Both the position numbers and the translations under genes were made by a program. DNA of 64,000 nt, taken from positions 62,001 through 126,000 of the forward strand of contig BCGN01000003.1 of NCBI GenBank assembly GCA_001599295.1, in the 5' to 3' direction. This document shows positions 1 through 64,000 of the stretch, one piece after another. The notes under the pieces were generated by a model. That model made no database searches, had not been told where the DNA came from, and was given only the letters and a program-made list of their open reading frames with translations. This stretch comes from Sporopachydermia quercuum. Its lineage: Eukaryota. The first letter of the stretch is position 1. Each line of letters opens with the position of its first letter.

Positions 1-723
1 TGTTTGAGAGGGAAAGTATCTACTGTTATCTATTGTATCTATTGTAACTGATAAATGTATTATCAGCTAGAATAGATAATTNTACCTTGCAGTAACTGAT
101 CATAAAATTGATGTAGTGATAGTGAGAATGATGCTACACGCTTGAGAATTGCCTGGTATCTGTTAATTTCGATAGCGACGTCTGTTTACTGACTTTACAG
201 CGAATGTTTCATGAAATGAAAACGAATTGAATATTAGAAAGGTGCATTTAATACAGCGAGTGTAATACTGATAATTCCTGCTCTTATTGTTATAATGGTA
301 AAATCATTACTGGTGCTATGCTATGCTACGAGTATGAATATTAGCCTCGCTGATTAGCAGATCAGGTATTTAATACCGAGAGCTGCGATCTCAGCAGGAA
401 ATAGCGGTTTCTATAGGTCTTCTCAAGGAACTTATTTGTCTGAGCTTTGGTCCTTGGAAGAGGATATGCGCGAAGCTCATATCTATGTATATTTATGTAG
501 ATTATAATGTGTATTATATTATCTTTAATTATCGGTACATTCCTCAAAAATTATATGATACCTAAGTNTCATGGCATAAGCTCTTGGTCCATCATCAAAT
601 AAGGAGTTTGAATTGGTTGTGTCTTTCAACTGATCTATTTTTCTTTTCCTTCATAATTAGCGGATACCCCAACATCATATCTAAGAGTCCTTTAGTTATT
701 ACGTTGTTACTTATCGACATAAC

Positions 724-814
724 CTCAATTCATCTTTCCAATTCACCTTTCCAATTCACCTTTCCAATTCACCTTTCCAATTCACCTTTCCAATTCACCT
801 TTCCAATTCACCTT
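724..814. repeat. 13-bp minisatellite (TCCAATTCACCTT) x6 perfect plus 1 degenerate copy
   Basis: Six exact copies at 737-814, preceded by CTCAATTCATCTT at 724-736. Confidence 0.95.
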
Positions 815-3800
815 ATCTCAAATACTTTTCCATTAGAAGCAAAGCACTTGATGGTATGTATGGACGTGATAGGAGTGACATAGCAATGAAGGATCTCACG
901 GTACAAATAGTAACATGTCAGAAATACGATACAACCAGCAACGAGTTTAACGTATTTCCTGCCTTCGATCCCTTCTAGATCCCAAAGAAATGATCATTCA
1001 GCCTTAACCTTTCTCCTGGTCCAGCTGCCACTTGTAGGAATAATAACTCGAGCATCAGAACAGAAAAAGCCTGAGAAAAGGCTAAACTGGAATGATATAA
1101 TGTGCCAGCTATTAACCTTGAATAGTCATCAGCTGCTAAGCAGAACGAGTCATCAAGATAATACTAGGAAAAGAGTAACTACTTCTATTTCTCTGGAATC
1201 TATGAGCGAGCGCTTCTATCAAAGGGAGCAAGATGATAGTCGAGAGGAAAGATTTGTTTAACACACAGAGATAGCAACACATTCGTCGGGTATCAACTGT
1301 TTTGATTTGACATAAATATTGCTATTCAATTGAAGCAATTGGAACCTCAAAGTTGTAAAGATCCCTATAATCTTTTTCCCTATTACTTCTCACGCCGGTT
1401 CCTGGAACATAAACATAAATATAAGATAAGNCTTCAATACCTAATAAGTGATTCTAGCTAGGTGCATATCTTGGAATATAGCTTTGATCCTAATTCTCAT
1501 CATGGTATAAGGATTAGAATAACTTCCAACGATAATACTATGACTGCTCCTGCTTGTATGTCTTCTGTTTATATGGCCCGCTCTAGATGTAGAACGGTGT
1601 AGAACGGCCTATAGGTTAAGCATCCTTGGTCCCAGTTAGACCAAATGGTAGACGTAGGAAAGCCCAGTTTTTACGCGCCTCTGATGCTTATAACAGCGTC
1701 CATGGCATCTGAAGGACTTAAATTTCAAAGTATGTTGATTTGGTGTTTTCATTATCAGATTATCCACTCAGTGGTAGTGCCGATTCAAAAGCAATTAAGC
1801 CACCATTTATTAATGGTTCGCTCATTAGAGGACTAATGCTGTCGTACGGCCTGAATATTACATTATTGAACAATACAGTGATTTCGTCAATAGGTTCCTG
1901 CACGCTAGGAACATCAACAGAAAGCTGAACCAATTGCAACAACTGCATAATGAACGGGAATTTCTAACAATAAATACCAAAGACAAGTTCAGCACTTGGA
2001 TTTAAAGCGTTGATTTCGAACCGGATTTAATAGGGCAAAACAGTGTATGTTGTTTGCACTTTTACCATTGAAAGTGTCATACCTCTTACTCTTGTAAACA
2101 GCATATTTAACTTGCAGCTTAAACATTCAGTTCAAAGATCTCCGCAAATTAAGCCAACCGCTTCTACTACTGCTTCTGCCGCTGATACGGAAGATAATGA
2201 AGAGAAATCCCNATGCTCGGTGCTCAACTCTAGCCTTTACCTTATTCTCTGACTGCCCTTGTTTCAGGAATAGTTACTCCTAGAGCCGAGCCACTCACCT
2301 AAATACTAGAATAGCCAATACAACTGGACTCGACATTTCAAGTGTTTTCATNGTTTTCCGTAAGTTTAATGCTGAAACTATAGTTCTTGAGACACTCATT
2401 ATAATGCTGATGAGTACTTATAACAACCGTCAACAGTGAAACCAGATTATATATTTGTGCATAGTATAAATTAATAGAGGAGCCCATGTTAATTGACTTC
2501 CATATTGGACAAAAGAGTTAAACCATTTTTATCATCTTCAAAGTCTGCGAAGTCTTTATATAATCAAAAATATTGTTCAGCCAAGTCAACAGATATGGTA
2601 GAGTTCGAATAATAAGACTGAGCTTATGCGTTAGATTTGGTTTCTTTATGCTGGGCTTTTATATGCTGTGCTTTGGGCTTTTCATAACAAGAATTAACAA
2701 TCTATAAGCAAACTAGAACCAGTAATATAATAGAGGGGGCCTGCATGTTTGCGAGTGTGAATGTTGATTATACCGAATGCTGAGTGAATCTCAGGTTACG
2801 CGCTACCCNTATTGAATCCCAGAGCAAGAATAAATACAAAAAGGACAATTTCTGGCAAAGTACGGAACTTGCATCAACTGAAAACAGTTTCACGCCTCTG
2901 TTCCCACCATCGTTTCCACGCTCGGAAGCTCTCAGAAGGAGACTCTCCCGTGATGAGAATTACAACATGTGAAAAGTGTTTCACCAACAGTAAATTCTAA
3001 AGTTTGAATATGAAAAATCAGCATAGAACTGGCAGCTGTATGAACATCATATCATCGATATATATCCTTTATCATCCACTTCCTGTCGGATCTATCAATC
3101 TTATCAATCTTCATCTTAATGTTCTATTAATCCATTTCTATCAATTCTATTAATCTAATTACATAAATACTGACTGTGAGCATAATGTGGTTCCTTTCTG
3201 ATTATCTGCATCCAACATGAATTCCATATTAATGAATATTGATTATCATAAGCATTATTCATTGAGGTCAAATTATCTATCTCTGGCAGTTTACTGACAG
3301 ATAAAATAGCATCAAAATCAATCAGCAAATCCAGGAAAAGATTGTAACCGATGATNAGTACTTGGTTTATTGTTTATAATGATGATAACAGCCATCGTAA
3401 CCATAATGATGATAATCAACATAATACCCATAATAACCACCAACTCTGAGAACCATAGAAAGCATTTCTCCGTAATCATCTCATACAATTCAATCAAGGT
3501 TAATTAGTACTTTTTGTTCGTACTTCTCCAGCACTTGTATGAATATTGGGATACAAAAAAGTTTATTTCACTATTTGTATTCCATTTCCTCAAACAAGAG
3601 GTGAGAAATACGATTGTCTCCTTCTCACTAAAATTGGCTCATGGTTTCAACTTCAGCAGCAGTAAGTTAGACGTAGAAGTAACATGAGCCAATACTGTCT
3701 TGTCGTGAGCTGCTTGTCCCTAAAGGTCCCCGAAAGTGTAGACTCTGCGCTGNGAAATTAACGTCCTTTATAATAAAAACGTATTGAATAGATCAGCATG

Positions 3801-5355
3801 TTTATCCCCATTATTGCCATCGTTATTACTATCAGCATCATCATAATCTTCATTATAAACCATTATAACTATCAACCTTCTCAGTAATTAAACTACAGAT
3901 TCAACGCTCTTTCTATCATTTTTGCAATTCTCACTATTCTACTTCATTTCATTCCCAATACTATCATCATAATCAATGTCCGAAGTAAAGGGATTCAATC
4001 TCAGACATCATATCATCAAATGACACTTCACCAAATAATTCATTGCAACAGATACGTAAATACCACATTACATTGCTGTTGTCAGCAGTTATCACTCCTA
4101 ACTAGCTGTTTTCATCTTCCTTATGAATATAAAGAAATGAACCGTTATTTCATACGAAAGTTTGACAGCAAACACCTTGAAAAACAGTTTGGAAGATTGA
4201 NAGACTTCATAGCTTCTTGTAGATTCACTATATGTTCCTTTTCTTCCATGAGCTGATTTCTTCTAATGAGTTATAAAGGATTCCGCGTTTTGATTCTGTT
4301 CAATGTTGCGTTCACAGAATCGCGTTTTCTCAGCTTGGAATGACGATAATAAACATTATACGTTTATATGGACGTTATAATCACCATATAATGAGGCTAA
4401 TAATGAGTTAACGCTTACAACATAGGATATAAAAACCATATAACACTACATATAAACAGCATTCTTGATTGCATCCATTTCCTCTTCCATGCCCTTAATT
4501 ATCTACTCTTCCTTTCAAATTGAGTAAGATAGCAAATAAAGGGATATCCTATAGCATGAGCACACTGAGGTCGCTTTCTTTTAGTGGACAGCCAATGATT
4601 AGATGGAAAGCAGCTTTTATCCTTCTATATCTAGTGGAAACAACGTTCTAATTCTTCAGAATCAGAANGATTGTTGCATTTGATCTCAAGTGGAATCGTG
4701 CAGTACCAAACTAACCTTGAAGAAGTTATCAATTAGTGCAAGTGATTTGGAGATAACATGNACTCAGGGAAATAAACGCAAGAGAGGAAAGACTCCTATT
4801 GNTGGAAGTGACAGTGAGAACATAGAACAGGCAAAGGAACACACCCATGTGTGTGAATTAATGGAGATTTAAAACTGGTTTGAGCGTTTGGTTGAAGTAA
4901 TGGGATTGATATCAAAAGGTCAAACTGGTGATGAGTCTTCTACATCAAAGGTTCCAATTAGAGCCTAATNGCTTCACCGAAAAGGTAAGCCGTCAGATGA
5001 TGCCACTGATGAAGATGAGTTGAATGCAATGTGNGCTCACTTGAGAAAAGACCATCAACGAATAGGAAGCACGATGGGACCAGAATAAGAATATGTCAAG
5101 AATTTGTCAATTAACGGTACAGCAGATGCTCCACGAACANTTATTGATGATTATTGCTGGGTCTCGATGTCTTCAATGACATCACATGAGCTACCCGATA
5201 AGTTGAAGTCACTGCTTGGCATATCNGCCATTGAAGTTGTTATTGATCCGAATGAAAAGGGAGGTATTCTTTCGCAGCTTGTTTCCACCATTGCCTTCCC
5301 TTTCTCTAATATGTGGGTGGTACCTGTGCCGCGCTGCACACAGGTGCTGCACGGC

Positions 5356-7263
5356 TTACATAATAACGCAATCTTTATCTTTCCCCTTTTTGAGCTCAAC
5401 GGAGCCTCCTTTCATCCGATTCAACCGCTCCGCAGCCTTCGCATTGCCATTCTTCGCTGCCTTCATAAACCATTCCTTCGCTTGGTTCACATCAACCTCA
5501 CAGCCAACTCCCTTCTCGCAAAAATGCCCCATGGTGAATTGCGCCTTGGGGTATCCCAATAAAGCAGACCGTTTGGCCCATTCATACGCTTCCTCATGGT
5601 TCTGTTCTAAAACGCCTTCAGCACCAACCATATACCAAGCACACATTCCCAGCATACTTGGAGCATCCCCAGCCATTGCAGCTATGGTATAGTAATGAAT
5701 GGACAGAGGAGCATCCTGGGGGCAGCCCAGCAAGCCATATTCATAGCAGCGGCCGAGTTTGGCTGCGGCAGGGATAAATCCCAGTTCTGAGGACTGGACG
5801 AGCAGCTGCACGGCGTATTTGTCGTCCTTGATCACGATATCACCGAGNCCTTCTTCGTAGATCTTGGAGAGTAGAAACGGGGCTTGGGCTGTGAATTCCG
5901 TTGCCGCGTCGGAAGCGCGCTGCAGCCACTTCACGCCGTCTTGTTTCACGATCATGGAGTTCCCCAGCCCTAGCTTGCCCAAGAAACATGCTTCCCCGAG
6001 CCGGAACATAGCTGCCGGGTGGTTTTTCGCGGACGCTGTTTTCAGGAACTGTACNGCTCTCCGCACGTCTTTCGATGTTCCCCAACCGAACTCGCAGCAT
6101 AAGGCCGCACGGTATGCTGCTTCTACATGGCCGTGTTTTGCTGCCAGCTGGAACAGTGTGAACGCTTCTTTATTGTCTGGTTTTCCCGTCGGGGACAGGA
6201 TTCCCGACGCGAAAATGTCCCCCAAAAGATACTGGGAGTCCGGGTAGCCTTTCTCCGACAGCTTGCGTAAATTCTGGACTGTTTCCTTCAGCAGGCTGTC
6301 TCTGGTTTTCCTTTCTTCTTCTGTTGCACTGTATACGTTGCTGGTGCCGCTTGGTTGCGAGAGATGAGGTGAGGAGCTGTTTGGCGAAGGGGACACCATG
6401 GAAATGGTGCGGTGNCCCTGTCCTGGGGGTCCAGCGAGAGAAGATGCAGCGCCAGGACCTCCGCCAGTCGCTACCAATGCTGTTTGAAGCATGTACTGGG
6501 CAAACTGGAACTGGACAACAGGATCATTGCTCTTCTTGGCGTTTTTCCGATACAGTTCGATGGTTTTCATGCGGGGCATCAGCGACGACGAGTTCGTGCC
6601 GAGATACTGTGATAAATGAGCATTGGTTAGCGTTGGCTGCGGTAACGGCGAGATAGACCGGTCAAAGTCCATTGAGGAGGATCCTCGCATGTGCGTATAG
6701 GACATAGAAGCAGGTCTTCCTCTGGAGGCTGATACGGAACTGCTAGAAGATACCGTGGAGTTGTTGTTATGGGTGAGGTTCAGAGAGGCTCTGGACGGAG
6801 AGTTCGAGGCCCGCAGTTGAGGGGACACCATTGAAGGGTATATTCGCGGGGAGACTTTGCCGGAAAGTCCTCCCGAAGATCTCTTTGCACTAGCGGAGTA
6901 TTCTCCTTGCGGGATGCTTGACGTGGAAGACGCTGGCGAGAGGATTCCTGTTGGGGAAGTTGAGAGTCGCAAGCTGGGTCTCGGTGGCGGAAGAGTGTTG
7001 TTCGAAGACAGCATAGGGAAGGCTGTTTGGGCCAGGTCGTTGTTCAAAGGTGCAGTTTGGCGGGCGGAGTTGGGGCTTTCTGAGCCTGAGCCTGAGCCTG
7101 AGCCACCGGAAGACGTATGTTCGTCGGAATAGCCGCCATCAAACTTGCTCGGCAACGGAGGCGGCAACGGAATGTCCAGTTCTGTCTGTTCCTGTATGGT
7201 GGGACCCTCTGAGCCCANAATTTTCTGCGGGTGTGCAAATTGCCCATAGGGATGATCAGCCAT
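5356..7263 (-). CDS. SKT5: Chitin synthase III activator, Sel1-like repeat protein (Skt5/Chs4)
   Basis: 635-aa ORF with a low-complexity Ser/Pro N-terminus, YRKNAKKSNDPVVQFQFAQYML, multiple SEL1 repeats (AAKHGHVEAAYRAALCCEFGWG; WYMVGAEGVLEQNHEEAYEW) and a C-terminal CaaX box (CVIM). Linked to UBP13/PRS as in S. cerevisiae. Confidence 0.9.
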   Translation of the reverse strand: MADHPYGQFAHPQKIXGSEGPTIQEQTELDIPLPPPLPSKFDGGYSDEHTSSGGSGSGSGSESPNSARQTAPLNNDLAQTAFPMLSSNNTLPPPRPSLRLSTSPTGILSPASSTSSIPQGEYSASAKRSSGGLSGKVSPRIYPSMVSPQLRASNSPSRASLNLTHNNNSTVSSSSSVSASRGRPASMSYTHMRGSSSMDFDRSISPLPQPTLTNAHLSQYLGTNSSSLMPRMKTIELYRKNAKKSNDPVVQFQFAQYMLQTALVATGGGPGAASSLAGPPGQXHRTISMVSPSPNSSSPHLSQPSGTSNVYSATEEERKTRDSLLKETVQNLRKLSEKGYPDSQYLLGDIFASGILSPTGKPDNKEAFTLFQLAAKHGHVEAAYRAALCCEFGWGTSKDVRRXVQFLKTASAKNHPAAMFRLGEACFLGKLGLGNSMIVKQDGVKWLQRASDAATEFTAQAPFLLSKIYEEXLGDIVIKDDKYAVQLLVQSSELGFIPAAAKLGRCYEYGLLGCPQDAPLSIHYYTIAAMAGDAPSMLGMCAWYMVGAEGVLEQNHEEAYEWAKRSALLGYPKAQFTMGHFCEKGVGCEVDVNQAKEWFMKAAKNGNAKAAERLNRMKGGSVELKKGKDKDCVIM

Positions 7264-8307
7264 TGTAGAGGGATCAAGAGAACTGTACTAGGTATACTAT
7301 TAGTGACGATGTTGTTTGATCAATTGATGATCAACTTCTTCGTAGATGTNATATATACTGAGCAACGGGGAGCTGCAATATCTATAATAAATGCAATTCT
7401 TACGGTGAAAGCCTGTTGTAGATGTATTAGGCCCTTTGTCTGTTCCTTGAACTGATACCTTTCGTTGGGCGGTGTTATCGGGTCTTGATCCAGTGGTAGA
7501 AGCTCTGCAGTCCTTTAAAAGATCTTTGAATGCAGATCGAAAGTTTATTTCTGTTCAAAACGCCTTGAGTCCATGGGTTCTGCCGTGTTCCTTGCCTGTT
7601 TGTTATGATCGTTGCTGTGAAGCTGTCGCCAACAATGCCTACAATGTAAGAACTTCAGGGCAAGTTCTGATCTTGGCAATAGTTTCCACCAGAATACAAA
7701 AAAATCTAACGTTCTGATGACTTTTGACAAACAGTTAAAAAGTTAATTGCAGTTTTTCGATTGGTGAAATAACAAGAGGGGAGGAATAACAGAAAATTTT
7801 TCACGATAGCACTGCTAATAACGATAACAGCAGAAAAAAGAAAGTCTAGAATGTGTAACAGGTATGGCAGATGTTTGTGCCTGAGATCAATTTTTTCTTC
7901 AAAGTTTTGTGGTAGTGAGAAAACGCCATGCATTGTGACGCATTGCATTGCATATGCATGACAAGACGGTGAATAGAGAATGGGCTTCTATTTTAAAATT
8001 AAGGTTTGGACAGTGTGTTATGTCATAATAATGGGTGGGGTATTGTTTCCGGAGTGAGATTTTTAAATTTGTGTGCTGGAAGTTACGCACCGTTGCAGGT
8101 ATAGGAATTGGGATGCTAGATGAGAGTGTGAACGCAANAGGACTGGCAAAAAGAGACACTGATAAGGTAGGTCGGAGGGCGATAAAAGCAGAGACTAGAA
8201 TGAACGTATAGATATTGGAGCTATATAACCGTAAACTGTTTTTTCACATTATTTCATGGTTGATTGATACAGCTGGTTAAGTTTTCTAAAGTAAAATAAG
8301 TGTCATA

Positions 8308-8721
8308 ATGTCAGTCAAAGGCTCAATTCTATTAGCTTTCAAGTTTCTGTTCGTAAGTGTTCATGTACAAGTATATATATAGGTTCCTGAAGATAACAAA
8401 ATTTTAACTAACATATGCATTCGTATTATCAAGACCACATCTTTGCTGACGATTTTGGGAGTGGTGATATATCAAACTTATAGATTGGTTCTACAACCAA
8501 TTCTAGCTCGTCATAATGTTACTATTCCTTTGATTAATTATACATTTCATGGCGGTATAACTCTTCCTGACGAAGAAAGGCAAGAGGGTCTTGATGTCTC
8601 AAGTAGCGATGCTCACGAAAGGTTTGAAGATGAATCTGAGCCTGTTCCCGAGCCACGTCTAGAATCAGGTTCTGAAGCTGAAGAAAACGACGATTCATCG
8701 CCACAAGAGAATGTTTCTTAG
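8308..8721 (+). CDS. Small spliced hypothetical membrane protein, about 110 aa; join(8308..8352,8434..8721)
   Basis: ATG at 8308, GTAAGT donor at 8353, AACTAAC branch near 8406-8412, AAG acceptor at 8433. Splicing is in frame with the ORF 8443..8721. Hydrophobic N-terminus (MSVKGSILLAFKFLFTTSLLTILGVVIY) and acidic tail. Confidence 0.7.
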
Positions 8722-9766
8722 TGGTTTAATAATAAATTGTGTGTTGATAGAATAGTACTTTAGTTTATTGGTTGTTGTGTTTTCTGTAGATGTACATTGG
8801 TATTAGGTTCAGGTGAGATGCAATGATAGAACACTCTGCATTGCGGTGAATGTTCTAACTTTGGTTTCTGTCGTTCGACAAAATACTAGTAGATCTGATA
8901 TTTATATAATTCCACATAATTCACTGTATGGAGTTTAATATTACTCTATAACATTAGCAACAATCTAGCAGTATCACATTCAATTGCTCATACTACTTAC
9001 GAAAACCATGNAATCTTAATATGCAATATCATGCATGTTTACTGCATATTCCTGCTCCTTCCTTTTCCCTACATTCCCTTCTCTCCACAGCCAATCTCAA
9101 TTTCACACCATAAATCCCAGATTTCACCTGTTCCCCATAACCAGTAACCCCAATTTCAACTATCACATCTTCCTCTAACAGCCCTCAAATAAGTGATAAT
9201 TCCAGCCATTAGTAACCTTCGGTTTCCCGCCCTAAATACCTGCAATTACCACATCTCCAGACCTACCCTCTCATTTTTAGATCCAACTCTGTTTCCCTAA
9301 CAGGCAATATCCAGAACCTTATTTCCCCGAAACAAGCTGCAGGTTTCTCATACTAAATTTCACTCTGCTTCCACTTGCACTATCCATCTTTCCATTCAGC
9401 AGATTTGATGATAGATTTCCTTACAATTACGGCGATTTCTCATTATCAAAACTGCTATTCAGTGCTGTATATGTAGTAGACGTTCTTACAAGAAAAGTGG
9501 GCTCGTTCTGATCTCAAATCAACCAATTTGCTAACCCCTGAAAGGCAAGTGCATGCTGTTGTCTATATTGTCCATACACTATACATTGATCGATTGATTG
9601 ATGGTATTACCAGTGTTGTTGCTAGGAGAAGCAGAATCAGTTTGAAGAATTGATAGGATCACGAGAAGTTTTATCGATATAAATTGTAGCTGATGATAAA
9701 CGATATGAAATGAACAGGAAGAGCGTATGAGCAGAGAAGAGAAAGAGAAAGAAAGCGCACGTCAAG

Positions 9767-12311
9767 ATGTCGTTTAGAAAATGGATTGGATCTGTAAGTA
9801 TTCTTTGAGTGAACGTGAGAGGGAAGAGAATTCTGGGCTTGTTTTATGATATTTATTAGGCAGTTTAAGCAGTTTAAGGTATTTTACGGGTTTTTAATAT
9901 TCTAAGGAAGTTTAAGCAGTTTAATGTGGATTTATCAGTTGCTATCTTCTCCATATTGCCAAGTCATATTCATACGACTCGGTATCATCACCGTCTACTA
10001 CTATGACTTCCGCATATACAGGATAAACAGAAAATAGTACTTAAAACTCAGCGTACTATTTTGTTTCCATTCATTTTATTAATTTTTTTGTCCTTTTTAC
10101 TACATTCATTCATTCGTTCATCCTGCTTTATACCCAGAGCAAATCAGCATTCAATTAACATTCATATATACACACTGCTAACATACACACGCACACGCAC
10201 AGTCTGACGATAAAAACAAAGGAAAAACACTAAAACACCAAGCGAAACCACTACCAAATCCTCCAATAAACAATGCCGCTTCTACTGCTAATGCTGACGA
10301 AAAATCGCCGGCCGTTTTAACTGATGGCTCATCGTCTATACATAATTTTGAGGAACTAGCGCCGAGCAAAATCTTCGGAATGGAGAATTTCGGGAACACG
10401 TGCTATTGTAATAGTATATTACAGTGTTTGTACTACACTCGGAGTTTCCGGCATCACGTGATGAACTTCCCGGAGCGGAAACATTTTGGACGAAGATTAC
10501 AAGTCCCCGGAACAAAGCCCCGCCATTTCCATGGCTCCAACGATGGCCAAGCGACATCCGAACAGAACACAACTGCGAACGGGACCGGAACTGGAACTGG
10601 TACCGAAACCAGCCCCGGCTCTAGCTCCGGCTCGGCAGAACAACCCCCAGAATCAGAAGACCGGAAAAGATCCTTCTTCCGCTCCGCGAGCTCGAAAAAA
10701 TCCGACCCCACAAACCCCGCTCCGTCCACAGTCTCATCTGCCTCGATCACAACCCAATCGACTTCCATCTCCTCCGCCGCTTCTCAAACAGAAAACAACC
10801 ATCATAACCACCTTTTAGACTCCAGCACGAACTCATTCGCCCAAAATTACTCGGCCAACAAACTCGCAAGAATACTGGAAAAGCACCCGGGCCTTTCCGG
10901 CCTGAAACTCGGTTACGCACTGCCCCAGCAGAATATAACCGTCGTGGGTGTCGTGGACGAACTGTATCCGACCTCGGAAACAAGAAAAAGGGCCGCTCTG
11001 ACGCAGGGGCCTATTATCAATCTAGATCATACAATGAACGCTCGGTACAGCATGCCCGAGTCTCTATTCACGGCCCTCAAGGATCTTTTTGAATGCATGG
11101 CCGAGAACGAGTCCCGTACAGGAGTAGTGTCTCCCAGCAGACTCATAGAGGTTCTCAAGAACCAGAACGAGCTTTTCCGGTCGAGCATGCACCAGGACGC
11201 TCACGAGTTTCTCAACTACATCCTCAATGACGTGATAGAGTCTGTGGATAAGTTCCGCAAGGGCGAGCGCTGGGTCCACGAGTTGTTTGAAGGAATGCTG
11301 ACGTCGGAAACAAAATGTCTCTGCTGTGAAACGACCTCCACGCGCGACGAGCTGTTTCTCGATCTTTCTATTGATTTAGAACAGAATTCGAGCGTCCACG
11401 AATGTGTCACGCAGTTTTCTGCTTCCGAAATGCTTCGGGAACGCAACAAATTCCACTGCGACACTTGCGGAGGTCTCCAAGAAGCCGAAAAGCGCATGAA
11501 AGTGAAAAAACTGCCGAAAGTGCTCGCCTTGCACCTGAAGAGGTTCAAATATACCGAGGCTCTCGGCAGAAACGTCAAACTGTTCCATAGGGTTCAGTAT
11601 CCTATGACCCTGCGTCTTTTCGGCACTGTAGAACCTGATTCCCCTGAAGTTCTGTATGAATTATATGCTGTGGTAGTCCACATTGGCGGGGGCCCTTACC
11701 AGGGTCACTATGTATCAGTTATCAAGACGGAAACNAGCGGATGGCTGCTGTTTGACGATGAGCTTGTAGAGCATGTTGATGATAACTACGTTCTCCAGTT
11801 CTTTGGCAATGGGCCGGGCCTGGCCTCTGCTTATGTATTGTTCTACCAGGAGGTTTCGGACGCTGATTTTCAGGCTCACACGATGTATACGTGGGCGGAA
11901 GAGGATGAGCTGAAGGTGAGCGCGAACGAGATCCAAAGAGATGCAGAAAAGGAAAGGGAAAGGGAAAGAGAAAGAGAACTAGAGAGGGAACGAGAAAAAG
12001 AGAAAGAACACGAGAGCGAACAGAACGGCCATGGCCACCACGGCCACTATGGGCTTAGTAAACTGAGCCAGAAGGCGCACAGTGCTGCATCGTCGAAATC
12101 GTCAAAGGCCAACAGCGTAGTTTCCAACGGGTCTAATTTCAGTACCAACGGGCTTCAGCAGCCGCAGCAGCAAACTGCCNATACTCCTGTTTTCACTGTT
12201 TCTGCACCTGCAGCGAATCCTTTTGAGGATGTGATAGAACAGCCAAAACGAGGAAATGAGAAAGATAACAAGAAGAAACGCATTTCCTTCAGTTTTTCAA
12301 AGAAGAAATGA
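9767..12311 (+). CDS. UBP13: Ubiquitin-specific protease, Ubp9/Ubp13 (CreB-like, USP12/46 family); join(9767..9793,10203..12311)
   Basis: Cys box [32 protein letters not shown] and His box GHYVS...WLLFDD. Exon 1 [15 protein letters not shown] at 9794, TGCTAAC branch near 10176, CAG at 10202; frame is preserved. Confidence 0.9.
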
Positions 12312-13544
12312 ACTAAAAGAGAAAATGAAAGGAGGAGAGAAGAAATGCAGAAGGAACGAGAATGAATAAAAGCAGATAAAACACATGCAACGATCATCGA
12401 ATCAACAGCCCAATCAACAACTCAATTAACAGTCACATACAACACAGTTCTTCTTGATAAATCCTATTGTTCACAGTAGTTATAGAGTATAGAATATCTA
12501 GACATAAGCAACCTATCTAGATATATGCAATGTTACATATAAGCAATTATATATTCAATCTTTATTTAGATAAAATATTTACATAAACCAACCATTATCT
12601 ACATACATAGTTGTAGTCCTTGATTGTATAGGTGTCAATATAGGTTTGGTACAGATGATTGTAGATGACAAAAAATGATTATGATATACCTGATGTCTTA
12701 AATCTGAGAAATTATTGGGTGGGAAGTATGGAGAGAATAGAACGATCATGCTGATGCTTATTAAAAAAATAGTGTCGAGTGAAAGCTGTAAGGAGTTGAG
12801 AAACGAAATGGTTCGTAGAACGAATGTGTGGGAGAGAGCAGTCATAAGGAGGACTAAGACGTGGTAGCATATGCTATGAGTAATCATTATCTAGGCACAT
12901 ATTATATCTATCTACAAACAATCTTCAATCATTATCTATGTGATTTTTTCCCTATCACTGAAGTAGTACTATCGCTAAGACAGCTAATATCAAGAGTTGA
13001 GATTTCATTCAATCAGATCCAATCAAATCAAACCACCTCAGATAACTCGTTTCTGATTAGACCTTGACGAAGAGAGATAACAGAGCTACTGGGAACACCC
13101 AAGTATCTCAAGGGATAGTATATGCCTTGCTTGCCAATAAGGATCAGTAAGGAAACAATTGGTGTTAATCCTATCTTTTTAAGTATAGCAGAAACAAGAT
13201 GATAAGTGCTTGAAGTTCTAACTATTCGTATGATCAAAGAGTTTGAATATGAACCATTAGTTTATGCTCTTACATTTGATATCTCTCCAGGAGAGTCATA
13301 TCAACAGGTTTGCATTATCCCAATCCTCCTTCTTCTTATACTCATACTCATATTAATATTCCTTGTTCTAATTCTAACTCAGCCTTATCCTGTATAATCA
13401 TGATCAGGAGCCGTAAAATCGTCTAAATTGGCTTGTGAAAGCAGCTTTATCTTTTGTCTCAGGCTTCTAACTGCCAACTCTTTCAAGTAATGAAACGTTT
13501 ATGTCCATCGCTTAGTAAGCACTGCCTTATCAGGGCTTATATGA

Positions 13545-13620
13545 AAGATATAATATGATATAATATGATATGATATGATATGATATGATATGGCATTATA
13601 TGATATGACATTATATGATG
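13545..13620. repeat. (ATATG)n pentanucleotide microsatellite, partly degenerate
   Basis: atatgatatgatatgatatgatatg run with imperfect flanking units. Confidence 0.85.
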
Positions 13621-13906
13621 CTATTCTAATAGATGATATATATGTGAATAATGCCTTATGAAATGTGAAGGTAAGCTTGGCTGACAAGAATGATGAACAA
13701 AGCATTTTCAAGCAGATGACCCTTGGTCAATCTACTGCACATATATTTACTGATGCTTATGAACCCAAAAGTAACTCTACAGCTCATATCTCTCATTGAA
13801 CAGCAGCTNTTCAATTTGACAAGCTCATATTCGCTGAACGTCTGCTCGCTTCCGGTCCTAATCCTCCTAATCTCCTAAAAATCATCCAAAAAACTTCCTA
13901 GTCCTC

Positions 13907-14872
13907 CTATAGTGGAGCATGACTAAACAAATACGAAACACTCTCACCATTATGCAACCTTCTAATAGCTTCAGCTAACGTAGGACTTATATCTATTCTC
14001 TCAAGAATATCAACACTTGCTACTGTGTCTGATAAAGGCAAAGTATTAGTAGTAACGATCTTCGTTAACCTGCTTTTCTTCAATTTCTCAACAGCATTGC
14101 CAGAAAAGATCCCATGGGTAACAATTGCAACAACGGACTTGGCTCCATGGTCTAGTAAAGTATCAGCAGCTTTGCATAGAGTACCACAAGTGTCAGCCAT
14201 ATCATCAATCAGAACGCAAGTTTGGTCTTTCACATCACCTACTAACACCATTTTTGATACCTCATTGGCTCTTTGACGTTCTTTATGAATCAAAGCAAAG
14301 TTCAAATCAAGGCGATCTGCTATTGAAGCAACTCTTTTTGCTCCGCCGGCATCTGGTGATACCAAAATTGTGTTTTTATAGTCTAAGTTCTCGGTGATAT
14401 ACCTTAGCACTGATGGCTCAGCATACAGGTTATCCACGGGGACCCTGAAAAAGCCTTGGATTTGAGAGGCATGCAGATCCATTGTGATGACATGGTCACA
14501 GCCAGCAGTTTGAATCAAATTAGCAACCAGCTTTGCTGTGATTGGTGCCCGCGATTTGTCTTTTTTGTCTTGTCGTGCGTATGGATAGCATGGTATCACG
14601 GCAGTTATACGTCTGGCAGAAGCAGTACGGCAAGCGCGAATCATAATCAAAAGTTCCATTAAAAAGTCGTTTATTTCATTTTCGCCACATCCGGTTTGGA
14701 TGATATAGACGTCTTCATCGCGAACAGATTCTGCTATTGTTACAGCAGTTTCTTGATTGGTGTATCTGAATACGCCTATTTTAGCTAGCTTGAGACCTAG
14801 CATGTCGGCTACTTTTTTCGCTAAAGCAGGATGCGAATTGCCTGCAAGAATCTTGATGGAATTCGTGCTCAT
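13907..14872 (-). CDS. PRS2: Ribose-phosphate pyrophosphokinase (Prs2/Prs4 type)
   Basis: [15 protein letters not shown]..., [21 protein letters not shown] and the PRPP-binding motif [12 protein letters not shown]. Confidence 0.95.
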
Positions 14873-16287
14873 TTTGAGTGTGAAGGAAGATTTTCAGTGG
14901 CTGAGGTAGCAATGGGGTATTTGTTTAGCTAATAAAAACAGTAATTCTATAGAGAATGATTGGTTTGTGAAGCGGTGGTAGCGGGATGGTTGGATTCGGG
15001 TTTGAATAGACAGCTCAAAACAACGGTTTCAAGTCTGATAAAAGGCGGCTCATGCAAAATAGTAACGAGCATTCAACTGTGTGTGTTTCTCTGTATTTTC
15101 AGCTAAGAAAAATTTATTTATATATGAAGTTCTATCGTTGCTAATCAACAGAAAAGAATGAGAAGTCATTGCTGAGAAGATTGGCGATAATAGAAAACTT
15201 TTGAGGTTGAAGACTGGGAAGTTACATGTAGAAGATGAGAAAGAGGAAATTGTTGCTTCAAATGGAACTGTACATCATAGATGCGTCACTTTACTGGGGT
15301 TTTTATAAAGATAGTGCATGCACGTGCGTTGAATGGCAGAATGTCCGGAGAAGTGATTATGTGAACAGTTAAGACAATGCTGAGAGGATTGCACTGATAA
15401 GGGATAAGCAGAAAGCGAGCGTAATAGAGGGAAGATATATCTGAGGGAGAAAGAGAAGAAAGGGTATTTGGCAAATAAAAATAATTCTTGAATTTCGGAG
15501 TTGACTTTTGCAATAATATGACGGTTGATGCCTTGGTAGGTTGCTAGTTCAATGAAAAATTAGTATTATGAATTACGGAAATTATCTCTTATCTTTTGAA
15601 CATCCTATAACTTCCCATAATTTTTTTTCTTTTCTTTTNTTTCTCTTATCAATAGACCATGTCGAAGGATTGACTGCTTTGATGACCTGTACAATACAAA
15701 CCCTCTTACAGCAAAAACCATTTTCAGCTAAATTCTAAGAATTTTCTCTCTCTGCAAGATGTTCCCATCAAAATGATTATCTCACACTTAGCATATCCTT
15801 TCTTTCATCCTTTCTCTATAAGATCGCCAGTCACTCTCATCATCTCCGTTATCTCCCTTCTTCCCCTTTCGAGGGCGTCTCACGAGATTTGTAGTTATTG
15901 CAAAGTAGATTGTTGGCAACAAAACATCACTTGCTGCTCAATCTATGTATCGTTTCTATCAACTGTTTCTTCTGATTCTTATGTGCAATAGTGTCTTTAA
16001 GTTCCCGTTAATCAACAAAAGTTACCCAAGGATTCCAAGTGGATTCTACTGACTTTCTACTTTACTAAAGCTTGAATTTTGACGTTTTGATTACATAGAA
16101 AGTTTGAGCGCCTTTGAGCAACACAAGAGGCAAGGCAGGAGACCTGACTGATTTGATAGCTATCTGGTTGTTTACCATTCATGCTATGCGAAAGGAAAGA
16201 AGCTGTAGATCGAGTTTTATCAGAGAAGCTGTAATTTTTTAAATTTGAATTTAAAGGGAAAATACAGATATAGAGAAATCGGGGATA

Positions 16288-17423
16288 ATGGCTACTCCTC
16301 GTGCTATTAAAAGGGTATGTATAACACTGATAGTGGATTTACTTATTTGAGATAGAGAGCGATAGGTCTGTAGACGTTTTTAAGACATTGTTTGGTTTGA
16401 AAGATAAATAATTAGGTGTTGAGGAACCCCTTACTAACAGAAATCACAGCTCACTCGTGAGTATAAAGCTCTGGAAGAGAATCCTCCGCCATATATAATA
16501 GCACATCCTTCTGAATCTAATATCCTGAAGTATGTTGATATTTGCTGTTGTTATATAGNAAGATATGTTGAGGGTATCCAAATGCAAAATAAATCATGGA
16601 AATAGAGTTTGTTTCAATTATTGTGAATAATATGATTATATTTGCTACGGAATAGTTATAACTGAATATATTTAACATGCATTTTATTTGTCAGTTCACA
16701 TTATACTAACAGATCATTCTTAGATGGCACTATGTCATAACAGGACCTCCAGATACCCCATATGAAAATGGACAGTATCATGGCACATTAACATTTGCCC
16801 ATGATTATCCATTCAAGCCACCTTCCATAAGAATGATCACACCATCAGGAAGATTTGAACCAAACTTTAGACTATGTTTATCGATGTCAGACTATCATCC
16901 CAAATCATGGAACCCTACGTGGTCAGTGGCTACTATTCTCAACGGGCTATTGAGTTTCATGACCTCTAATGAAATGACCACCGGATCGATCACGACATCA
17001 ACTGATCGAAAAATATATTTAGCAAAGTTAAGTAAACACTGGAATGCCACAGATAATCCGGAGTTCATGAAAGAGTTTCCTGAGCTTGTCACTGAGTTTT
17101 GGAACCCCAAGCCATCCGCTACTACCATCAGCAGTAACAGCAATAACAACAATAATCAAAGTAGTCAAATCCCTTCAAGTGTGAAAAATACGCCGTCAGG
17201 AGTTCCCAAAATGCCAGCTTTTTCAACAGGGACGAATACCAACTCAGATCCCAGCAGTATTAAACAAAGGGCGACCCCTCTAGGTGAACCAATTCCAAAC
17301 AATGTAAATANAAGTAAAATAGGCACTGGGACAAATCACCAGACGAATCAGTCTAGTTGGTATGGTATAACAATTATACTCTTTTTCCTTCTGGCTTTAT
17401 CATATTTTGCAATGCTCAAGTAA
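16288..17423 (+). CDS. UBC6: ER-anchored ubiquitin-conjugating enzyme Ubc6; join(16288..16314,16450..16529,16724..17423)
   Basis: Spliced product MATPRAIKR|LTREYKALEENPPPYIIAHPSESNILK|WHYVITGPPDTPYENGQYHG...RLCLSMSDYHP with a C-terminal TM tail. Two GTATGT/TACTAAC/YAG introns. Confidence 0.93.
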
Positions 17424-17764
17424 TTGTATATCAAAAGGGAATTTAAGTAAGATAATAAACAATTAGATTAATTTCAAAGGTTTTGAAAAAATTGTAATCC
17501 TGGATAATCTATCTACAGTAATATTACATGCTTCAAGCTTTCATGTGTTTATGTGGCCTTAATATGTGCTGACAGAATTGCTGTATTTCTATAGGTACTA
17601 ATACTACTGATAGCGTTCAAATTAATTTTTCGTTATACAACTAACAACAAGCAGTGCTGTATCCTTTTTATTCCTCTGGTATTCCTGTGTGCCTCACACT
17701 TTGTTTAACTAACATATCCATTAATATAATACATATCCATCTCTCTGTAAGGGCTGTAACATCT

Positions 17765-18086
17765 TCATGCTGCTGCTGCGACTAGTGATGGATTGTTCTC
17801 TTCATACTCTTCTAAATCATCCTATATAAAGAATGTTAGTTAGTTTGATGCATAATCATTTGTTGGCTATCATACTATTTTTCTACCTATTTAAACAACA
17901 TACCTCTTCAAAAATCACTTGAATCATCAAACTGCAACTAGGACACACAGCAATATCCTCGCCATCTTTCAAATCCTCAAATGCTATCTGGAACTTATCC
18001 CCACATGGACAGGGATATGTGAACAACCCTGTGTCAGGATCGAATGTCATGTCTTCAATTTCCACTTGGTCATAAATTGATGCCAT
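17765..18086 (-). CDS. KTI11: Diphthamide biosynthesis / Elongator cofactor Kti11/Dph3 (CSL zinc finger), 79 aa; complement(join(17765..17821,17904..18086))
   Basis: YPCPCGDKF...CPSCSL. GTATGT donor at 17903, AACTAAC branch, TAG acceptor at 17822. Exon 2 encodes [18 protein letters not shown]. Confidence 0.93.
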
Positions 18087-18374
18087 TGTTATGTTATATT
18101 CTCTGCTGCTGTAACTGACTTTCGGCCGGTCTTATGTAGATAGTTTGTGATGGCGCAAGCGTTGATACTACTACTTGTCTGTGCTACTGTCAATACCAAA
18201 TGCGGTTCAAGCTAAGCTGTCTATACTTTCAATAGTGCCGACTATTTGTTCAAGGAGCTCTAATGCTAAATAAAATGCAGTTGATCCTATGCAAATCATC
18301 CAATAAGCATCAGCATCGTTTAGTTGAACTAATCCTTTAATCAATATGCCATATAAATCAGCTTTCGGGCAAAA

Positions 18375-18450
18375 TGAAAATTTCCAGAAAAATGACACTG
18401 ATACCATTCACGTGATAATAATGTATCTAAGCCCTTTATTGATTCACGTG
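18375..18450. promoter_or_regulatory. KTI11/RPS8 divergent promoter: RRPE-like TGAAAATTT and two TCACGTG (Cbf1-type E-box) sites
   Basis: TGAAAATTT at 18375-18383, TCACGTGA at 18408-18415, TCACGTG at 18444-18450. Confidence 0.55.
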
Positions 18451-18770
18451 TTGTACACGTTAAATAGTCTCGAGATTTTGGACGTAGTTATAGACATGTG
18501 TATTTTTCATCACTAACATTTTGGGAAAAAGTCATCTTCAGGTTAGTTACACATAAAAATTACACATCTGCAAAGAGCCAAACAACGCACTAAGCAAGAC
18601 TGACAGAGGAGTACTCACACGGTAATCCACCCAAGCTGGAATATCTAATATCTACTTCTCCATTGATATTGTACTTTTGCTATAACAAATATATTCAATA
18701 CACCTGTCAAATACCATATTCAGATATCAGTGGTTCAACGACGTTCAACTAAACGACTAGAATCAGAATT

Positions 18771-19142
18771 GTAAGTGGAAGATTTAATAATTATTGGTAG
18801 TCATGAGATTCAAGAACCAGAAAGGAGATGAAAATTTATGAACAGGAAGCGATTTGGAAAGGTCAAAAAGTCAATCAAGGCCATCATCAATCAGAGGTGA
18901 TCAACGCTCAGTTAACATCACATCAAAGAGTATAGTTAATAATACTGAAAGAGCTACGTTTGCCAGAATTTCGTCAGCTACTTGTAAGGAAAAGTTTACC
19001 ATATTGCTTGAGCCTACAGCATCTTGTTAATCCAATACTATATATAAGCAGATTAGCATTTCGATAAATTTCTCTACTCTTGACATTCAATGAATACGAT
19101 GGTTGCAATAGTTTTTCCTACTAATTACTAACAAATATATAG
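18771..19142 (+). other. 5'-UTR intron of RPS8
   Basis: GTAAGT at 18771, TACTAAC at 19126-19132, TAG at 19140-19142, 8 nt before the ATG. RPS8 5'-UTR introns are known in S. cerevisiae. Confidence 0.75.
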
Positions 19143-19150
19143 AATTCAAG

Positions 19151-19753
19151 ATGGGTATTTCCAGAGACTCCCGCCACAAGCGTTCACACACAGGTGCCAA
19201 GCGTGCCGACTACAGAAAGAAGAGAAAGTTCGAGTTGGGCCGTCAACCCGCCAACACTCGTATCGGTGCCAAGAGAATCCACTCTGTGCGAACCAGAGGT
19301 GGTAACCAAAAGTTCAGAGCTCTCCGTGTTGAAGCCGGTAACTTTTCTTGGGGATCTGAAGGTGTTTCCAGAAAGACCCGTATTGTCAGAGTCTCTTACC
19401 ACCCTTCCAATAACGAACTTGTCAGAACCAACACTTTGACCAAGTCCGCTGTTGTTCAAATTGATGCTGCTCCTTTCAGACAATGGTACGAAACTCATTA
19501 CGGAATTGTTTTAGGTAAGAAGAAGAACGACCCTGCTGGTGAACAAGTGAAGAAGTCTTCTAGCGTCCAAAAGAAGTTGGCTGCTAGAGCTGCCACTGGT
19601 AAGGTTGAACACTCTTTGGAATCTCAATTCTCCGCTGGTAGACTTTACGCTGTTATCTCTTCCAGACCTGGTCAATCCGGCCGTTGTGATGGTTACATTT
19701 TGGAAGGTGAAGAACTTGCTTTCTATCTCAGAAGAATGACCGCTAAGAAATAA
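19151..19753 (+). CDS. RPS8: 40S ribosomal protein eS8
   Basis: [18 protein letters not shown]...[17 protein letters not shown], with strong codon bias. Confidence 0.98.
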
Positions 19754-21509
19754 TGGTAATGGAATCATAATACATTATTTTCTTATATATACAACTTCCA
19801 AAAATTATAATCAGTAATTGCACTTTTGAAGTCATTTCCGTAGATATGCAACCGCTTCGTAGGAAACTTTGAACCGAGTTTAACTATGTATGGGGATCAA
19901 GTTGATTAAATATATATTGTGATGGATGTTCTATAATGCTTGACATTTTGTTAGAACACGATTCTCACTGTACTAGTAATGTGAATACTAATTTCACTGA
20001 GTCTACAAGTTATGAATAAATGAAACTATATGTATATAAATCACGATGTTTATCGAGCGTATAGCATTCAAGCTAGAGAAAAGGCCTACGATACAATCAA
20101 GAATAGGGATTGATTACTTGACTCATCAACCAGTTCGATATATCCGTCTATATCAATGTTAGGAACTTGTTACGAATCACAAAATAGACAGTAATCTCCA
20201 ACAAATAAATCAGAAAAGGCAATATTAGTATCCTCATTAAAATCAGTACAGGTCTGTGAGAATATTTTCTTTCATCATTATACATTTAGTTGGAGACCTA
20301 GCGAACGCATCTGATCAAACATACCTCTTGAACTGTGTTTAGAAAGCATTGGTTCAATATACAGTTCTTTCTACTATATTTTGCTACCGAAAATATTGAT
20401 ATTAACTGAGCTGAACCAATAAACGGAAAAAATAGGCCTAATTGCATTTCATAATCCTTTTCTTTTAGAATTCAGCCAAAGGAAGACCGTATCTGTAGAA
20501 TAATCTTCTTCACTTCTCAAGGCGATATGAAGTTTTTCACTTTAGGAGAAAAGAGTTGGATATTTCAGCATGTGTAAATTTCATCCTATATCTTTCTCCG
20601 CTTGATTATGTAATCTGAAACTGGAGCTCTATTGAAATCGGCCCCTCGGTGATTGAGTGGCTTCCCGAGAAGAAAGTACGAGCAGACTTGTTGATAGAAT
20701 AAGTAGATTTTCCTGCAAACAACGTGCATGAGCACATTATAGTACTGGATATTGTTAAGGAAACAAATTTGGAATGGCAGAAAACCAGTTAGATCTATAA
20801 GGTCTTCATGGCAACAGGTTTGAAAGAAATCATGCTTGGAGTGAGCTCAAATTCACATTATTTGATTCATATGACTTAGTTGGAATGTTTGTAATATGCT
20901 AGTTCCAGCGCGGCGTCTCTGAATTCTTGGTCTATAGAGTTACTTTTTTCAAACAAAAAACCATTAAACTCATTACACTCATTATAGTTCCTTTGGAGGT
21001 AATCTCAATACCTGTTTTCATATCATGGTCATACTTCTTACCTCATTTGATATCATGCTTATCCATTTATAGCGTTACCATATAGCTACGGGACATTGTC
21101 TTTCATGGTTTACGATGACTACCATATAGTTATGCAAACGAAGCTTACCTGTCTATTTTTTGAGATGCGTTTGATTATGTCTGATAAGCACGTACAATTT
21201 ACACTATATGTTTCATCAGATATATTTAGGCCAATAAAAAATAATAATGATAATAAATAATACAATGTTAATGATATCAAATAATATTGATAATAATAAT
21301 ACCCTTAAAGCACTTACTTCAACTCCTCAAAAGTTGGAATTCTAGACAGCTAAAGCAAATGCAAACATAATACGGATAGAGTAAAAGACGCGTCTAGCTA
21401 CGCGTTCAGGTACATCTGTTGAAAGTACTAAATGCATGATATATACGTATAGAATATTGAAAATATGCTAATTCAACAATTCAAAACTATTAAAAGAACT
21501 CCAAAAATC

Positions 21510-21567
21510 AAAAAAAAAAAAAAATAAAAAATAAAAAATAAAAAATAAAAAATAAAAAATAAAAAAA
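21510..21567. repeat. poly(A)/(AAAAAAT)n tract
   Basis: A-run followed by repeated TAAAAAA units. Confidence 0.9.
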
Positions 21568-23934
21568 ACATTATTCAATGGCACAATTTTTGAACTGAAC
21601 ACTGCTGAAGGGCTCTATTTCCCGTGGCACTTCAGGATTCATCACTCATTCGTTAATTGAAACAGCACTGAANTACAGGGTTCATTCAAACCAAGAATCG
21701 GATGGCATGAGTAACTTCCTCTTTTGTAGTCAGGTTCAAGTTGATTACCTATATTCAAAAGCATCTTGCGACATTATAAGCTCTAGAAACCAATATTTGA
21801 AACTGTTTCGCTTGTATTTTTGATTCTGCCTGCAACCAATATCTCATTCTAATTCCAATTGTCTCCTCATAGTCTTGTGAAAATTATAATTGTGTGTTTT
21901 TGTATAGCCTAATTGGGAAAGAACAATAAGGTTAATGTTTAAAGTTTTAAGGTTTCACACTTTGTTTGTTCTCGACTGCTCTTGTTTCAAGTAACCTTAA
22001 AAAGGCGTTCAGTCAAAATGTAACAAAATGGATGAGAAATATCAGTTGGTTTGAGATTGGGAAACATTAGAAGAAAGAAAGTGATAAACATGTGCTTGTA
22101 AGTTTTACGATAAAACCGTTATGATTGTGGAAAAAACTCTTATTATTGGCGTTGGATGTGGGTCTTTGTGAATCAGAGGAATCTTTTTTTATGTAACTNT
22201 ACCTTTAAAGTGTTTTGCGTTATAATGAGTATTTTCAATTATAGTAAAATATAGTAGAAAAGTGTTTATTAATTCAAAAGAAACTGACAAAATTGTATAA
22301 TCATGTAGTTACAAAATCATGAGTATCACAATTGCTAGTTTGAGTTGAGATTTACAAGTTTGCTCTAGCAGAAACAACATTGCTTCGAGGTACTTCTCCA
22401 CTTAGAGCCTTAATCTAATGTTATTCTTTCTATTCTATCCTATCGTTTGTCTCTATCATGACTTAGCTTGTGTTTTGTACTTAAGACGAGCACATTTTCT
22501 GGGATTTTCATTCCAACTACCGATATTATAATCGAGGCATCCTCAATTGGTTATCGCTTTGTAGTCCATTCCCTAAAACGGCACCAAGTAGTGTCGATAG
22601 AATTCACTTACTGTCAGCCCTACCTGTATCTCATACAAGAGTATCTGACTATTGTTCTACGACCAGCTCGAAATTTAAGTCCCAAATCAGCTTCCTTGAT
22701 CCAGCGTACGGGCTGGTGCCTTCGTCTTAACAAAAAAACATGTCAAAAATATAGTCAGATCAAAGAATAAACAAGACTGAAAGCTTCTCCCAATTCTAAT
22801 CAAAACTACCAGCGAAAAATACTCGTTAAAGTTTTCACTATTCTCTTAAACTTTCTACTTCTGTAACGGTATCCTCCAAAAGCATAAACAAGGTTTAACC
22901 TCATACCACAACAGAATACCAACTTTAACTAATACCTCGAGGATATTCCAAGCTTTAAGCCAGGTTATGGGAAGATGCATTTACACTGTAATAATTATTT
23001 TTTTCATNAAAGGAGATCGACAATATTGGCGTAGGCAGTGAAAAAAGGACCAGGTACATACAAACTGTGATGCAGAAGGCAAAACAGAGATGTAAAACAC
23101 CAACAACCATGTCTTGAAGGATGTGCACTTCATTAACGAGCATTATGAGTTCAATAGACGCCTAAGCTTGCCAATAACCCAGAGAAAAGGCGGGTAGGGT
23201 TTCATCACTAGCANGGATAAAAAGACTAAAGAACTAAAACCGAATGGTGAATTGACGTTATTACGTCAATTGCCAGCATCCTATATTACATACAAACTGG
23301 GAAGGATCANTCAATTAGCGTATTCTCTAACTGTTCTGCGTTCCAATGAAGCCTTGCCTTTTGAACTTATGAATCTATATGCATAAGTGGGACAACTCCG
23401 CAAATTAACCTCATTCTTTTCTCTATTATCTTTAATTCACTATACGATAGTTTTGCAATCGTTGTATTATTTTTTACTGCATACAAGCGTAAATAATCAT
23501 TCTAGGTTACCTCTAATCAAGTGGTTTCTTGATATAAAGTTAAACTACTTCCCTTTATTCAGACTTAAAGCGTAACCTAATTACAAATAAGGTATAAAAA
23601 CATCCAACTTAGGAACAGCCTTGAACTGAAAAATTCTCATCTGATTGCTTGCAATGTTTTGATTACTGTAATGCCTTGCAAACTTTATATTATAGCCAAA
23701 ATGAAGTNAAACAATAAACAAACTCTTCGGAAGGGATCAAAGTCTCAAAGAATGGAAGAAATTCTATATAAAGATCGCTAACCCCCAAGTTGGAGATTCT
23801 TTTATTCATTCTTATTCTCTTATTGTCACTTTCTTTTATATCTTACATCAATCAACAAACATTATCTATCAGATACCCAAGAATTCCAACTTCTAGTCTT
23901 TCGCTCACGAACAATAAAAAAATATATATTCAAA

Positions 23935-24273
23935 ATGGTTTCCAAGATTGTTTTAGGATTAGCTGCCCTTGCCGGTGCCGCTGCTGCTGCTGATTACGCT
24001 AACACTACTGTGTCAGCTTTCTCTACTTCTACTGTCACCTACACCTCCACTCACTGTGAAGAAGATAAGTGTGCAGTTACCACTGTCACAACCACCTATT
24101 GCCCTGAAGAGACTACCACTGGTTACAACAAGACCTCTGGTGTCCCACCTTCTCCAGAAACCAAGACCGAATCTACTGCCACTATCACGAAGACTTTCGA
24201 AGGTGGTGCTGAAAAGATGGTCTTCCAAGCTGGTTTGGCTGTTGCCGCCGGTGCCGTTGCCATGCTCATCTAA
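23935..24273 (+). CDS. Small GPI-anchored cell-wall mannoprotein (Ccw12/Pga59-like, flocculin type-3 Cys motif)
   Basis: Signal peptide, Thr-rich body, THCEEDKC...TTYCP motif, hydrophobic C-terminal GPI signal (FEGGA...LAVAAGAVAMLI), highly biased codons and TATATAAA near 23765. Confidence 0.85.
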   Translation: MVSKIVLGLAALAGAAAAADYANTTVSAFSTSTVTYTSTHCEEDKCAVTTVTTTYCPEETTTGYNKTSGVPPSPETKTESTATITKTFEGGAEKMVFQAGLAVAAGAVAMLI

Positions 24274-25473
24274 ATCTGAAAATGGTCGGGAAGTTGTATC
24301 TGAGATACTGTTAGCATTTCTTTTCTAAAGTATTTTTCTAAAATGAATACTTAGTTTGTACATTAATATATCATTAGAATTACATGCTTAAAATTGTAGG
24401 GAACCTAGTTAAATGTTTAGTGAGGGATAATTGAATCGTGCACTGTTAGATTTTAAAGGATTTGTGTGGTTGGATGTATTGTGAGGTTTTGTGAGATCGA
24501 TTACGTATATAGCTCCCTAGGTCAATTTGGATTTTGATCTCTTATTCATACTACAATAGTACTCGCTTGACTCGTTCTTCGACCTAATTTCAATTATATT
24601 CTAATGTTCTTTTACTCGTACTGACATCATAGCAGACTAATAAATTGATCTATTTACTGCCTTAGGCACCCCGCAGTTTTTTTCCATCAGCAACCAATTA
24701 TAAGACTTTAATTGTAAGCAATGAATGTAGAGTTAAAGTTTGTGCTATCCTTTCAGGGTCTAAACATTAGAAGTACGGGTGTATATATTCAGACCATCCC
24801 GCTCTTGCAACTGACCAGTGACGGGGTCTATAATCATAGAGCAAAATTATTCAAATGGCTGACCAATTCTCCGACTCGGGTTATAGACTCTTATAGAAGG
24901 GTCTACCAACATTATTAAGCATCATTTCCTACGTTTTCACAGGCCAACTCTTTTACATGGACTTTTACCCACAACTGCTTCATTCCTAAGTGGTACAGGG
25001 AAAATGCGGGATGGCACTTTACTTCTTATATATAACGAAGATAGATCACGAAGGACAGAAAGAAGATTAATGAGATAGGTACTAAGGAACCATGATTTTT
25101 GAATTGAATAATCAAACATTGGAACGTGGAAAATAATTGATTAAGAAGAGTGATTCAATTGATATTTGAAACTCCTTAGTATTACATAACATAACTGATT
25201 GGACTGTGTGACGCACTGTCCATCCACTTGGTATTATTCTCAATTAGATTATCACAAACAGTAAAACATTTGATACTTTGACTGAAAGTAGAACAAAACG
25301 TAACAAAGCAAAGCAAGTTCAAGAAACTAGGAAAGACAGCCTTTGCCACAGAAAGAATTGTTCACTTCACTTCAAGTGATAGATTACTTTCATCAGCCAA
25401 GAAGGCGTACTATATACATAGATATAAACAATACACAACATACACAACATATACAACATATTTACAATTCAAA

Positions 25474-26208
25474 ATGTTGGTGCAGAATACAAGATCATTT
25501 CTACAACCAAGGACGTGCATCCGATGTTTGTCCACAAGTCCTTTGAAGACTAGTACCAACCGATCTAAAAGATTCCTTCAGACGGTGCAGAGCTCAAGTC
25601 CTATTCCTGTGGAGTCAACCATACCATTGAACTTTTCATCATCTATAACATCATCTACTAAGAGCAAAGCAGAACCACAACCATGGGCTAAACACTCACT
25701 ACCATTAGCAACCTTCGGGAGAAAATCAACACCATTGGGTGGGAAGTCTTTGAAACCTGAACCTCTACCTAAGAGTACACTCCCACCTTCTCCGCTACCA
25801 TCCAAAGCTATACCATCTCCAACTACCAATCCTACGACGTCCGCAGCACCAGCTAAGAAACCACGACGGAAATTACGTCCTAGAAAGGCTGTTATCACAT
25901 TAACACCTGCTGCTATCTCACATTTAAAAGCACTTCTTGATTCTCCAGAACCAAAGATGATTCGAATTGGAGTGAAGAATAAAGGTTGTTCTGGATTAGC
26001 GTATGATTTGGAGTATGTTACTAAACCGGGCAAATTCGATGAAGAAGTCGTTCAAGATGGCGTCAAAGTGTTAGTTGACTCTAAGGCTTTATTCACTATC
26101 ATTGGAAGCTCAATGGACTGGGTTGAAGATAAATTAAGCGCTAAGTTTGTTTTCAGCAACCCAAATTCTAAAGGAAGCTGTGGATGTGGTGAAAGCTTTA
26201 TGGTGTAA
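25474..26208 (+). CDS. ISA1: Mitochondrial A-type Fe-S cluster assembly protein
   Basis: Presequence-like N-terminus, GVKNKGCSGLAY and C-terminal NPNSKGSCGCGESF. Confidence 0.92.
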   Translation: MLVQNTRSFLQPRTCIRCLSTSPLKTSTNRSKRFLQTVQSSSPIPVESTIPLNFSSSITSSTKSKAEPQPWAKHSLPLATFGRKSTPLGGKSLKPEPLPKSTLPPSPLPSKAIPSPTTNPTTSAAPAKKPRRKLRPRKAVITLTPAAISHLKALLDSPEPKMIRIGVKNKGCSGLAYDLEYVTKPGKFDEEVVQDGVKVLVDSKALFTIIGSSMDWVEDKLSAKFVFSNPNSKGSCGCGESFMV

Positions 26209-27938
26209 AGTCTGACAGGTCTATTACGATGATATTAATTCTGGTAAGGTTGATGATTGATGTCACTGGAGATCTAATGAGTTATACACCAAATGGGAGT
26301 TATTGCTCATACACTATGAGGTGNACTATGTAGCATAACATACCATTTCTTTCATCTACTTTTTTCATACATGGGTTACACATAAAGCGATAGTGTTCGC
26401 TGGGCGTACAATAAGGGTTTTAATGCATTTAGTTTTATATATGACTGCACGATCGCGTAGATGTAGGTGTGAACGTAGATACGTAAGAATCAAGTGTATT
26501 GGGATGGGCACCCTTGATTTAACATACCTCCTTGTTGTATGTTTATTATACCCATAGTATTCAATTGATGCTCGGTACTAACCTGTTTCTTCCTAACTGG
26601 TAGCTGATTCAACATCAGTTTCTTAGATAAATGATATATAATTTTATACTGCACCCTGATCTGTATCTTGAGCTGGCAGCTAAAACACTTTTCACTTTAT
26701 TACAGACAAAAACGTTTATCAGCACAGTTTCTGAATAAAGCGTTTCATTCAGGAAGTAGAGAACACCACAACTAGATGGATACCTGACTTTGAGGAAAAT
26801 CCATCTCTTGTTATACTGTTTATAACGTTAAGAGATGAAAAGAGGATGCTCTGACAGGGAAGCTTTCAAGCTATTCACAGACCCCTCGGTGATAGGAATA
26901 ATTCAGTTCGAACAACAAACGTAAGCTTAGTTAGTTTCATAACATTCTCATATTCTTTATGAGATTAAATGCTATGACAAACCCCATTGATTTGCATTAC
27001 AGCTGATACATCGTATTTTGTGTCATGGAATAATGGCGATGTCTGAGCTGTGCTTCCTTATGTCATCCGAATTAATCTTACACTGAATGCTATCATTTGA
27101 ATACAATACAATTCCTCATATAGTACTTGATCGGTATACAGACGATCATATCTTGTCTCCATCTTCAAACTTGGATCTCCACTACCAATACGGCAAAACA
27201 GCATCCTATAACCCAGCTATTTCAGACTTCATTTCCTTCGATAGAAAAGATTTCAAATTTGATAAGCTACTTGAGTATACCATAGAATATTTATGCAGCT
27301 TTGTAGGAAACTCTTATGCTTCAATGAATAAAAGTTCTATATTTACATCAGATGAGTCTTACTAGTTGACCAATTCCCATGTTAATTCCAACTTAACTCT
27401 GATGAAAGTAATCCGGGCTTTTATCCTCAATAACAACGCAACAATCACAATTAACTTATACCAAATTATTTGGTCCCACTAGTGATAGAAAATCAATTAC
27501 TTCAAACGCTCGTTTACTTAGTAGGTGATTGTTCTCCATCTACCACCAGTTAACATACTTATTCGGCCAGCTACTTACAGCTATAGCTTCCCACACAAAT
27601 ATCTTGCGAAATCATCAAAATAGCTTCTCAATTATGACAAATACTTCCCTCAAAGATCATCCACTATCTTCTCCACATTCAAGCACATAATATCCGCTTT
27701 AAACTTCATGGGCCCCAACATAATATCTCATCTCACAGGCTGTCCTTTCCTCTGCTTAGCCTCTATATTCTGACATTTTGTTCATTCCTTCCTTCTCTTC
27801 ACNATTTACTAATATATAAATAATCCTTCATTTATCATCGTCTATTTCACTCTATTTCACCCTATTCCACGCTCTCAAAGCCCTGGAAATTCAACATCAA
27901 AATACNNCAGTTTTCTAAGTCATTTCCTACTCTCAGCA

Positions 27939-29399
27939 ATGTTTGTACCGCCTGAAAACTATGGCATGGTAGAAGACACTGTGTACCGATGTTCTTCAAT
28001 CATCCCATTAAACTTATCGTTTATTGCTACGTTAAACTTGAAATGTATTCTCATTCTCAACGCAGAAAAACCTTCAAAAGCTCTACGAACGTTTATTGCA
28101 GAAAATAGAATTGACCTAATACATTTAGGCCTAAGACCTCTTAGCTATTTCGCTCCTGCCAGACTAATAGATGAAAGACCAGTTCCGCTTCAGCATGATT
28201 TGATTTCAGACGGCAGGGGAACTCCCAGCAGCGAATCTACCATGCGAAGAAGTGTGGGCAGTAGCTTGCCAAGTACCTCTGTTAATGTTCTGCATGCCCA
28301 TTATCATCATACTTTGCAGGGCTCTGTTATAGCAAGAGGAATATATCCGTATTCGCATTCTGGTAGTACTCACAGTACTAGCACTGGAAATATCAATACC
28401 AATAGCAAAAATGGTAGTGCTAGTATGACTGGAACTCCTAATAGCAGCTCAGGCAATAACTCGTATACAAACATTCCATATCTAAAGGCTACCGCGGGTC
28501 CCGGATGGACCTTGAGCGTATTTCAACCAGAAGTACTACAAGAAGCTATGTGGTTTCTACTGAACGCACGGTATCATCCCATAATGATAGTGGATTCCAC
28601 TAGTGCCTTTGTCGGGGTTTTGCGGAAGCTTGAAAAATGGTGTTTCAGTTCCATAGTGTCGGAGTATCGGGTTTTCGGAGGGAATCGGGCGAATTACCCC
28701 ACAGAATGTTTTTTAGAAGTCGTGAATGTAGAAATGTTTGACGGGGAAGACGTGGCGATAGAATCCGAGCGGGAGAGGGAAGTGCGGGACAAGGAACGGG
28801 AAAGACGGCATAACGAGGAGATTCTAATAGCAGAGGAAGGAGTGAAGGAAGATGAAAGTGGAGAAGATGACGAAGAAAATAAAGGAGAAGGAGGAGAAGG
28901 AGAAACAGACGGAGATGATGATATTTGTGGATCGCCGCAGATCCCGAAAAACCTCATGAAAATAATGTCAATGAGAAGGAAACATTACAGAGAGCAAAAA
29001 TCTCATCAGGAGAATGAAAATAACGGCCCCAATATCACTGGAAATGATATGTCTACAACCAATCCTAGCAATGCGAACAATCATAATATTCTTTCAACTT
29101 TACACAATGACAACAATACAAACACATCAATTGGTATCAATGAGAGTTCCACGTCACATTCATCTATACAGACGAACCCGAACACTCTTGAGATTCCATA
29201 TACTAATTCCAACCCTGGTTCCGGGTCCTCTTCTGGCTCTACTCACAGCAGGAATCCATTTTATTACCCTATCCACCAAGTAGAATACAGAGCCGAAAAC
29301 AACATTGAAATGCTCAGAGTTGTCCTACCACAAGAAGAAGATTTACCAACATGGTTTAAACACCATAGAGAATTATGGAATGAAGAATGCAGCGTTTGA
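27939..29399 (+). CDS. OCA4: Oca4-like pseudophosphatase (Siw14/Oca tyrosine phosphatase family)
   Basis: MFVPPENYGMVEDTVYRCS...LNLSF...; VGVLRKLEKWCFSSIVSEYRVF; SPQIPKNL. No CX5R catalytic motif visible. Confidence 0.8.
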   Translation: MFVPPENYGMVEDTVYRCSSIIPLNLSFIATLNLKCILILNAEKPSKALRTFIAENRIDLIHLGLRPLSYFAPARLIDERPVPLQHDLISDGRGTPSSESTMRRSVGSSLPSTSVNVLHAHYHHTLQGSVIARGIYPYSHSGSTHSTSTGNINTNSKNGSASMTGTPNSSSGNNSYTNIPYLKATAGPGWTLSVFQPEVLQEAMWFLLNARYHPIMIVDSTSAFVGVLRKLEKWCFSSIVSEYRVFGGNRANYPTECFLEVVNVEMFDGEDVAIESEREREVRDKERERRHNEEILIAEEGVKEDESGEDDEENKGEGGEGETDGDDDICGSPQIPKNLMKIMSMRRKHYREQKSHQENENNGPNITGNDMSTTNPSNANNHNILSTLHNDNNTNTSIGINESSTSHSSIQTNPNTLEIPYTNSNPGSGSSSGSTHSRNPFYYPIHQVEYRAENNIEMLRVVLPQEEDLPTWFKHHRELWNEECSV

Positions 29400-31448
29400 T
29401 GAAAATTGGGAGATTGTCAGAGTGTACACACTGGCGACTTAATAGTATGACGTTTTGGGTGACGAGCTCTCGGGATTGTCTAGGAAGATTGGAAAGAATG
29501 TTCGGAAGGGGAGAAACCGGACGGAACTGTAGATTTTTGGCGTTTTGATAGAAGTTCAGGGAGATTTGGATTAGCAGAGATTGATAAAGAAAAGCACGGG
29601 ACGTTATGTCCAAATATCTGGAGTGAGTAGGAACGGAGAAGATAACGGAGGCACCGGGCCTATTCTGGAAAAGATCAAGACATCTGTAAGTCCTTATGCG
29701 ACATCAGAGATCACATTCCTCGTCTATAGTTTGCCATACACATCCGTAGAAGAATCTGTAGATATCATTTTCTAAATCATTATTGTGACTTTTTGGGATA
29801 TCTATTATTCAAAATTTCCCATACAAGACGTTAATTATTCGTAAGTGAAAGTTCAAGTATTGAAACAATCGTGTTTTGGCGGCTGACAAAAAATAGGTGT
29901 ACGAAAGATTATAATCCCTATTGACAATTCATGACAATGATCAATAATTGTCATAACCAAATCTTAACTACTATGACATTTTCTGACATGTAGCAAAAAT
30001 TAAGCTGGTTTAAGGTTCTAGGTAATAGCCCTAACGTTAATTTAAACTTTGGATTAACATTATTCCAAACCTTATGTAAACGTGAAAGAGGAATACTCAC
30101 CTCTGCTCAAATAATGAAAAACCTTTAAAACAGGTGTTTCTCCAGATATCACGACACCATGTCTCTGCTGAAGCAGAACTGGTCCCAACTAGTTACGTAG
30201 CCAACACACTAGATTTTCATAGTTTCCACACAAGCATAGGAATTATCACTAGTTCATTCAACCGATCAGCGAATCGTTCACTCTGTTTTTATTCAGTCCG
30301 GACCTGTGCAGCTTCTCTTGTAACTAGATATCCGATGGTACATGATATAACTACGACGACTGCACAACCTACACTTACATCTTTCTTGCTTGCTCACTTA
30401 AAATTATGGGTGAGAGCAGTTATCCGATAGGTCCTCCTCGGTTTCTTGAGTAGTTACTTTATTGATATGCGGAAACAATATAGATCCAATTTTTTTTATA
30501 GCTTATTCGAATAATTTGATTACATAATCTTTCAAAATGTTTAATCAAAGATAATTTACGTGAAGTAGTATAATTTATTATAGCTCATCATAATTTCTGT
30601 AAGACCCTTTAGAAGCAGAAGTTCCACATGGTCAAACCGTTGACTGAATCCTGCAAAATTCGGATAGGTAGCAAATTCATTGAATACCTGTTGGTGGATA
30701 TTGATGAGGTAGAAAAACATGGTAAAGTTTATGAGCATTATACTTTAATATGTATAATATGGGGACGTTNATTTTCAGGAACCAAAAAAGGAAACTAAAC
30801 GAGATTGATGGAAATAAAAGTTTTGCGGGGAAAGAATTTATACAACAAAACAGAGAATTAAGATCAAACTTTAATAGTAGCCATCAACCTTAAAGCCCTA
30901 TCGTTGGTTCAGGTACCATATNAATATCTGGTTGTATTAACAGTGAGTAGACTGCCTATGCATTTGTTAATAGTATCAATAACAACGAACATTGGTTAAG
31001 ATTGTAGATACAAATCCTAGAATGTAAAATTGGACAATGCAACACATACTTAAAATTACTCCACGTTTCGGTACTCAGTTTACCTTGGCCTAGAAAACCT
31101 TATTTGCAACCCTCCACTAAAATTGAACTCTATATATTTTCTTCAAAGCTTCTTATCGGATCAATGTCGCTCTCATCATCTCCTCAATTACTTGTGATAA
31201 CTACTGAAAACTATAGATTTCAATTGTCAATTAACACTTGCCTTTCATTTTGATGATAATTCCTAAATCTACTTGCTGAGNTTCCAGTTTTTTGACTGTC
31301 AACTAAATATAAATAGGTCTGTTCCCTTCAAACTAATACCAATTATTTAGAAGTCTTTTTTTTATTTCTCTCCAGTCCTCATTAAGTTATCATCAGAACT
31401 ATCATCTATTATTATAACACTTAAATTTACTCATAGCTCTTATTCATC

Positions 31449-33515
<2,067 letters not shown>

Positions 33516-34794
33516 ATAAAGAGAAAATGTGAGAACAATGAAAGTTGAAATGGGTGTATTTATTGATAAATAATGTTTATAATGTTTATTGAACATATTG
33601 AATGAAAAAGCCTGTTTTTGTAGGATATTTGAAAGAGGTGGAATGTGGGAATGTAAGTGGGATGCAATGGTAAGGCACTTGTAGCTGGTCTTCTGAAATT
33701 AGGTTTGTAGTTCTAATGCTAAAGGTTCAAAATGAAAGAAGGTAGAGGTGATATAATTCACTGGAGTTAGAGATGAAACAAGACTTTAATGCATGTGCTG
33801 ATGCAATACCTTCCATTGTATATGATTCTAGCTTGCATTTCATCTTTATTTCGTAGAAAAGAAATAATCAAGTTATTCATAGATCATTGGGAGAGATATC
33901 CACAGCTACAAATACCATTCAAGGTTCATAAGATTGTGATAAAGATTAGGGTTTACTAATAAACTCTGCTAATCCGAACTTTAATTACTCATTCACTGAC
34001 TCTCGAGTCTTTAATTCTTCTGTAGCTTTAGTTGTTCATTATTCATACATTCACTCTTTCTTTTCAATAATCAGTTGATAATTTTATAATATTCCGCTTT
34101 ACATTTCCACAATTTTACAGACCATGAAATGAAATGAATAGTTCTAGCTACATTCTTTGTTTTTATTCTCTCTTTAAAGAACACTTTCAATAGATAGAAT
34201 CTTAACTACAATCTTCAATTGCGTAGAGCATCTCAAACCTCAGATAGAATTCTTTATATAGAAAATAGATATAGAATATAGAATATATTACAACAAACAA
34301 GCTAGGCAGACAGTTACTTATTGGAACATCATTGTTGATGAATGAGAGGCATTTGTCTGATTTACTGTTGATTGGATTGATCTACTAACAGTACTGTTTG
34401 CTTTCAAGCAGTGGACACAAATTGGTTAATTCTAATTAGTAATTTAAATTATAAAATAAATTGAATGTGGCGGAAATTGAAAGAAAAGAAATTGGAGCCA
34501 AGTTTGGCAATTGAGCTGAACAGTTGGATCACGTTACACATACACCATAGTAGAANTTTCCTACTCTTACAATTCTTATCAATGAACATGCATTAGTTGC
34601 CAATTTCCCAATAGTCCGTTACCATTGATGTACGTTTCGGCATGAAAATCTTCACTTTACTTTGACAGACTAATCACTAACACAGTAACTTATTTATTCT
34701 AATGTAAATCAGTTGACTTTCCTTACTTTTCATATATTTTAATCTCTCAATCCTCCATTTCTTTCATTTCTCCATCGATGATTCATTCATCCAC

Positions 34795-35262
34795 CTAATT
34801 ATTTAAAGCTTCTTTCATTGGTGAGACATCTAAATATACTTGATAAAAGGCCAACTTCAGATCATCATCTTTAACACTTTCCCAGGATTCAACAGCTTCA
34901 AAGACCATATGAGAACTCCATTCGGTTACTAATTTCTTCCCATTTATCAAATCATATTCAACATACCCATGAAGCATTATATCCTGTACCTTGTCCGATG
35001 GATTGGAGAAAGTGAACACTTTTTCAACTACGTGATGTCGGGTAGTTACAGATTTCCAAATATTTTGTCGGACAATTGCAATATTGGCAGAGTCTTTAAC
35101 GGTAGATAAACCCATTTTCAGAGTGGCATTTTCGGTGAAGAAGGAAACATAAGGATCAGGAGAAGCAGTTGGCAGAGGTGGCTTAGTATCACTTTGTTTG
35201 AAGAAGCGAACAATGAAGGTTTTTACTGCTTGGTTGTTATAGGAAGAGTTGAATAAAGTCAT
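34795..35262 (-). CDS. SnoaL/NTF2-like fold protein of unknown function, 155 aa
   Basis: FF..SD, YVSFFTENATLKMG, RHHVVEKVF, MLHGYVEY and FYQVYLD resemble small fungal SnoaL-like proteins; embedded in the catabolic cluster. Confidence 0.75.
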   Translation of the reverse strand: MTLFNSSYNNQAVKTFIVRFFKQSDTKPPLPTASPDPYVSFFTENATLKMGLSTVKDSANIAIVRQNIWKSVTTRHHVVEKVFTFSNPSDKVQDIMLHGYVEYDLINGKKLVTEWSSHMVFEAVESWESVKDDDLKLAFYQVYLDVSPMKEALNN

Positions 35263-35748
35263 TGTGTGTAGGTAAGAACTGATCGGATAATTGGTAATTG
35301 ATGGTTTTGTTTCTGGTGATGAATTTAAGATAGAAGAATGTGTGAATAAAAGTAGACTGTTGCCAATTGAAGTGCATTTATTTTGATTAATTATTGAGGG
35401 AAGGCATGATAAAAAGAAAAGGAGAGCTGGAGGAGAAAAAAGATAAAGGGGATAACAGAGGGTTCAGTTGGAAGATAGAGATGAATAAAACGGGACTTGT
35501 TCAACAGAATGTCACTTATCCGATACAGAGATGAAGACCAATTTGGTACAAGAAACCCAATAAGCTCCCTAGAAAATCGCTACCATGCTCTATATCCGGC
35601 ACAAATCTCATACTGTGTCACACATCCGGGGAGATTGTTTAAAACCCGTAATGGGACAGTATACGCTCCCAACGGTACCAGGACATTACAAGCTGATACA
35701 ACAGTACTAATCCTATCACTTTTTCACTTCTTTCATTTTAAATACTAT

Positions 35749-36678
35749 TTATAAACTATCAATAAAATCAACAATCAATTCAGCTACTTTCTCAGGACTC
35801 TCGATGCAATGCCAATGTCCAACTTTAGGTAAAACCTGCACCTTGGTGTCTCTTATCCGATCAGCAATCACATTCACACATCCTTCCCACGGAGCACTCT
35901 TATCTTCTTCCCCAGCTATAATAAGCACTTTATTAACAATTTGATCGTAGTTAGGAATAGTTGCTCTGGCAATAACGTTACACATAGCAATGTAACCTTG
36001 TGGACTAGTACCCGATATAAGCTCTCTAATGAAAGCTTTCTGTACAGATGTAGTATTAGAACCAGTTGCAGCATCAGGAATAGCATCAGCAAGCGTCAAA
36101 ACAGAATTTTCTTTTTTTATTGTTTCAATCCTTGCATCAAAAACTTTTGAAATTGCTTCGGTAGGATGAACAGGTCCAATGAGAACTGAACCACGGGTCC
36201 GAGTCGGGTAGCTGCTAGTTATCTCATTAACTATCATTCCACCCATTGAATGTCCAATAAATATAGCCGTTGATACACCAAACTTATCTAGTACAGCAAT
36301 AGCATCTTTGGCAATGGTTTTGGTGCTTGGGGCATTCTGAGATAAAGGTGATCTTGCGCTACCTTCAGTATCCATTAATATACAATTGGCATGCTTTGTA
36401 AGTGATGATAGTAATCCATAATAGTAGTTCTGTGAAGATCCTAAACCATGGATGAAAAACAAAGTCGGTTTTTCATTATTAATATCAGAAGCTGGTTTCA
36501 CTGAGCCAATTTCCGAATATTGGAATAAAGAGATATTAAGGCTTTTGGAGTTGATTTGTAGAGGCATTGCTGATAGATTCAATGATCGGATAACTATAAG
36601 GCTTTGATTTGAAAGCTTACCACGAACAATTGAATTGAATAGTAATGGAGAATTGATGGAAAATGTTCTGAATATCAT
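35749..36678 (-). CDS. Alpha/beta hydrolase, 3-oxoadipate enol-lactonase / (carboxy)muconolactone hydrolase-like; alternative start at 36567
   Basis: HGLGSSQNYY oxyanion region, GHSMGG nucleophile elbow, AGEEDKS (Asp) and VGHWHCIE (His). Confidence 0.88.
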   Translation of the reverse strand: MIFRTFSINSPLLFNSIVRGKLSNQSLIVIRSLNLSAMPLQINSKSLNISLFQYSEIGSVKPASDINNEKPTLFFIHGLGSSQNYYYGLLSSLTKHANCILMDTEGSARSPLSQNAPSTKTIAKDAIAVLDKFGVSTAIFIGHSMGGMIVNEITSSYPTRTRGSVLIGPVHPTEAISKVFDARIETIKKENSVLTLADAIPDAATGSNTTSVQKAFIRELISGTSPQGYIAMCNVIARATIPNYDQIVNKVLIIAGEEDKSAPWEGCVNVIADRIRDTKVQVLPKVGHWHCIESPEKVAELIVDFIDSL

Positions 36679-37466
36679 GTATTTTGCAGTGATAAAGTAT
36701 ATATAATAAGTGAATAAAGATGAATAGATCGAATAATATTAAGGATTTGCTTAAGAGAAAGAGCATATAAAAAGTTCCGGTCGAGCAGAGAATCGGATAT
36801 CAGTAAATAAACTTGTTGTCGGATATGTGTTGCAAGGAAAGGATAGGAATGCCTTAAAGGGGTATACTGAAGACTCAGGTGAGACGGTAAAAGCGAAAAG
36901 ATTTAACAGTAATTTTTGTTCAATAATCAACTTTTTTTTATTGTTTAAATACGATTGTGAGATGCCATATCAAAGCATCAGTTAAATTGGCCATTCTCAC
37001 GCTCTTGGTTCAGAGAAACCACCATATACTGCGAATACTATGGGGACATCATCGGATGATTGGTTATTTTGATGTCACTCAAATAGAGTTCAAACGTTAA
37101 ATTTGAAATCCAATCCGACACTGAACTGCATTTTCCTCTCAGTAATAAAGTCTTCTCCAGCAGGCTTCTGGTTGATGTCGTCGGATAACTGTCATTTCCA
37201 ATTCTTCAAACTACTTTCTCAATATCTTTGAGAACTTACAGCTTCAATTATATCATATGCTTCTGATTCAAATGATAGAACAATTCATAAAATCAAGTTT
37301 ACAAAATTTATCTTAAAAGATTCCTTCAAGGATTTTTCAATACTATAAACCTATACTCAAGCTTCGTAATACAGTATTCATACATTTCATTCATCCGTCT
37401 AGCCATACGCCGTAAGCCANTCTGTTTTCCAATCCAATTTTTATTTAAGATCAGATCAAGAAGCAC

Positions 37467-38384
37467 TCAATCCTGGAATTCACCATCTACTTCCTTTTGC
37501 AATTGATATAATCTGGCTCTTTCTTTCAGGACCTCAGCTTCTGTTGTCAANCGAATGTCATAATCAACAACATAAATGATACCCTTTTCCTTCAATTCAG
37601 TGTCCTTTTCCCCCACAGGAACAAAATCTAATACCAGATCATTCTTAACACCATGAACAGCATCGTCTTTAGTATAAGGATCTTCACGATTATAAATTTG
37701 AGTAACCAATGAATGATATTCGGGATAAGTTGCTCTGAAATGAATATGAGAAGGTCTCATCGGATGNCTGTCCATAAATTGTAATAGATCACCAGCAGGC
37801 CCATCATAAGGAATAGGATAAGCAGTGGGTTTCAGGCAAATAAAAGAAAACTTTCCTTCAGAATCAGTAACGAAGGTTCCTCTTAAATTATAATCTGGTT
37901 GATCAGGATCCTGTTGTTCGTACAATCCATTTGGAGCACAGTGCCATGCCTCTAATTGAGCTCCAACTAACGGATTACCTAAAGTATCAGTTATTCTACC
38001 CTTGAACAATGTCTTCTCACCACCAACATCCTTTTGAATGATNGATTCGCCATTTTCATATCTAGGAGAGTTTGGTCTATAAAAGGGACCTAAAATTGCA
38101 GATTTTGTATGATCTGAGTGTTCTAATTCATGAGTAAGGGTGTCAACTAGAGCTTCAAGCCCTAATACATCAGATACGAGAATACCTTCGTTTCTTCGCG
38201 AATCTGACATTTGTCCAATTCTGTTGATGAAATTCACTCCCCATAACCAATCATCTGTCGTAATATAATTTTCGCGACTGAAGTCATGGATATGTTGGAT
38301 CAAGGACCGTAAGATTCTTTTAGCTCTTGGGGTAGCTTTGGGACCAAAAGAGTCTTTTACAGACTCAGTGAATTCTTGAGACAT
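37467..38384 (-). CDS. Intradiol ring-cleavage dioxygenase (catechol 1,2- / fungal protocatechuate 3,4-dioxygenase type, Hqd2-like)
   Basis: First ATG at 38384 (MSQEFTESVK), AILGPFY, and Fe ligands in GLYEQQ, PTAYPIP and MRPSHIHF. Confidence 0.93.
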   Translation of the reverse strand: MSQEFTESVKDSFGPKATPRAKRILRSLIQHIHDFSRENYITTDDWLWGVNFINRIGQMSDSRRNEGILVSDVLGLEALVDTLTHELEHSDHTKSAILGPFYRPNSPRYENGEXIIQKDVGGEKTLFKGRITDTLGNPLVGAQLEAWHCAPNGLYEQQDPDQPDYNLRGTFVTDSEGKFSFICLKPTAYPIPYDGPAGDLLQFMDXHPMRPSHIHFRATYPEYHSLVTQIYNREDPYTKDDAVHGVKNDLVLDFVPVGEKDTELKEKGIIYVVDYDIXLTTEAEVLKERARLYQLQKEVDGEFQD

Positions 38385-40313
38385 TATTAAAAGTTTTAGA
38401 TTGTTGATTGAGCAAATTTTGTTAGGTAACTGAATCAGGTTTAGTTGTTCAACCGAAGCTATCAATAGTAGATAGTAGATGAACTAGAGTAACTGAAGAC
38501 TGATTGAAGAGGGAACAACAGGTTTAAATAGTTGAATTAGTTATGATTAGAAGAAGAGAAATAAGTAACAGGAAATAATGGCATGATTTCAATTATTTAA
38601 AACAGATTACTAGCGAAAGAATACAATTCAATAGGAGGAAATAACATAGATTATGAAAGATACGTTCGGGGCAGATGATATTTTATTTGCTTGGGGGGAA
38701 AGCAAGATAATTAAGGTTTCACACATATTATGAAGAGAAGGTTAAAGTATAAGGTATAAAGTTTGTGGAGGGTGATTGCTAAGTTAGAGGTAAGGTTTAG
38801 AGCGATTCTTAACTTCAAAGCTAAGCAATTCTGACATTCACAATTGTCAGAATGGGGCTGACATACGTACGGGGAAACAATCTGGGGAAAGTACGGCTGT
38901 AGTCTATGTATGGGAGAATAAATACTAACTAAACGGTCTCCGACGTCGGGTGTTGGTATTAATATTTGTAGCTTGTCTCGTCTTGGAAAAAAACATTGTT
39001 AAGAACAGTTGAGGATCACATAACAATAGTTAGAACAAGTTGGTAAACAGCATATCATGAGTATGATATTTTCAATTACTTAGACATCTGTTTGTCGTAT
39101 TTAGGGATGATTTGTCAGAATCGTGAGCAAATGACAAAGAAGTTGTATGTCATGAGTGAGTTTCTTCAGTACAAGTAAGACATAGAGTATATATCTTAAT
39201 AATTTTCTCATCCTATGTGCTTTTAACACCCTTATTTTCATAATCAGAGTAATCGAGTTAAGCAGTAATTATTTCAAAGTAATTTATCAGAGAAAAGATT
39301 CTAAATGTCACAATAGTCTTAGTATTGTTCATGTGGTTATTACATTCTAACATGACATATTATTTATTCTTCAATGTCAGTATGTCACATTTTATAGAGA
39401 ACAAGAAAGAATATTTTCATGTCCTGTGCCCCACAAAATAAATATAAAGTGCAACCCGACAAAGACACACACTATTCCATCTTCTCACTTGGAAGATTTC
39501 TACTGATATTGCTCTAACGATATTGACTACAATTGGATTAAAGAGCTATTTACCTATGTGACCAATTGTTTTAGTGGTAATAACTGAGCTCTTTCTCTAT
39601 GATGGCGAGTTAATGATTTGTATCATTCCGAGAAAAAGAATCCTTTAGTAAGATAATAAGGTTTCGGATATGCACCAGATTAATTAAAATTCATCGGAAG
39701 TCTGTATCTGCAAATTTAATCCTCTTTCTTCATACCAGAACACAACTACCAACTCCACAAATTGATTGGCGATATATTCACACTCAAATTGATGCCTTTC
39801 ATAAGAAACTGTCAAATATTATACGCTTCAACTGTAGCGTAATTGTTTATAATGCCATTCTGTTTGAACTGCTTTGCCGAATGCTACAAATGAAATCAAA
39901 CCTGAACATAAAAACCCAATCCGTGAATATACTTCGTGTATACTATCTGATTCTTATCCGACAAACTACCTTACCACTTGCCTTATCCGATAACCCATAG
40001 CTTCCTGTCTCTTCCGACACTTTTTTCCCTCTCAACAACCACTTTTCTCTTTCACCTTATTAGCGTTCTCTTCTTCCTTGGTCATTTTACAACTACAAGT
40101 ACTGGTCTCTTACCGTCCTCTCTTAAATAACACTATTTTCCATTTTCTCCCTTCATTTTTCTTTTGCTCTAAGCAATTCTATTCGTATAATCCACCAAAC
40201 TGACCCTGAATCCACAAAAGAGTATTCGGATGTGTGTCATAGGTCATTGCAGAAACGAAAAACGCATCATATCAGACATTCAAAGTCAGACTGAAAAACA
40301 CGCTTCTATCATT

Positions 40314-42101
40314 ATGACAGTCGATTCTCCTAAATACTCACAATTATCTGAAGCAGAACGGATCCTTGATCTCTTATTATCTAACCAGAATTTACCAATA
40401 CCTTCGGAAGCTCGAGATCTCGCCAGAGATGTCCAATTCTACCTACCAGAACCTCCAGCAGGTATCAGCAACGCTTCTGTTAAGAACTCCGAAATCATAG
40501 TCCCGGTGCCTTTAAAAGAAGCCGAAGCTGTTTCCGCTTTGAAAGCCATTGAAGGCTCTGTTGCAAACCTAATCGGGAAACTTCGGTTCGGCCCTGATTA
40601 CCAATCAGATATCAAAATCGATCTTCAACATGCCCTTATGTTCCTTTTTATGGCTTATATCGCTTCCGTTAATGGTTACACGAAAGCGGATAAAGAAGAG
40701 GTCAAGAAATACCTCAAAAACACAGATTTATTATCCGCGCAAGCTATAACATATCGTCGGATGAGTGCCAACTTATATAAAACTAAGGATAATCGGTTCT
40801 ATCACATCCACGGTTCATTAGAAGCCACCACTACCCTTAACATGATCGGTTTACCGGGGTACAATGATAAATTAACCGATTATATGGATGTTGTTAATAC
40901 AATTCAAGGCGCGGTTAGTAAATTTGATTGTGATGAGTTGGAAAAGCTCAATTTGAAGCATAGGCAAGCTGGTGTTGAAGCTTTAACTCCGGAAAAGTTT
41001 CGGGAAAGTGCACACGGCAAAGTTATATCCAAGGAACCTTATTGGAGTGTTGATATGCTTGAAAATGAAACTCCGCCTGTGGAATTTCCTGGAATCAACA
41101 GTATCCCGAAGACTCCTACTGGGAAGCCCCAGATTTTAGCAGGCATTAAGGTTCTTGAATTATGCCGGATAATTGCCGGTCCTACAATCGCCCGTATTTT
41201 AGCGGAATACGGAGCGGAAGTGTTGAAAATCACAGGACCCAATCTCTCGGATGTTCCGTTCTTCCAGGTCGACGGGAATATGGGAAAACATTGTGGAGAA
41301 TTGGATTTGAAAACTCCCGAAGGTAAAGCGAAATTCCGAGAGCTTTTGGCTGATGCCGATGTCTTGGTCGACGGATATCGAACCGATGCGATCAAGAAAT
41401 TAGGCTTCGGCCCTGAAGAGCTAGCCGAGCTAGGTAAGAAGCGTGGTAAAGGTTACGTTTACGTCTCTGAGAATTGTTTCGGATTCAAAGGAGAATGGGC
41501 TTTCCGTGCGGGTTGGCAACAAATTGCCGATTGTGTAACCGGTGTGGCTTGGCTGCAAGGTAAGGCATTTGGATTAAACGAACCNATGGTTCCTCCATTC
41601 CCAATGTCGGATTATGGAACCGGATGCATGGGAGCAATTGCGGCAATGGTAGGATTGTATAACCGAGCTACTAAAGGTGGTTCGTATTGGGGGAAAACGT
41701 CATTGGTACAATATGATTTATTATTGTTAGACCAAGGAGAATACCCGGAAGAGGTGTGGAATAAGGTAAAAGAGCTTCACGACCCCGAGATTTTCCGACT
41801 TAGATATTATGACTCAGTTGATAAGATTTCAAGCACGTGTTTAAAAAGCATGAAGAAACTCCGACCCGATTATTTTTCAGGAGACTCTGATTTTTATGAC
41901 GAGAAAGGAGAATTGGTGCCTGAGAAGACTTCAAGTAAGTTTGGAGCTGAAGGTAAGAAGTACATGGAGGAGCATTACGGGGAAGCATTTGGAGCTAATA
42001 TCAAAGTTTTGAAGCCAGTGGTTGAGGCAGATAAAACATGGAATGGATTCTTAGAGGTTAGTAGGACAAATGGCTACGATAAACCAGAATGGTTCAGATA
42101 A
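40314..42101 (+). CDS. CaiB/BaiF family III CoA-transferase-like protein (upstream in-frame ATG at 40230)
   Basis: LAGIKVLELCRIIAGPTIARILAEYGAEVLKI, LDLKTPEGK...LADADVLVDGYR and PPFPMSDYGTG (putative catalytic Asp). Confidence 0.88.
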   Translation: MTVDSPKYSQLSEAERILDLLLSNQNLPIPSEARDLARDVQFYLPEPPAGISNASVKNSEIIVPVPLKEAEAVSALKAIEGSVANLIGKLRFGPDYQSDIKIDLQHALMFLFMAYIASVNGYTKADKEEVKKYLKNTDLLSAQAITYRRMSANLYKTKDNRFYHIHGSLEATTTLNMIGLPGYNDKLTDYMDVVNTIQGAVSKFDCDELEKLNLKHRQAGVEALTPEKFRESAHGKVISKEPYWSVDMLENETPPVEFPGINSIPKTPTGKPQILAGIKVLELCRIIAGPTIARILAEYGAEVLKITGPNLSDVPFFQVDGNMGKHCGELDLKTPEGKAKFRELLADADVLVDGYRTDAIKKLGFGPEELAELGKKRGKGYVYVSENCFGFKGEWAFRAGWQQIADCVTGVAWLQGKAFGLNEXMVPPFPMSDYGTGCMGAIAAMVGLYNRATKGGSYWGKTSLVQYDLLLLDQGEYPEEVWNKVKELHDPEIFRLRYYDSVDKISSTCLKSMKKLRPDYFSGDSDFYDEKGELVPEKTSSKFGAEGKKYMEEHYGEAFGANIKVLKPVVEADKTWNGFLEVSRTNGYDKPEWFR

Positions 42102-42505
42102 AAGAGAGGAGATAATAACGGAGATTTGAAGGAAGTAAGCATGGATCTTATTTCGATCGGAAGTGACAAGAGCAGAATGAAACGGAATTCCAAGGTTTAT
42201 GAATTAGATTTCAGTTCAATTTTTGCATGGATTTTATAAACAACAAACTAACTTGAAATATATATTATCTATTTGTTCATATACATTTCAATTCTGAATG
42301 TATCTTATGCTAGCTTATTATCGTATTATATCATTAATGATTTTTATGGATTGAACTATGATTTTCTCGCTTACCATACAATAACCTTATTTATAGTTTA
42401 TAATTTACAAACTTTATTTATCAATCTCNGTATTAAGCAAAGTTTATATAAATCTAAACCGACAAACTTTAAGTTATGCTATTTTTTTCTTCTATTTTCC
42501 TGTCC

Positions 42506-44071
42506 CTAAATGTCATAAGGCTTTAGATTATCTGATACAACAAAATCAGCTTCAGTCTTAGCTTTAACTTCTTCAACGCTTGTTGATGGATCAATCTCAA
42601 TCAATGTTAATCCGTTTTCAAAATCCACGTCAAATACTGCTAAATCAGTGATAATTCTTGATACACATTGCTTTCCTGTTAATGGGAATGAACATTGCTT
42701 AAGAATCTTTGGATTGCCCTTCTTATCAGTATGATCCATCACAATAACAACTCTCATCTTTGTAGGATTTGAAACTAGATCCATAGCTCCTCCCATACCT
42801 TTAACTTTACCTGGTAATGCCCAGTTGGCTAAATCACCATATTGAGAAACTTGCATTGCTCCAAGTATTGTTAAATCAATTCTACCAGATCTGATCATTG
42901 CAAATGATTCTTCTGAACCGAAAACTGAACCATTCTTGTTCAAAGTGACGGTTTCCTTACCCGCATTAATCAAATCAGGATCTTCTTCGCCTGGTTTAGG
43001 ATATGGTCCCATACCTAGAATACCGTTTTCTGATTGTAAGGTGATTTCCATACTTGATGGTAAGAAGCCGGGAGCTAAAGTAGGCATACCGATACCTAGA
43101 TTGGCATATCCGCCATCTTTGAACTCTTTTGCTGCTCTTCTCACAATTCTTTCTCTTCTTAAATCAGATTCTGACTTAGATTTGGATTCACCAGTAGCTG
43201 CGGTTTCGGCCTTGTGATCTTCCGGAGCGGAGTTCTTGACAATCTCAATATTCTTTGGCGTAGTTGATTGAACAACACCAGTAACATAAATTCCAGGCAA
43301 ATGAACATCTTCAGGTGGAATTTCACCTTGTTCAACAATATTCTCGGCTTCCACAATTGTTATTTTGCCGGCTCTACCCATAGCAGAGTTGAAGTTTCGG
43401 GAGGACCCTCTAAACCAACAGTTACCAAAAGTGTCAGCTTTATAAGCTTTAACAAATGCAACATCACCAACGATTGCTTCTTCTAATAAAAACTTTCTAC
43501 CATTAAATTCTCGTACTTCTCTTGGTTTGCTATGCTTAATTACTTTGCCTTCGGAATCATATTTAACAGGTAATTGTCCTTCTTCTAACCAAGTACCAAC
43601 ACCAGTAGGGGTATAGAAAGCAGGCACACCAGCACCAGCAGCTCTGATTCTTTCAGCAATTGTTCCTTGTGGAGTTAATTCCAATTCGATTTTACCTTGT
43701 AGATAGCACTGTTCGAACACTTTGTTCATTCCGATATATGAAGCAATCATCTTGGTGATTTGACCAGTTTTTAACAGCTTACTTAGGCCAGAATCAGCAG
43801 TGCCAGCATTATTTGAAACAGCGCAAATATTGTGAACTTTCCCTTGTCTTTCTAATTCATTGATTAGAGTATCTGGGACACCAGATAAACCAAATCCACC
43901 AGACAATAATGTTATATCCTTTTGTGGCACTTTTGCAAGGGCTTCTTCCACTGTCATTACTTTTGATCTAGCAGCAGAAGCAATTGATACTGAAAAGGCT
44001 CTAACCACAATTCTTGCAGTTGTTTTTGATATCCCAACGGGGATCACCCGAGGATTCACCGAGAAAATCAT
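42506..44071 (-). CDS. 3-oxoacid (3-oxoadipate):succinyl-CoA transferase, fused A/B subunits, mitochondrial presequence (Osc1/SCOT-like)
   Basis: First ATG at 44071 (44092 is TTG). LLSGGFGLSGVP, ELTPQGTIAERIRAAGAG, NLGIGMP, catalytic SENG and KGMGGAMDL. Confidence 0.92.
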   Translation of the reverse strand: MIFSVNPRVIPVGISKTTARIVVRAFSVSIASAARSKVMTVEEALAKVPQKDITLLSGGFGLSGVPDTLINELERQGKVHNICAVSNNAGTADSGLSKLLKTGQITKMIASYIGMNKVFEQCYLQGKIELELTPQGTIAERIRAAGAGVPAFYTPTGVGTWLEEGQLPVKYDSEGKVIKHSKPREVREFNGRKFLLEEAIVGDVAFVKAYKADTFGNCWFRGSSRNFNSAMGRAGKITIVEAENIVEQGEIPPEDVHLPGIYVTGVVQSTTPKNIEIVKNSAPEDHKAETAATGESKSKSESDLRRERIVRRAAKEFKDGGYANLGIGMPTLAPGFLPSSMEITLQSENGILGMGPYPKPGEEDPDLINAGKETVTLNKNGSVFGSEESFAMIRSGRIDLTILGAMQVSQYGDLANWALPGKVKGMGGAMDLVSNPTKMRVVIVMDHTDKKGNPKILKQCSFPLTGKQCVSRIITDLAVFDVDFENGLTLIEIDPSTSVEEVKAKTEADFVVSDNLKPYDI

Positions 44072-44512
44072 TTTTCTTCTGCTGATATCCAAATGATCTG
44101 TTAGATAGTAACGGTATCGGGAGATAAGCGAACTATGAATAGAGTGAACTAACTATAAGACAAGAAAGAAGAATATAAGTTAAGTTATAAGGTAAATAGT
44201 GAATAGTATAGATGTAAGAAGGATATGAGGAAGAAATAAGTATGAAAAATAAGTAGTAAGGAAAAAAGAAGGAGGGAAGAAAAAGAGAGTATGAATAGCA
44301 AGTAAGTATCAATTCCCCGGATTTTGAAACTTTTCACTATAAAATGCGGTCCGAAGAATCCCAATAAAGGTAGAATAAGGCCCCCTATTTTGGATGATTA
44401 TTCCGAGTTTTTCCTACTAAATAGGAACTATCAACCACAATGCTGTTAATGATGGAAAAAAAGATAGGATCAGTAGCCATAATATGGTAAACAAGTGGAA
44501 AATCTGTTATAC

Positions 44513-44569
44513 TTATCCGATGAAAGCTGTCGGATAACTGATACACCGGAAAATGGTGGTGTCGGATAA
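44513..44569. promoter_or_regulatory. Candidate Zn2Cys6 binding element: TTATCCGA-N9-TCGGATAA plus a third TCGGATAA
   Basis: Sites at 44513-44520, 44530-44537 and 44562-44569 in the divergent CoA-transferase/thiolase promoter. Confidence 0.65.
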
Positions 44570-45658
44570 GTGTGGGGATGCACATGAGATGAAAAAAGGA
44601 AATGTGGAGTAGAGTTTAATTAGTGGGAATTACTTTAATAAGTAGTCATTAGTATGGAAATGGCTAAGTGTTTGATTGTTAATGCAAATCTTAAATGTAA
44701 ACGTTAACGTTGATCTGGCTGGAAGTCTGTCTCTCGGTAAAACCAAAAGCTAATAATCGAATTTACTACGTAGATAATTAGGAAGTAATTCATGGATTGA
44801 TCCGTAAGTTTGGAGATAATTGATTCAAACATAGCTGTTTGAGATGCTTTTCAATCTCATAGTAAAACCTTCGTTTTTTATGGTTATTCCTTGATTCACG
44901 TTCAAATTCACTCTGCATCACTTATTTGGCTCAGCCTTATCGGATATGTGTATCGGAAGCGTGCCAACAGGTTACATTGTAGCAGCCAATCCCATCGAAA
45001 GCTTTCACGACATACAGTACTACGCTTTCAATCTATTCTATAGAATAAATTGCTGTTTATAACTAATAATATATTAAATTAATCATTTTGATCTCCAATC
45101 AACAGTGGAATGGTATAGTATACTAATTCAGCCACACTATTTATATACTCCACACGCTGAAAATCCCCACACTACATATTAAAGTTCAGTAACCCTTCAT
45201 AATAGGTAACTACCACCTCAAACAGAAAATACTTTCCTATTCAAGTACCAATCGGAAATACCCATTGCCGATAACACTTCCGATCTTGATTTGATCTCTC
45301 TTCTCCTTTAATTGCTTCCGTTTCGTTCCGTTATATTAATTTGGTTCCTTATTTAATTTTTCAGTTATTCTTTATACTGTTTGTTTAAAACTGGTTCTTC
45401 CTCCTGTTTTAATCCGCAGATTTCTTCCTTCTTGACATTTGTCAATTATAATTCGATTCTTCAGTTTCATATTATGTTTTTGTATCCTGCATCACGTGAA
45501 CTCCAGTTATCCGTCACATTCACATTTTTCAACCGAATTCCCATAATTGTCCATTTGATCCGATTTGATCCGATTCAGAGCTGAATTTACATCCGAAATT
45601 TTACAACCATCTACATAAGCATCCGACTTTGAGTCAGTAAAAAAATCTAACATTAAAA

Positions 45659-46903
45659 ATGTCCGGCCTACAAAAAATCCTTAAAAAATCCGCTTCCGAC
45701 GTGGTGATCCTTTCCGCCCTCAGAACTCCAATCACCAAAGCAAAGAAAGGTGGCTTGGCAAACATGTACCCCGAGGAATTGGTCCACACAGTTCTCAAAG
45801 CCACACTTGATAAAACGGGAATCAAACCTAGTGAAGTAAACGAAGTAATGGTTGGCGCAGTTCTTCAAAAACTATGTGGACATAAAGTATCAGCAACAGC
45901 CGTAAAGCATTCGGGATTCCCTATTTCGACCACTGTTTCTCAGATCAACCGTCAATGTTCTTCTTCCGCTCAAGCTGTGGCGTCATTAGCCGGGGCTATG
46001 GCTTTAGGTTCTGTGAGAACGGGAATTGCCGTTGGTGTTGAGTCCATGACTATGGATTATTTCCCACATCGAGGTATTCCTGAAAGGATGTCACCCGCTT
46101 TAAAGAATTCGCCAATTGATGATGCTCGAAACGTTGTTATGCCTATGGGTATTACATCCGAGAATGTGGCCGAGAAGTTTGGAATCACCCGAGCTCAGCA
46201 AGACGAATTCGCCTACAATTCCCATTTGAAGGCCGCCAAATCCCGGTCCTCTGGGCATTTCGCTAAAGAAATCGTCCCAGTAAACGCCCGATATTTCGAC
46301 GACATCGGAGAAACAAACGCTGAAACTTCTGACAAGGAATCAATTGAGAAGTTCCGAGAAATCGCCGAAGATGACGGAATAAGACCTACAATTTCTATAG
46401 AAAAACTCTCTTCTCTGTCCGGGGCTTTCAAAGAAAACGGAACCACAACAGCAGGTAACTCTTCTCAAGTCTCCGACGGTGCCGCTGCTGTTTTAGTCAC
46501 TACCCGGGAAAACGCCGAAAGCCTCGGAATCGTCCCAATCGGGAAATTCGTCGGATATCAAGTTTCTGGAGTTCCTTCTGATTTGATGGGAATTGCTCCT
46601 TCTGTCGCTATCCCTGATTTACTTCAAAGATTCAATCTGTCCACTTCCGATGTTGATATTTGGGAGTTAAATGAAGCCTTTGCTTCCCAATCTGTTTATT
46701 GTATTAATAAATTAGGCCTCCCACTAGAAAAAGTAAATCCTTTCGGTGGCGCAATTGCCATTGGTCATCCTTTGGGCGCCACAGGTGCCAGATGTATAGC
46801 TACATTGATGAATGGNTTAGAAGCTACTGGGGGCAAAGTTGGTGTTGTGTCTATGTGTGCATCTACGGGACAGGGATTTGCTGGGTTATTTGTGAGAGAA
46901 TAA
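45659..46903 (+). CDS. Thiolase, probable 3-oxoadipyl-CoA thiolase (Oct1-like)
   Basis: INRQCSSS (catalytic Cys), TTAGNSSQVSDGAAA, NEAFA, GHPLGATG and MCASTGQG; cluster context. Confidence 0.9.
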   Translation: MSGLQKILKKSASDVVILSALRTPITKAKKGGLANMYPEELVHTVLKATLDKTGIKPSEVNEVMVGAVLQKLCGHKVSATAVKHSGFPISTTVSQINRQCSSSAQAVASLAGAMALGSVRTGIAVGVESMTMDYFPHRGIPERMSPALKNSPIDDARNVVMPMGITSENVAEKFGITRAQQDEFAYNSHLKAAKSRSSGHFAKEIVPVNARYFDDIGETNAETSDKESIEKFREIAEDDGIRPTISIEKLSSLSGAFKENGTTTAGNSSQVSDGAAAVLVTTRENAESLGIVPIGKFVGYQVSGVPSDLMGIAPSVAIPDLLQRFNLSTSDVDIWELNEAFASQSVYCINKLGLPLEKVNPFGGAIAIGHPLGATGARCIATLMNXLEATGGKVGVVSMCASTGQGFAGLFVRE

Positions 46904-47448
46904 GAATGTGGTAATTAGTGAGCTGGATACAATTGGAGTTTGGTGTTGGAGTTCCATATTTTTAGATTTAATTATACCAAATCATTAATCATAAACCGCA
47001 AGCCCACAACAATAAAAATATCAATAAATTATTCATCAGCGTGTAAGCAAACATCTTTTCTCAAGTGAGCCACAATTGATACTGAAAACGCATGAAGAAG
47101 GACCTTAAAACAACCAGAAAGTAGTCGCATTTTACTGTGTTTTCATTTCGCTATAATTTTTTATTTCTTTTATGTTTTATTTTTTGATTTGCTGGTTGAA
47201 GGGCTCTAGATTGGTTACTAAAAAGCTGTATGTTGCCTACTATTTGTTCTCTAAATAGTTATTAGCGATTGGGTATATGATTTCCGGTATTTGCTTGACT
47301 ANCTTCCAACTATTATTTCCAGTATGTACATTATAGTTTCCGATATTTATCCTCTTGCTATTTTATGCTATTATAGGGCAATACGTTCCGTTATGATCTC
47401 CGTTATTTATGCAAATACCCCACGTACCCCATATCCTCCTCATTTCCG

Positions 47449-50400
47449 CTAAAANCCTTGCCCTATTAGCATACCTCGGAAAACATCCTCTTTATCCCCG
47501 CTTTCCAACTGTAGTGAAAAGTTCAAATTAAACGCATCATACACAAAGATCTCATTATCTATTCCGTTCCCAGTTTCCAAACCGGAAAAAACATCAGCAG
47601 GAGCTTCAGCAGCATCTTCCTCATTGGTAAATCCGGTCGAGGATGTGCTTTCAATAGTGCGGGGACCTTGCAGATATGGAGGCGTATTAGTGCTGGTAGT
47701 ATTCGAAGTGTTCCTTGGATAAAAGGGGCTAAAATGAGGGGCACGCGGGGCATTAAGAGCCATTGAAGAGTGATGAGGTTGGGCTGGTGATTTTGGTTGT
47801 AATTGTTGTAGTGTATTACCTAAGTAAGGAAATCCTTGCTGTGAACTCAGTGTTGAGTATTTATCTGACTGAGTAACCGAATTGCGAGGTAAATTACCCA
47901 AATTGGAATTTGTGTTTTCAGCTTGTTCTATTTGTCCCACCTCCGAATCTACCCCGCTTATTTCTCCGTTTCGTTGCAACCATCGGTCGAAATCAAGAAA
48001 ACTCGCGGGGTAGATTGACACCTTGTTATTAGAGGTCAGTGGGGTAGCGGAACCTAAACAACTAAGGTTCAAATACGAGTCAGAATTAATCTTCAAGTTT
48101 GCATTTGTATTTGCATTTGTGTTCCGTTCTGTTCCGGATGGGGAAGCAACGGTATTCATAGTTTCATTACGAATATCGGAGACTCTTGCTGCTGCTTGCC
48201 CCACTATGTTTGTTCCAAAATTGAGCATATGAGTATCCATATCAAGTAGCCCGTTGGCGGGGTCATTTTGATTGCTTTGCTGCTTTGCACCACCTACCTC
48301 TGTCCTAGTTGCGATCCCAGTTCCGGTTCCGCTCGAATTACCCAATTTAGCTTCTTCTAGATACTTTATCGGATTTCCGATTCCTAATGCAGAACACAAT
48401 CGGGTCAAAATGTCACCATATCTCCGAGCNGAGGCGTCTTCGGAACCTAATTCTCCTAATATGCAAGCTACCGCGCATAATGCGTCGTTTATACATATGT
48501 CTTTTTGAGGGTGGAGATGTAAAGCTTGTAAGCCGAGGATAATCCCGCAATTAAATGCATAGTAAATGAGCAAATGCGGGCGGCGGGGTTTTTGGTACTC
48601 ATTTTTGCCGTACATGTGATCGACTAGCTGAACCGATAGTAATGCCGACTGTACGCAAGCTTGCAGAAACGAATCAAAAACCTTGATTGCCGATAACACG
48701 TAGCGGGAATTAGACGAATTAGCCAAATTCATCGAGGCAGCCGAGGCTGCCGTTTGAGGCGCAGAAGAGTTGGTCCTGCTGCTAGCCCCATTTAGAGCAT
48801 TCAGGTTAGTGTGACTCTTGCTGGGTAGCAAAGAGGGCAAATCCAAAGACCTGGAGATCACGTAATAAAAAAATGGCCGGGACAGTAAAATTACTCCGTG
48901 AAGATGCGCTAAATGGATGCGCAGAACCGCCATTTGGATAGTCTGGGGTACACGTTTAAGTTTTGTGATTCCAATCTGATGCGAAGTAGTAAGATGAGTA
49001 TTGGTTTGCGTACTACGGAATGGTGACACTTCAGGATTTACCCCGCCGTTTGCCCCACTTCCGGCTCCAGTTTCTGTACCATTTATTCCGGTTCCGGTTC
49101 CTCCTGTGAGATCTCCGGCGATCTTCGTTGGCAATAAACTCTCAACTCGGAATTCCTCGGGAAGTCCCTCGGACCAATTTTTGAGTTTCAGCGCTAAAAC
49201 CCGGGCATGGTTTGAACTTAATCTCCCCTTCCGATAAACGTGCCGAGAAATATCCCCAAGAATTCGGCATATCCGAACTAATTGGATGGAAATGCTGTCT
49301 TCATATTGCTCCACTACGGATTCGGAAAGCGGTTCAAATGAAGCTTCGGAGGAGGGGAAAAGCCAGGGGAGATGTGGTGTAGCAAGCGGGGTACTTAGTG
49401 GGGTTGAATCTTTGATATCTTTTGTGCTCTGACTTAAATTGCCCGAAATAGCTGAATTTGTCCGATTTTCCCGGTTTTCACTACCACTTCCACTTCCACT
49501 TCCGCTTCCACTTCCGCTTCCACTTCCGCTTCCACTTCCGCTTCCACTTCCGCTTCCACTTCCATTTCCATTTCCATTTCCGTTTCCCGTCCCACTTTCT
49601 CCCACATCTCCTCCTGTAGCCCCCCCAATAGCTCCTGTTCCTGTAGCTCCCGGCCCGTCATCCCATTCCTCGTCACTAATACTAAATGGCCTTCCTACGG
49701 ACAACGAAAATAACCGATCACTCACATACAAACTGCGCCACAGTTTCCTCCGATGCGTACATTCTTCCTTTCGAAATGCCACATTTACCGCCTTCCGAGA
49801 TAACCCTAAAGCTTGTCCGTACCGGATAGCTATTCCGAGGTTAAGCCACGCGGCATTTCGTTTGCACACTGATTGATAAAACAGGAACACTAATAAATAA
49901 GCTTGGACGACCCACAGGTTTCCGTTTTCCGCGTACTCGGCTAAAATTCCCAAAGCGGATTGGAAGAAAAGCCCGGGAGAAATACCCGATTGGGCAAACT
50001 TTTGGAATTTCTCCGGAATGTGATCCGATTTGATAAATACAGTTCCGATTGCGAATACTAAATGGATTAAACAAAGCTTACTTTTAGAAGCTCCCAACGG
50101 GTTCAAGTAGAGTTCCGAGATTTCATTCCGAAGCCAAGACATTCGGAAGACATAAGTGTAGGAATTGATGTTTGTACGGAAAGACTCTGTAAGAATATCT
50201 GCGATTTCCCGCGCCGGTAACTGTGCCACTGTAATACTAGGCGAATACCCGGGAGCATCTACCAGGTTGAACCTTCCGGGATCTTCCGTGAATTCCGACA
50301 CTCCGAGCTTTCGCAAGAAAAGGTTTCGACATTGGGCCAAAAGGGATAAAACAGAAGTCTCCCCAATATACCGGAGATTCCCCGAGGTGTCGTGAAGTAA

Positions 50401-51153
50401 GCGGGAATTTTTCCCGTCTTTCACGGGTTCCACTTCGTAGTCGATTTCTTCGGAAGCGGAGGCGAAAGTTGAAGGGTGTGATTGGGAAAGTTGGAGGGTG
50501 TGATTGTGTGATTGTGGCTCTGGTGGTAACTGTGGCGCTGACTCATTCTGTGGGTCATTTAACACAGAGGCCAAATCATTGTTTTTCCTTTTCCTTTTCC
50601 GTTTTTGTTCATTTGGAGCATANATCGCATTGGGAGATTCCGAGATTATTTCCGATATCTTCCCCGAAATAGTCTCCGACGTTGTCTCCGTCATAGTTTC
50701 CGATATTGTTCCCATATTCTTATTCACGTCTTTCATAGTTTGCGGTTCATCCTCATTAACCAAAGACTGTACTGGGTTTGCCCTACTGTTTGACCCACCT
50801 ACCCCTCCCCCGCGTTTTGAACCGTTACGAATCGAGTATTCACATGTAAATCCCTTCCGACTGCATATTTTGCACGGCAATTGTCCGTCACACTTCTGCT
50901 TCCGCTTCTTACACGAATTACAAGCATAAGCCACCCGTTTCCGCTTCGACTCATCTACTATTCGGCGCCGCCTTTTCGCAGCGGCTGAGGTAGAGGGGTT
51001 GGCAGGGTAGGTTGAATTTGTAGTGCTAGTATTAGTATTAGCGTCAGAATTTGCCGCGGAATAGAACTCCTTGTTGGGGTTTATTGGAACAGGAGTTGTA
51101 TTTTGAGGAGGTAAAATGGGATTTGAGGCATCGAAACCAGGATGCGAAGGCAT
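47449..51153 (-). CDS. Zn(II)2Cys6 fungal transcription factor with a fungal-TF middle homology region; probable cluster regulator
   Basis: ACNSCKKRKQKCDGQLPCKICSRKGFTC, RRKLWRSLYVSDRLFSLSVGRP and an acidic/hydrophobic C-terminus. Confidence 0.92.
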   Translation of the reverse strand: MPSHPGFDASNPILPPQNTTPVPINPNKEFYSAANSDANTNTSTTNSTYPANPSTSAAAKRRRRIVDESKRKRVAYACNSCKKRKQKCDGQLPCKICSRKGFTCEYSIRNGSKRGGGVGGSNSRANPVQSLVNEDEPQTMKDVNKNMGTISETMTETTSETISGKISEIISESPNAXYAPNEQKRKRKRKNNDLASVLNDPQNESAPQLPPEPQSHNHTLQLSQSHPSTFASASEEIDYEVEPVKDGKNSRLLHDTSGNLRYIGETSVLSLLAQCRNLFLRKLGVSEFTEDPGRFNLVDAPGYSPSITVAQLPAREIADILTESFRTNINSYTYVFRMSWLRNEISELYLNPLGASKSKLCLIHLVFAIGTVFIKSDHIPEKFQKFAQSGISPGLFFQSALGILAEYAENGNLWVVQAYLLVFLFYQSVCKRNAAWLNLGIAIRYGQALGLSRKAVNVAFRKEECTHRRKLWRSLYVSDRLFSLSVGRPFSISDEEWDDGPGATGTGAIGGATGGDVGESGTGNGNGNGNGSGSGSGSGSGSGSGSGSGSGSGSGSGSENRENRTNSAISGNLSQSTKDIKDSTPLSTPLATPHLPWLFPSSEASFEPLSESVVEQYEDSISIQLVRICRILGDISRHVYRKGRLSSNHARVLALKLKNWSEGLPEEFRVESLLPTKIAGDLTGGTGTGINGTETGAGSGANGGVNPEVSPFRSTQTNTHLTTSHQIGITKLKRVPQTIQMAVLRIHLAHLHGVILLSRPFFYYVISRSLDLPSLLPSKSHTNLNALNGASSRTNSSAPQTAASAASMNLANSSNSRYVLSAIKVFDSFLQACVQSALLSVQLVDHMYGKNEYQKPRRPHLLIYYAFNCGIILGLQALHLHPQKDICINDALCAVACILGELGSEDAXARRYGDILTRLCSALGIGNPIKYLEEAKLGNSSGTGTGIATRTEVGGAKQQSNQNDPANGLLDMDTHMLNFGTNIVGQAAARVSDIRNETMNTVASPSGTERNTNANTNANLKINSDSYLNLSCLGSATPLTSNNKVSIYPASFLDFDRWLQRNGEISGVDSEVGQIEQAENTNSNLGNLPRNSVTQSDKYSTLSSQQGFPYLGNTLQQLQPKSPAQPHHSSMALNAPRAPHFSPFYPRNTSNTTSTNTPPYLQGPRTIESTSSTGFTNEEDAAEAPADVFSGLETGNGIDNEIFVYDAFNLNFSLQLESGDKEDVFRGMLIGQXF
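49481..49590 (-). repeat. Coding hexamer repeat encoding (GN)n(GS)n inside the transcription factor
   Basis: (CTTCCA/CTTCCG)n on the plus strand, translating as GNGNGNGNGSGSGSGS... Confidence 0.9.
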
Positions 51154-52458
51154 CGGAACGAGTTAATTTGAATGTTCGGGATGAAAATAAGGTTGAAAAC
51201 AAACTCCTTGTTGCGAATATAGACCAGAATGTCGGAGTAAAATACTGTTACTGTTAGCTACCTATATCATTTGATATTTCGTACGAGTTTTGAATTTTTC
51301 ATTATTGTGTCGGAAGTGTGTAAGAAGTTAAGAGATGTTTGTATATCGGATGTAAAAGAAATAAACTTTCAGGAATTAGGTTTAGGGTTTATTTGTGGGG
51401 ATCCTGTTTATGTCATGGATATTATGAATGTCACAGATGTTGCAGGTAGAACCCATTAGACATGCAGGATATGTAATAAGCTAATCGTAGGAAGAAATGT
51501 AGTCAGGATAAGAAAAGAGAAGAATTTTGTAAGTTGCGAAGTATTTGTGATAATTTTCGACAGAAGCAAGGTTAATCTACAGCTTGTACAGGAGTTGTAC
51601 GGCATATGAATAGAGTTTTTTCGTTATGATTGACAATAATGTGACAATCTGAAAATGTCCAGATTTTATGACAAAGTACATATTTGACAAATGAGACAAA
51701 GAAGATAATATATTTAGATGATATAATCAGAAATCAATAATAAGCACCTATTTTCGTTTCTTACCCCAATTATATTTTGATATTGATTTAACGGCTTTGA
51801 TAGAAAGCTAATATACATATAAAAAGATAGAACCTGAAAACAATTCTAAAAACTGGGTTAATTATACATTCGATGGCACACGAAGGGGATGGGTCGGTGT
51901 TATGACATATCGAAGCATCATGACATATATTCTCAGCTCCTCGTATTTATTTATGACGAAGCTGACAAAAATGTCATGAATANCATTAGCTCGGGAATCC
52001 AATTTTCCATTACCTAATCATTTATTACTTCTAGGAAATCCTAGGCCACAAACACGTAACCTAACTTAATGATGGCAAACAATGGGAATAGTAAGTAATA
52101 CATGGAATGGATAGGAAATGTATGACATTTATTATAAACAGAAAACCAAACACGATCAATAGACAGGAAAACGAAGAGAAAAAAAGAATCAAATGAATAG
52201 AGAAAACAAGTCTGAATATAATCTAATAAACAAACCCAAAGTATATATTAGCTGATGATATTACCTGAATGATCCGTCATGACATGACCAATAACTAACA
52301 CATCAAATGAAGTTTGAACATAGCAATCAAACAGCAAAGTGAGAATCATAATATAATATAATACCAATACTAATACTTATAATATTCAGAAAGTCATCAT
52401 GATGTAAGATAAAAATATAAAGTAGCTACTGGATTGATTAATGAGTGTATCAAAGCAT

Positions 52459-53137
52459 TTACAAAATAACACACTTCTTCTTCTTCTTCTTTTCTGGCTT
52501 TGCCTTCTTTTGCTTTCCCAACAATGCGACTCTAGTGGCTTCTTCAAAAACTTCTCGTACACCNTCACCTGTTTTAGCAGAACATTCCATATATCTAACA
52601 GCGCCAATTTTTTCAGCCATAGATTGACCTTCATCTTGCCTAATTGGAGTTTGAGAAATCTTGTTAAGTTCTTCAATAGTGTAAGGATCATTTCTTAAGT
52701 CAACTTTACAACCAACTAAGATGATTGGTACACCTGAACAGAAATGCAATACCTCTGGGTACCATTTTTCTTGAACGTTATCCAAAGAATCAGGTAAATC
52801 AATAGCAAAACAAATCAAAATCACATTTGAATCTGGGTACGATAAAGGTCGAAGTCTGTCGTAATCTTCTTGTCCAGCTGTATCCCATAAAGCCAAGTCG
52901 ACTACTTTACCATCAACTTGAACATCAGCAACGTAGTTTTCAAATACTGTTGGTACATAGACTTCAGGAAAGGTTCCTTTAGCAAAAACGCTTTAAATAT
53001 GTTAATTGATTAACTCTAATACGTTTTACTTTCATTGTACTTTCTTCTCATCATCATTGTACTTACATCAACAAACATGTTTTACCACAAGCACCATCTC
53101 CCACAATCACAAGTTTTCGTCGTAAATCAGCTTGCAT
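52459..53137 (-). CDS. RHO1: Rho1 GTPase, 200 aa; complement(join(52459..52990,53067..53137))
   Basis: [43 protein letters not shown]...[17 protein letters not shown]...[16 protein letters not shown] donor at 53066, AAG acceptor at 52991. Confidence 0.93.
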
Positions 53138-54663
53138 TTTGCCTATTCAATCAATCCAACAATTAGACTTAAATTATTAAGGCTATTCTCCCAAAACTTC
53201 TTCTGCTATATAACTATCGCAACTATTTATCTCTTAGTTCCCTATCGCAAGGTATGCTAATAACTGTCTGAAGATCAGAAACCCAACTGGAAGAAGCATA
53301 AAGTGTTGATTTTTGTTATTGCAGTAGAGCTCCAACCCAAAATCAAAGATTGCATCAAATATACATGAACCTTGCATATTAGCCTACGAGAGATGCANTG
53401 ATGAGCATTTTGCTTCCGAAATAGGAGAGCTATTTATATCCTGTTTTACCCGGCAGTAGAGAAGAAACTGGATTAAATGTAAGAAGAATACCAAGAACTA
53501 CTACAGAGACTTAACATTCGAATGAAGTTTTAGAGGATAATCCACTGTAATAATAGTAATGATGGTGGCAAATAATAATTTAGGCAATAGCGCATATAAA
53601 TCTGAAGGGATTATACGCGTGATAATGTGGTAAAAAACATTGTTTTGCACATCAATTTCTGGTGTTTATGTTGTGTTTTACAATCGGAATTGTTTATGCA
53701 TGACTTCGTATTACATAAAAAGCGTTTCTGCATAGTTCTGCATATATCATGTTTGGAGATAGAAATCTCAAAAATGTTCGAAAATTCAATATAATGAANC
53801 ATAATTTAGAGGATTGAGACCCAATGTAGCTTCTGAAAAAAATAGAGCTTCCTAGAGTCTCTTATTGAGATACTCATGAATAGGTGCTAGTACTTTCAAT
53901 TATAGTTGATGATCGATAAGCACCGAAAATTCAACAGAAAGTTGTGCATCTCATCATATAATGTTACATATAACCGAAGGGTTTTTAACGCTCCNTAATC
54001 CCAAGAACAAATGATCCGGGGGACTTAGGTATGTCCTGTTCTATGAATAAAGAGTCATTCATATGTGTACTCATTCATGATCGACTACCTAATCTCACGG
54101 TTATAACGTATATTTTTGATACTTAACATGTATTACTAAGCAATATATCGAGACAACTATTCCTGCTTGATCAGGTAGTAGTAATTCACAGTATAGGAAC
54201 TATATGGTTNGTACAATGATACAGATAAACCATCAGTCAATAGATCCATGTTGACGGTAGCGTGAAAACTGTATGTTAAATGGTCTAGTTTACAACACAT
54301 TCCGTTTCTCACTGCTTTTCATTGCACTCATAGAGTATTTCTAAGGCTGTTTGCGGTAACGATAAGAGAAGTAGTTGCAAAAATATTTCCTTATGATATC
54401 TGCCACAAGTGACAATCAGCTTCGCTGTAAATACCACACTTTACTCGTTTATTCCTAACTTCTCATCNCCATGTTATGAATGCGGAAGATAATCACCCTA
54501 CCTTCAAAATCAGATGCACTGAACTCCACTTTACGATCGATTCTTCCTAGTCTTAACAATGCAGGATCTGGATAATCAATATAGTTCTCATATTGTNATA
54601 TAGACTCCAAACTTCAGCCTTTACAGGCCAGTATGGGACTTTATCGTATGATGCTTCAATTGG

Positions 54664-55227
54664 TCATGGTACCTCTTCGTCTCTCAACTTTTCATCAACA
54701 CCTTCCTCCCTTTTATCATATTCACTCTCTCCCATTCCATTTCCAGATTCAATCCCTTCACCATAATACTTTTCTATCAGCTCTCTTTCCTCTGGCCCAA
54801 AATGATCTGTACGTCTAACTATTCCTTCTACTACATTCTCAAGCTCAGGAAATTCATCTACTATTTGTTTAGCAAATCTCCGCTTGAGAACATCCAAAGC
54901 TATACTTCTACCGCGTAAATATTGATTGGCTTTCCTGGTGTTTTCAATAAATTCTCGAATATAGATCTCTGGGTTTCTCCCATCTTCAATGTATTGTATA
55001 ACATCTCTTGGGATAGGATAAGCATCTTCATCAATTCTACTAACTGCTTCATCACCATTAGCTAGTAAATTGATAAATTGATTAGATGACCCAATCAAAC
55101 CTTCTCTAGCAGCTTCGGAGCCTTCAAAATCATGAACCTGGATAAACATTTGGTTCAATTGATTGATAGCTCCTGACAGAGCTGTCTTGATTGGATCAAG
55201 CTCTTTTTGTCTCTCTTCCAGACTCAT
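54664..55227 (-). CDS. NUT2: Mediator subunit Med10/Nut2
   Basis: IPRDVIQYIEDGRNPEIYIREFIE...NQYLRGR; divergent from MET16 as in S. cerevisiae. Confidence 0.88.
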   Translation of the reverse strand: MSLEERQKELDPIKTALSGAINQLNQMFIQVHDFEGSEAAREGLIGSSNQFINLLANGDEAVSRIDEDAYPIPRDVIQYIEDGRNPEIYIREFIENTRKANQYLRGRSIALDVLKRRFAKQIVDEFPELENVVEGIVRRTDHFGPEERELIEKYYGEGIESGNGMGESEYDKREEGVDEKLRDEEVP

Positions 55228-55788
55228 TGTACATAAATAATATGGTTGTCAGAGATGAGCAACTAGCTATCAATATGGTGATACAATACCGTTTCTGATG
55301 CTCATTGAATAAGTGCTAATGCTGTTATTTGAAGCATTTGATGATATCTGATTGGTATTTTTAGCTGCTTGAAGGAACAAGATAATATAGGAAAGGTTCA
55401 GAATTTCGGATAAGATAGAAAAAATACAGTCTCCGAAGTTGGCATATGTCGGAAACTATGGGGAATTTGGGTAACTTCCCAAAGCAGTAATTATTGCTAC
55501 TACAAAGATATATTAATTCACTATGTCATTATATATAACTATAAAATATACAGAGCTAGTTAACAATGATGATACTTAGTTAGAAGAGCTGAATTCAATT
55601 TGAAACAGGTAGAGACAGATAATCCTAACTACTAGAATTTTTCGCAATTATTCTTCACGATTATTTTTTTCTTCAGTCTGCTGACTATCTACTCTAACTC
55701 AATTGAAAATCTAACATTCCCCATACTTATATCGTGAGCTGCGCTTCCAACAACCTGTCTCCTCTCATATATTTAAATTACACAATTG

Positions 55789-55795
55789 CACGTGA
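55789..55795. promoter_or_regulatory. Cbf1-type CACGTGA element upstream of MET16
   Basis: CACGTGA about 365 bp upstream of the MET16 ATG; Cbf1 regulation of MET16 is established in S. cerevisiae. Confidence 0.6.
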
Positions 55796-56159
55796 TTCAC
55801 TTTATCCATGCAAGTGAAAAATTTCCTTCTTACTAATACAACATCCAGTTATGGTGGGTTGACTGATTTTATTGTATATTACCAAATAAAAATACATTTT
55901 CTTGGTAAGCCTACCGATGTGTTGATTGTAATCATTAGCAAATGTTTTGCTACTTAAATAGCTTGTCGGCTGTATCATATCTGTTCTAGAGCTCTGCTCC
56001 TGTGCTACTCTTCTTGTTTCACCTACAAACTTGATCAGCACTACCACCTACATCATTCATAGCATTTTCATCGCTGAGCCATAGTGATTTTCACCTTCTA
56101 CAGCAATATCACTACTAATACATCAAAGACTTATTTCAAGCGATTAATACAATTTGACA

Positions 56160-56948
56160 ATGACTAAGCCAGTTGTGAGTTTCACTCCGGAACATCTGGA
56201 GTTTATAAACACCCAATTAGCAGAACTATCACCTCAAGAAATAATTCAATGGGCTATAGTTACTTTCCCTAACTTATACCAAACCACAGCGTTCGGTTTA
56301 ACGGGTTTGGCTACTGTTGACATCATTTCCAAACTAGCTGCTAGTACTACTAGTAAATTGGCTTCTAAATCTCATCCTATTGACCTGATATTTATTGACA
56401 CACTTCATCATTTCCCAGAGACTCTGAAACTAGTGGAAAGAGTTGAAGAAAGATACAACTGCAAAATACACGTCTATAAACCCGACGGATGCGAAANTGA
56501 AAAGGAATTTGCTGAGAGATATGGTGAAGAATCTTGGAATATTAACGATGATCTATACGACTACGCAGTGAAAGTTGAACCAGCAGATCGAGCATATAAA
56601 GAGCTTGAAGTGATAGCAGTTTTAACTGGCAGAAGGAAAAGTCAAGGTGGAGCCAGAAACAATTTAAAGATTGTAGAATATGAAGAATTGACTGGAATTT
56701 ATAAAATTAATCCTATGGCTAATTGGTCTTTCCCAGAAGTGAAAGAATACATTGATAGGCATCATGTTCCATATAATGTGTTATTGAATAAAGGATATAA
56801 ATCAATTGGTGATTATCATTCAACATTTCCTGTCGGTGCAGGAGAAGATGAACGAAGTGGCAGATGGAAAGGAAAAGCCAAGACTGAATGTGGTATTCAT
56901 GACACTAGTAGGTTTGCTAGATTTTTGGCTGAAAAGGGTACTGCCTAG
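56160..56948 (+). CDS. MET16: PAPS reductase
   Basis: ATG at 56160; QTTAFGLTG, FIDTLHHFPET, TGRRKSQGG, GYKSIGD and C-terminal KTECGIH. Confidence 0.95.
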   Translation: MTKPVVSFTPEHLEFINTQLAELSPQEIIQWAIVTFPNLYQTTAFGLTGLATVDIISKLAASTTSKLASKSHPIDLIFIDTLHHFPETLKLVERVEERYNCKIHVYKPDGCEXEKEFAERYGEESWNINDDLYDYAVKVEPADRAYKELEVIAVLTGRRKSQGGARNNLKIVEYEELTGIYKINPMANWSFPEVKEYIDRHHVPYNVLLNKGYKSIGDYHSTFPVGAGEDERSGRWKGKAKTECGIHDTSRFARFLAEKGTA

Positions 56949-57661
56949 TCTAGCATTGGAGTATTTGGTAGATGATAATAGAGAGAATGAAAAGAAGACA
57001 GTTAATCCTGTGTATTTGGTAATGGAATATTTAAATTTAGAGAGCACGCTTCCTTGGATTTGATTCATTTTCACTAACTCGTAGGAACTGTTGATGAATG
57101 TATAATGGGTGTTATATTTGTAGGAGGTATGCCAGACGAGTCAAGTCGTCTATCAGAGCAAGGTCAGATTTTTTTGAATACTCTTCTAGCAAAGCAAGAC
57201 TGAGGCTGTACTCAAGGGATAAATATTCAAATGGTCTATTCCATTATTCGGGTTAATAGTATACCATCTGTTGGCTCTGTAGATGATCTACGCATTTATC
57301 GAAACAATGTGCTTTGCTACACCAGAGCTATCTCCAATCANTGGAACACATTGATGAAAGTANCTCCAAGAAATTTAGGTGCGCGCAATGATTATTCGTC
57401 TGCCATACAAATAAACTTTTCTGTCTTGAAAATAAAGCTTATAAACCTGAACTTAAAATCAACTTAATTATAAGGTATTGAACCTTATACTTGACATTGC
57501 ATCTCCTTCCAATGAAATTTTTTTCTTCTTCCATTATCAACCATGTTATCTCCAATTGATTTATCATTTTTTATTTATTATCACATTATCTTCATTTTAC
57601 TTAGAATATTAAAACTTCTCCAACATTTAATATTCCTCCTTTTGTTCAAATACCTTTCAAA

Positions 57662-59233
57662 ATGCGTAAAAAGCTCAAAAAATCACCTGAACACTCGTCG
57701 ATTCTTCCTCTCTTCGATATCAGTTTGAAGGATGATTACATCTTCGATATCAAGTTTCATCCAGAAAAACAACATTTTGCTTTGGGGTTTGGCTCCGGAA
57801 GGATCCATTTCTGCTCATACGATCCAAGTGCTGCAAAGAGTTATCAGCATGAACTGTTGGGTCAAAAAACCGACAATACCACGTCAACTCACGCCATATT
57901 CACTTCTTTATCTCCCACAGACATACCCAGTGATCTAACATCAATTTTGACTCCAGGCTGGTCTACCAAACGTCATAAGGGCTCCTGTCGAGGACTTGCA
58001 TTTTCTGGCGATGGCATGAACTTATTCTCTGTTGGAACTGATCATGTGATCAAGAAAACTGATGTAACTACTGGTAAGGTTACTAATAAAACCACTATAG
58101 ATATAAAGAGCCCAAGTGATAAAACTTCGATTACGAAATTAGCAGTGTCAATAAATGAGAATCCCTTATTATTGACAGGCTCTGAAAAATCAATTGTACG
58201 TGTTTTCGATACCAGAACATTGAAACAGACTAAAGCTTATGATTTACTGGCTGATGACGAAGAGGGCCACGGTGGGGAATGTATTAATGCTATAACTCCT
58301 ATTTCTGTCGTTAATCAATATAGTTATCTAGTTGCTTATGGTAGTAAGTTAGTTAAGCTAGATACTAGAAAAGGTGTTATAGCTCGCAGTGATGACCAGG
58401 AAGATGAATTGCTCTCATTGTGCTTTCCTAATGTTGATACTATGGATATTGCTATTGGAGGTATGAGTGAAGGTAACTTAACTGTATGGAATCCAAAAAA
58501 GAACAACTGGGCTGATCAGGTTAACAGAATCAGAGTGAGCGATGAAAGCATTGATTGCATGATTTCTACTTTAGATTACGGTAGTGAGAGTGCTGTTAAC
58601 GCTGGAAATTGTATCTTTGCATCAGGAGGAGATGGGATAGTCAGAAAAGTTAATGCCAAGTTTGGGAGGGTCATAGAGATGAGGGAACATTCTAAATGCG
58701 ATGAGGTTGGATTTTTGGATCTTGATTATGAGTATCGATTGATGAGTGCCAGTATGGACATGGTTCGCTTATGGAATAAGGAGCAAGATACAAAGGAGAA
58801 AGAAGATGAAGGTCAAGATGAGAAAGAGGACGAGAGTGATTCGGGCGATGATGGCAGTGATAATGATACCGATGACATTAGTGATGATAGTGATAGTGAA
58901 AGTGATGTGTTTGACAGCGATGATGAAGAGAAAAAAGTAGAGAAAGAGGGAAAGAAGAAGGGAAGCGAGAATGACGAAGTTAATGATGATAGTGGTAGTC
59001 AGAGAAAGGATTGTGAGTCTTCAGAATCACTTGCAGTTGATTCTGATACTTTTGCTAGGTTTTCTGAGCCGTCAGATGAAAAAAAGTCTAGGTCTTCAGT
59101 TAAAGCCCAAAGCGCTGCGAAAATATCCTCCACTGCTAAACAGATCAGACAATTGCAAAAGAATTCAATGNGTACTAAGCAACAAAGAAACCTGAAAAAG
59201 CATATACATGGCATTAGAAGATTCGATCTATAG
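57662..59233 (+). CDS. JIP5: WD40 ribosome-biogenesis protein Jip5
   Basis: WSTKRHKGSCR, SDDQEDELL, LDLDYEYRLMSASMD and an acidic tail ending HGIRRFDL; synteny with MET16/NUT2. Confidence 0.88.
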   Translation: MRKKLKKSPEHSSILPLFDISLKDDYIFDIKFHPEKQHFALGFGSGRIHFCSYDPSAAKSYQHELLGQKTDNTTSTHAIFTSLSPTDIPSDLTSILTPGWSTKRHKGSCRGLAFSGDGMNLFSVGTDHVIKKTDVTTGKVTNKTTIDIKSPSDKTSITKLAVSINENPLLLTGSEKSIVRVFDTRTLKQTKAYDLLADDEEGHGGECINAITPISVVNQYSYLVAYGSKLVKLDTRKGVIARSDDQEDELLSLCFPNVDTMDIAIGGMSEGNLTVWNPKKNNWADQVNRIRVSDESIDCMISTLDYGSESAVNAGNCIFASGGDGIVRKVNAKFGRVIEMREHSKCDEVGFLDLDYEYRLMSASMDMVRLWNKEQDTKEKEDEGQDEKEDESDSGDDGSDNDTDDISDDSDSESDVFDSDDEEKKVEKEGKKKGSENDEVNDDSGSQRKDCESSESLAVDSDTFARFSEPSDEKKSRSSVKAQSAAKISSTAKQIRQLQKNSMXTKQQRNLKKHIHGIRRFDL

Positions 59234-62140
59234 AAGTAATAATAAAGAAACAGAACAAAAAGTTCAAAGGTGTCAATGTTGGTACATAGGATAAACGAGG
59301 TATGGTTGAAAAGATCCATAAATCAACAGAACAAATAGATGGCTTTTAACTGCCAGTCATCATAGTTGTGTGCATGATACTCGGCGATTACGTAAAAATT
59401 ATGTTATATTAGCTTTGATAATGTGAAAAGAAATAGGTAGCAATGATGGCACCTGAGAAAAACTGGAGAAAACTGTGAAACAATTTAACTATAAAGATTC
59501 TGTTTATGCTCGAAAACAATTTAATAATTCATCGATTTACAGAATAATGAAGTATCTTTTAATTTATTATTAATTATATGGGTTCAGCCGTCATTGGATT
59601 CGGTTTACTGTCAAGAATACCTTTCTATTGGAAGTAAACAGTTTATTTTATAACCATTTCTCACCTAATAGTAACTACATTGACACTCAAAACCTACTGG
59701 ATTTCCAAAGCTGGTATATCCGCTGTTATTCAAATGTTGGTAATCCATCCCTCTTTATCTTTCTCTAANGTGTCTATATTCTTATAATTTCAGAATGTAT
59801 ACATTTAGTCCGGAAAGGTTGAAACCAAAACTCTTCAATCACATTGCAAATGACATTAACCAATTTCTGGATGGTGCCAATTAATGATCCGACTGAAAAG
59901 ATAAAAATGAGAAAACTGGCCACATTACAAGAGGGTAGGTGTACTATAATTTCAGCATATAACATATACTAAAGGAAAATTCCTAGGTTACTGCAAGATG
60001 AGCTTATCTCTCCCAACGAGAAGGAGGAAGAATAAAGATGAGTGAAATGCAATCATTATAACAAGCATATAATTGAGAGAAGAAATAGCAATTTCAAGAG
60101 AACCAATGTAAATTTCAATGAAGAAGAATGTTTTTCAAGGTTGCCCGTACAGCATTTTCGTCTATTATTATTGATTCTGCTATATGGCTTTCAGTTGCAA
60201 CTACACATTGAGTGGAATGTTCCATTATTGGCTCAAGGTGATCTTAAATTAAGGTTTATGATAAAGTTTAAATTCCTGTTTACTTGAAATCTTATTTATT
60301 TATCTCAAAACCTTATTGCTATTGGTTTAAACTTTAATGTAAAATTATTCTTAAATTGATTTCTGCTAAGAAAGAAATACGATNTAGTATCTTAGAGTAA
60401 AGAGCATCTACATAAGAAATGGACAAGGGAAATACACACAAATTTCTAAGCTTCAAATAGGGAAGAAAAATTCTAAACTAAAAATATAATGTAAAACCAG
60501 TTGGTTACACTACNACATAAGCTTTTCTGAAAATATAGGTAAGAACGAAGAGAAGTTTCAATCAATGTTGCAGGAGTCTAATGAATCATCGTGCAAGGCA
60601 AGACCAAAGAAGAGCAACTCATACTTTCTTTTTTTTTTTATAATAATTGGTCGAAATCCGTGCTTCAAACCTGTGACTTGCTTTGCTTTAATTCACAACA
60701 GTTCTTTTCTTTATTATTGAATCTTTCCCAACTTACTCTTCGAGAAGAAATCTTCTGTATTGTCTGCATGCCGTTAGGCTTTTCAAACAAACTTACTATA
60801 AGACAGTACAAGCTTTATAGAAAAGGATTATTTAATTTAGAAAAAACTGTTATTTATTTATCTTCATTTTTTGTTATTTGCTTAATATTAGTCATCCTGT
60901 TCCCTAAGAGATCTATGTACCATTTCGGCTGGACACTCCACTTGAACTTGGTTTTTTTTTTGGGGATTGGCAATTACATATTTGATATATAGGAACCTAA
61001 TTTGAACTCTAAACGGAAGCTCTAATGATTGAACACAAGCCAAAAAGTTGATATGTGCTACATTTGTCTATTAATTTTGCAGAAAATTATAAGGAAGGAT
61101 GCTCTAAGGATAATTAATACCCTTGAATAGACTAACTTGATTGATATGTTTTCTAGTTTCACATATAATTATCTCTGATTTAATGGAGCAGCAATTCTAA
61201 TATTTATTTATGCATTAACATGCGGGCTTTAAGATTTAGTTGCAGCAAGTTAACTTTAACTTGGTGACACTAAAGAAAACTGCACGAGAAGAGTAAACAT
61301 ACTGTACGATCAGATATGGTTTTAGCATACTCAATGATCTGTTATTAGTGAGAAGTGTTTTATTGTAGGGAAAGTTGTACATATATTCCAAAAGCAGAAC
61401 ATTTCCTTTTAGTAGAAAACCAGTAGAGCACCTCAATAATTAGAAAAATAAAGTTACCTATTATTCCAGAAAAATAAAATTGAGTTCTAAGCTTATTTCA
61501 AACTCAATTTCACAATTCACAATTATCTCTAATAAAAGCAAGGAGAATAAAGCATTCAACACTGGAATTTTAATTAGAAACTAGTGAGTAATATTCATAT
61601 AAACATTCAATCTCTCAAATGCGCCCAATAGTGCTACTGACCCAGGAAGTAGCAGGTGACAGCACTAGCTTCATCAGTTCCCATCTTTCCTGATTTTCAT
61701 TTAAGATTCAGTACTTCTGCGTTTCATATGCATCCATACTCACATTCAAATTTAAAGTTTGCTATTTAATTTGAATTAGAAAAAATACTTCTTACTCCCA
61801 CAAAAGGNCGCTAGTTGCTGCGATTATCACTACCCACTTTGTCATTTACTATGGCACTTAGTGCATTTCTAGATGACCAATCTGTAAAAATCAATCAGCA
61901 TCCATTTATTGAACTGGTTTAGAGTTTTTATATGGCTTTCTTTGCTCATCNCGAAATAATCTGGTGAAAGAGTTATAGCAGACACTTAAGCAGTGAGCCA
62001 ATACATAGATAGGCAGGTACATCACCGACTAACTAGAAGGTCTAACTAATATCCAAAGTTTTCCTATCCCTCTGAACCCAAACAAAATTGGATTCTCTAG
62101 AGGCACATAATTGAACTAAGAGTAAAGTTGTTTAATAACA

Positions 62141-62992
62141 ATGACTAGATCACCACCGAAGCGGAGGACACGTATAACAGGAGACCAACCTGGACAGCAA
62201 CAGTTTAATGTGGTACTGCACTATTCACCACTGAAGTATCAAGCTTGGATTAAGGATCACCCTCCAAAGCCACCAAGAGGCCGAAGATCCAATAAGTACA
62301 ACAGTAAAAACAATAAAAATACCATCAACAATAATAACGGCAGTACTACTATTCCTGCTTATATAAAAGATCCAACGCTTGCCAGACCTTTTACGTTCAA
62401 ATACACAAATGTGGGAGTATCAAGTATAGCTACTGGCACATCTACTATTGTTCCGACTAATAGGTCAAGGAAGCATTTTATATATAATAACTATGAAATA
62501 AGCTCAAATATTATTCCTGTTGATAATATTTATATTGACAACGAAATAATGTATCCTGTTGATGATACGATGCCAGTGTTGCTTGAATCTTTACAGCGAG
62601 CACATGAGTTGACTGAATGTGTTACTAAAGATGAGCACGAGAAAGAATGGAAACTATACGCAGACTTCATCAGTGATATACTAGCTGACTGGCGTTGCAA
62701 ATGGGGAATTTTAGAAGCAAAAAAGAGAAAAATGAATAGATTGGAAAGAAAGAGAAAGCTTGAGAATGATAACAATAGTAGCATTAGTAATATCAACGCT
62801 TCAGATGATGAAAATTTACGAAAGAGAGTGTTACTAAATGATGGAATTAAGTCAGAAGTAAGGAGTAATAGGACATCTGATATACCTACTTTGACTACAA
62901 TATCTGATGATATAGACACCGATGAACATGAAGAAGTGCCGGATGATGTTAAAGATGATGTTGGTTCAATTGAGGAAGAGTTGGACGAATAG
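62141..62992 (+). CDS. Hypothetical protein, 283 aa, probably nuclear (basic NLS-like patches, acidic tail)
   Basis: Long ATG-initiated ORF with coding-like composition; family not recognised. Confidence 0.65.
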   Translation: MTRSPPKRRTRITGDQPGQQQFNVVLHYSPLKYQAWIKDHPPKPPRGRRSNKYNSKNNKNTINNNNGSTTIPAYIKDPTLARPFTFKYTNVGVSSIATGTSTIVPTNRSRKHFIYNNYEISSNIIPVDNIYIDNEIMYPVDDTMPVLLESLQRAHELTECVTKDEHEKEWKLYADFISDILADWRCKWGILEAKKRKMNRLERKRKLENDNNSSISNINASDDENLRKRVLLNDGIKSEVRSNRTSDIPTLTTISDDIDTDEHEEVPDDVKDDVGSIEEELDE

Positions 62993-64000
62993 TACGAGAA
63001 CATAAAAGTAAAAAATGACTGATTTATGTATATATATATGAGGATAAAGCATGGTCTGAAATACTATTAAAAATGTATCTTCCGTAGATCTTTTGAATAG
63101 TTCTACTGAAGAAAAAAAATAACTATGTTACTGTTCAAGAATTGTAATCGAAAGAGATATGCNATCTCAAGAATGCGTAATCTGATTGGTAATTGAGGGA
63201 GGGGANCAGACCTCTCTGCAGGAAAAGGGGGCAAAGTGGGAAACAGTTCATTAAGTATACCAAGAGATGGAGGAGAATTTGGCTTTTCTGTTAAAAAATC
63301 TTGTAAGACTTGGAATACAATTTACTTTTTAATTGAGCAAGTTTTAGAGGTTCTCCTATTAGTTCAATGAAAAGAAGCGACCGAATGGAGTAGAGAAGAG
63401 GACAGTTTTAGAGGTACAATATATGTATCTTTCATGCAAAGCTGACTTGTTGAACTTGAAAATTTTATTGGCGATAGCAGGTGAGATTTGAGAATAAATT
63501 TAATAACATAGCAATGTTGATATGGTTGTCAATACTTATATGCCAAAAGACTTCGATACTATCTATATTCAATCCTTCGAAGTAAGGGTATGTTTACAGT
63601 GTGTTTCTTGAACTGGCAAGAAGAGGTCGACTATATCAATCAACTTTCCCCATTATTGGTCGCAAGACTGTAAGGTTACGGTTTGGCATAGGAGTCCACT
63701 TTGTTTAAACAAGACATAAGGCCAAAGCTAGTATTCTGGAAATGATTTATGTTGCTCTTCAGTAGTTACTCAATGAAGGGAAACTAAGACAATATCATTA
63801 GTTTTATAAATTCAAAAGTGGCTCTTATATTTCAAGTTCTACTTTTATTAATTGTTTAAACTGGTAATGTTTTGTAAAATTTGGACAGGGAGAACAGCTG
63901 TTGACAAGGTTTGAAAATAGGTTTTCAACATTATTGTATAACTTTTCATTCGGAAAACTTTTCTGACAAAACGAGGAAGTTTGTAGCGCATTAAGACAAT

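What the first reader, a model, noticed from the sequence alone, without database searches (positions are those of the whole stretch)
40230..42101. Family III CoA-transferase where a muconate cycloisomerase is expected: candidate non-canonical (possibly CoA-dependent) lactonisation step
Seen: the cluster has ring cleavage and lactone hydrolysis genes, but no enolase-family or beta-propeller cycloisomerase and no maleylacetate reductase. The CaiB/BaiF gene shares a divergent promoter with the dioxygenase and keeps the presumptive catalytic Asp (PMSDYGTG). The SCOT-type gene already covers 3-oxoadipate activation, so a second CoA-transferase is unexplained. Inference: it acts on cis,cis-muconate, carboxymuconate or a lactone, perhaps through a CoA thioester. 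I recall, unverified, that Aspergillus genetics tied a CaiB/BaiF protein to muconate conversion.
Basis: partly seen in the sequence, partly recalled or inferred. Interest (0 to 1): 0.8.

Follow-up and report, generated by a model that had tools for sequence, protein, structure and literature searches.

The report
Fungal CoA-transferase-like muconate cycloisomerase gene
This yeast gene belongs to a fungal enzyme family that has the fold of a CoA-transferase and is already assigned in print to ring-closing cis,cis-muconate during catechol breakdown, so its role is known, but how it works chemically has not been tested.

Summary
ORF 40230-42101(+) carries a family III CoA-transferase domain and keeps the family's catalytic Asp. 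It sits in a full catechol-branch 3-oxoadipate cluster. None of the 25 window ORFs scanned is an enolase-type or beta-propeller cycloisomerase or a maleylacetate reductase.

The functional idea is already published. [quoted passage not shown] A review reports that deleting AN3895 gives cis,cis-muconic acid on salicylate. The window's gene falls in the orthologous fungal clade (51-59% identity, and the tree follows fungal taxonomy). I file it as a new member of a known kind.

- The likely start is ATG 40314, giving 595 aa.
- The protein has two lobes. Residues ~264-595 are a whole family III fold (Z 20-24). Residues 1-260 fold alone into a second, degenerate family III-like fold (Z 6.9-9.1), with no sequence similarity left.
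- The Asp and the conserved family III core motifs are invariant in 46 of 46 sequences. The racemase-type His is Trp.
- The motif TTATCCGA marks the cluster's promoters, this gene's included.

Whether the reaction needs CoA remains open. I found no biochemistry in the held literature.

The parts
40314..42101 (+). Likely true coding region of the MCI1/AN3895-type protein (595 aa plus stop). The ORF as listed starts 84 nt upstream, at 40230.
   Evidence: Eight fetched homologues of 545-586 aa start at or near the second Met, for example C. subhashii P0035. Homologues cover 94-96% of the 623-aa ORF. The N at 41585 is the third base of a CCN codon, so the residue is Pro whatever the base.
40314..41093 (+). 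N-terminal lobe (residues 1-260): a degenerate second family III-like fold. It carries the family-invariant motifs YRRMSANLY and HIHGSL.
   Evidence: No PDB sequence match at E up to 10. Folded alone, mean pLDDT is 88. The top 7 VIA hits are the 7 family III representatives (Z 9.1-6.9, 197-205 residues aligned, rmsd 7.2-7.9 A); the next, unrelated hit has Z 4.5. Foldseek gives 47 hits at E<=1e-3, and all those listed are family III. hhalign of the N half against the C half gives probability 0.4%. Invariant residues are listed.
41103..42098 (+). C-terminal lobe (residues ~264-595): a whole family III CoA-transferase fold with the catalytic-type Asp433 (codon 41610-41612).
   Evidence: Pfam PF02515. 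AF2 model of the whole protein: pLDDT 90.8, pTM 0.92. VIA gives Z 23.6-20.3 to Rv3272, 4ed9, BbsEF, CaiB, Frc, AMACR and Mct, with 256-269 residues aligned and model range 264/272 to 593/595. Asp alignment.
39954..39990 (+). Two copies of TTATCCGA, 324-360 nt upstream of ATG 40314: a candidate regulator site shared with the rest of the cluster.
   Evidence: 12 matches in the window against 2.28 expected (largest of 100 shuffles: 7). 11 of the 12 lie between 30420 and 44569. Flanks are shown.
37467..38384 (-). Catechol 1,2-dioxygenase (HQD2/CDX1-like), divergent from the gene. The likely ATG is at 38384; the listed ORF begins at a TTG at 38465.
   Evidence: Pfam Dioxygenase_C and Dioxygenase_N. 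Best NCBIfam matches are catechol and chlorocatechol 1,2-dioxygenases, all below their bacterial cut-offs.
34795..35262 (-). SnoaL/NTF2-like 155-aa protein: candidate muconolactone isomerase (MLI1/AN4061 type).
   Evidence: No Pfam or NCBIfam hit. The nearest Atlas clusters are fungal 'SnoaL-like domain-containing protein' (score 0.96). FAMeDB lists MLI1 and AN4061 as SnoaL-like, NTF2-like muconolactone isomerases.
35749..36678 (-). Alpha/beta hydrolase: candidate 3-oxoadipate enol-lactonase (OEL1 type).
   Evidence: Pfam Abhydrolase_1. Best NCBIfam match is TIGR02427, 3-oxoadipate enol-lactonase, at 122.7 bits, below the bacterial cut-off of 255.85.
42506..44092 (-). Fused SCOT-type 3-oxoacid CoA-transferase (OSC1 type).
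   Evidence: Pfam CoA_trans, two stretches. NCBIfam pcaJ/scoB and pcaI/scoA subfamilies, both above cut-off.
45659..46903 (+). Thiolase (OCT1 type).
   Evidence: Pfam Thiolase_N and Thiolase_C. NCBIfam acetyl-CoA C-acyltransferase above cut-off; 3-oxoadipyl-CoA thiolase models match below cut-off.
31449..33515 (+). Phenol 2-monooxygenase (PHH type).
   Evidence: Pfam FAD_binding_3 and Phe_hydrox_dim. NCBIfam phenol 2-monooxygenase at 519.8 bits, cut-off 560.
47449..51153 (-). Zn2Cys6 transcription factor (ZCF25-like by position).
   Evidence: Pfam Zn_clus and Fungal_trans. ZCF25 is the regulator of the C. albicans catechol cluster (PMC12625712). Orthology was not tested here.

Best explanation
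The gene (most likely 40314-42101, 595 aa) is this yeast's ortholog of the ascomycete 'cis,cis-muconate cycloisomerase' known as MCI1 in Candida albicans and AN3895 in Aspergillus nidulans.

Its place in the cluster's pathway would be:
1. phenol to catechol (PHH)
2. catechol to cis,cis-muconate (dioxygenase)
3. cis,cis-muconate to muconolactone (this protein)
4. muconolactone to 3-oxoadipate enol-lactone (NTF2-like isomerase)
5. enol-lactone to 3-oxoadipate (alpha/beta hydrolase)
6. 3-oxoadipate to 3-oxoadipyl-CoA (SCOT)
7. 3-oxoadipyl-CoA to acetyl-CoA plus succinyl-CoA (thiolase)

Shown here: family, fold, invariant residues, cluster context and orthologous placement. Taken from print: the role at the muconate step.

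Inferred only, at my odds of about 45%: the lactonisation runs on a thioester. Asp433 would move CoA from a primer or from the previous product (muconolactonyl-CoA) onto muconate. The C1 carboxylate would add to C4, the beta-carbon of the now activated C4=C5-C6(=O)-SCoA unit. The CoA would then pass to the next muconate, so the net reaction uses no CoA.

Also inferred: the N-terminal lobe, a degenerate second family III fold, stands in for the second subunit of the usual interlocked dimer and supplies substrate-binding residues (R148, R149, H164, H166).
For: Family and fold. PF02515 scores well above its cut-off. The whole family III fold is recovered for residues ~264-595 at Z 20-24.

Conserved residues. 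Asp433 aligns with the catalytic Asp of solved members and is invariant in 46 of 46 sequences. So are the family III core motifs CRxxAGP, N.GK, DGYR and G..G....R.G.

Orthology. 921 proteins match at E<=1e-3; of the 120 listed, every row that carries a name is a fungus and 37 rows are unnamed. Identity is 48-59% over 94-96% of the ORF for most rows. In a 54-row tree the query sits in a 33-row clade (SH-aLRT 98) that follows fungal taxonomy. It is sister (96) to the Babjeviella/Ascoidea/Scheffersomyces/Candida group. 21 of the 22 distant representatives (29-43% identical) fall outside that clade; the other, P0125, falls inside it on a long branch, among the Aspergillus/Rasamsonia rows.

Published role. 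[quoted passage not shown] Deletion of AN3895 gives cis,cis-muconic acid (PMC12388069). The C. albicans catechol cluster is HQD2-ZCF25-OEL1-MLI1-MCI1 (PMC8311171 supplement), and the window holds the same set.

Co-regulation hint. TTATCCGA occurs 12 times against 2.28 expected. 11 of the 12 lie in the cluster, two of them upstream of this gene.

For the thioester idea only. From general knowledge, every characterised family III member acts on acyl-CoA. The core motifs are under strong constraint here.
Against: Reference sequences.

Primary papers. Martins 2015 and Gerecova 2015 are not held (for the latter). I know their results only through citing papers and a database table.

Biochemistry. 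I found no in-vitro assay of any member.

Redundancy. [quoted passage not shown] The step may therefore be redundant.

Genome. No whole genome is held, so a canonical cycloisomerase elsewhere cannot be excluded.

Against the thioester idea:
- The A. nidulans mutants are reported with free muconolactone and free enol-lactone.
- The cluster keeps a SCOT, so 3-oxoadipate is a free acid.
- The GDxxR stretch of many CoA-transferases is replaced by SDVPFFQ.
- All NCBIfam family III equivalogs score far below cut-off, the best being 70 bits against 750.
- The conserved motifs may be kept for the fold alone.
Confidence: 0.8

Rival explanations
1. The protein is the muconate cycloisomerase but works without CoA. 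The family III scaffold has been re-used, and Asp433 (perhaps with H164 and H166 of the N lobe) acts as a general acid/base that protonates C5 while Arg residues hold the two carboxylates.
For: Free-acid intermediates are reported in the A. nidulans mutants. The GDxxR stretch is lost and only profile positions 1-187 of 366 match Pfam. No NCBIfam equivalog is approached. AMACR shows that the same Asp can act as an acid/base rather than a nucleophile (PDB titles for the H126A and D156A mutants). The large, invariant N-lobe motifs point to a new substrate site.
Against: To my knowledge no family III member is known to work without an acyl-CoA. The core motifs that surround the CoA site in relatives are invariant in 46 of 46 sequences. 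The AMACR His partner is Trp here, so the racemase-type acid/base pair is not kept.
Confidence: 0.3
2. It is an ordinary intermolecular CoA-transferase for some other acid, for example one that activates muconate, muconolactone or a side product for a different route. The true lactonising enzyme would be elsewhere in the genome.
For: Family III membership with an intact Asp. No genome is available to exclude a canonical cycloisomerase. Redundancy in muconate metabolism is suggested in A. nidulans.
[quoted passage not shown] Cluster-specific TTATCCGA sites lie upstream. The SCOT already covers the known CoA-transfer step.
Confidence: 0.1
3. It is an AMACR-like racemase or isomerase acting on a CoA ester, for example shifting a double bond or inverting a centre in a lactone-CoA.
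For: M. tuberculosis AMACR is among the best sequence and fold matches (59 bits; Z 20.7). The VPP...D.G.G stretch resembles AMACR's.
Against: AMACR His126 aligns with an invariant Trp (W401). No acyl-CoA ligase or other source of such a CoA ester is in the cluster. The cluster has its own NTF2-like isomerase candidate.
Confidence: 0.05

Closest known systems
[quoted passage not shown]
   Same: Same Pfam/InterPro family. The gene set matches the C. albicans catechol cluster (HQD2, OEL1, MLI1, a Zn2Cys6 regulator). The window's protein sits in the clade that holds the C. maltosa, C. tropicalis and C. subhashii proteins and the Aspergillus 'CAIB/BAIF family enzyme' proteins.
   Different: The two reference sequences were not compared directly. 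In the window the SCOT, the thiolase and a phenol hydroxylase lie in the same cluster; in C. albicans OSC1, POT1-2 and PHH1 lie elsewhere. The window's protein has an insertion near residues 524-547, which is low-confidence in the model.
CaiB (crotonobetainyl-CoA:carnitine CoA-transferase) working with CaiD in E. coli carnitine metabolism
   Same: Family III fold (Z 22.1). From general knowledge, the CaiB/CaiD pair carries out an addition to an alpha,beta-unsaturated acid at the CoA-ester level while CoA is cycled between product and substrate. That is the logic proposed here.
   Different: No crotonase-type partner is in the cluster. The addition here would be intramolecular (carboxylate to C4). 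The sequence match is weak (E 6.5e-06). CoA cycling is not shown for the fungal enzyme.
Alpha-methylacyl-CoA racemase (M. tuberculosis MCR)
   Same: Family III fold without transferase chemistry. The Asp aligns, and the surrounding VPP...D.G.G stretch is similar.
   Different: His126 of MCR aligns with an invariant Trp. MCR has no extra N-terminal lobe.
Mesaconyl-CoA C1:C4 intramolecular CoA-transferase (Chloroflexus and Roseiflexus Mct)
   Same: A family III enzyme whose net reaction is an isomerisation with CoA kept on the enzyme (PDB titles). Fold match Z 20.3.
   Different: Its substrate is already a CoA ester. Here both the net substrate and the net product are thought to be free acids.
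Bacterial muconate cycloisomerase CatB (enolase superfamily) and the fungal beta-propeller cycloisomerases (CMLE type)
   Same: Same assigned net reaction: cis,cis-muconate or carboxymuconate to a lactone.
   Different: Unrelated folds. At E<=0.01 the protein hits only PF02515. FAMeDB lists the beta-propeller type for Basidiomycota yeasts.

Membership tests
CoA-transferase family III (Pfam PF02515) | Match to the family profile above the curated cut-off | tested here: met
   128.7 bits against 23.3, but only profile positions 1-187 of 366 are matched.
CoA-transferase family III (Pfam PF02515) | The family's fold over the whole domain | tested here: met
   Predicted model (pLDDT 90.8). Z 20.3-23.6 to seven solved members, with 256-269 residues aligned across model residues 264/272-593/595. 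This is a prediction, not a solved structure.
CoA-transferase family III (Pfam PF02515) | Catalytic Asp at the conserved position | tested here: met
   D433 aligns with the Asp of 10uh, 4ed9, SUGCT and AMACR. It is invariant in 46 of 46 sequences.
CoA-transferase family III (Pfam PF02515) | Interlocked homodimer | not testable with these tools
The N lobe may replace the partner subunit; this is inference.
CoA-transferase family III (Pfam PF02515) | Binds or uses an acyl-CoA | not testable with these tools
   Only conservation of the core motifs is available. No assay was found in print.
Ascomycete MCI1/AN3895 muconate cycloisomerase group | Orthology to the two reference proteins | tested here: inconclusive
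   The tree places the query in the clade with Candida and Aspergillus relatives and follows taxonomy. Q5AMS5 and Q5B6D5 themselves could not be fetched.
Ascomycete MCI1/AN3895 muconate cycloisomerase group | Architecture of about 545-595 aa: a conserved N lobe followed by a family III domain | tested here: met
   Full-length alignment with 45 homologues, with invariant residues in both lobes.
Ascomycete MCI1/AN3895 muconate cycloisomerase group | Clustered with catechol 1,2-dioxygenase, an NTF2-like isomerase and an enol-lactonase | tested here: met
   compared with the C. albicans cluster list.
Ascomycete MCI1/AN3895 muconate cycloisomerase group | Loss of the gene leads to cis,cis-muconate accumulation | not testable with these tools
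   Reported for AN3895 in a review. Not tested in this organism.
Enolase-superfamily muconate cycloisomerase (MR_MLE) | MR_MLE N- and C-terminal domains | tested here: not met
   No such Pfam hit for this protein at E<=0.01, nor for the other 24 window ORFs scanned.
Beta-propeller cycloisomerase (CMLE / 7-bladed lactonase) | Lactonase 7-bladed propeller domain | tested here: not met
   No such Pfam hit for this protein or the other scanned ORFs.
Alpha-methylacyl-CoA racemase | His/Asp acid-base pair (His126/Asp156 in MCR) | tested here: not met
   The Asp is kept. The His position is an invariant Trp, W401.

The most novel reading that the evidence does not exclude
The enzyme is the first family III CoA-transferase that achieves a CoA-neutral cycloisomerisation. 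It makes muconyl-CoA by CoA transfer, closes the lactone by an intramolecular oxa-Michael addition on the activated thioester, and hands the CoA to the next muconate. It does this as a single-chain pseudo-dimer whose degenerate N-terminal copy replaces the partner subunit. This would also explain why no in-vitro activity of the pure protein turned up in my searches: it would need a catalytic acyl-CoA primer.
Probability: 0.4. Interest if true: 0.75.

Novelty: new member of a known kind. Interest (0 to 1): 0.4.

Why it matters
As a discovery of function, the finding is therefore ordinary.

What remains worth attention is the chemistry. Three unrelated folds now do muconate lactonisation: the enolase type, the beta-propeller type and the family III type. 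For the third, the held literature shows no mechanism, cofactor requirement or structure. If the reaction runs on a transient CoA thioester, it would be a new reaction type for family III.

There is a practical side as well. This is the step one would block to make cis,cis-muconic acid in yeasts and moulds.

The predicted two-lobed, internally duplicated architecture gives concrete residues to mutate: D433, W401, R148/R149 and H164/H166.

Tried and rejected
A second homologue search with the C. maltosa protein listed no named C. albicans row. An unnamed 165-member cluster, P0272, 78% identical to C. maltosa, may be it.
- Gerecova 2015 is not held. Martins 2015 was not requested and is known only through citations.
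- Literature on a mechanism: 'caib'+'muconate'+'aspergillus' gave 0 papers. 'muconate'+'CoA-transferase family III' gave 1 unrelated paper. 'muconate'+'caib' gave 4 bacterial papers. A five-term search gave 8 papers, none with biochemistry of the fungal enzyme.
- Three papers had no relevant passages: PMC12366324, PMC9204233 and PMC10832562.
- Internal duplication by sequence: hhalign of the N half against the C half gave probability 0.4%, E 0.14. The duplication is seen only in predicted structure.
- PDB sequence search with the N lobe: 0 hits at E up to 10.
- Zn2Cys6-type CGG/CCG paired sites shared by the cluster promoters: none reached 3 occurrences. One palindrome, CCGACGTCGG, lies at 38940.
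- CUG reassignment: the single CTG codon in the gene falls at a variable column (A, I, E...), which is not diagnostic.
- Earlier findings of this scan: nothing on this genome or on this sequence.
- Complex prediction was not used. Two copies exceed its size limit, and the two halves of one chain would pass trivially.


Full report
**What is there.** The window is low in G+C (about 32-49% in 2-kb windows, mostly 33-43%). It is gene-sparse, and its ORFs have fungal-type domains such as Zn2Cys6 regulators, Med10 and ribosomal protein S8e. It carries 78 isolated N bases. Its only Pfam family is CoA_transf_3 (PF02515, 128.7 bits). The match is confined to ORF residues 303-484, which is profile positions 1-187 of 366. 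The eight fetched homologues are 545-586 aa long and begin at the ORF's second Met. The gene therefore most likely starts at 40314 and encodes 595 aa, and residue numbers below use that start. The single N in the gene (41585) is the third base of a CCN codon, so it encodes Pro whatever the base.

**The surroundings.** The neighbours form a complete catechol-branch 3-oxoadipate cluster:
- phenol 2-monooxygenase, 31449-33515 (+)
- a 155-aa protein with no Pfam or NCBIfam hit whose nearest Atlas clusters are fungal SnoaL-like proteins, 34795-35262 (-)
- an alpha/beta hydrolase whose best NCBIfam match is 3-oxoadipate enol-lactonase, 35749-36678 (-)
- an intradiol dioxygenase whose best matches are catechol 1,2-dioxygenases, 37467-38465 (-)
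- the family III gene
- a fused SCOT-type 3-oxoacid CoA-transferase, 42506-44092 (-)
- a thiolase, 45659-46903 (+)
- a Zn2Cys6 regulator, 47449-51153 (-)

These assignments rest. None of the 25 window ORFs scanned (8, 17) belongs to the enolase-type (MR_MLE) or beta-propeller cycloisomerase families, or to the Fe-ADH family of maleylacetate reductases. Short ORFs, overlapping antisense ORFs and split genes were not scanned. No whole genome is held, so this absence holds for the window only.

**The idea is already in print.** The supplement of PMC8311171 lists the C. albicans catechol cluster as HQD2, ZCF25, OEL1, MLI1 and MCI1 (I read part 1 of the file). PMC9046093 names CDX1/HQD2, MCI1, MLI1 and OEL1 as the key catechol-branch enzymes (passages). 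[quoted passage not shown] It describes AN4061 and MLI1 as SnoaL-like, NTF2-like muconolactone isomerases, and it lists a Scedosporium "Caib baif family enzyme" on cluster evidence alone. [quoted passage not shown] 2015. A bioRxiv figure legend also calls AN3895 "muconate cycloisomerase". FAMeDB's main text notes that KEGG tools recognise only 1 of the 4 core catechol-branch enzymes in fungi. This explains why the gene looks out of place to a reader trained on bacterial pathways. I could not read the two primary papers: Gerecova 2015 is not held and Martins 2015 was not requested.

**Is the window's gene the same thing?**
- The homologue search found 921 proteins at E<=1e-3. Of the 120 listed, every row that carries a name is a fungus, 37 rows are unnamed, and most are 48-59% identical over 94-96% of the ORF.
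- A profile-free scan of 1.84 billion representatives found 314 at E<=1e-30.
- A quick maximum-likelihood tree of 54 rows placed the query inside a 33-row clade (SH-aLRT 98). The careful search did not finish. The internal order of that clade follows fungal taxonomy: Pezizomycetes, then other Pezizomycotina including five Aspergillus rows, then Saccharomycotina.
- Within the tree the query is sister (96) to the Babjeviella/Ascoidea/Scheffersomyces/Candida group. 21 of the 22 distant representatives (29-43% identical) fall outside the 33-row clade. The other, P0125, sits inside it on a long branch among the Aspergillus and Rasamsonia rows.

This is the pattern of one vertically inherited orthologue. 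The two reference proteins themselves could not be fetched. The last link to them rests on shared family, shared architecture, names such as "CAIB/BAIF family enzyme", and the matching cluster.

**Anatomy of the protein.** AlphaFold2 with a 46-sequence alignment gave a confident model (mean pLDDT 90.8, pTM 0.92). The weak stretches are residues 1-3, 524-527 and 537-547. Aligned against 48,161 PDB representatives, residues 264/272 to 593/595 match seven family III enzymes at Z 23.6-20.3, with 256-269 residues aligned. The seven are Rv3272, 4ed9, BbsEF, CaiB, formyl-CoA transferase, AMACR and mesaconyl-CoA transferase. The next hit has Z 7.1. The C-terminal lobe is therefore a whole family III domain, although Pfam sees only its first half.

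The N-terminal 260 residues have no PDB sequence match at E up to 10. Folded alone (pLDDT 88), they match the same seven family III representatives and nothing else of note. Z is 9.1-6.9, with 197-205 residues aligned at a high rmsd of 7.2-7.9 A, and the next hit has Z 4.5. Foldseek gives 47 hits at E<=1e-3, and all those listed are family III. Profile-profile comparison of the two halves finds nothing (probability 0.4%).

My reading is an ancient internal duplication in which the N-terminal copy has decayed. This rests on predicted structure only, and the Z values are in the range where single chance matches occur. What makes it credible is that all seven top hits belong to one family. Tandem proteins with two intact PF02515 stretches do exist among the distant relatives, for example P0211, P0212 and P0222. 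Because canonical family III enzymes build their active sites across an interlocked dimer (general knowledge), the N lobe may stand in for the partner subunit. I could not inspect model coordinates, so this is inference.

**Residues.**
- In 46 of 46 sequences the Asp of PPFPxSDYGTGC (D433) is invariant. It aligns with the Asp of four solved relatives. PDB titles confirm that this is the reactive residue in Frc (Asp169, aspartyl anhydride), BbsEF (D178-CoA adduct), Rv3272 (D175A) and AMACR (D156A).
- Also invariant are the motifs that these relatives share around the nucleotide-binding core: CRxxAGP, N.GK, DGYR and G..G....R.G.
- The His that partners the Asp in AMACR (H126) aligns with an invariant Trp, W401, in GWQQIADC. 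The GDxxR stretch of many transferases is replaced by SDVPFFQ.
- The N lobe has its own invariant motifs, including Y147 R148 R149 ... N153 L154 Y155 and H164 x H166 G S L.
- All NCBIfam family III equivalogs score far below their cut-offs, the best being 70 bits against 750.

**How it most likely works.** The role, conversion of cis,cis-muconate to muconolactone, I take from print. The chemistry is open. Lactonisation is the addition of the C1 carboxylate to C4, which is the beta-carbon of the C4=C5-C6 acyl unit. A C6 thioester would activate exactly that carbon. Every characterised family III member acts on acyl-CoA (general knowledge), and the Asp and core motifs are invariant here. I therefore favour, at about 45%, a CoA-cycling route: CoA is transferred onto muconate, the ring closes on the thioester, and CoA is handed to the next muconate, with no net use of CoA. 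This mirrors the CaiB/CaiD logic in carnitine metabolism.

Several points count against it. Free-acid intermediates are reported in the A. nidulans mutants. The cluster retains a SCOT. The GDxxR stretch is lost. The conserved motifs could be structural only. A CoA-independent acid/base mechanism on a re-used scaffold gets about 30%. An unrelated transferase role gets about 10%, and an AMACR-like role about 5%. [quoted passage not shown]

**Regulation, noticed in passing.** TTATCCGA occurs 12 times in the window against 2.28 expected, and the largest count in 100 shuffles was 7. Eleven of the 12 lie between 30420 and 44569. They are upstream of the phenol hydroxylase, the NTF2-like gene, the hydrolase and this gene (39954 and 39983), and in the SCOT/thiolase divergent region. 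This fits co-regulation of the family III gene with the pathway. No RNA data were available.

**Verdict.** The gene is a new member of a known kind. The unresolved and testable part is the mechanism. The new detail offered here is the predicted two-lobed, internally duplicated architecture, with a defined set of invariant residues.

Noticed in passing
window 30420-44569 (sites at 30420, 35283, 35516, 35853, 36586, 37181, 39954, 39983, 44513, 44530, 44562) and 55406: The octamer TTATCCGA occurs 12 times against 2.28 expected by shuffling. 11 of the 12 lie inside the catechol cluster, mostly in promoter regions. It is a candidate binding site for the cluster's Zn2Cys6 regulator. Two sites (35853, 36586) lie inside the listed hydrolase ORF.
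   Followed up: partly
window 36567-36678 (-), 5' end of the hydrolase ORF: The enol-lactonase candidate has a 37-residue N-terminal extension before a second Met. It is rich in R, S and L and has no acidic residue, which resembles a mitochondrial presequence. A TTATCCGA site at 36586 lies inside it, so the true start may instead be the second Met.
   Followed up: no
window 42506-44092 (-): The SCOT-type ORF also begins with a basic, Ser/Arg-rich N-terminus. This fits the mitochondrial location reported for C. parapsilosis Osc1p (PMC5144973). The family III protein has an acidic N-terminus and no obvious targeting signal.
   Followed up: no
whole window: 78 isolated N bases are scattered through the 64 kb (27906-27907 adjacent), several of them inside ORFs, where they appear as X in translations. 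They may be ambiguous or heterozygous positions, or masking.
   Followed up: partly
window 38940-38949: A perfect palindrome, CCGACGTCGG, lies in the dioxygenase/family III intergenic region. It has the form of a Zn2Cys6-type everted CGG pair. It is the only such pair in the region apart from an overlapping CGGTCTCCG.
   Followed up: no
window 52462-52896 (-): A Ras-family ORF matches the Pfam profile only from position 50 onward. The gene probably has an upstream exon (an intron) or a different start.
   Followed up: no
proteins P0211, P0212, P0222 (761-791 aa) and P0206, P0215, P0229, P0270 (about 470 aa): Distant relatives include tandem proteins with two full CoA_transf_3 stretches. They also include ~470-aa proteins with a ~200-residue N-terminal part followed by a half-matched family III domain. 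These may be intermediates in the evolution of the two-lobed fungal architecture. Their taxa are unknown.
   Followed up: partly
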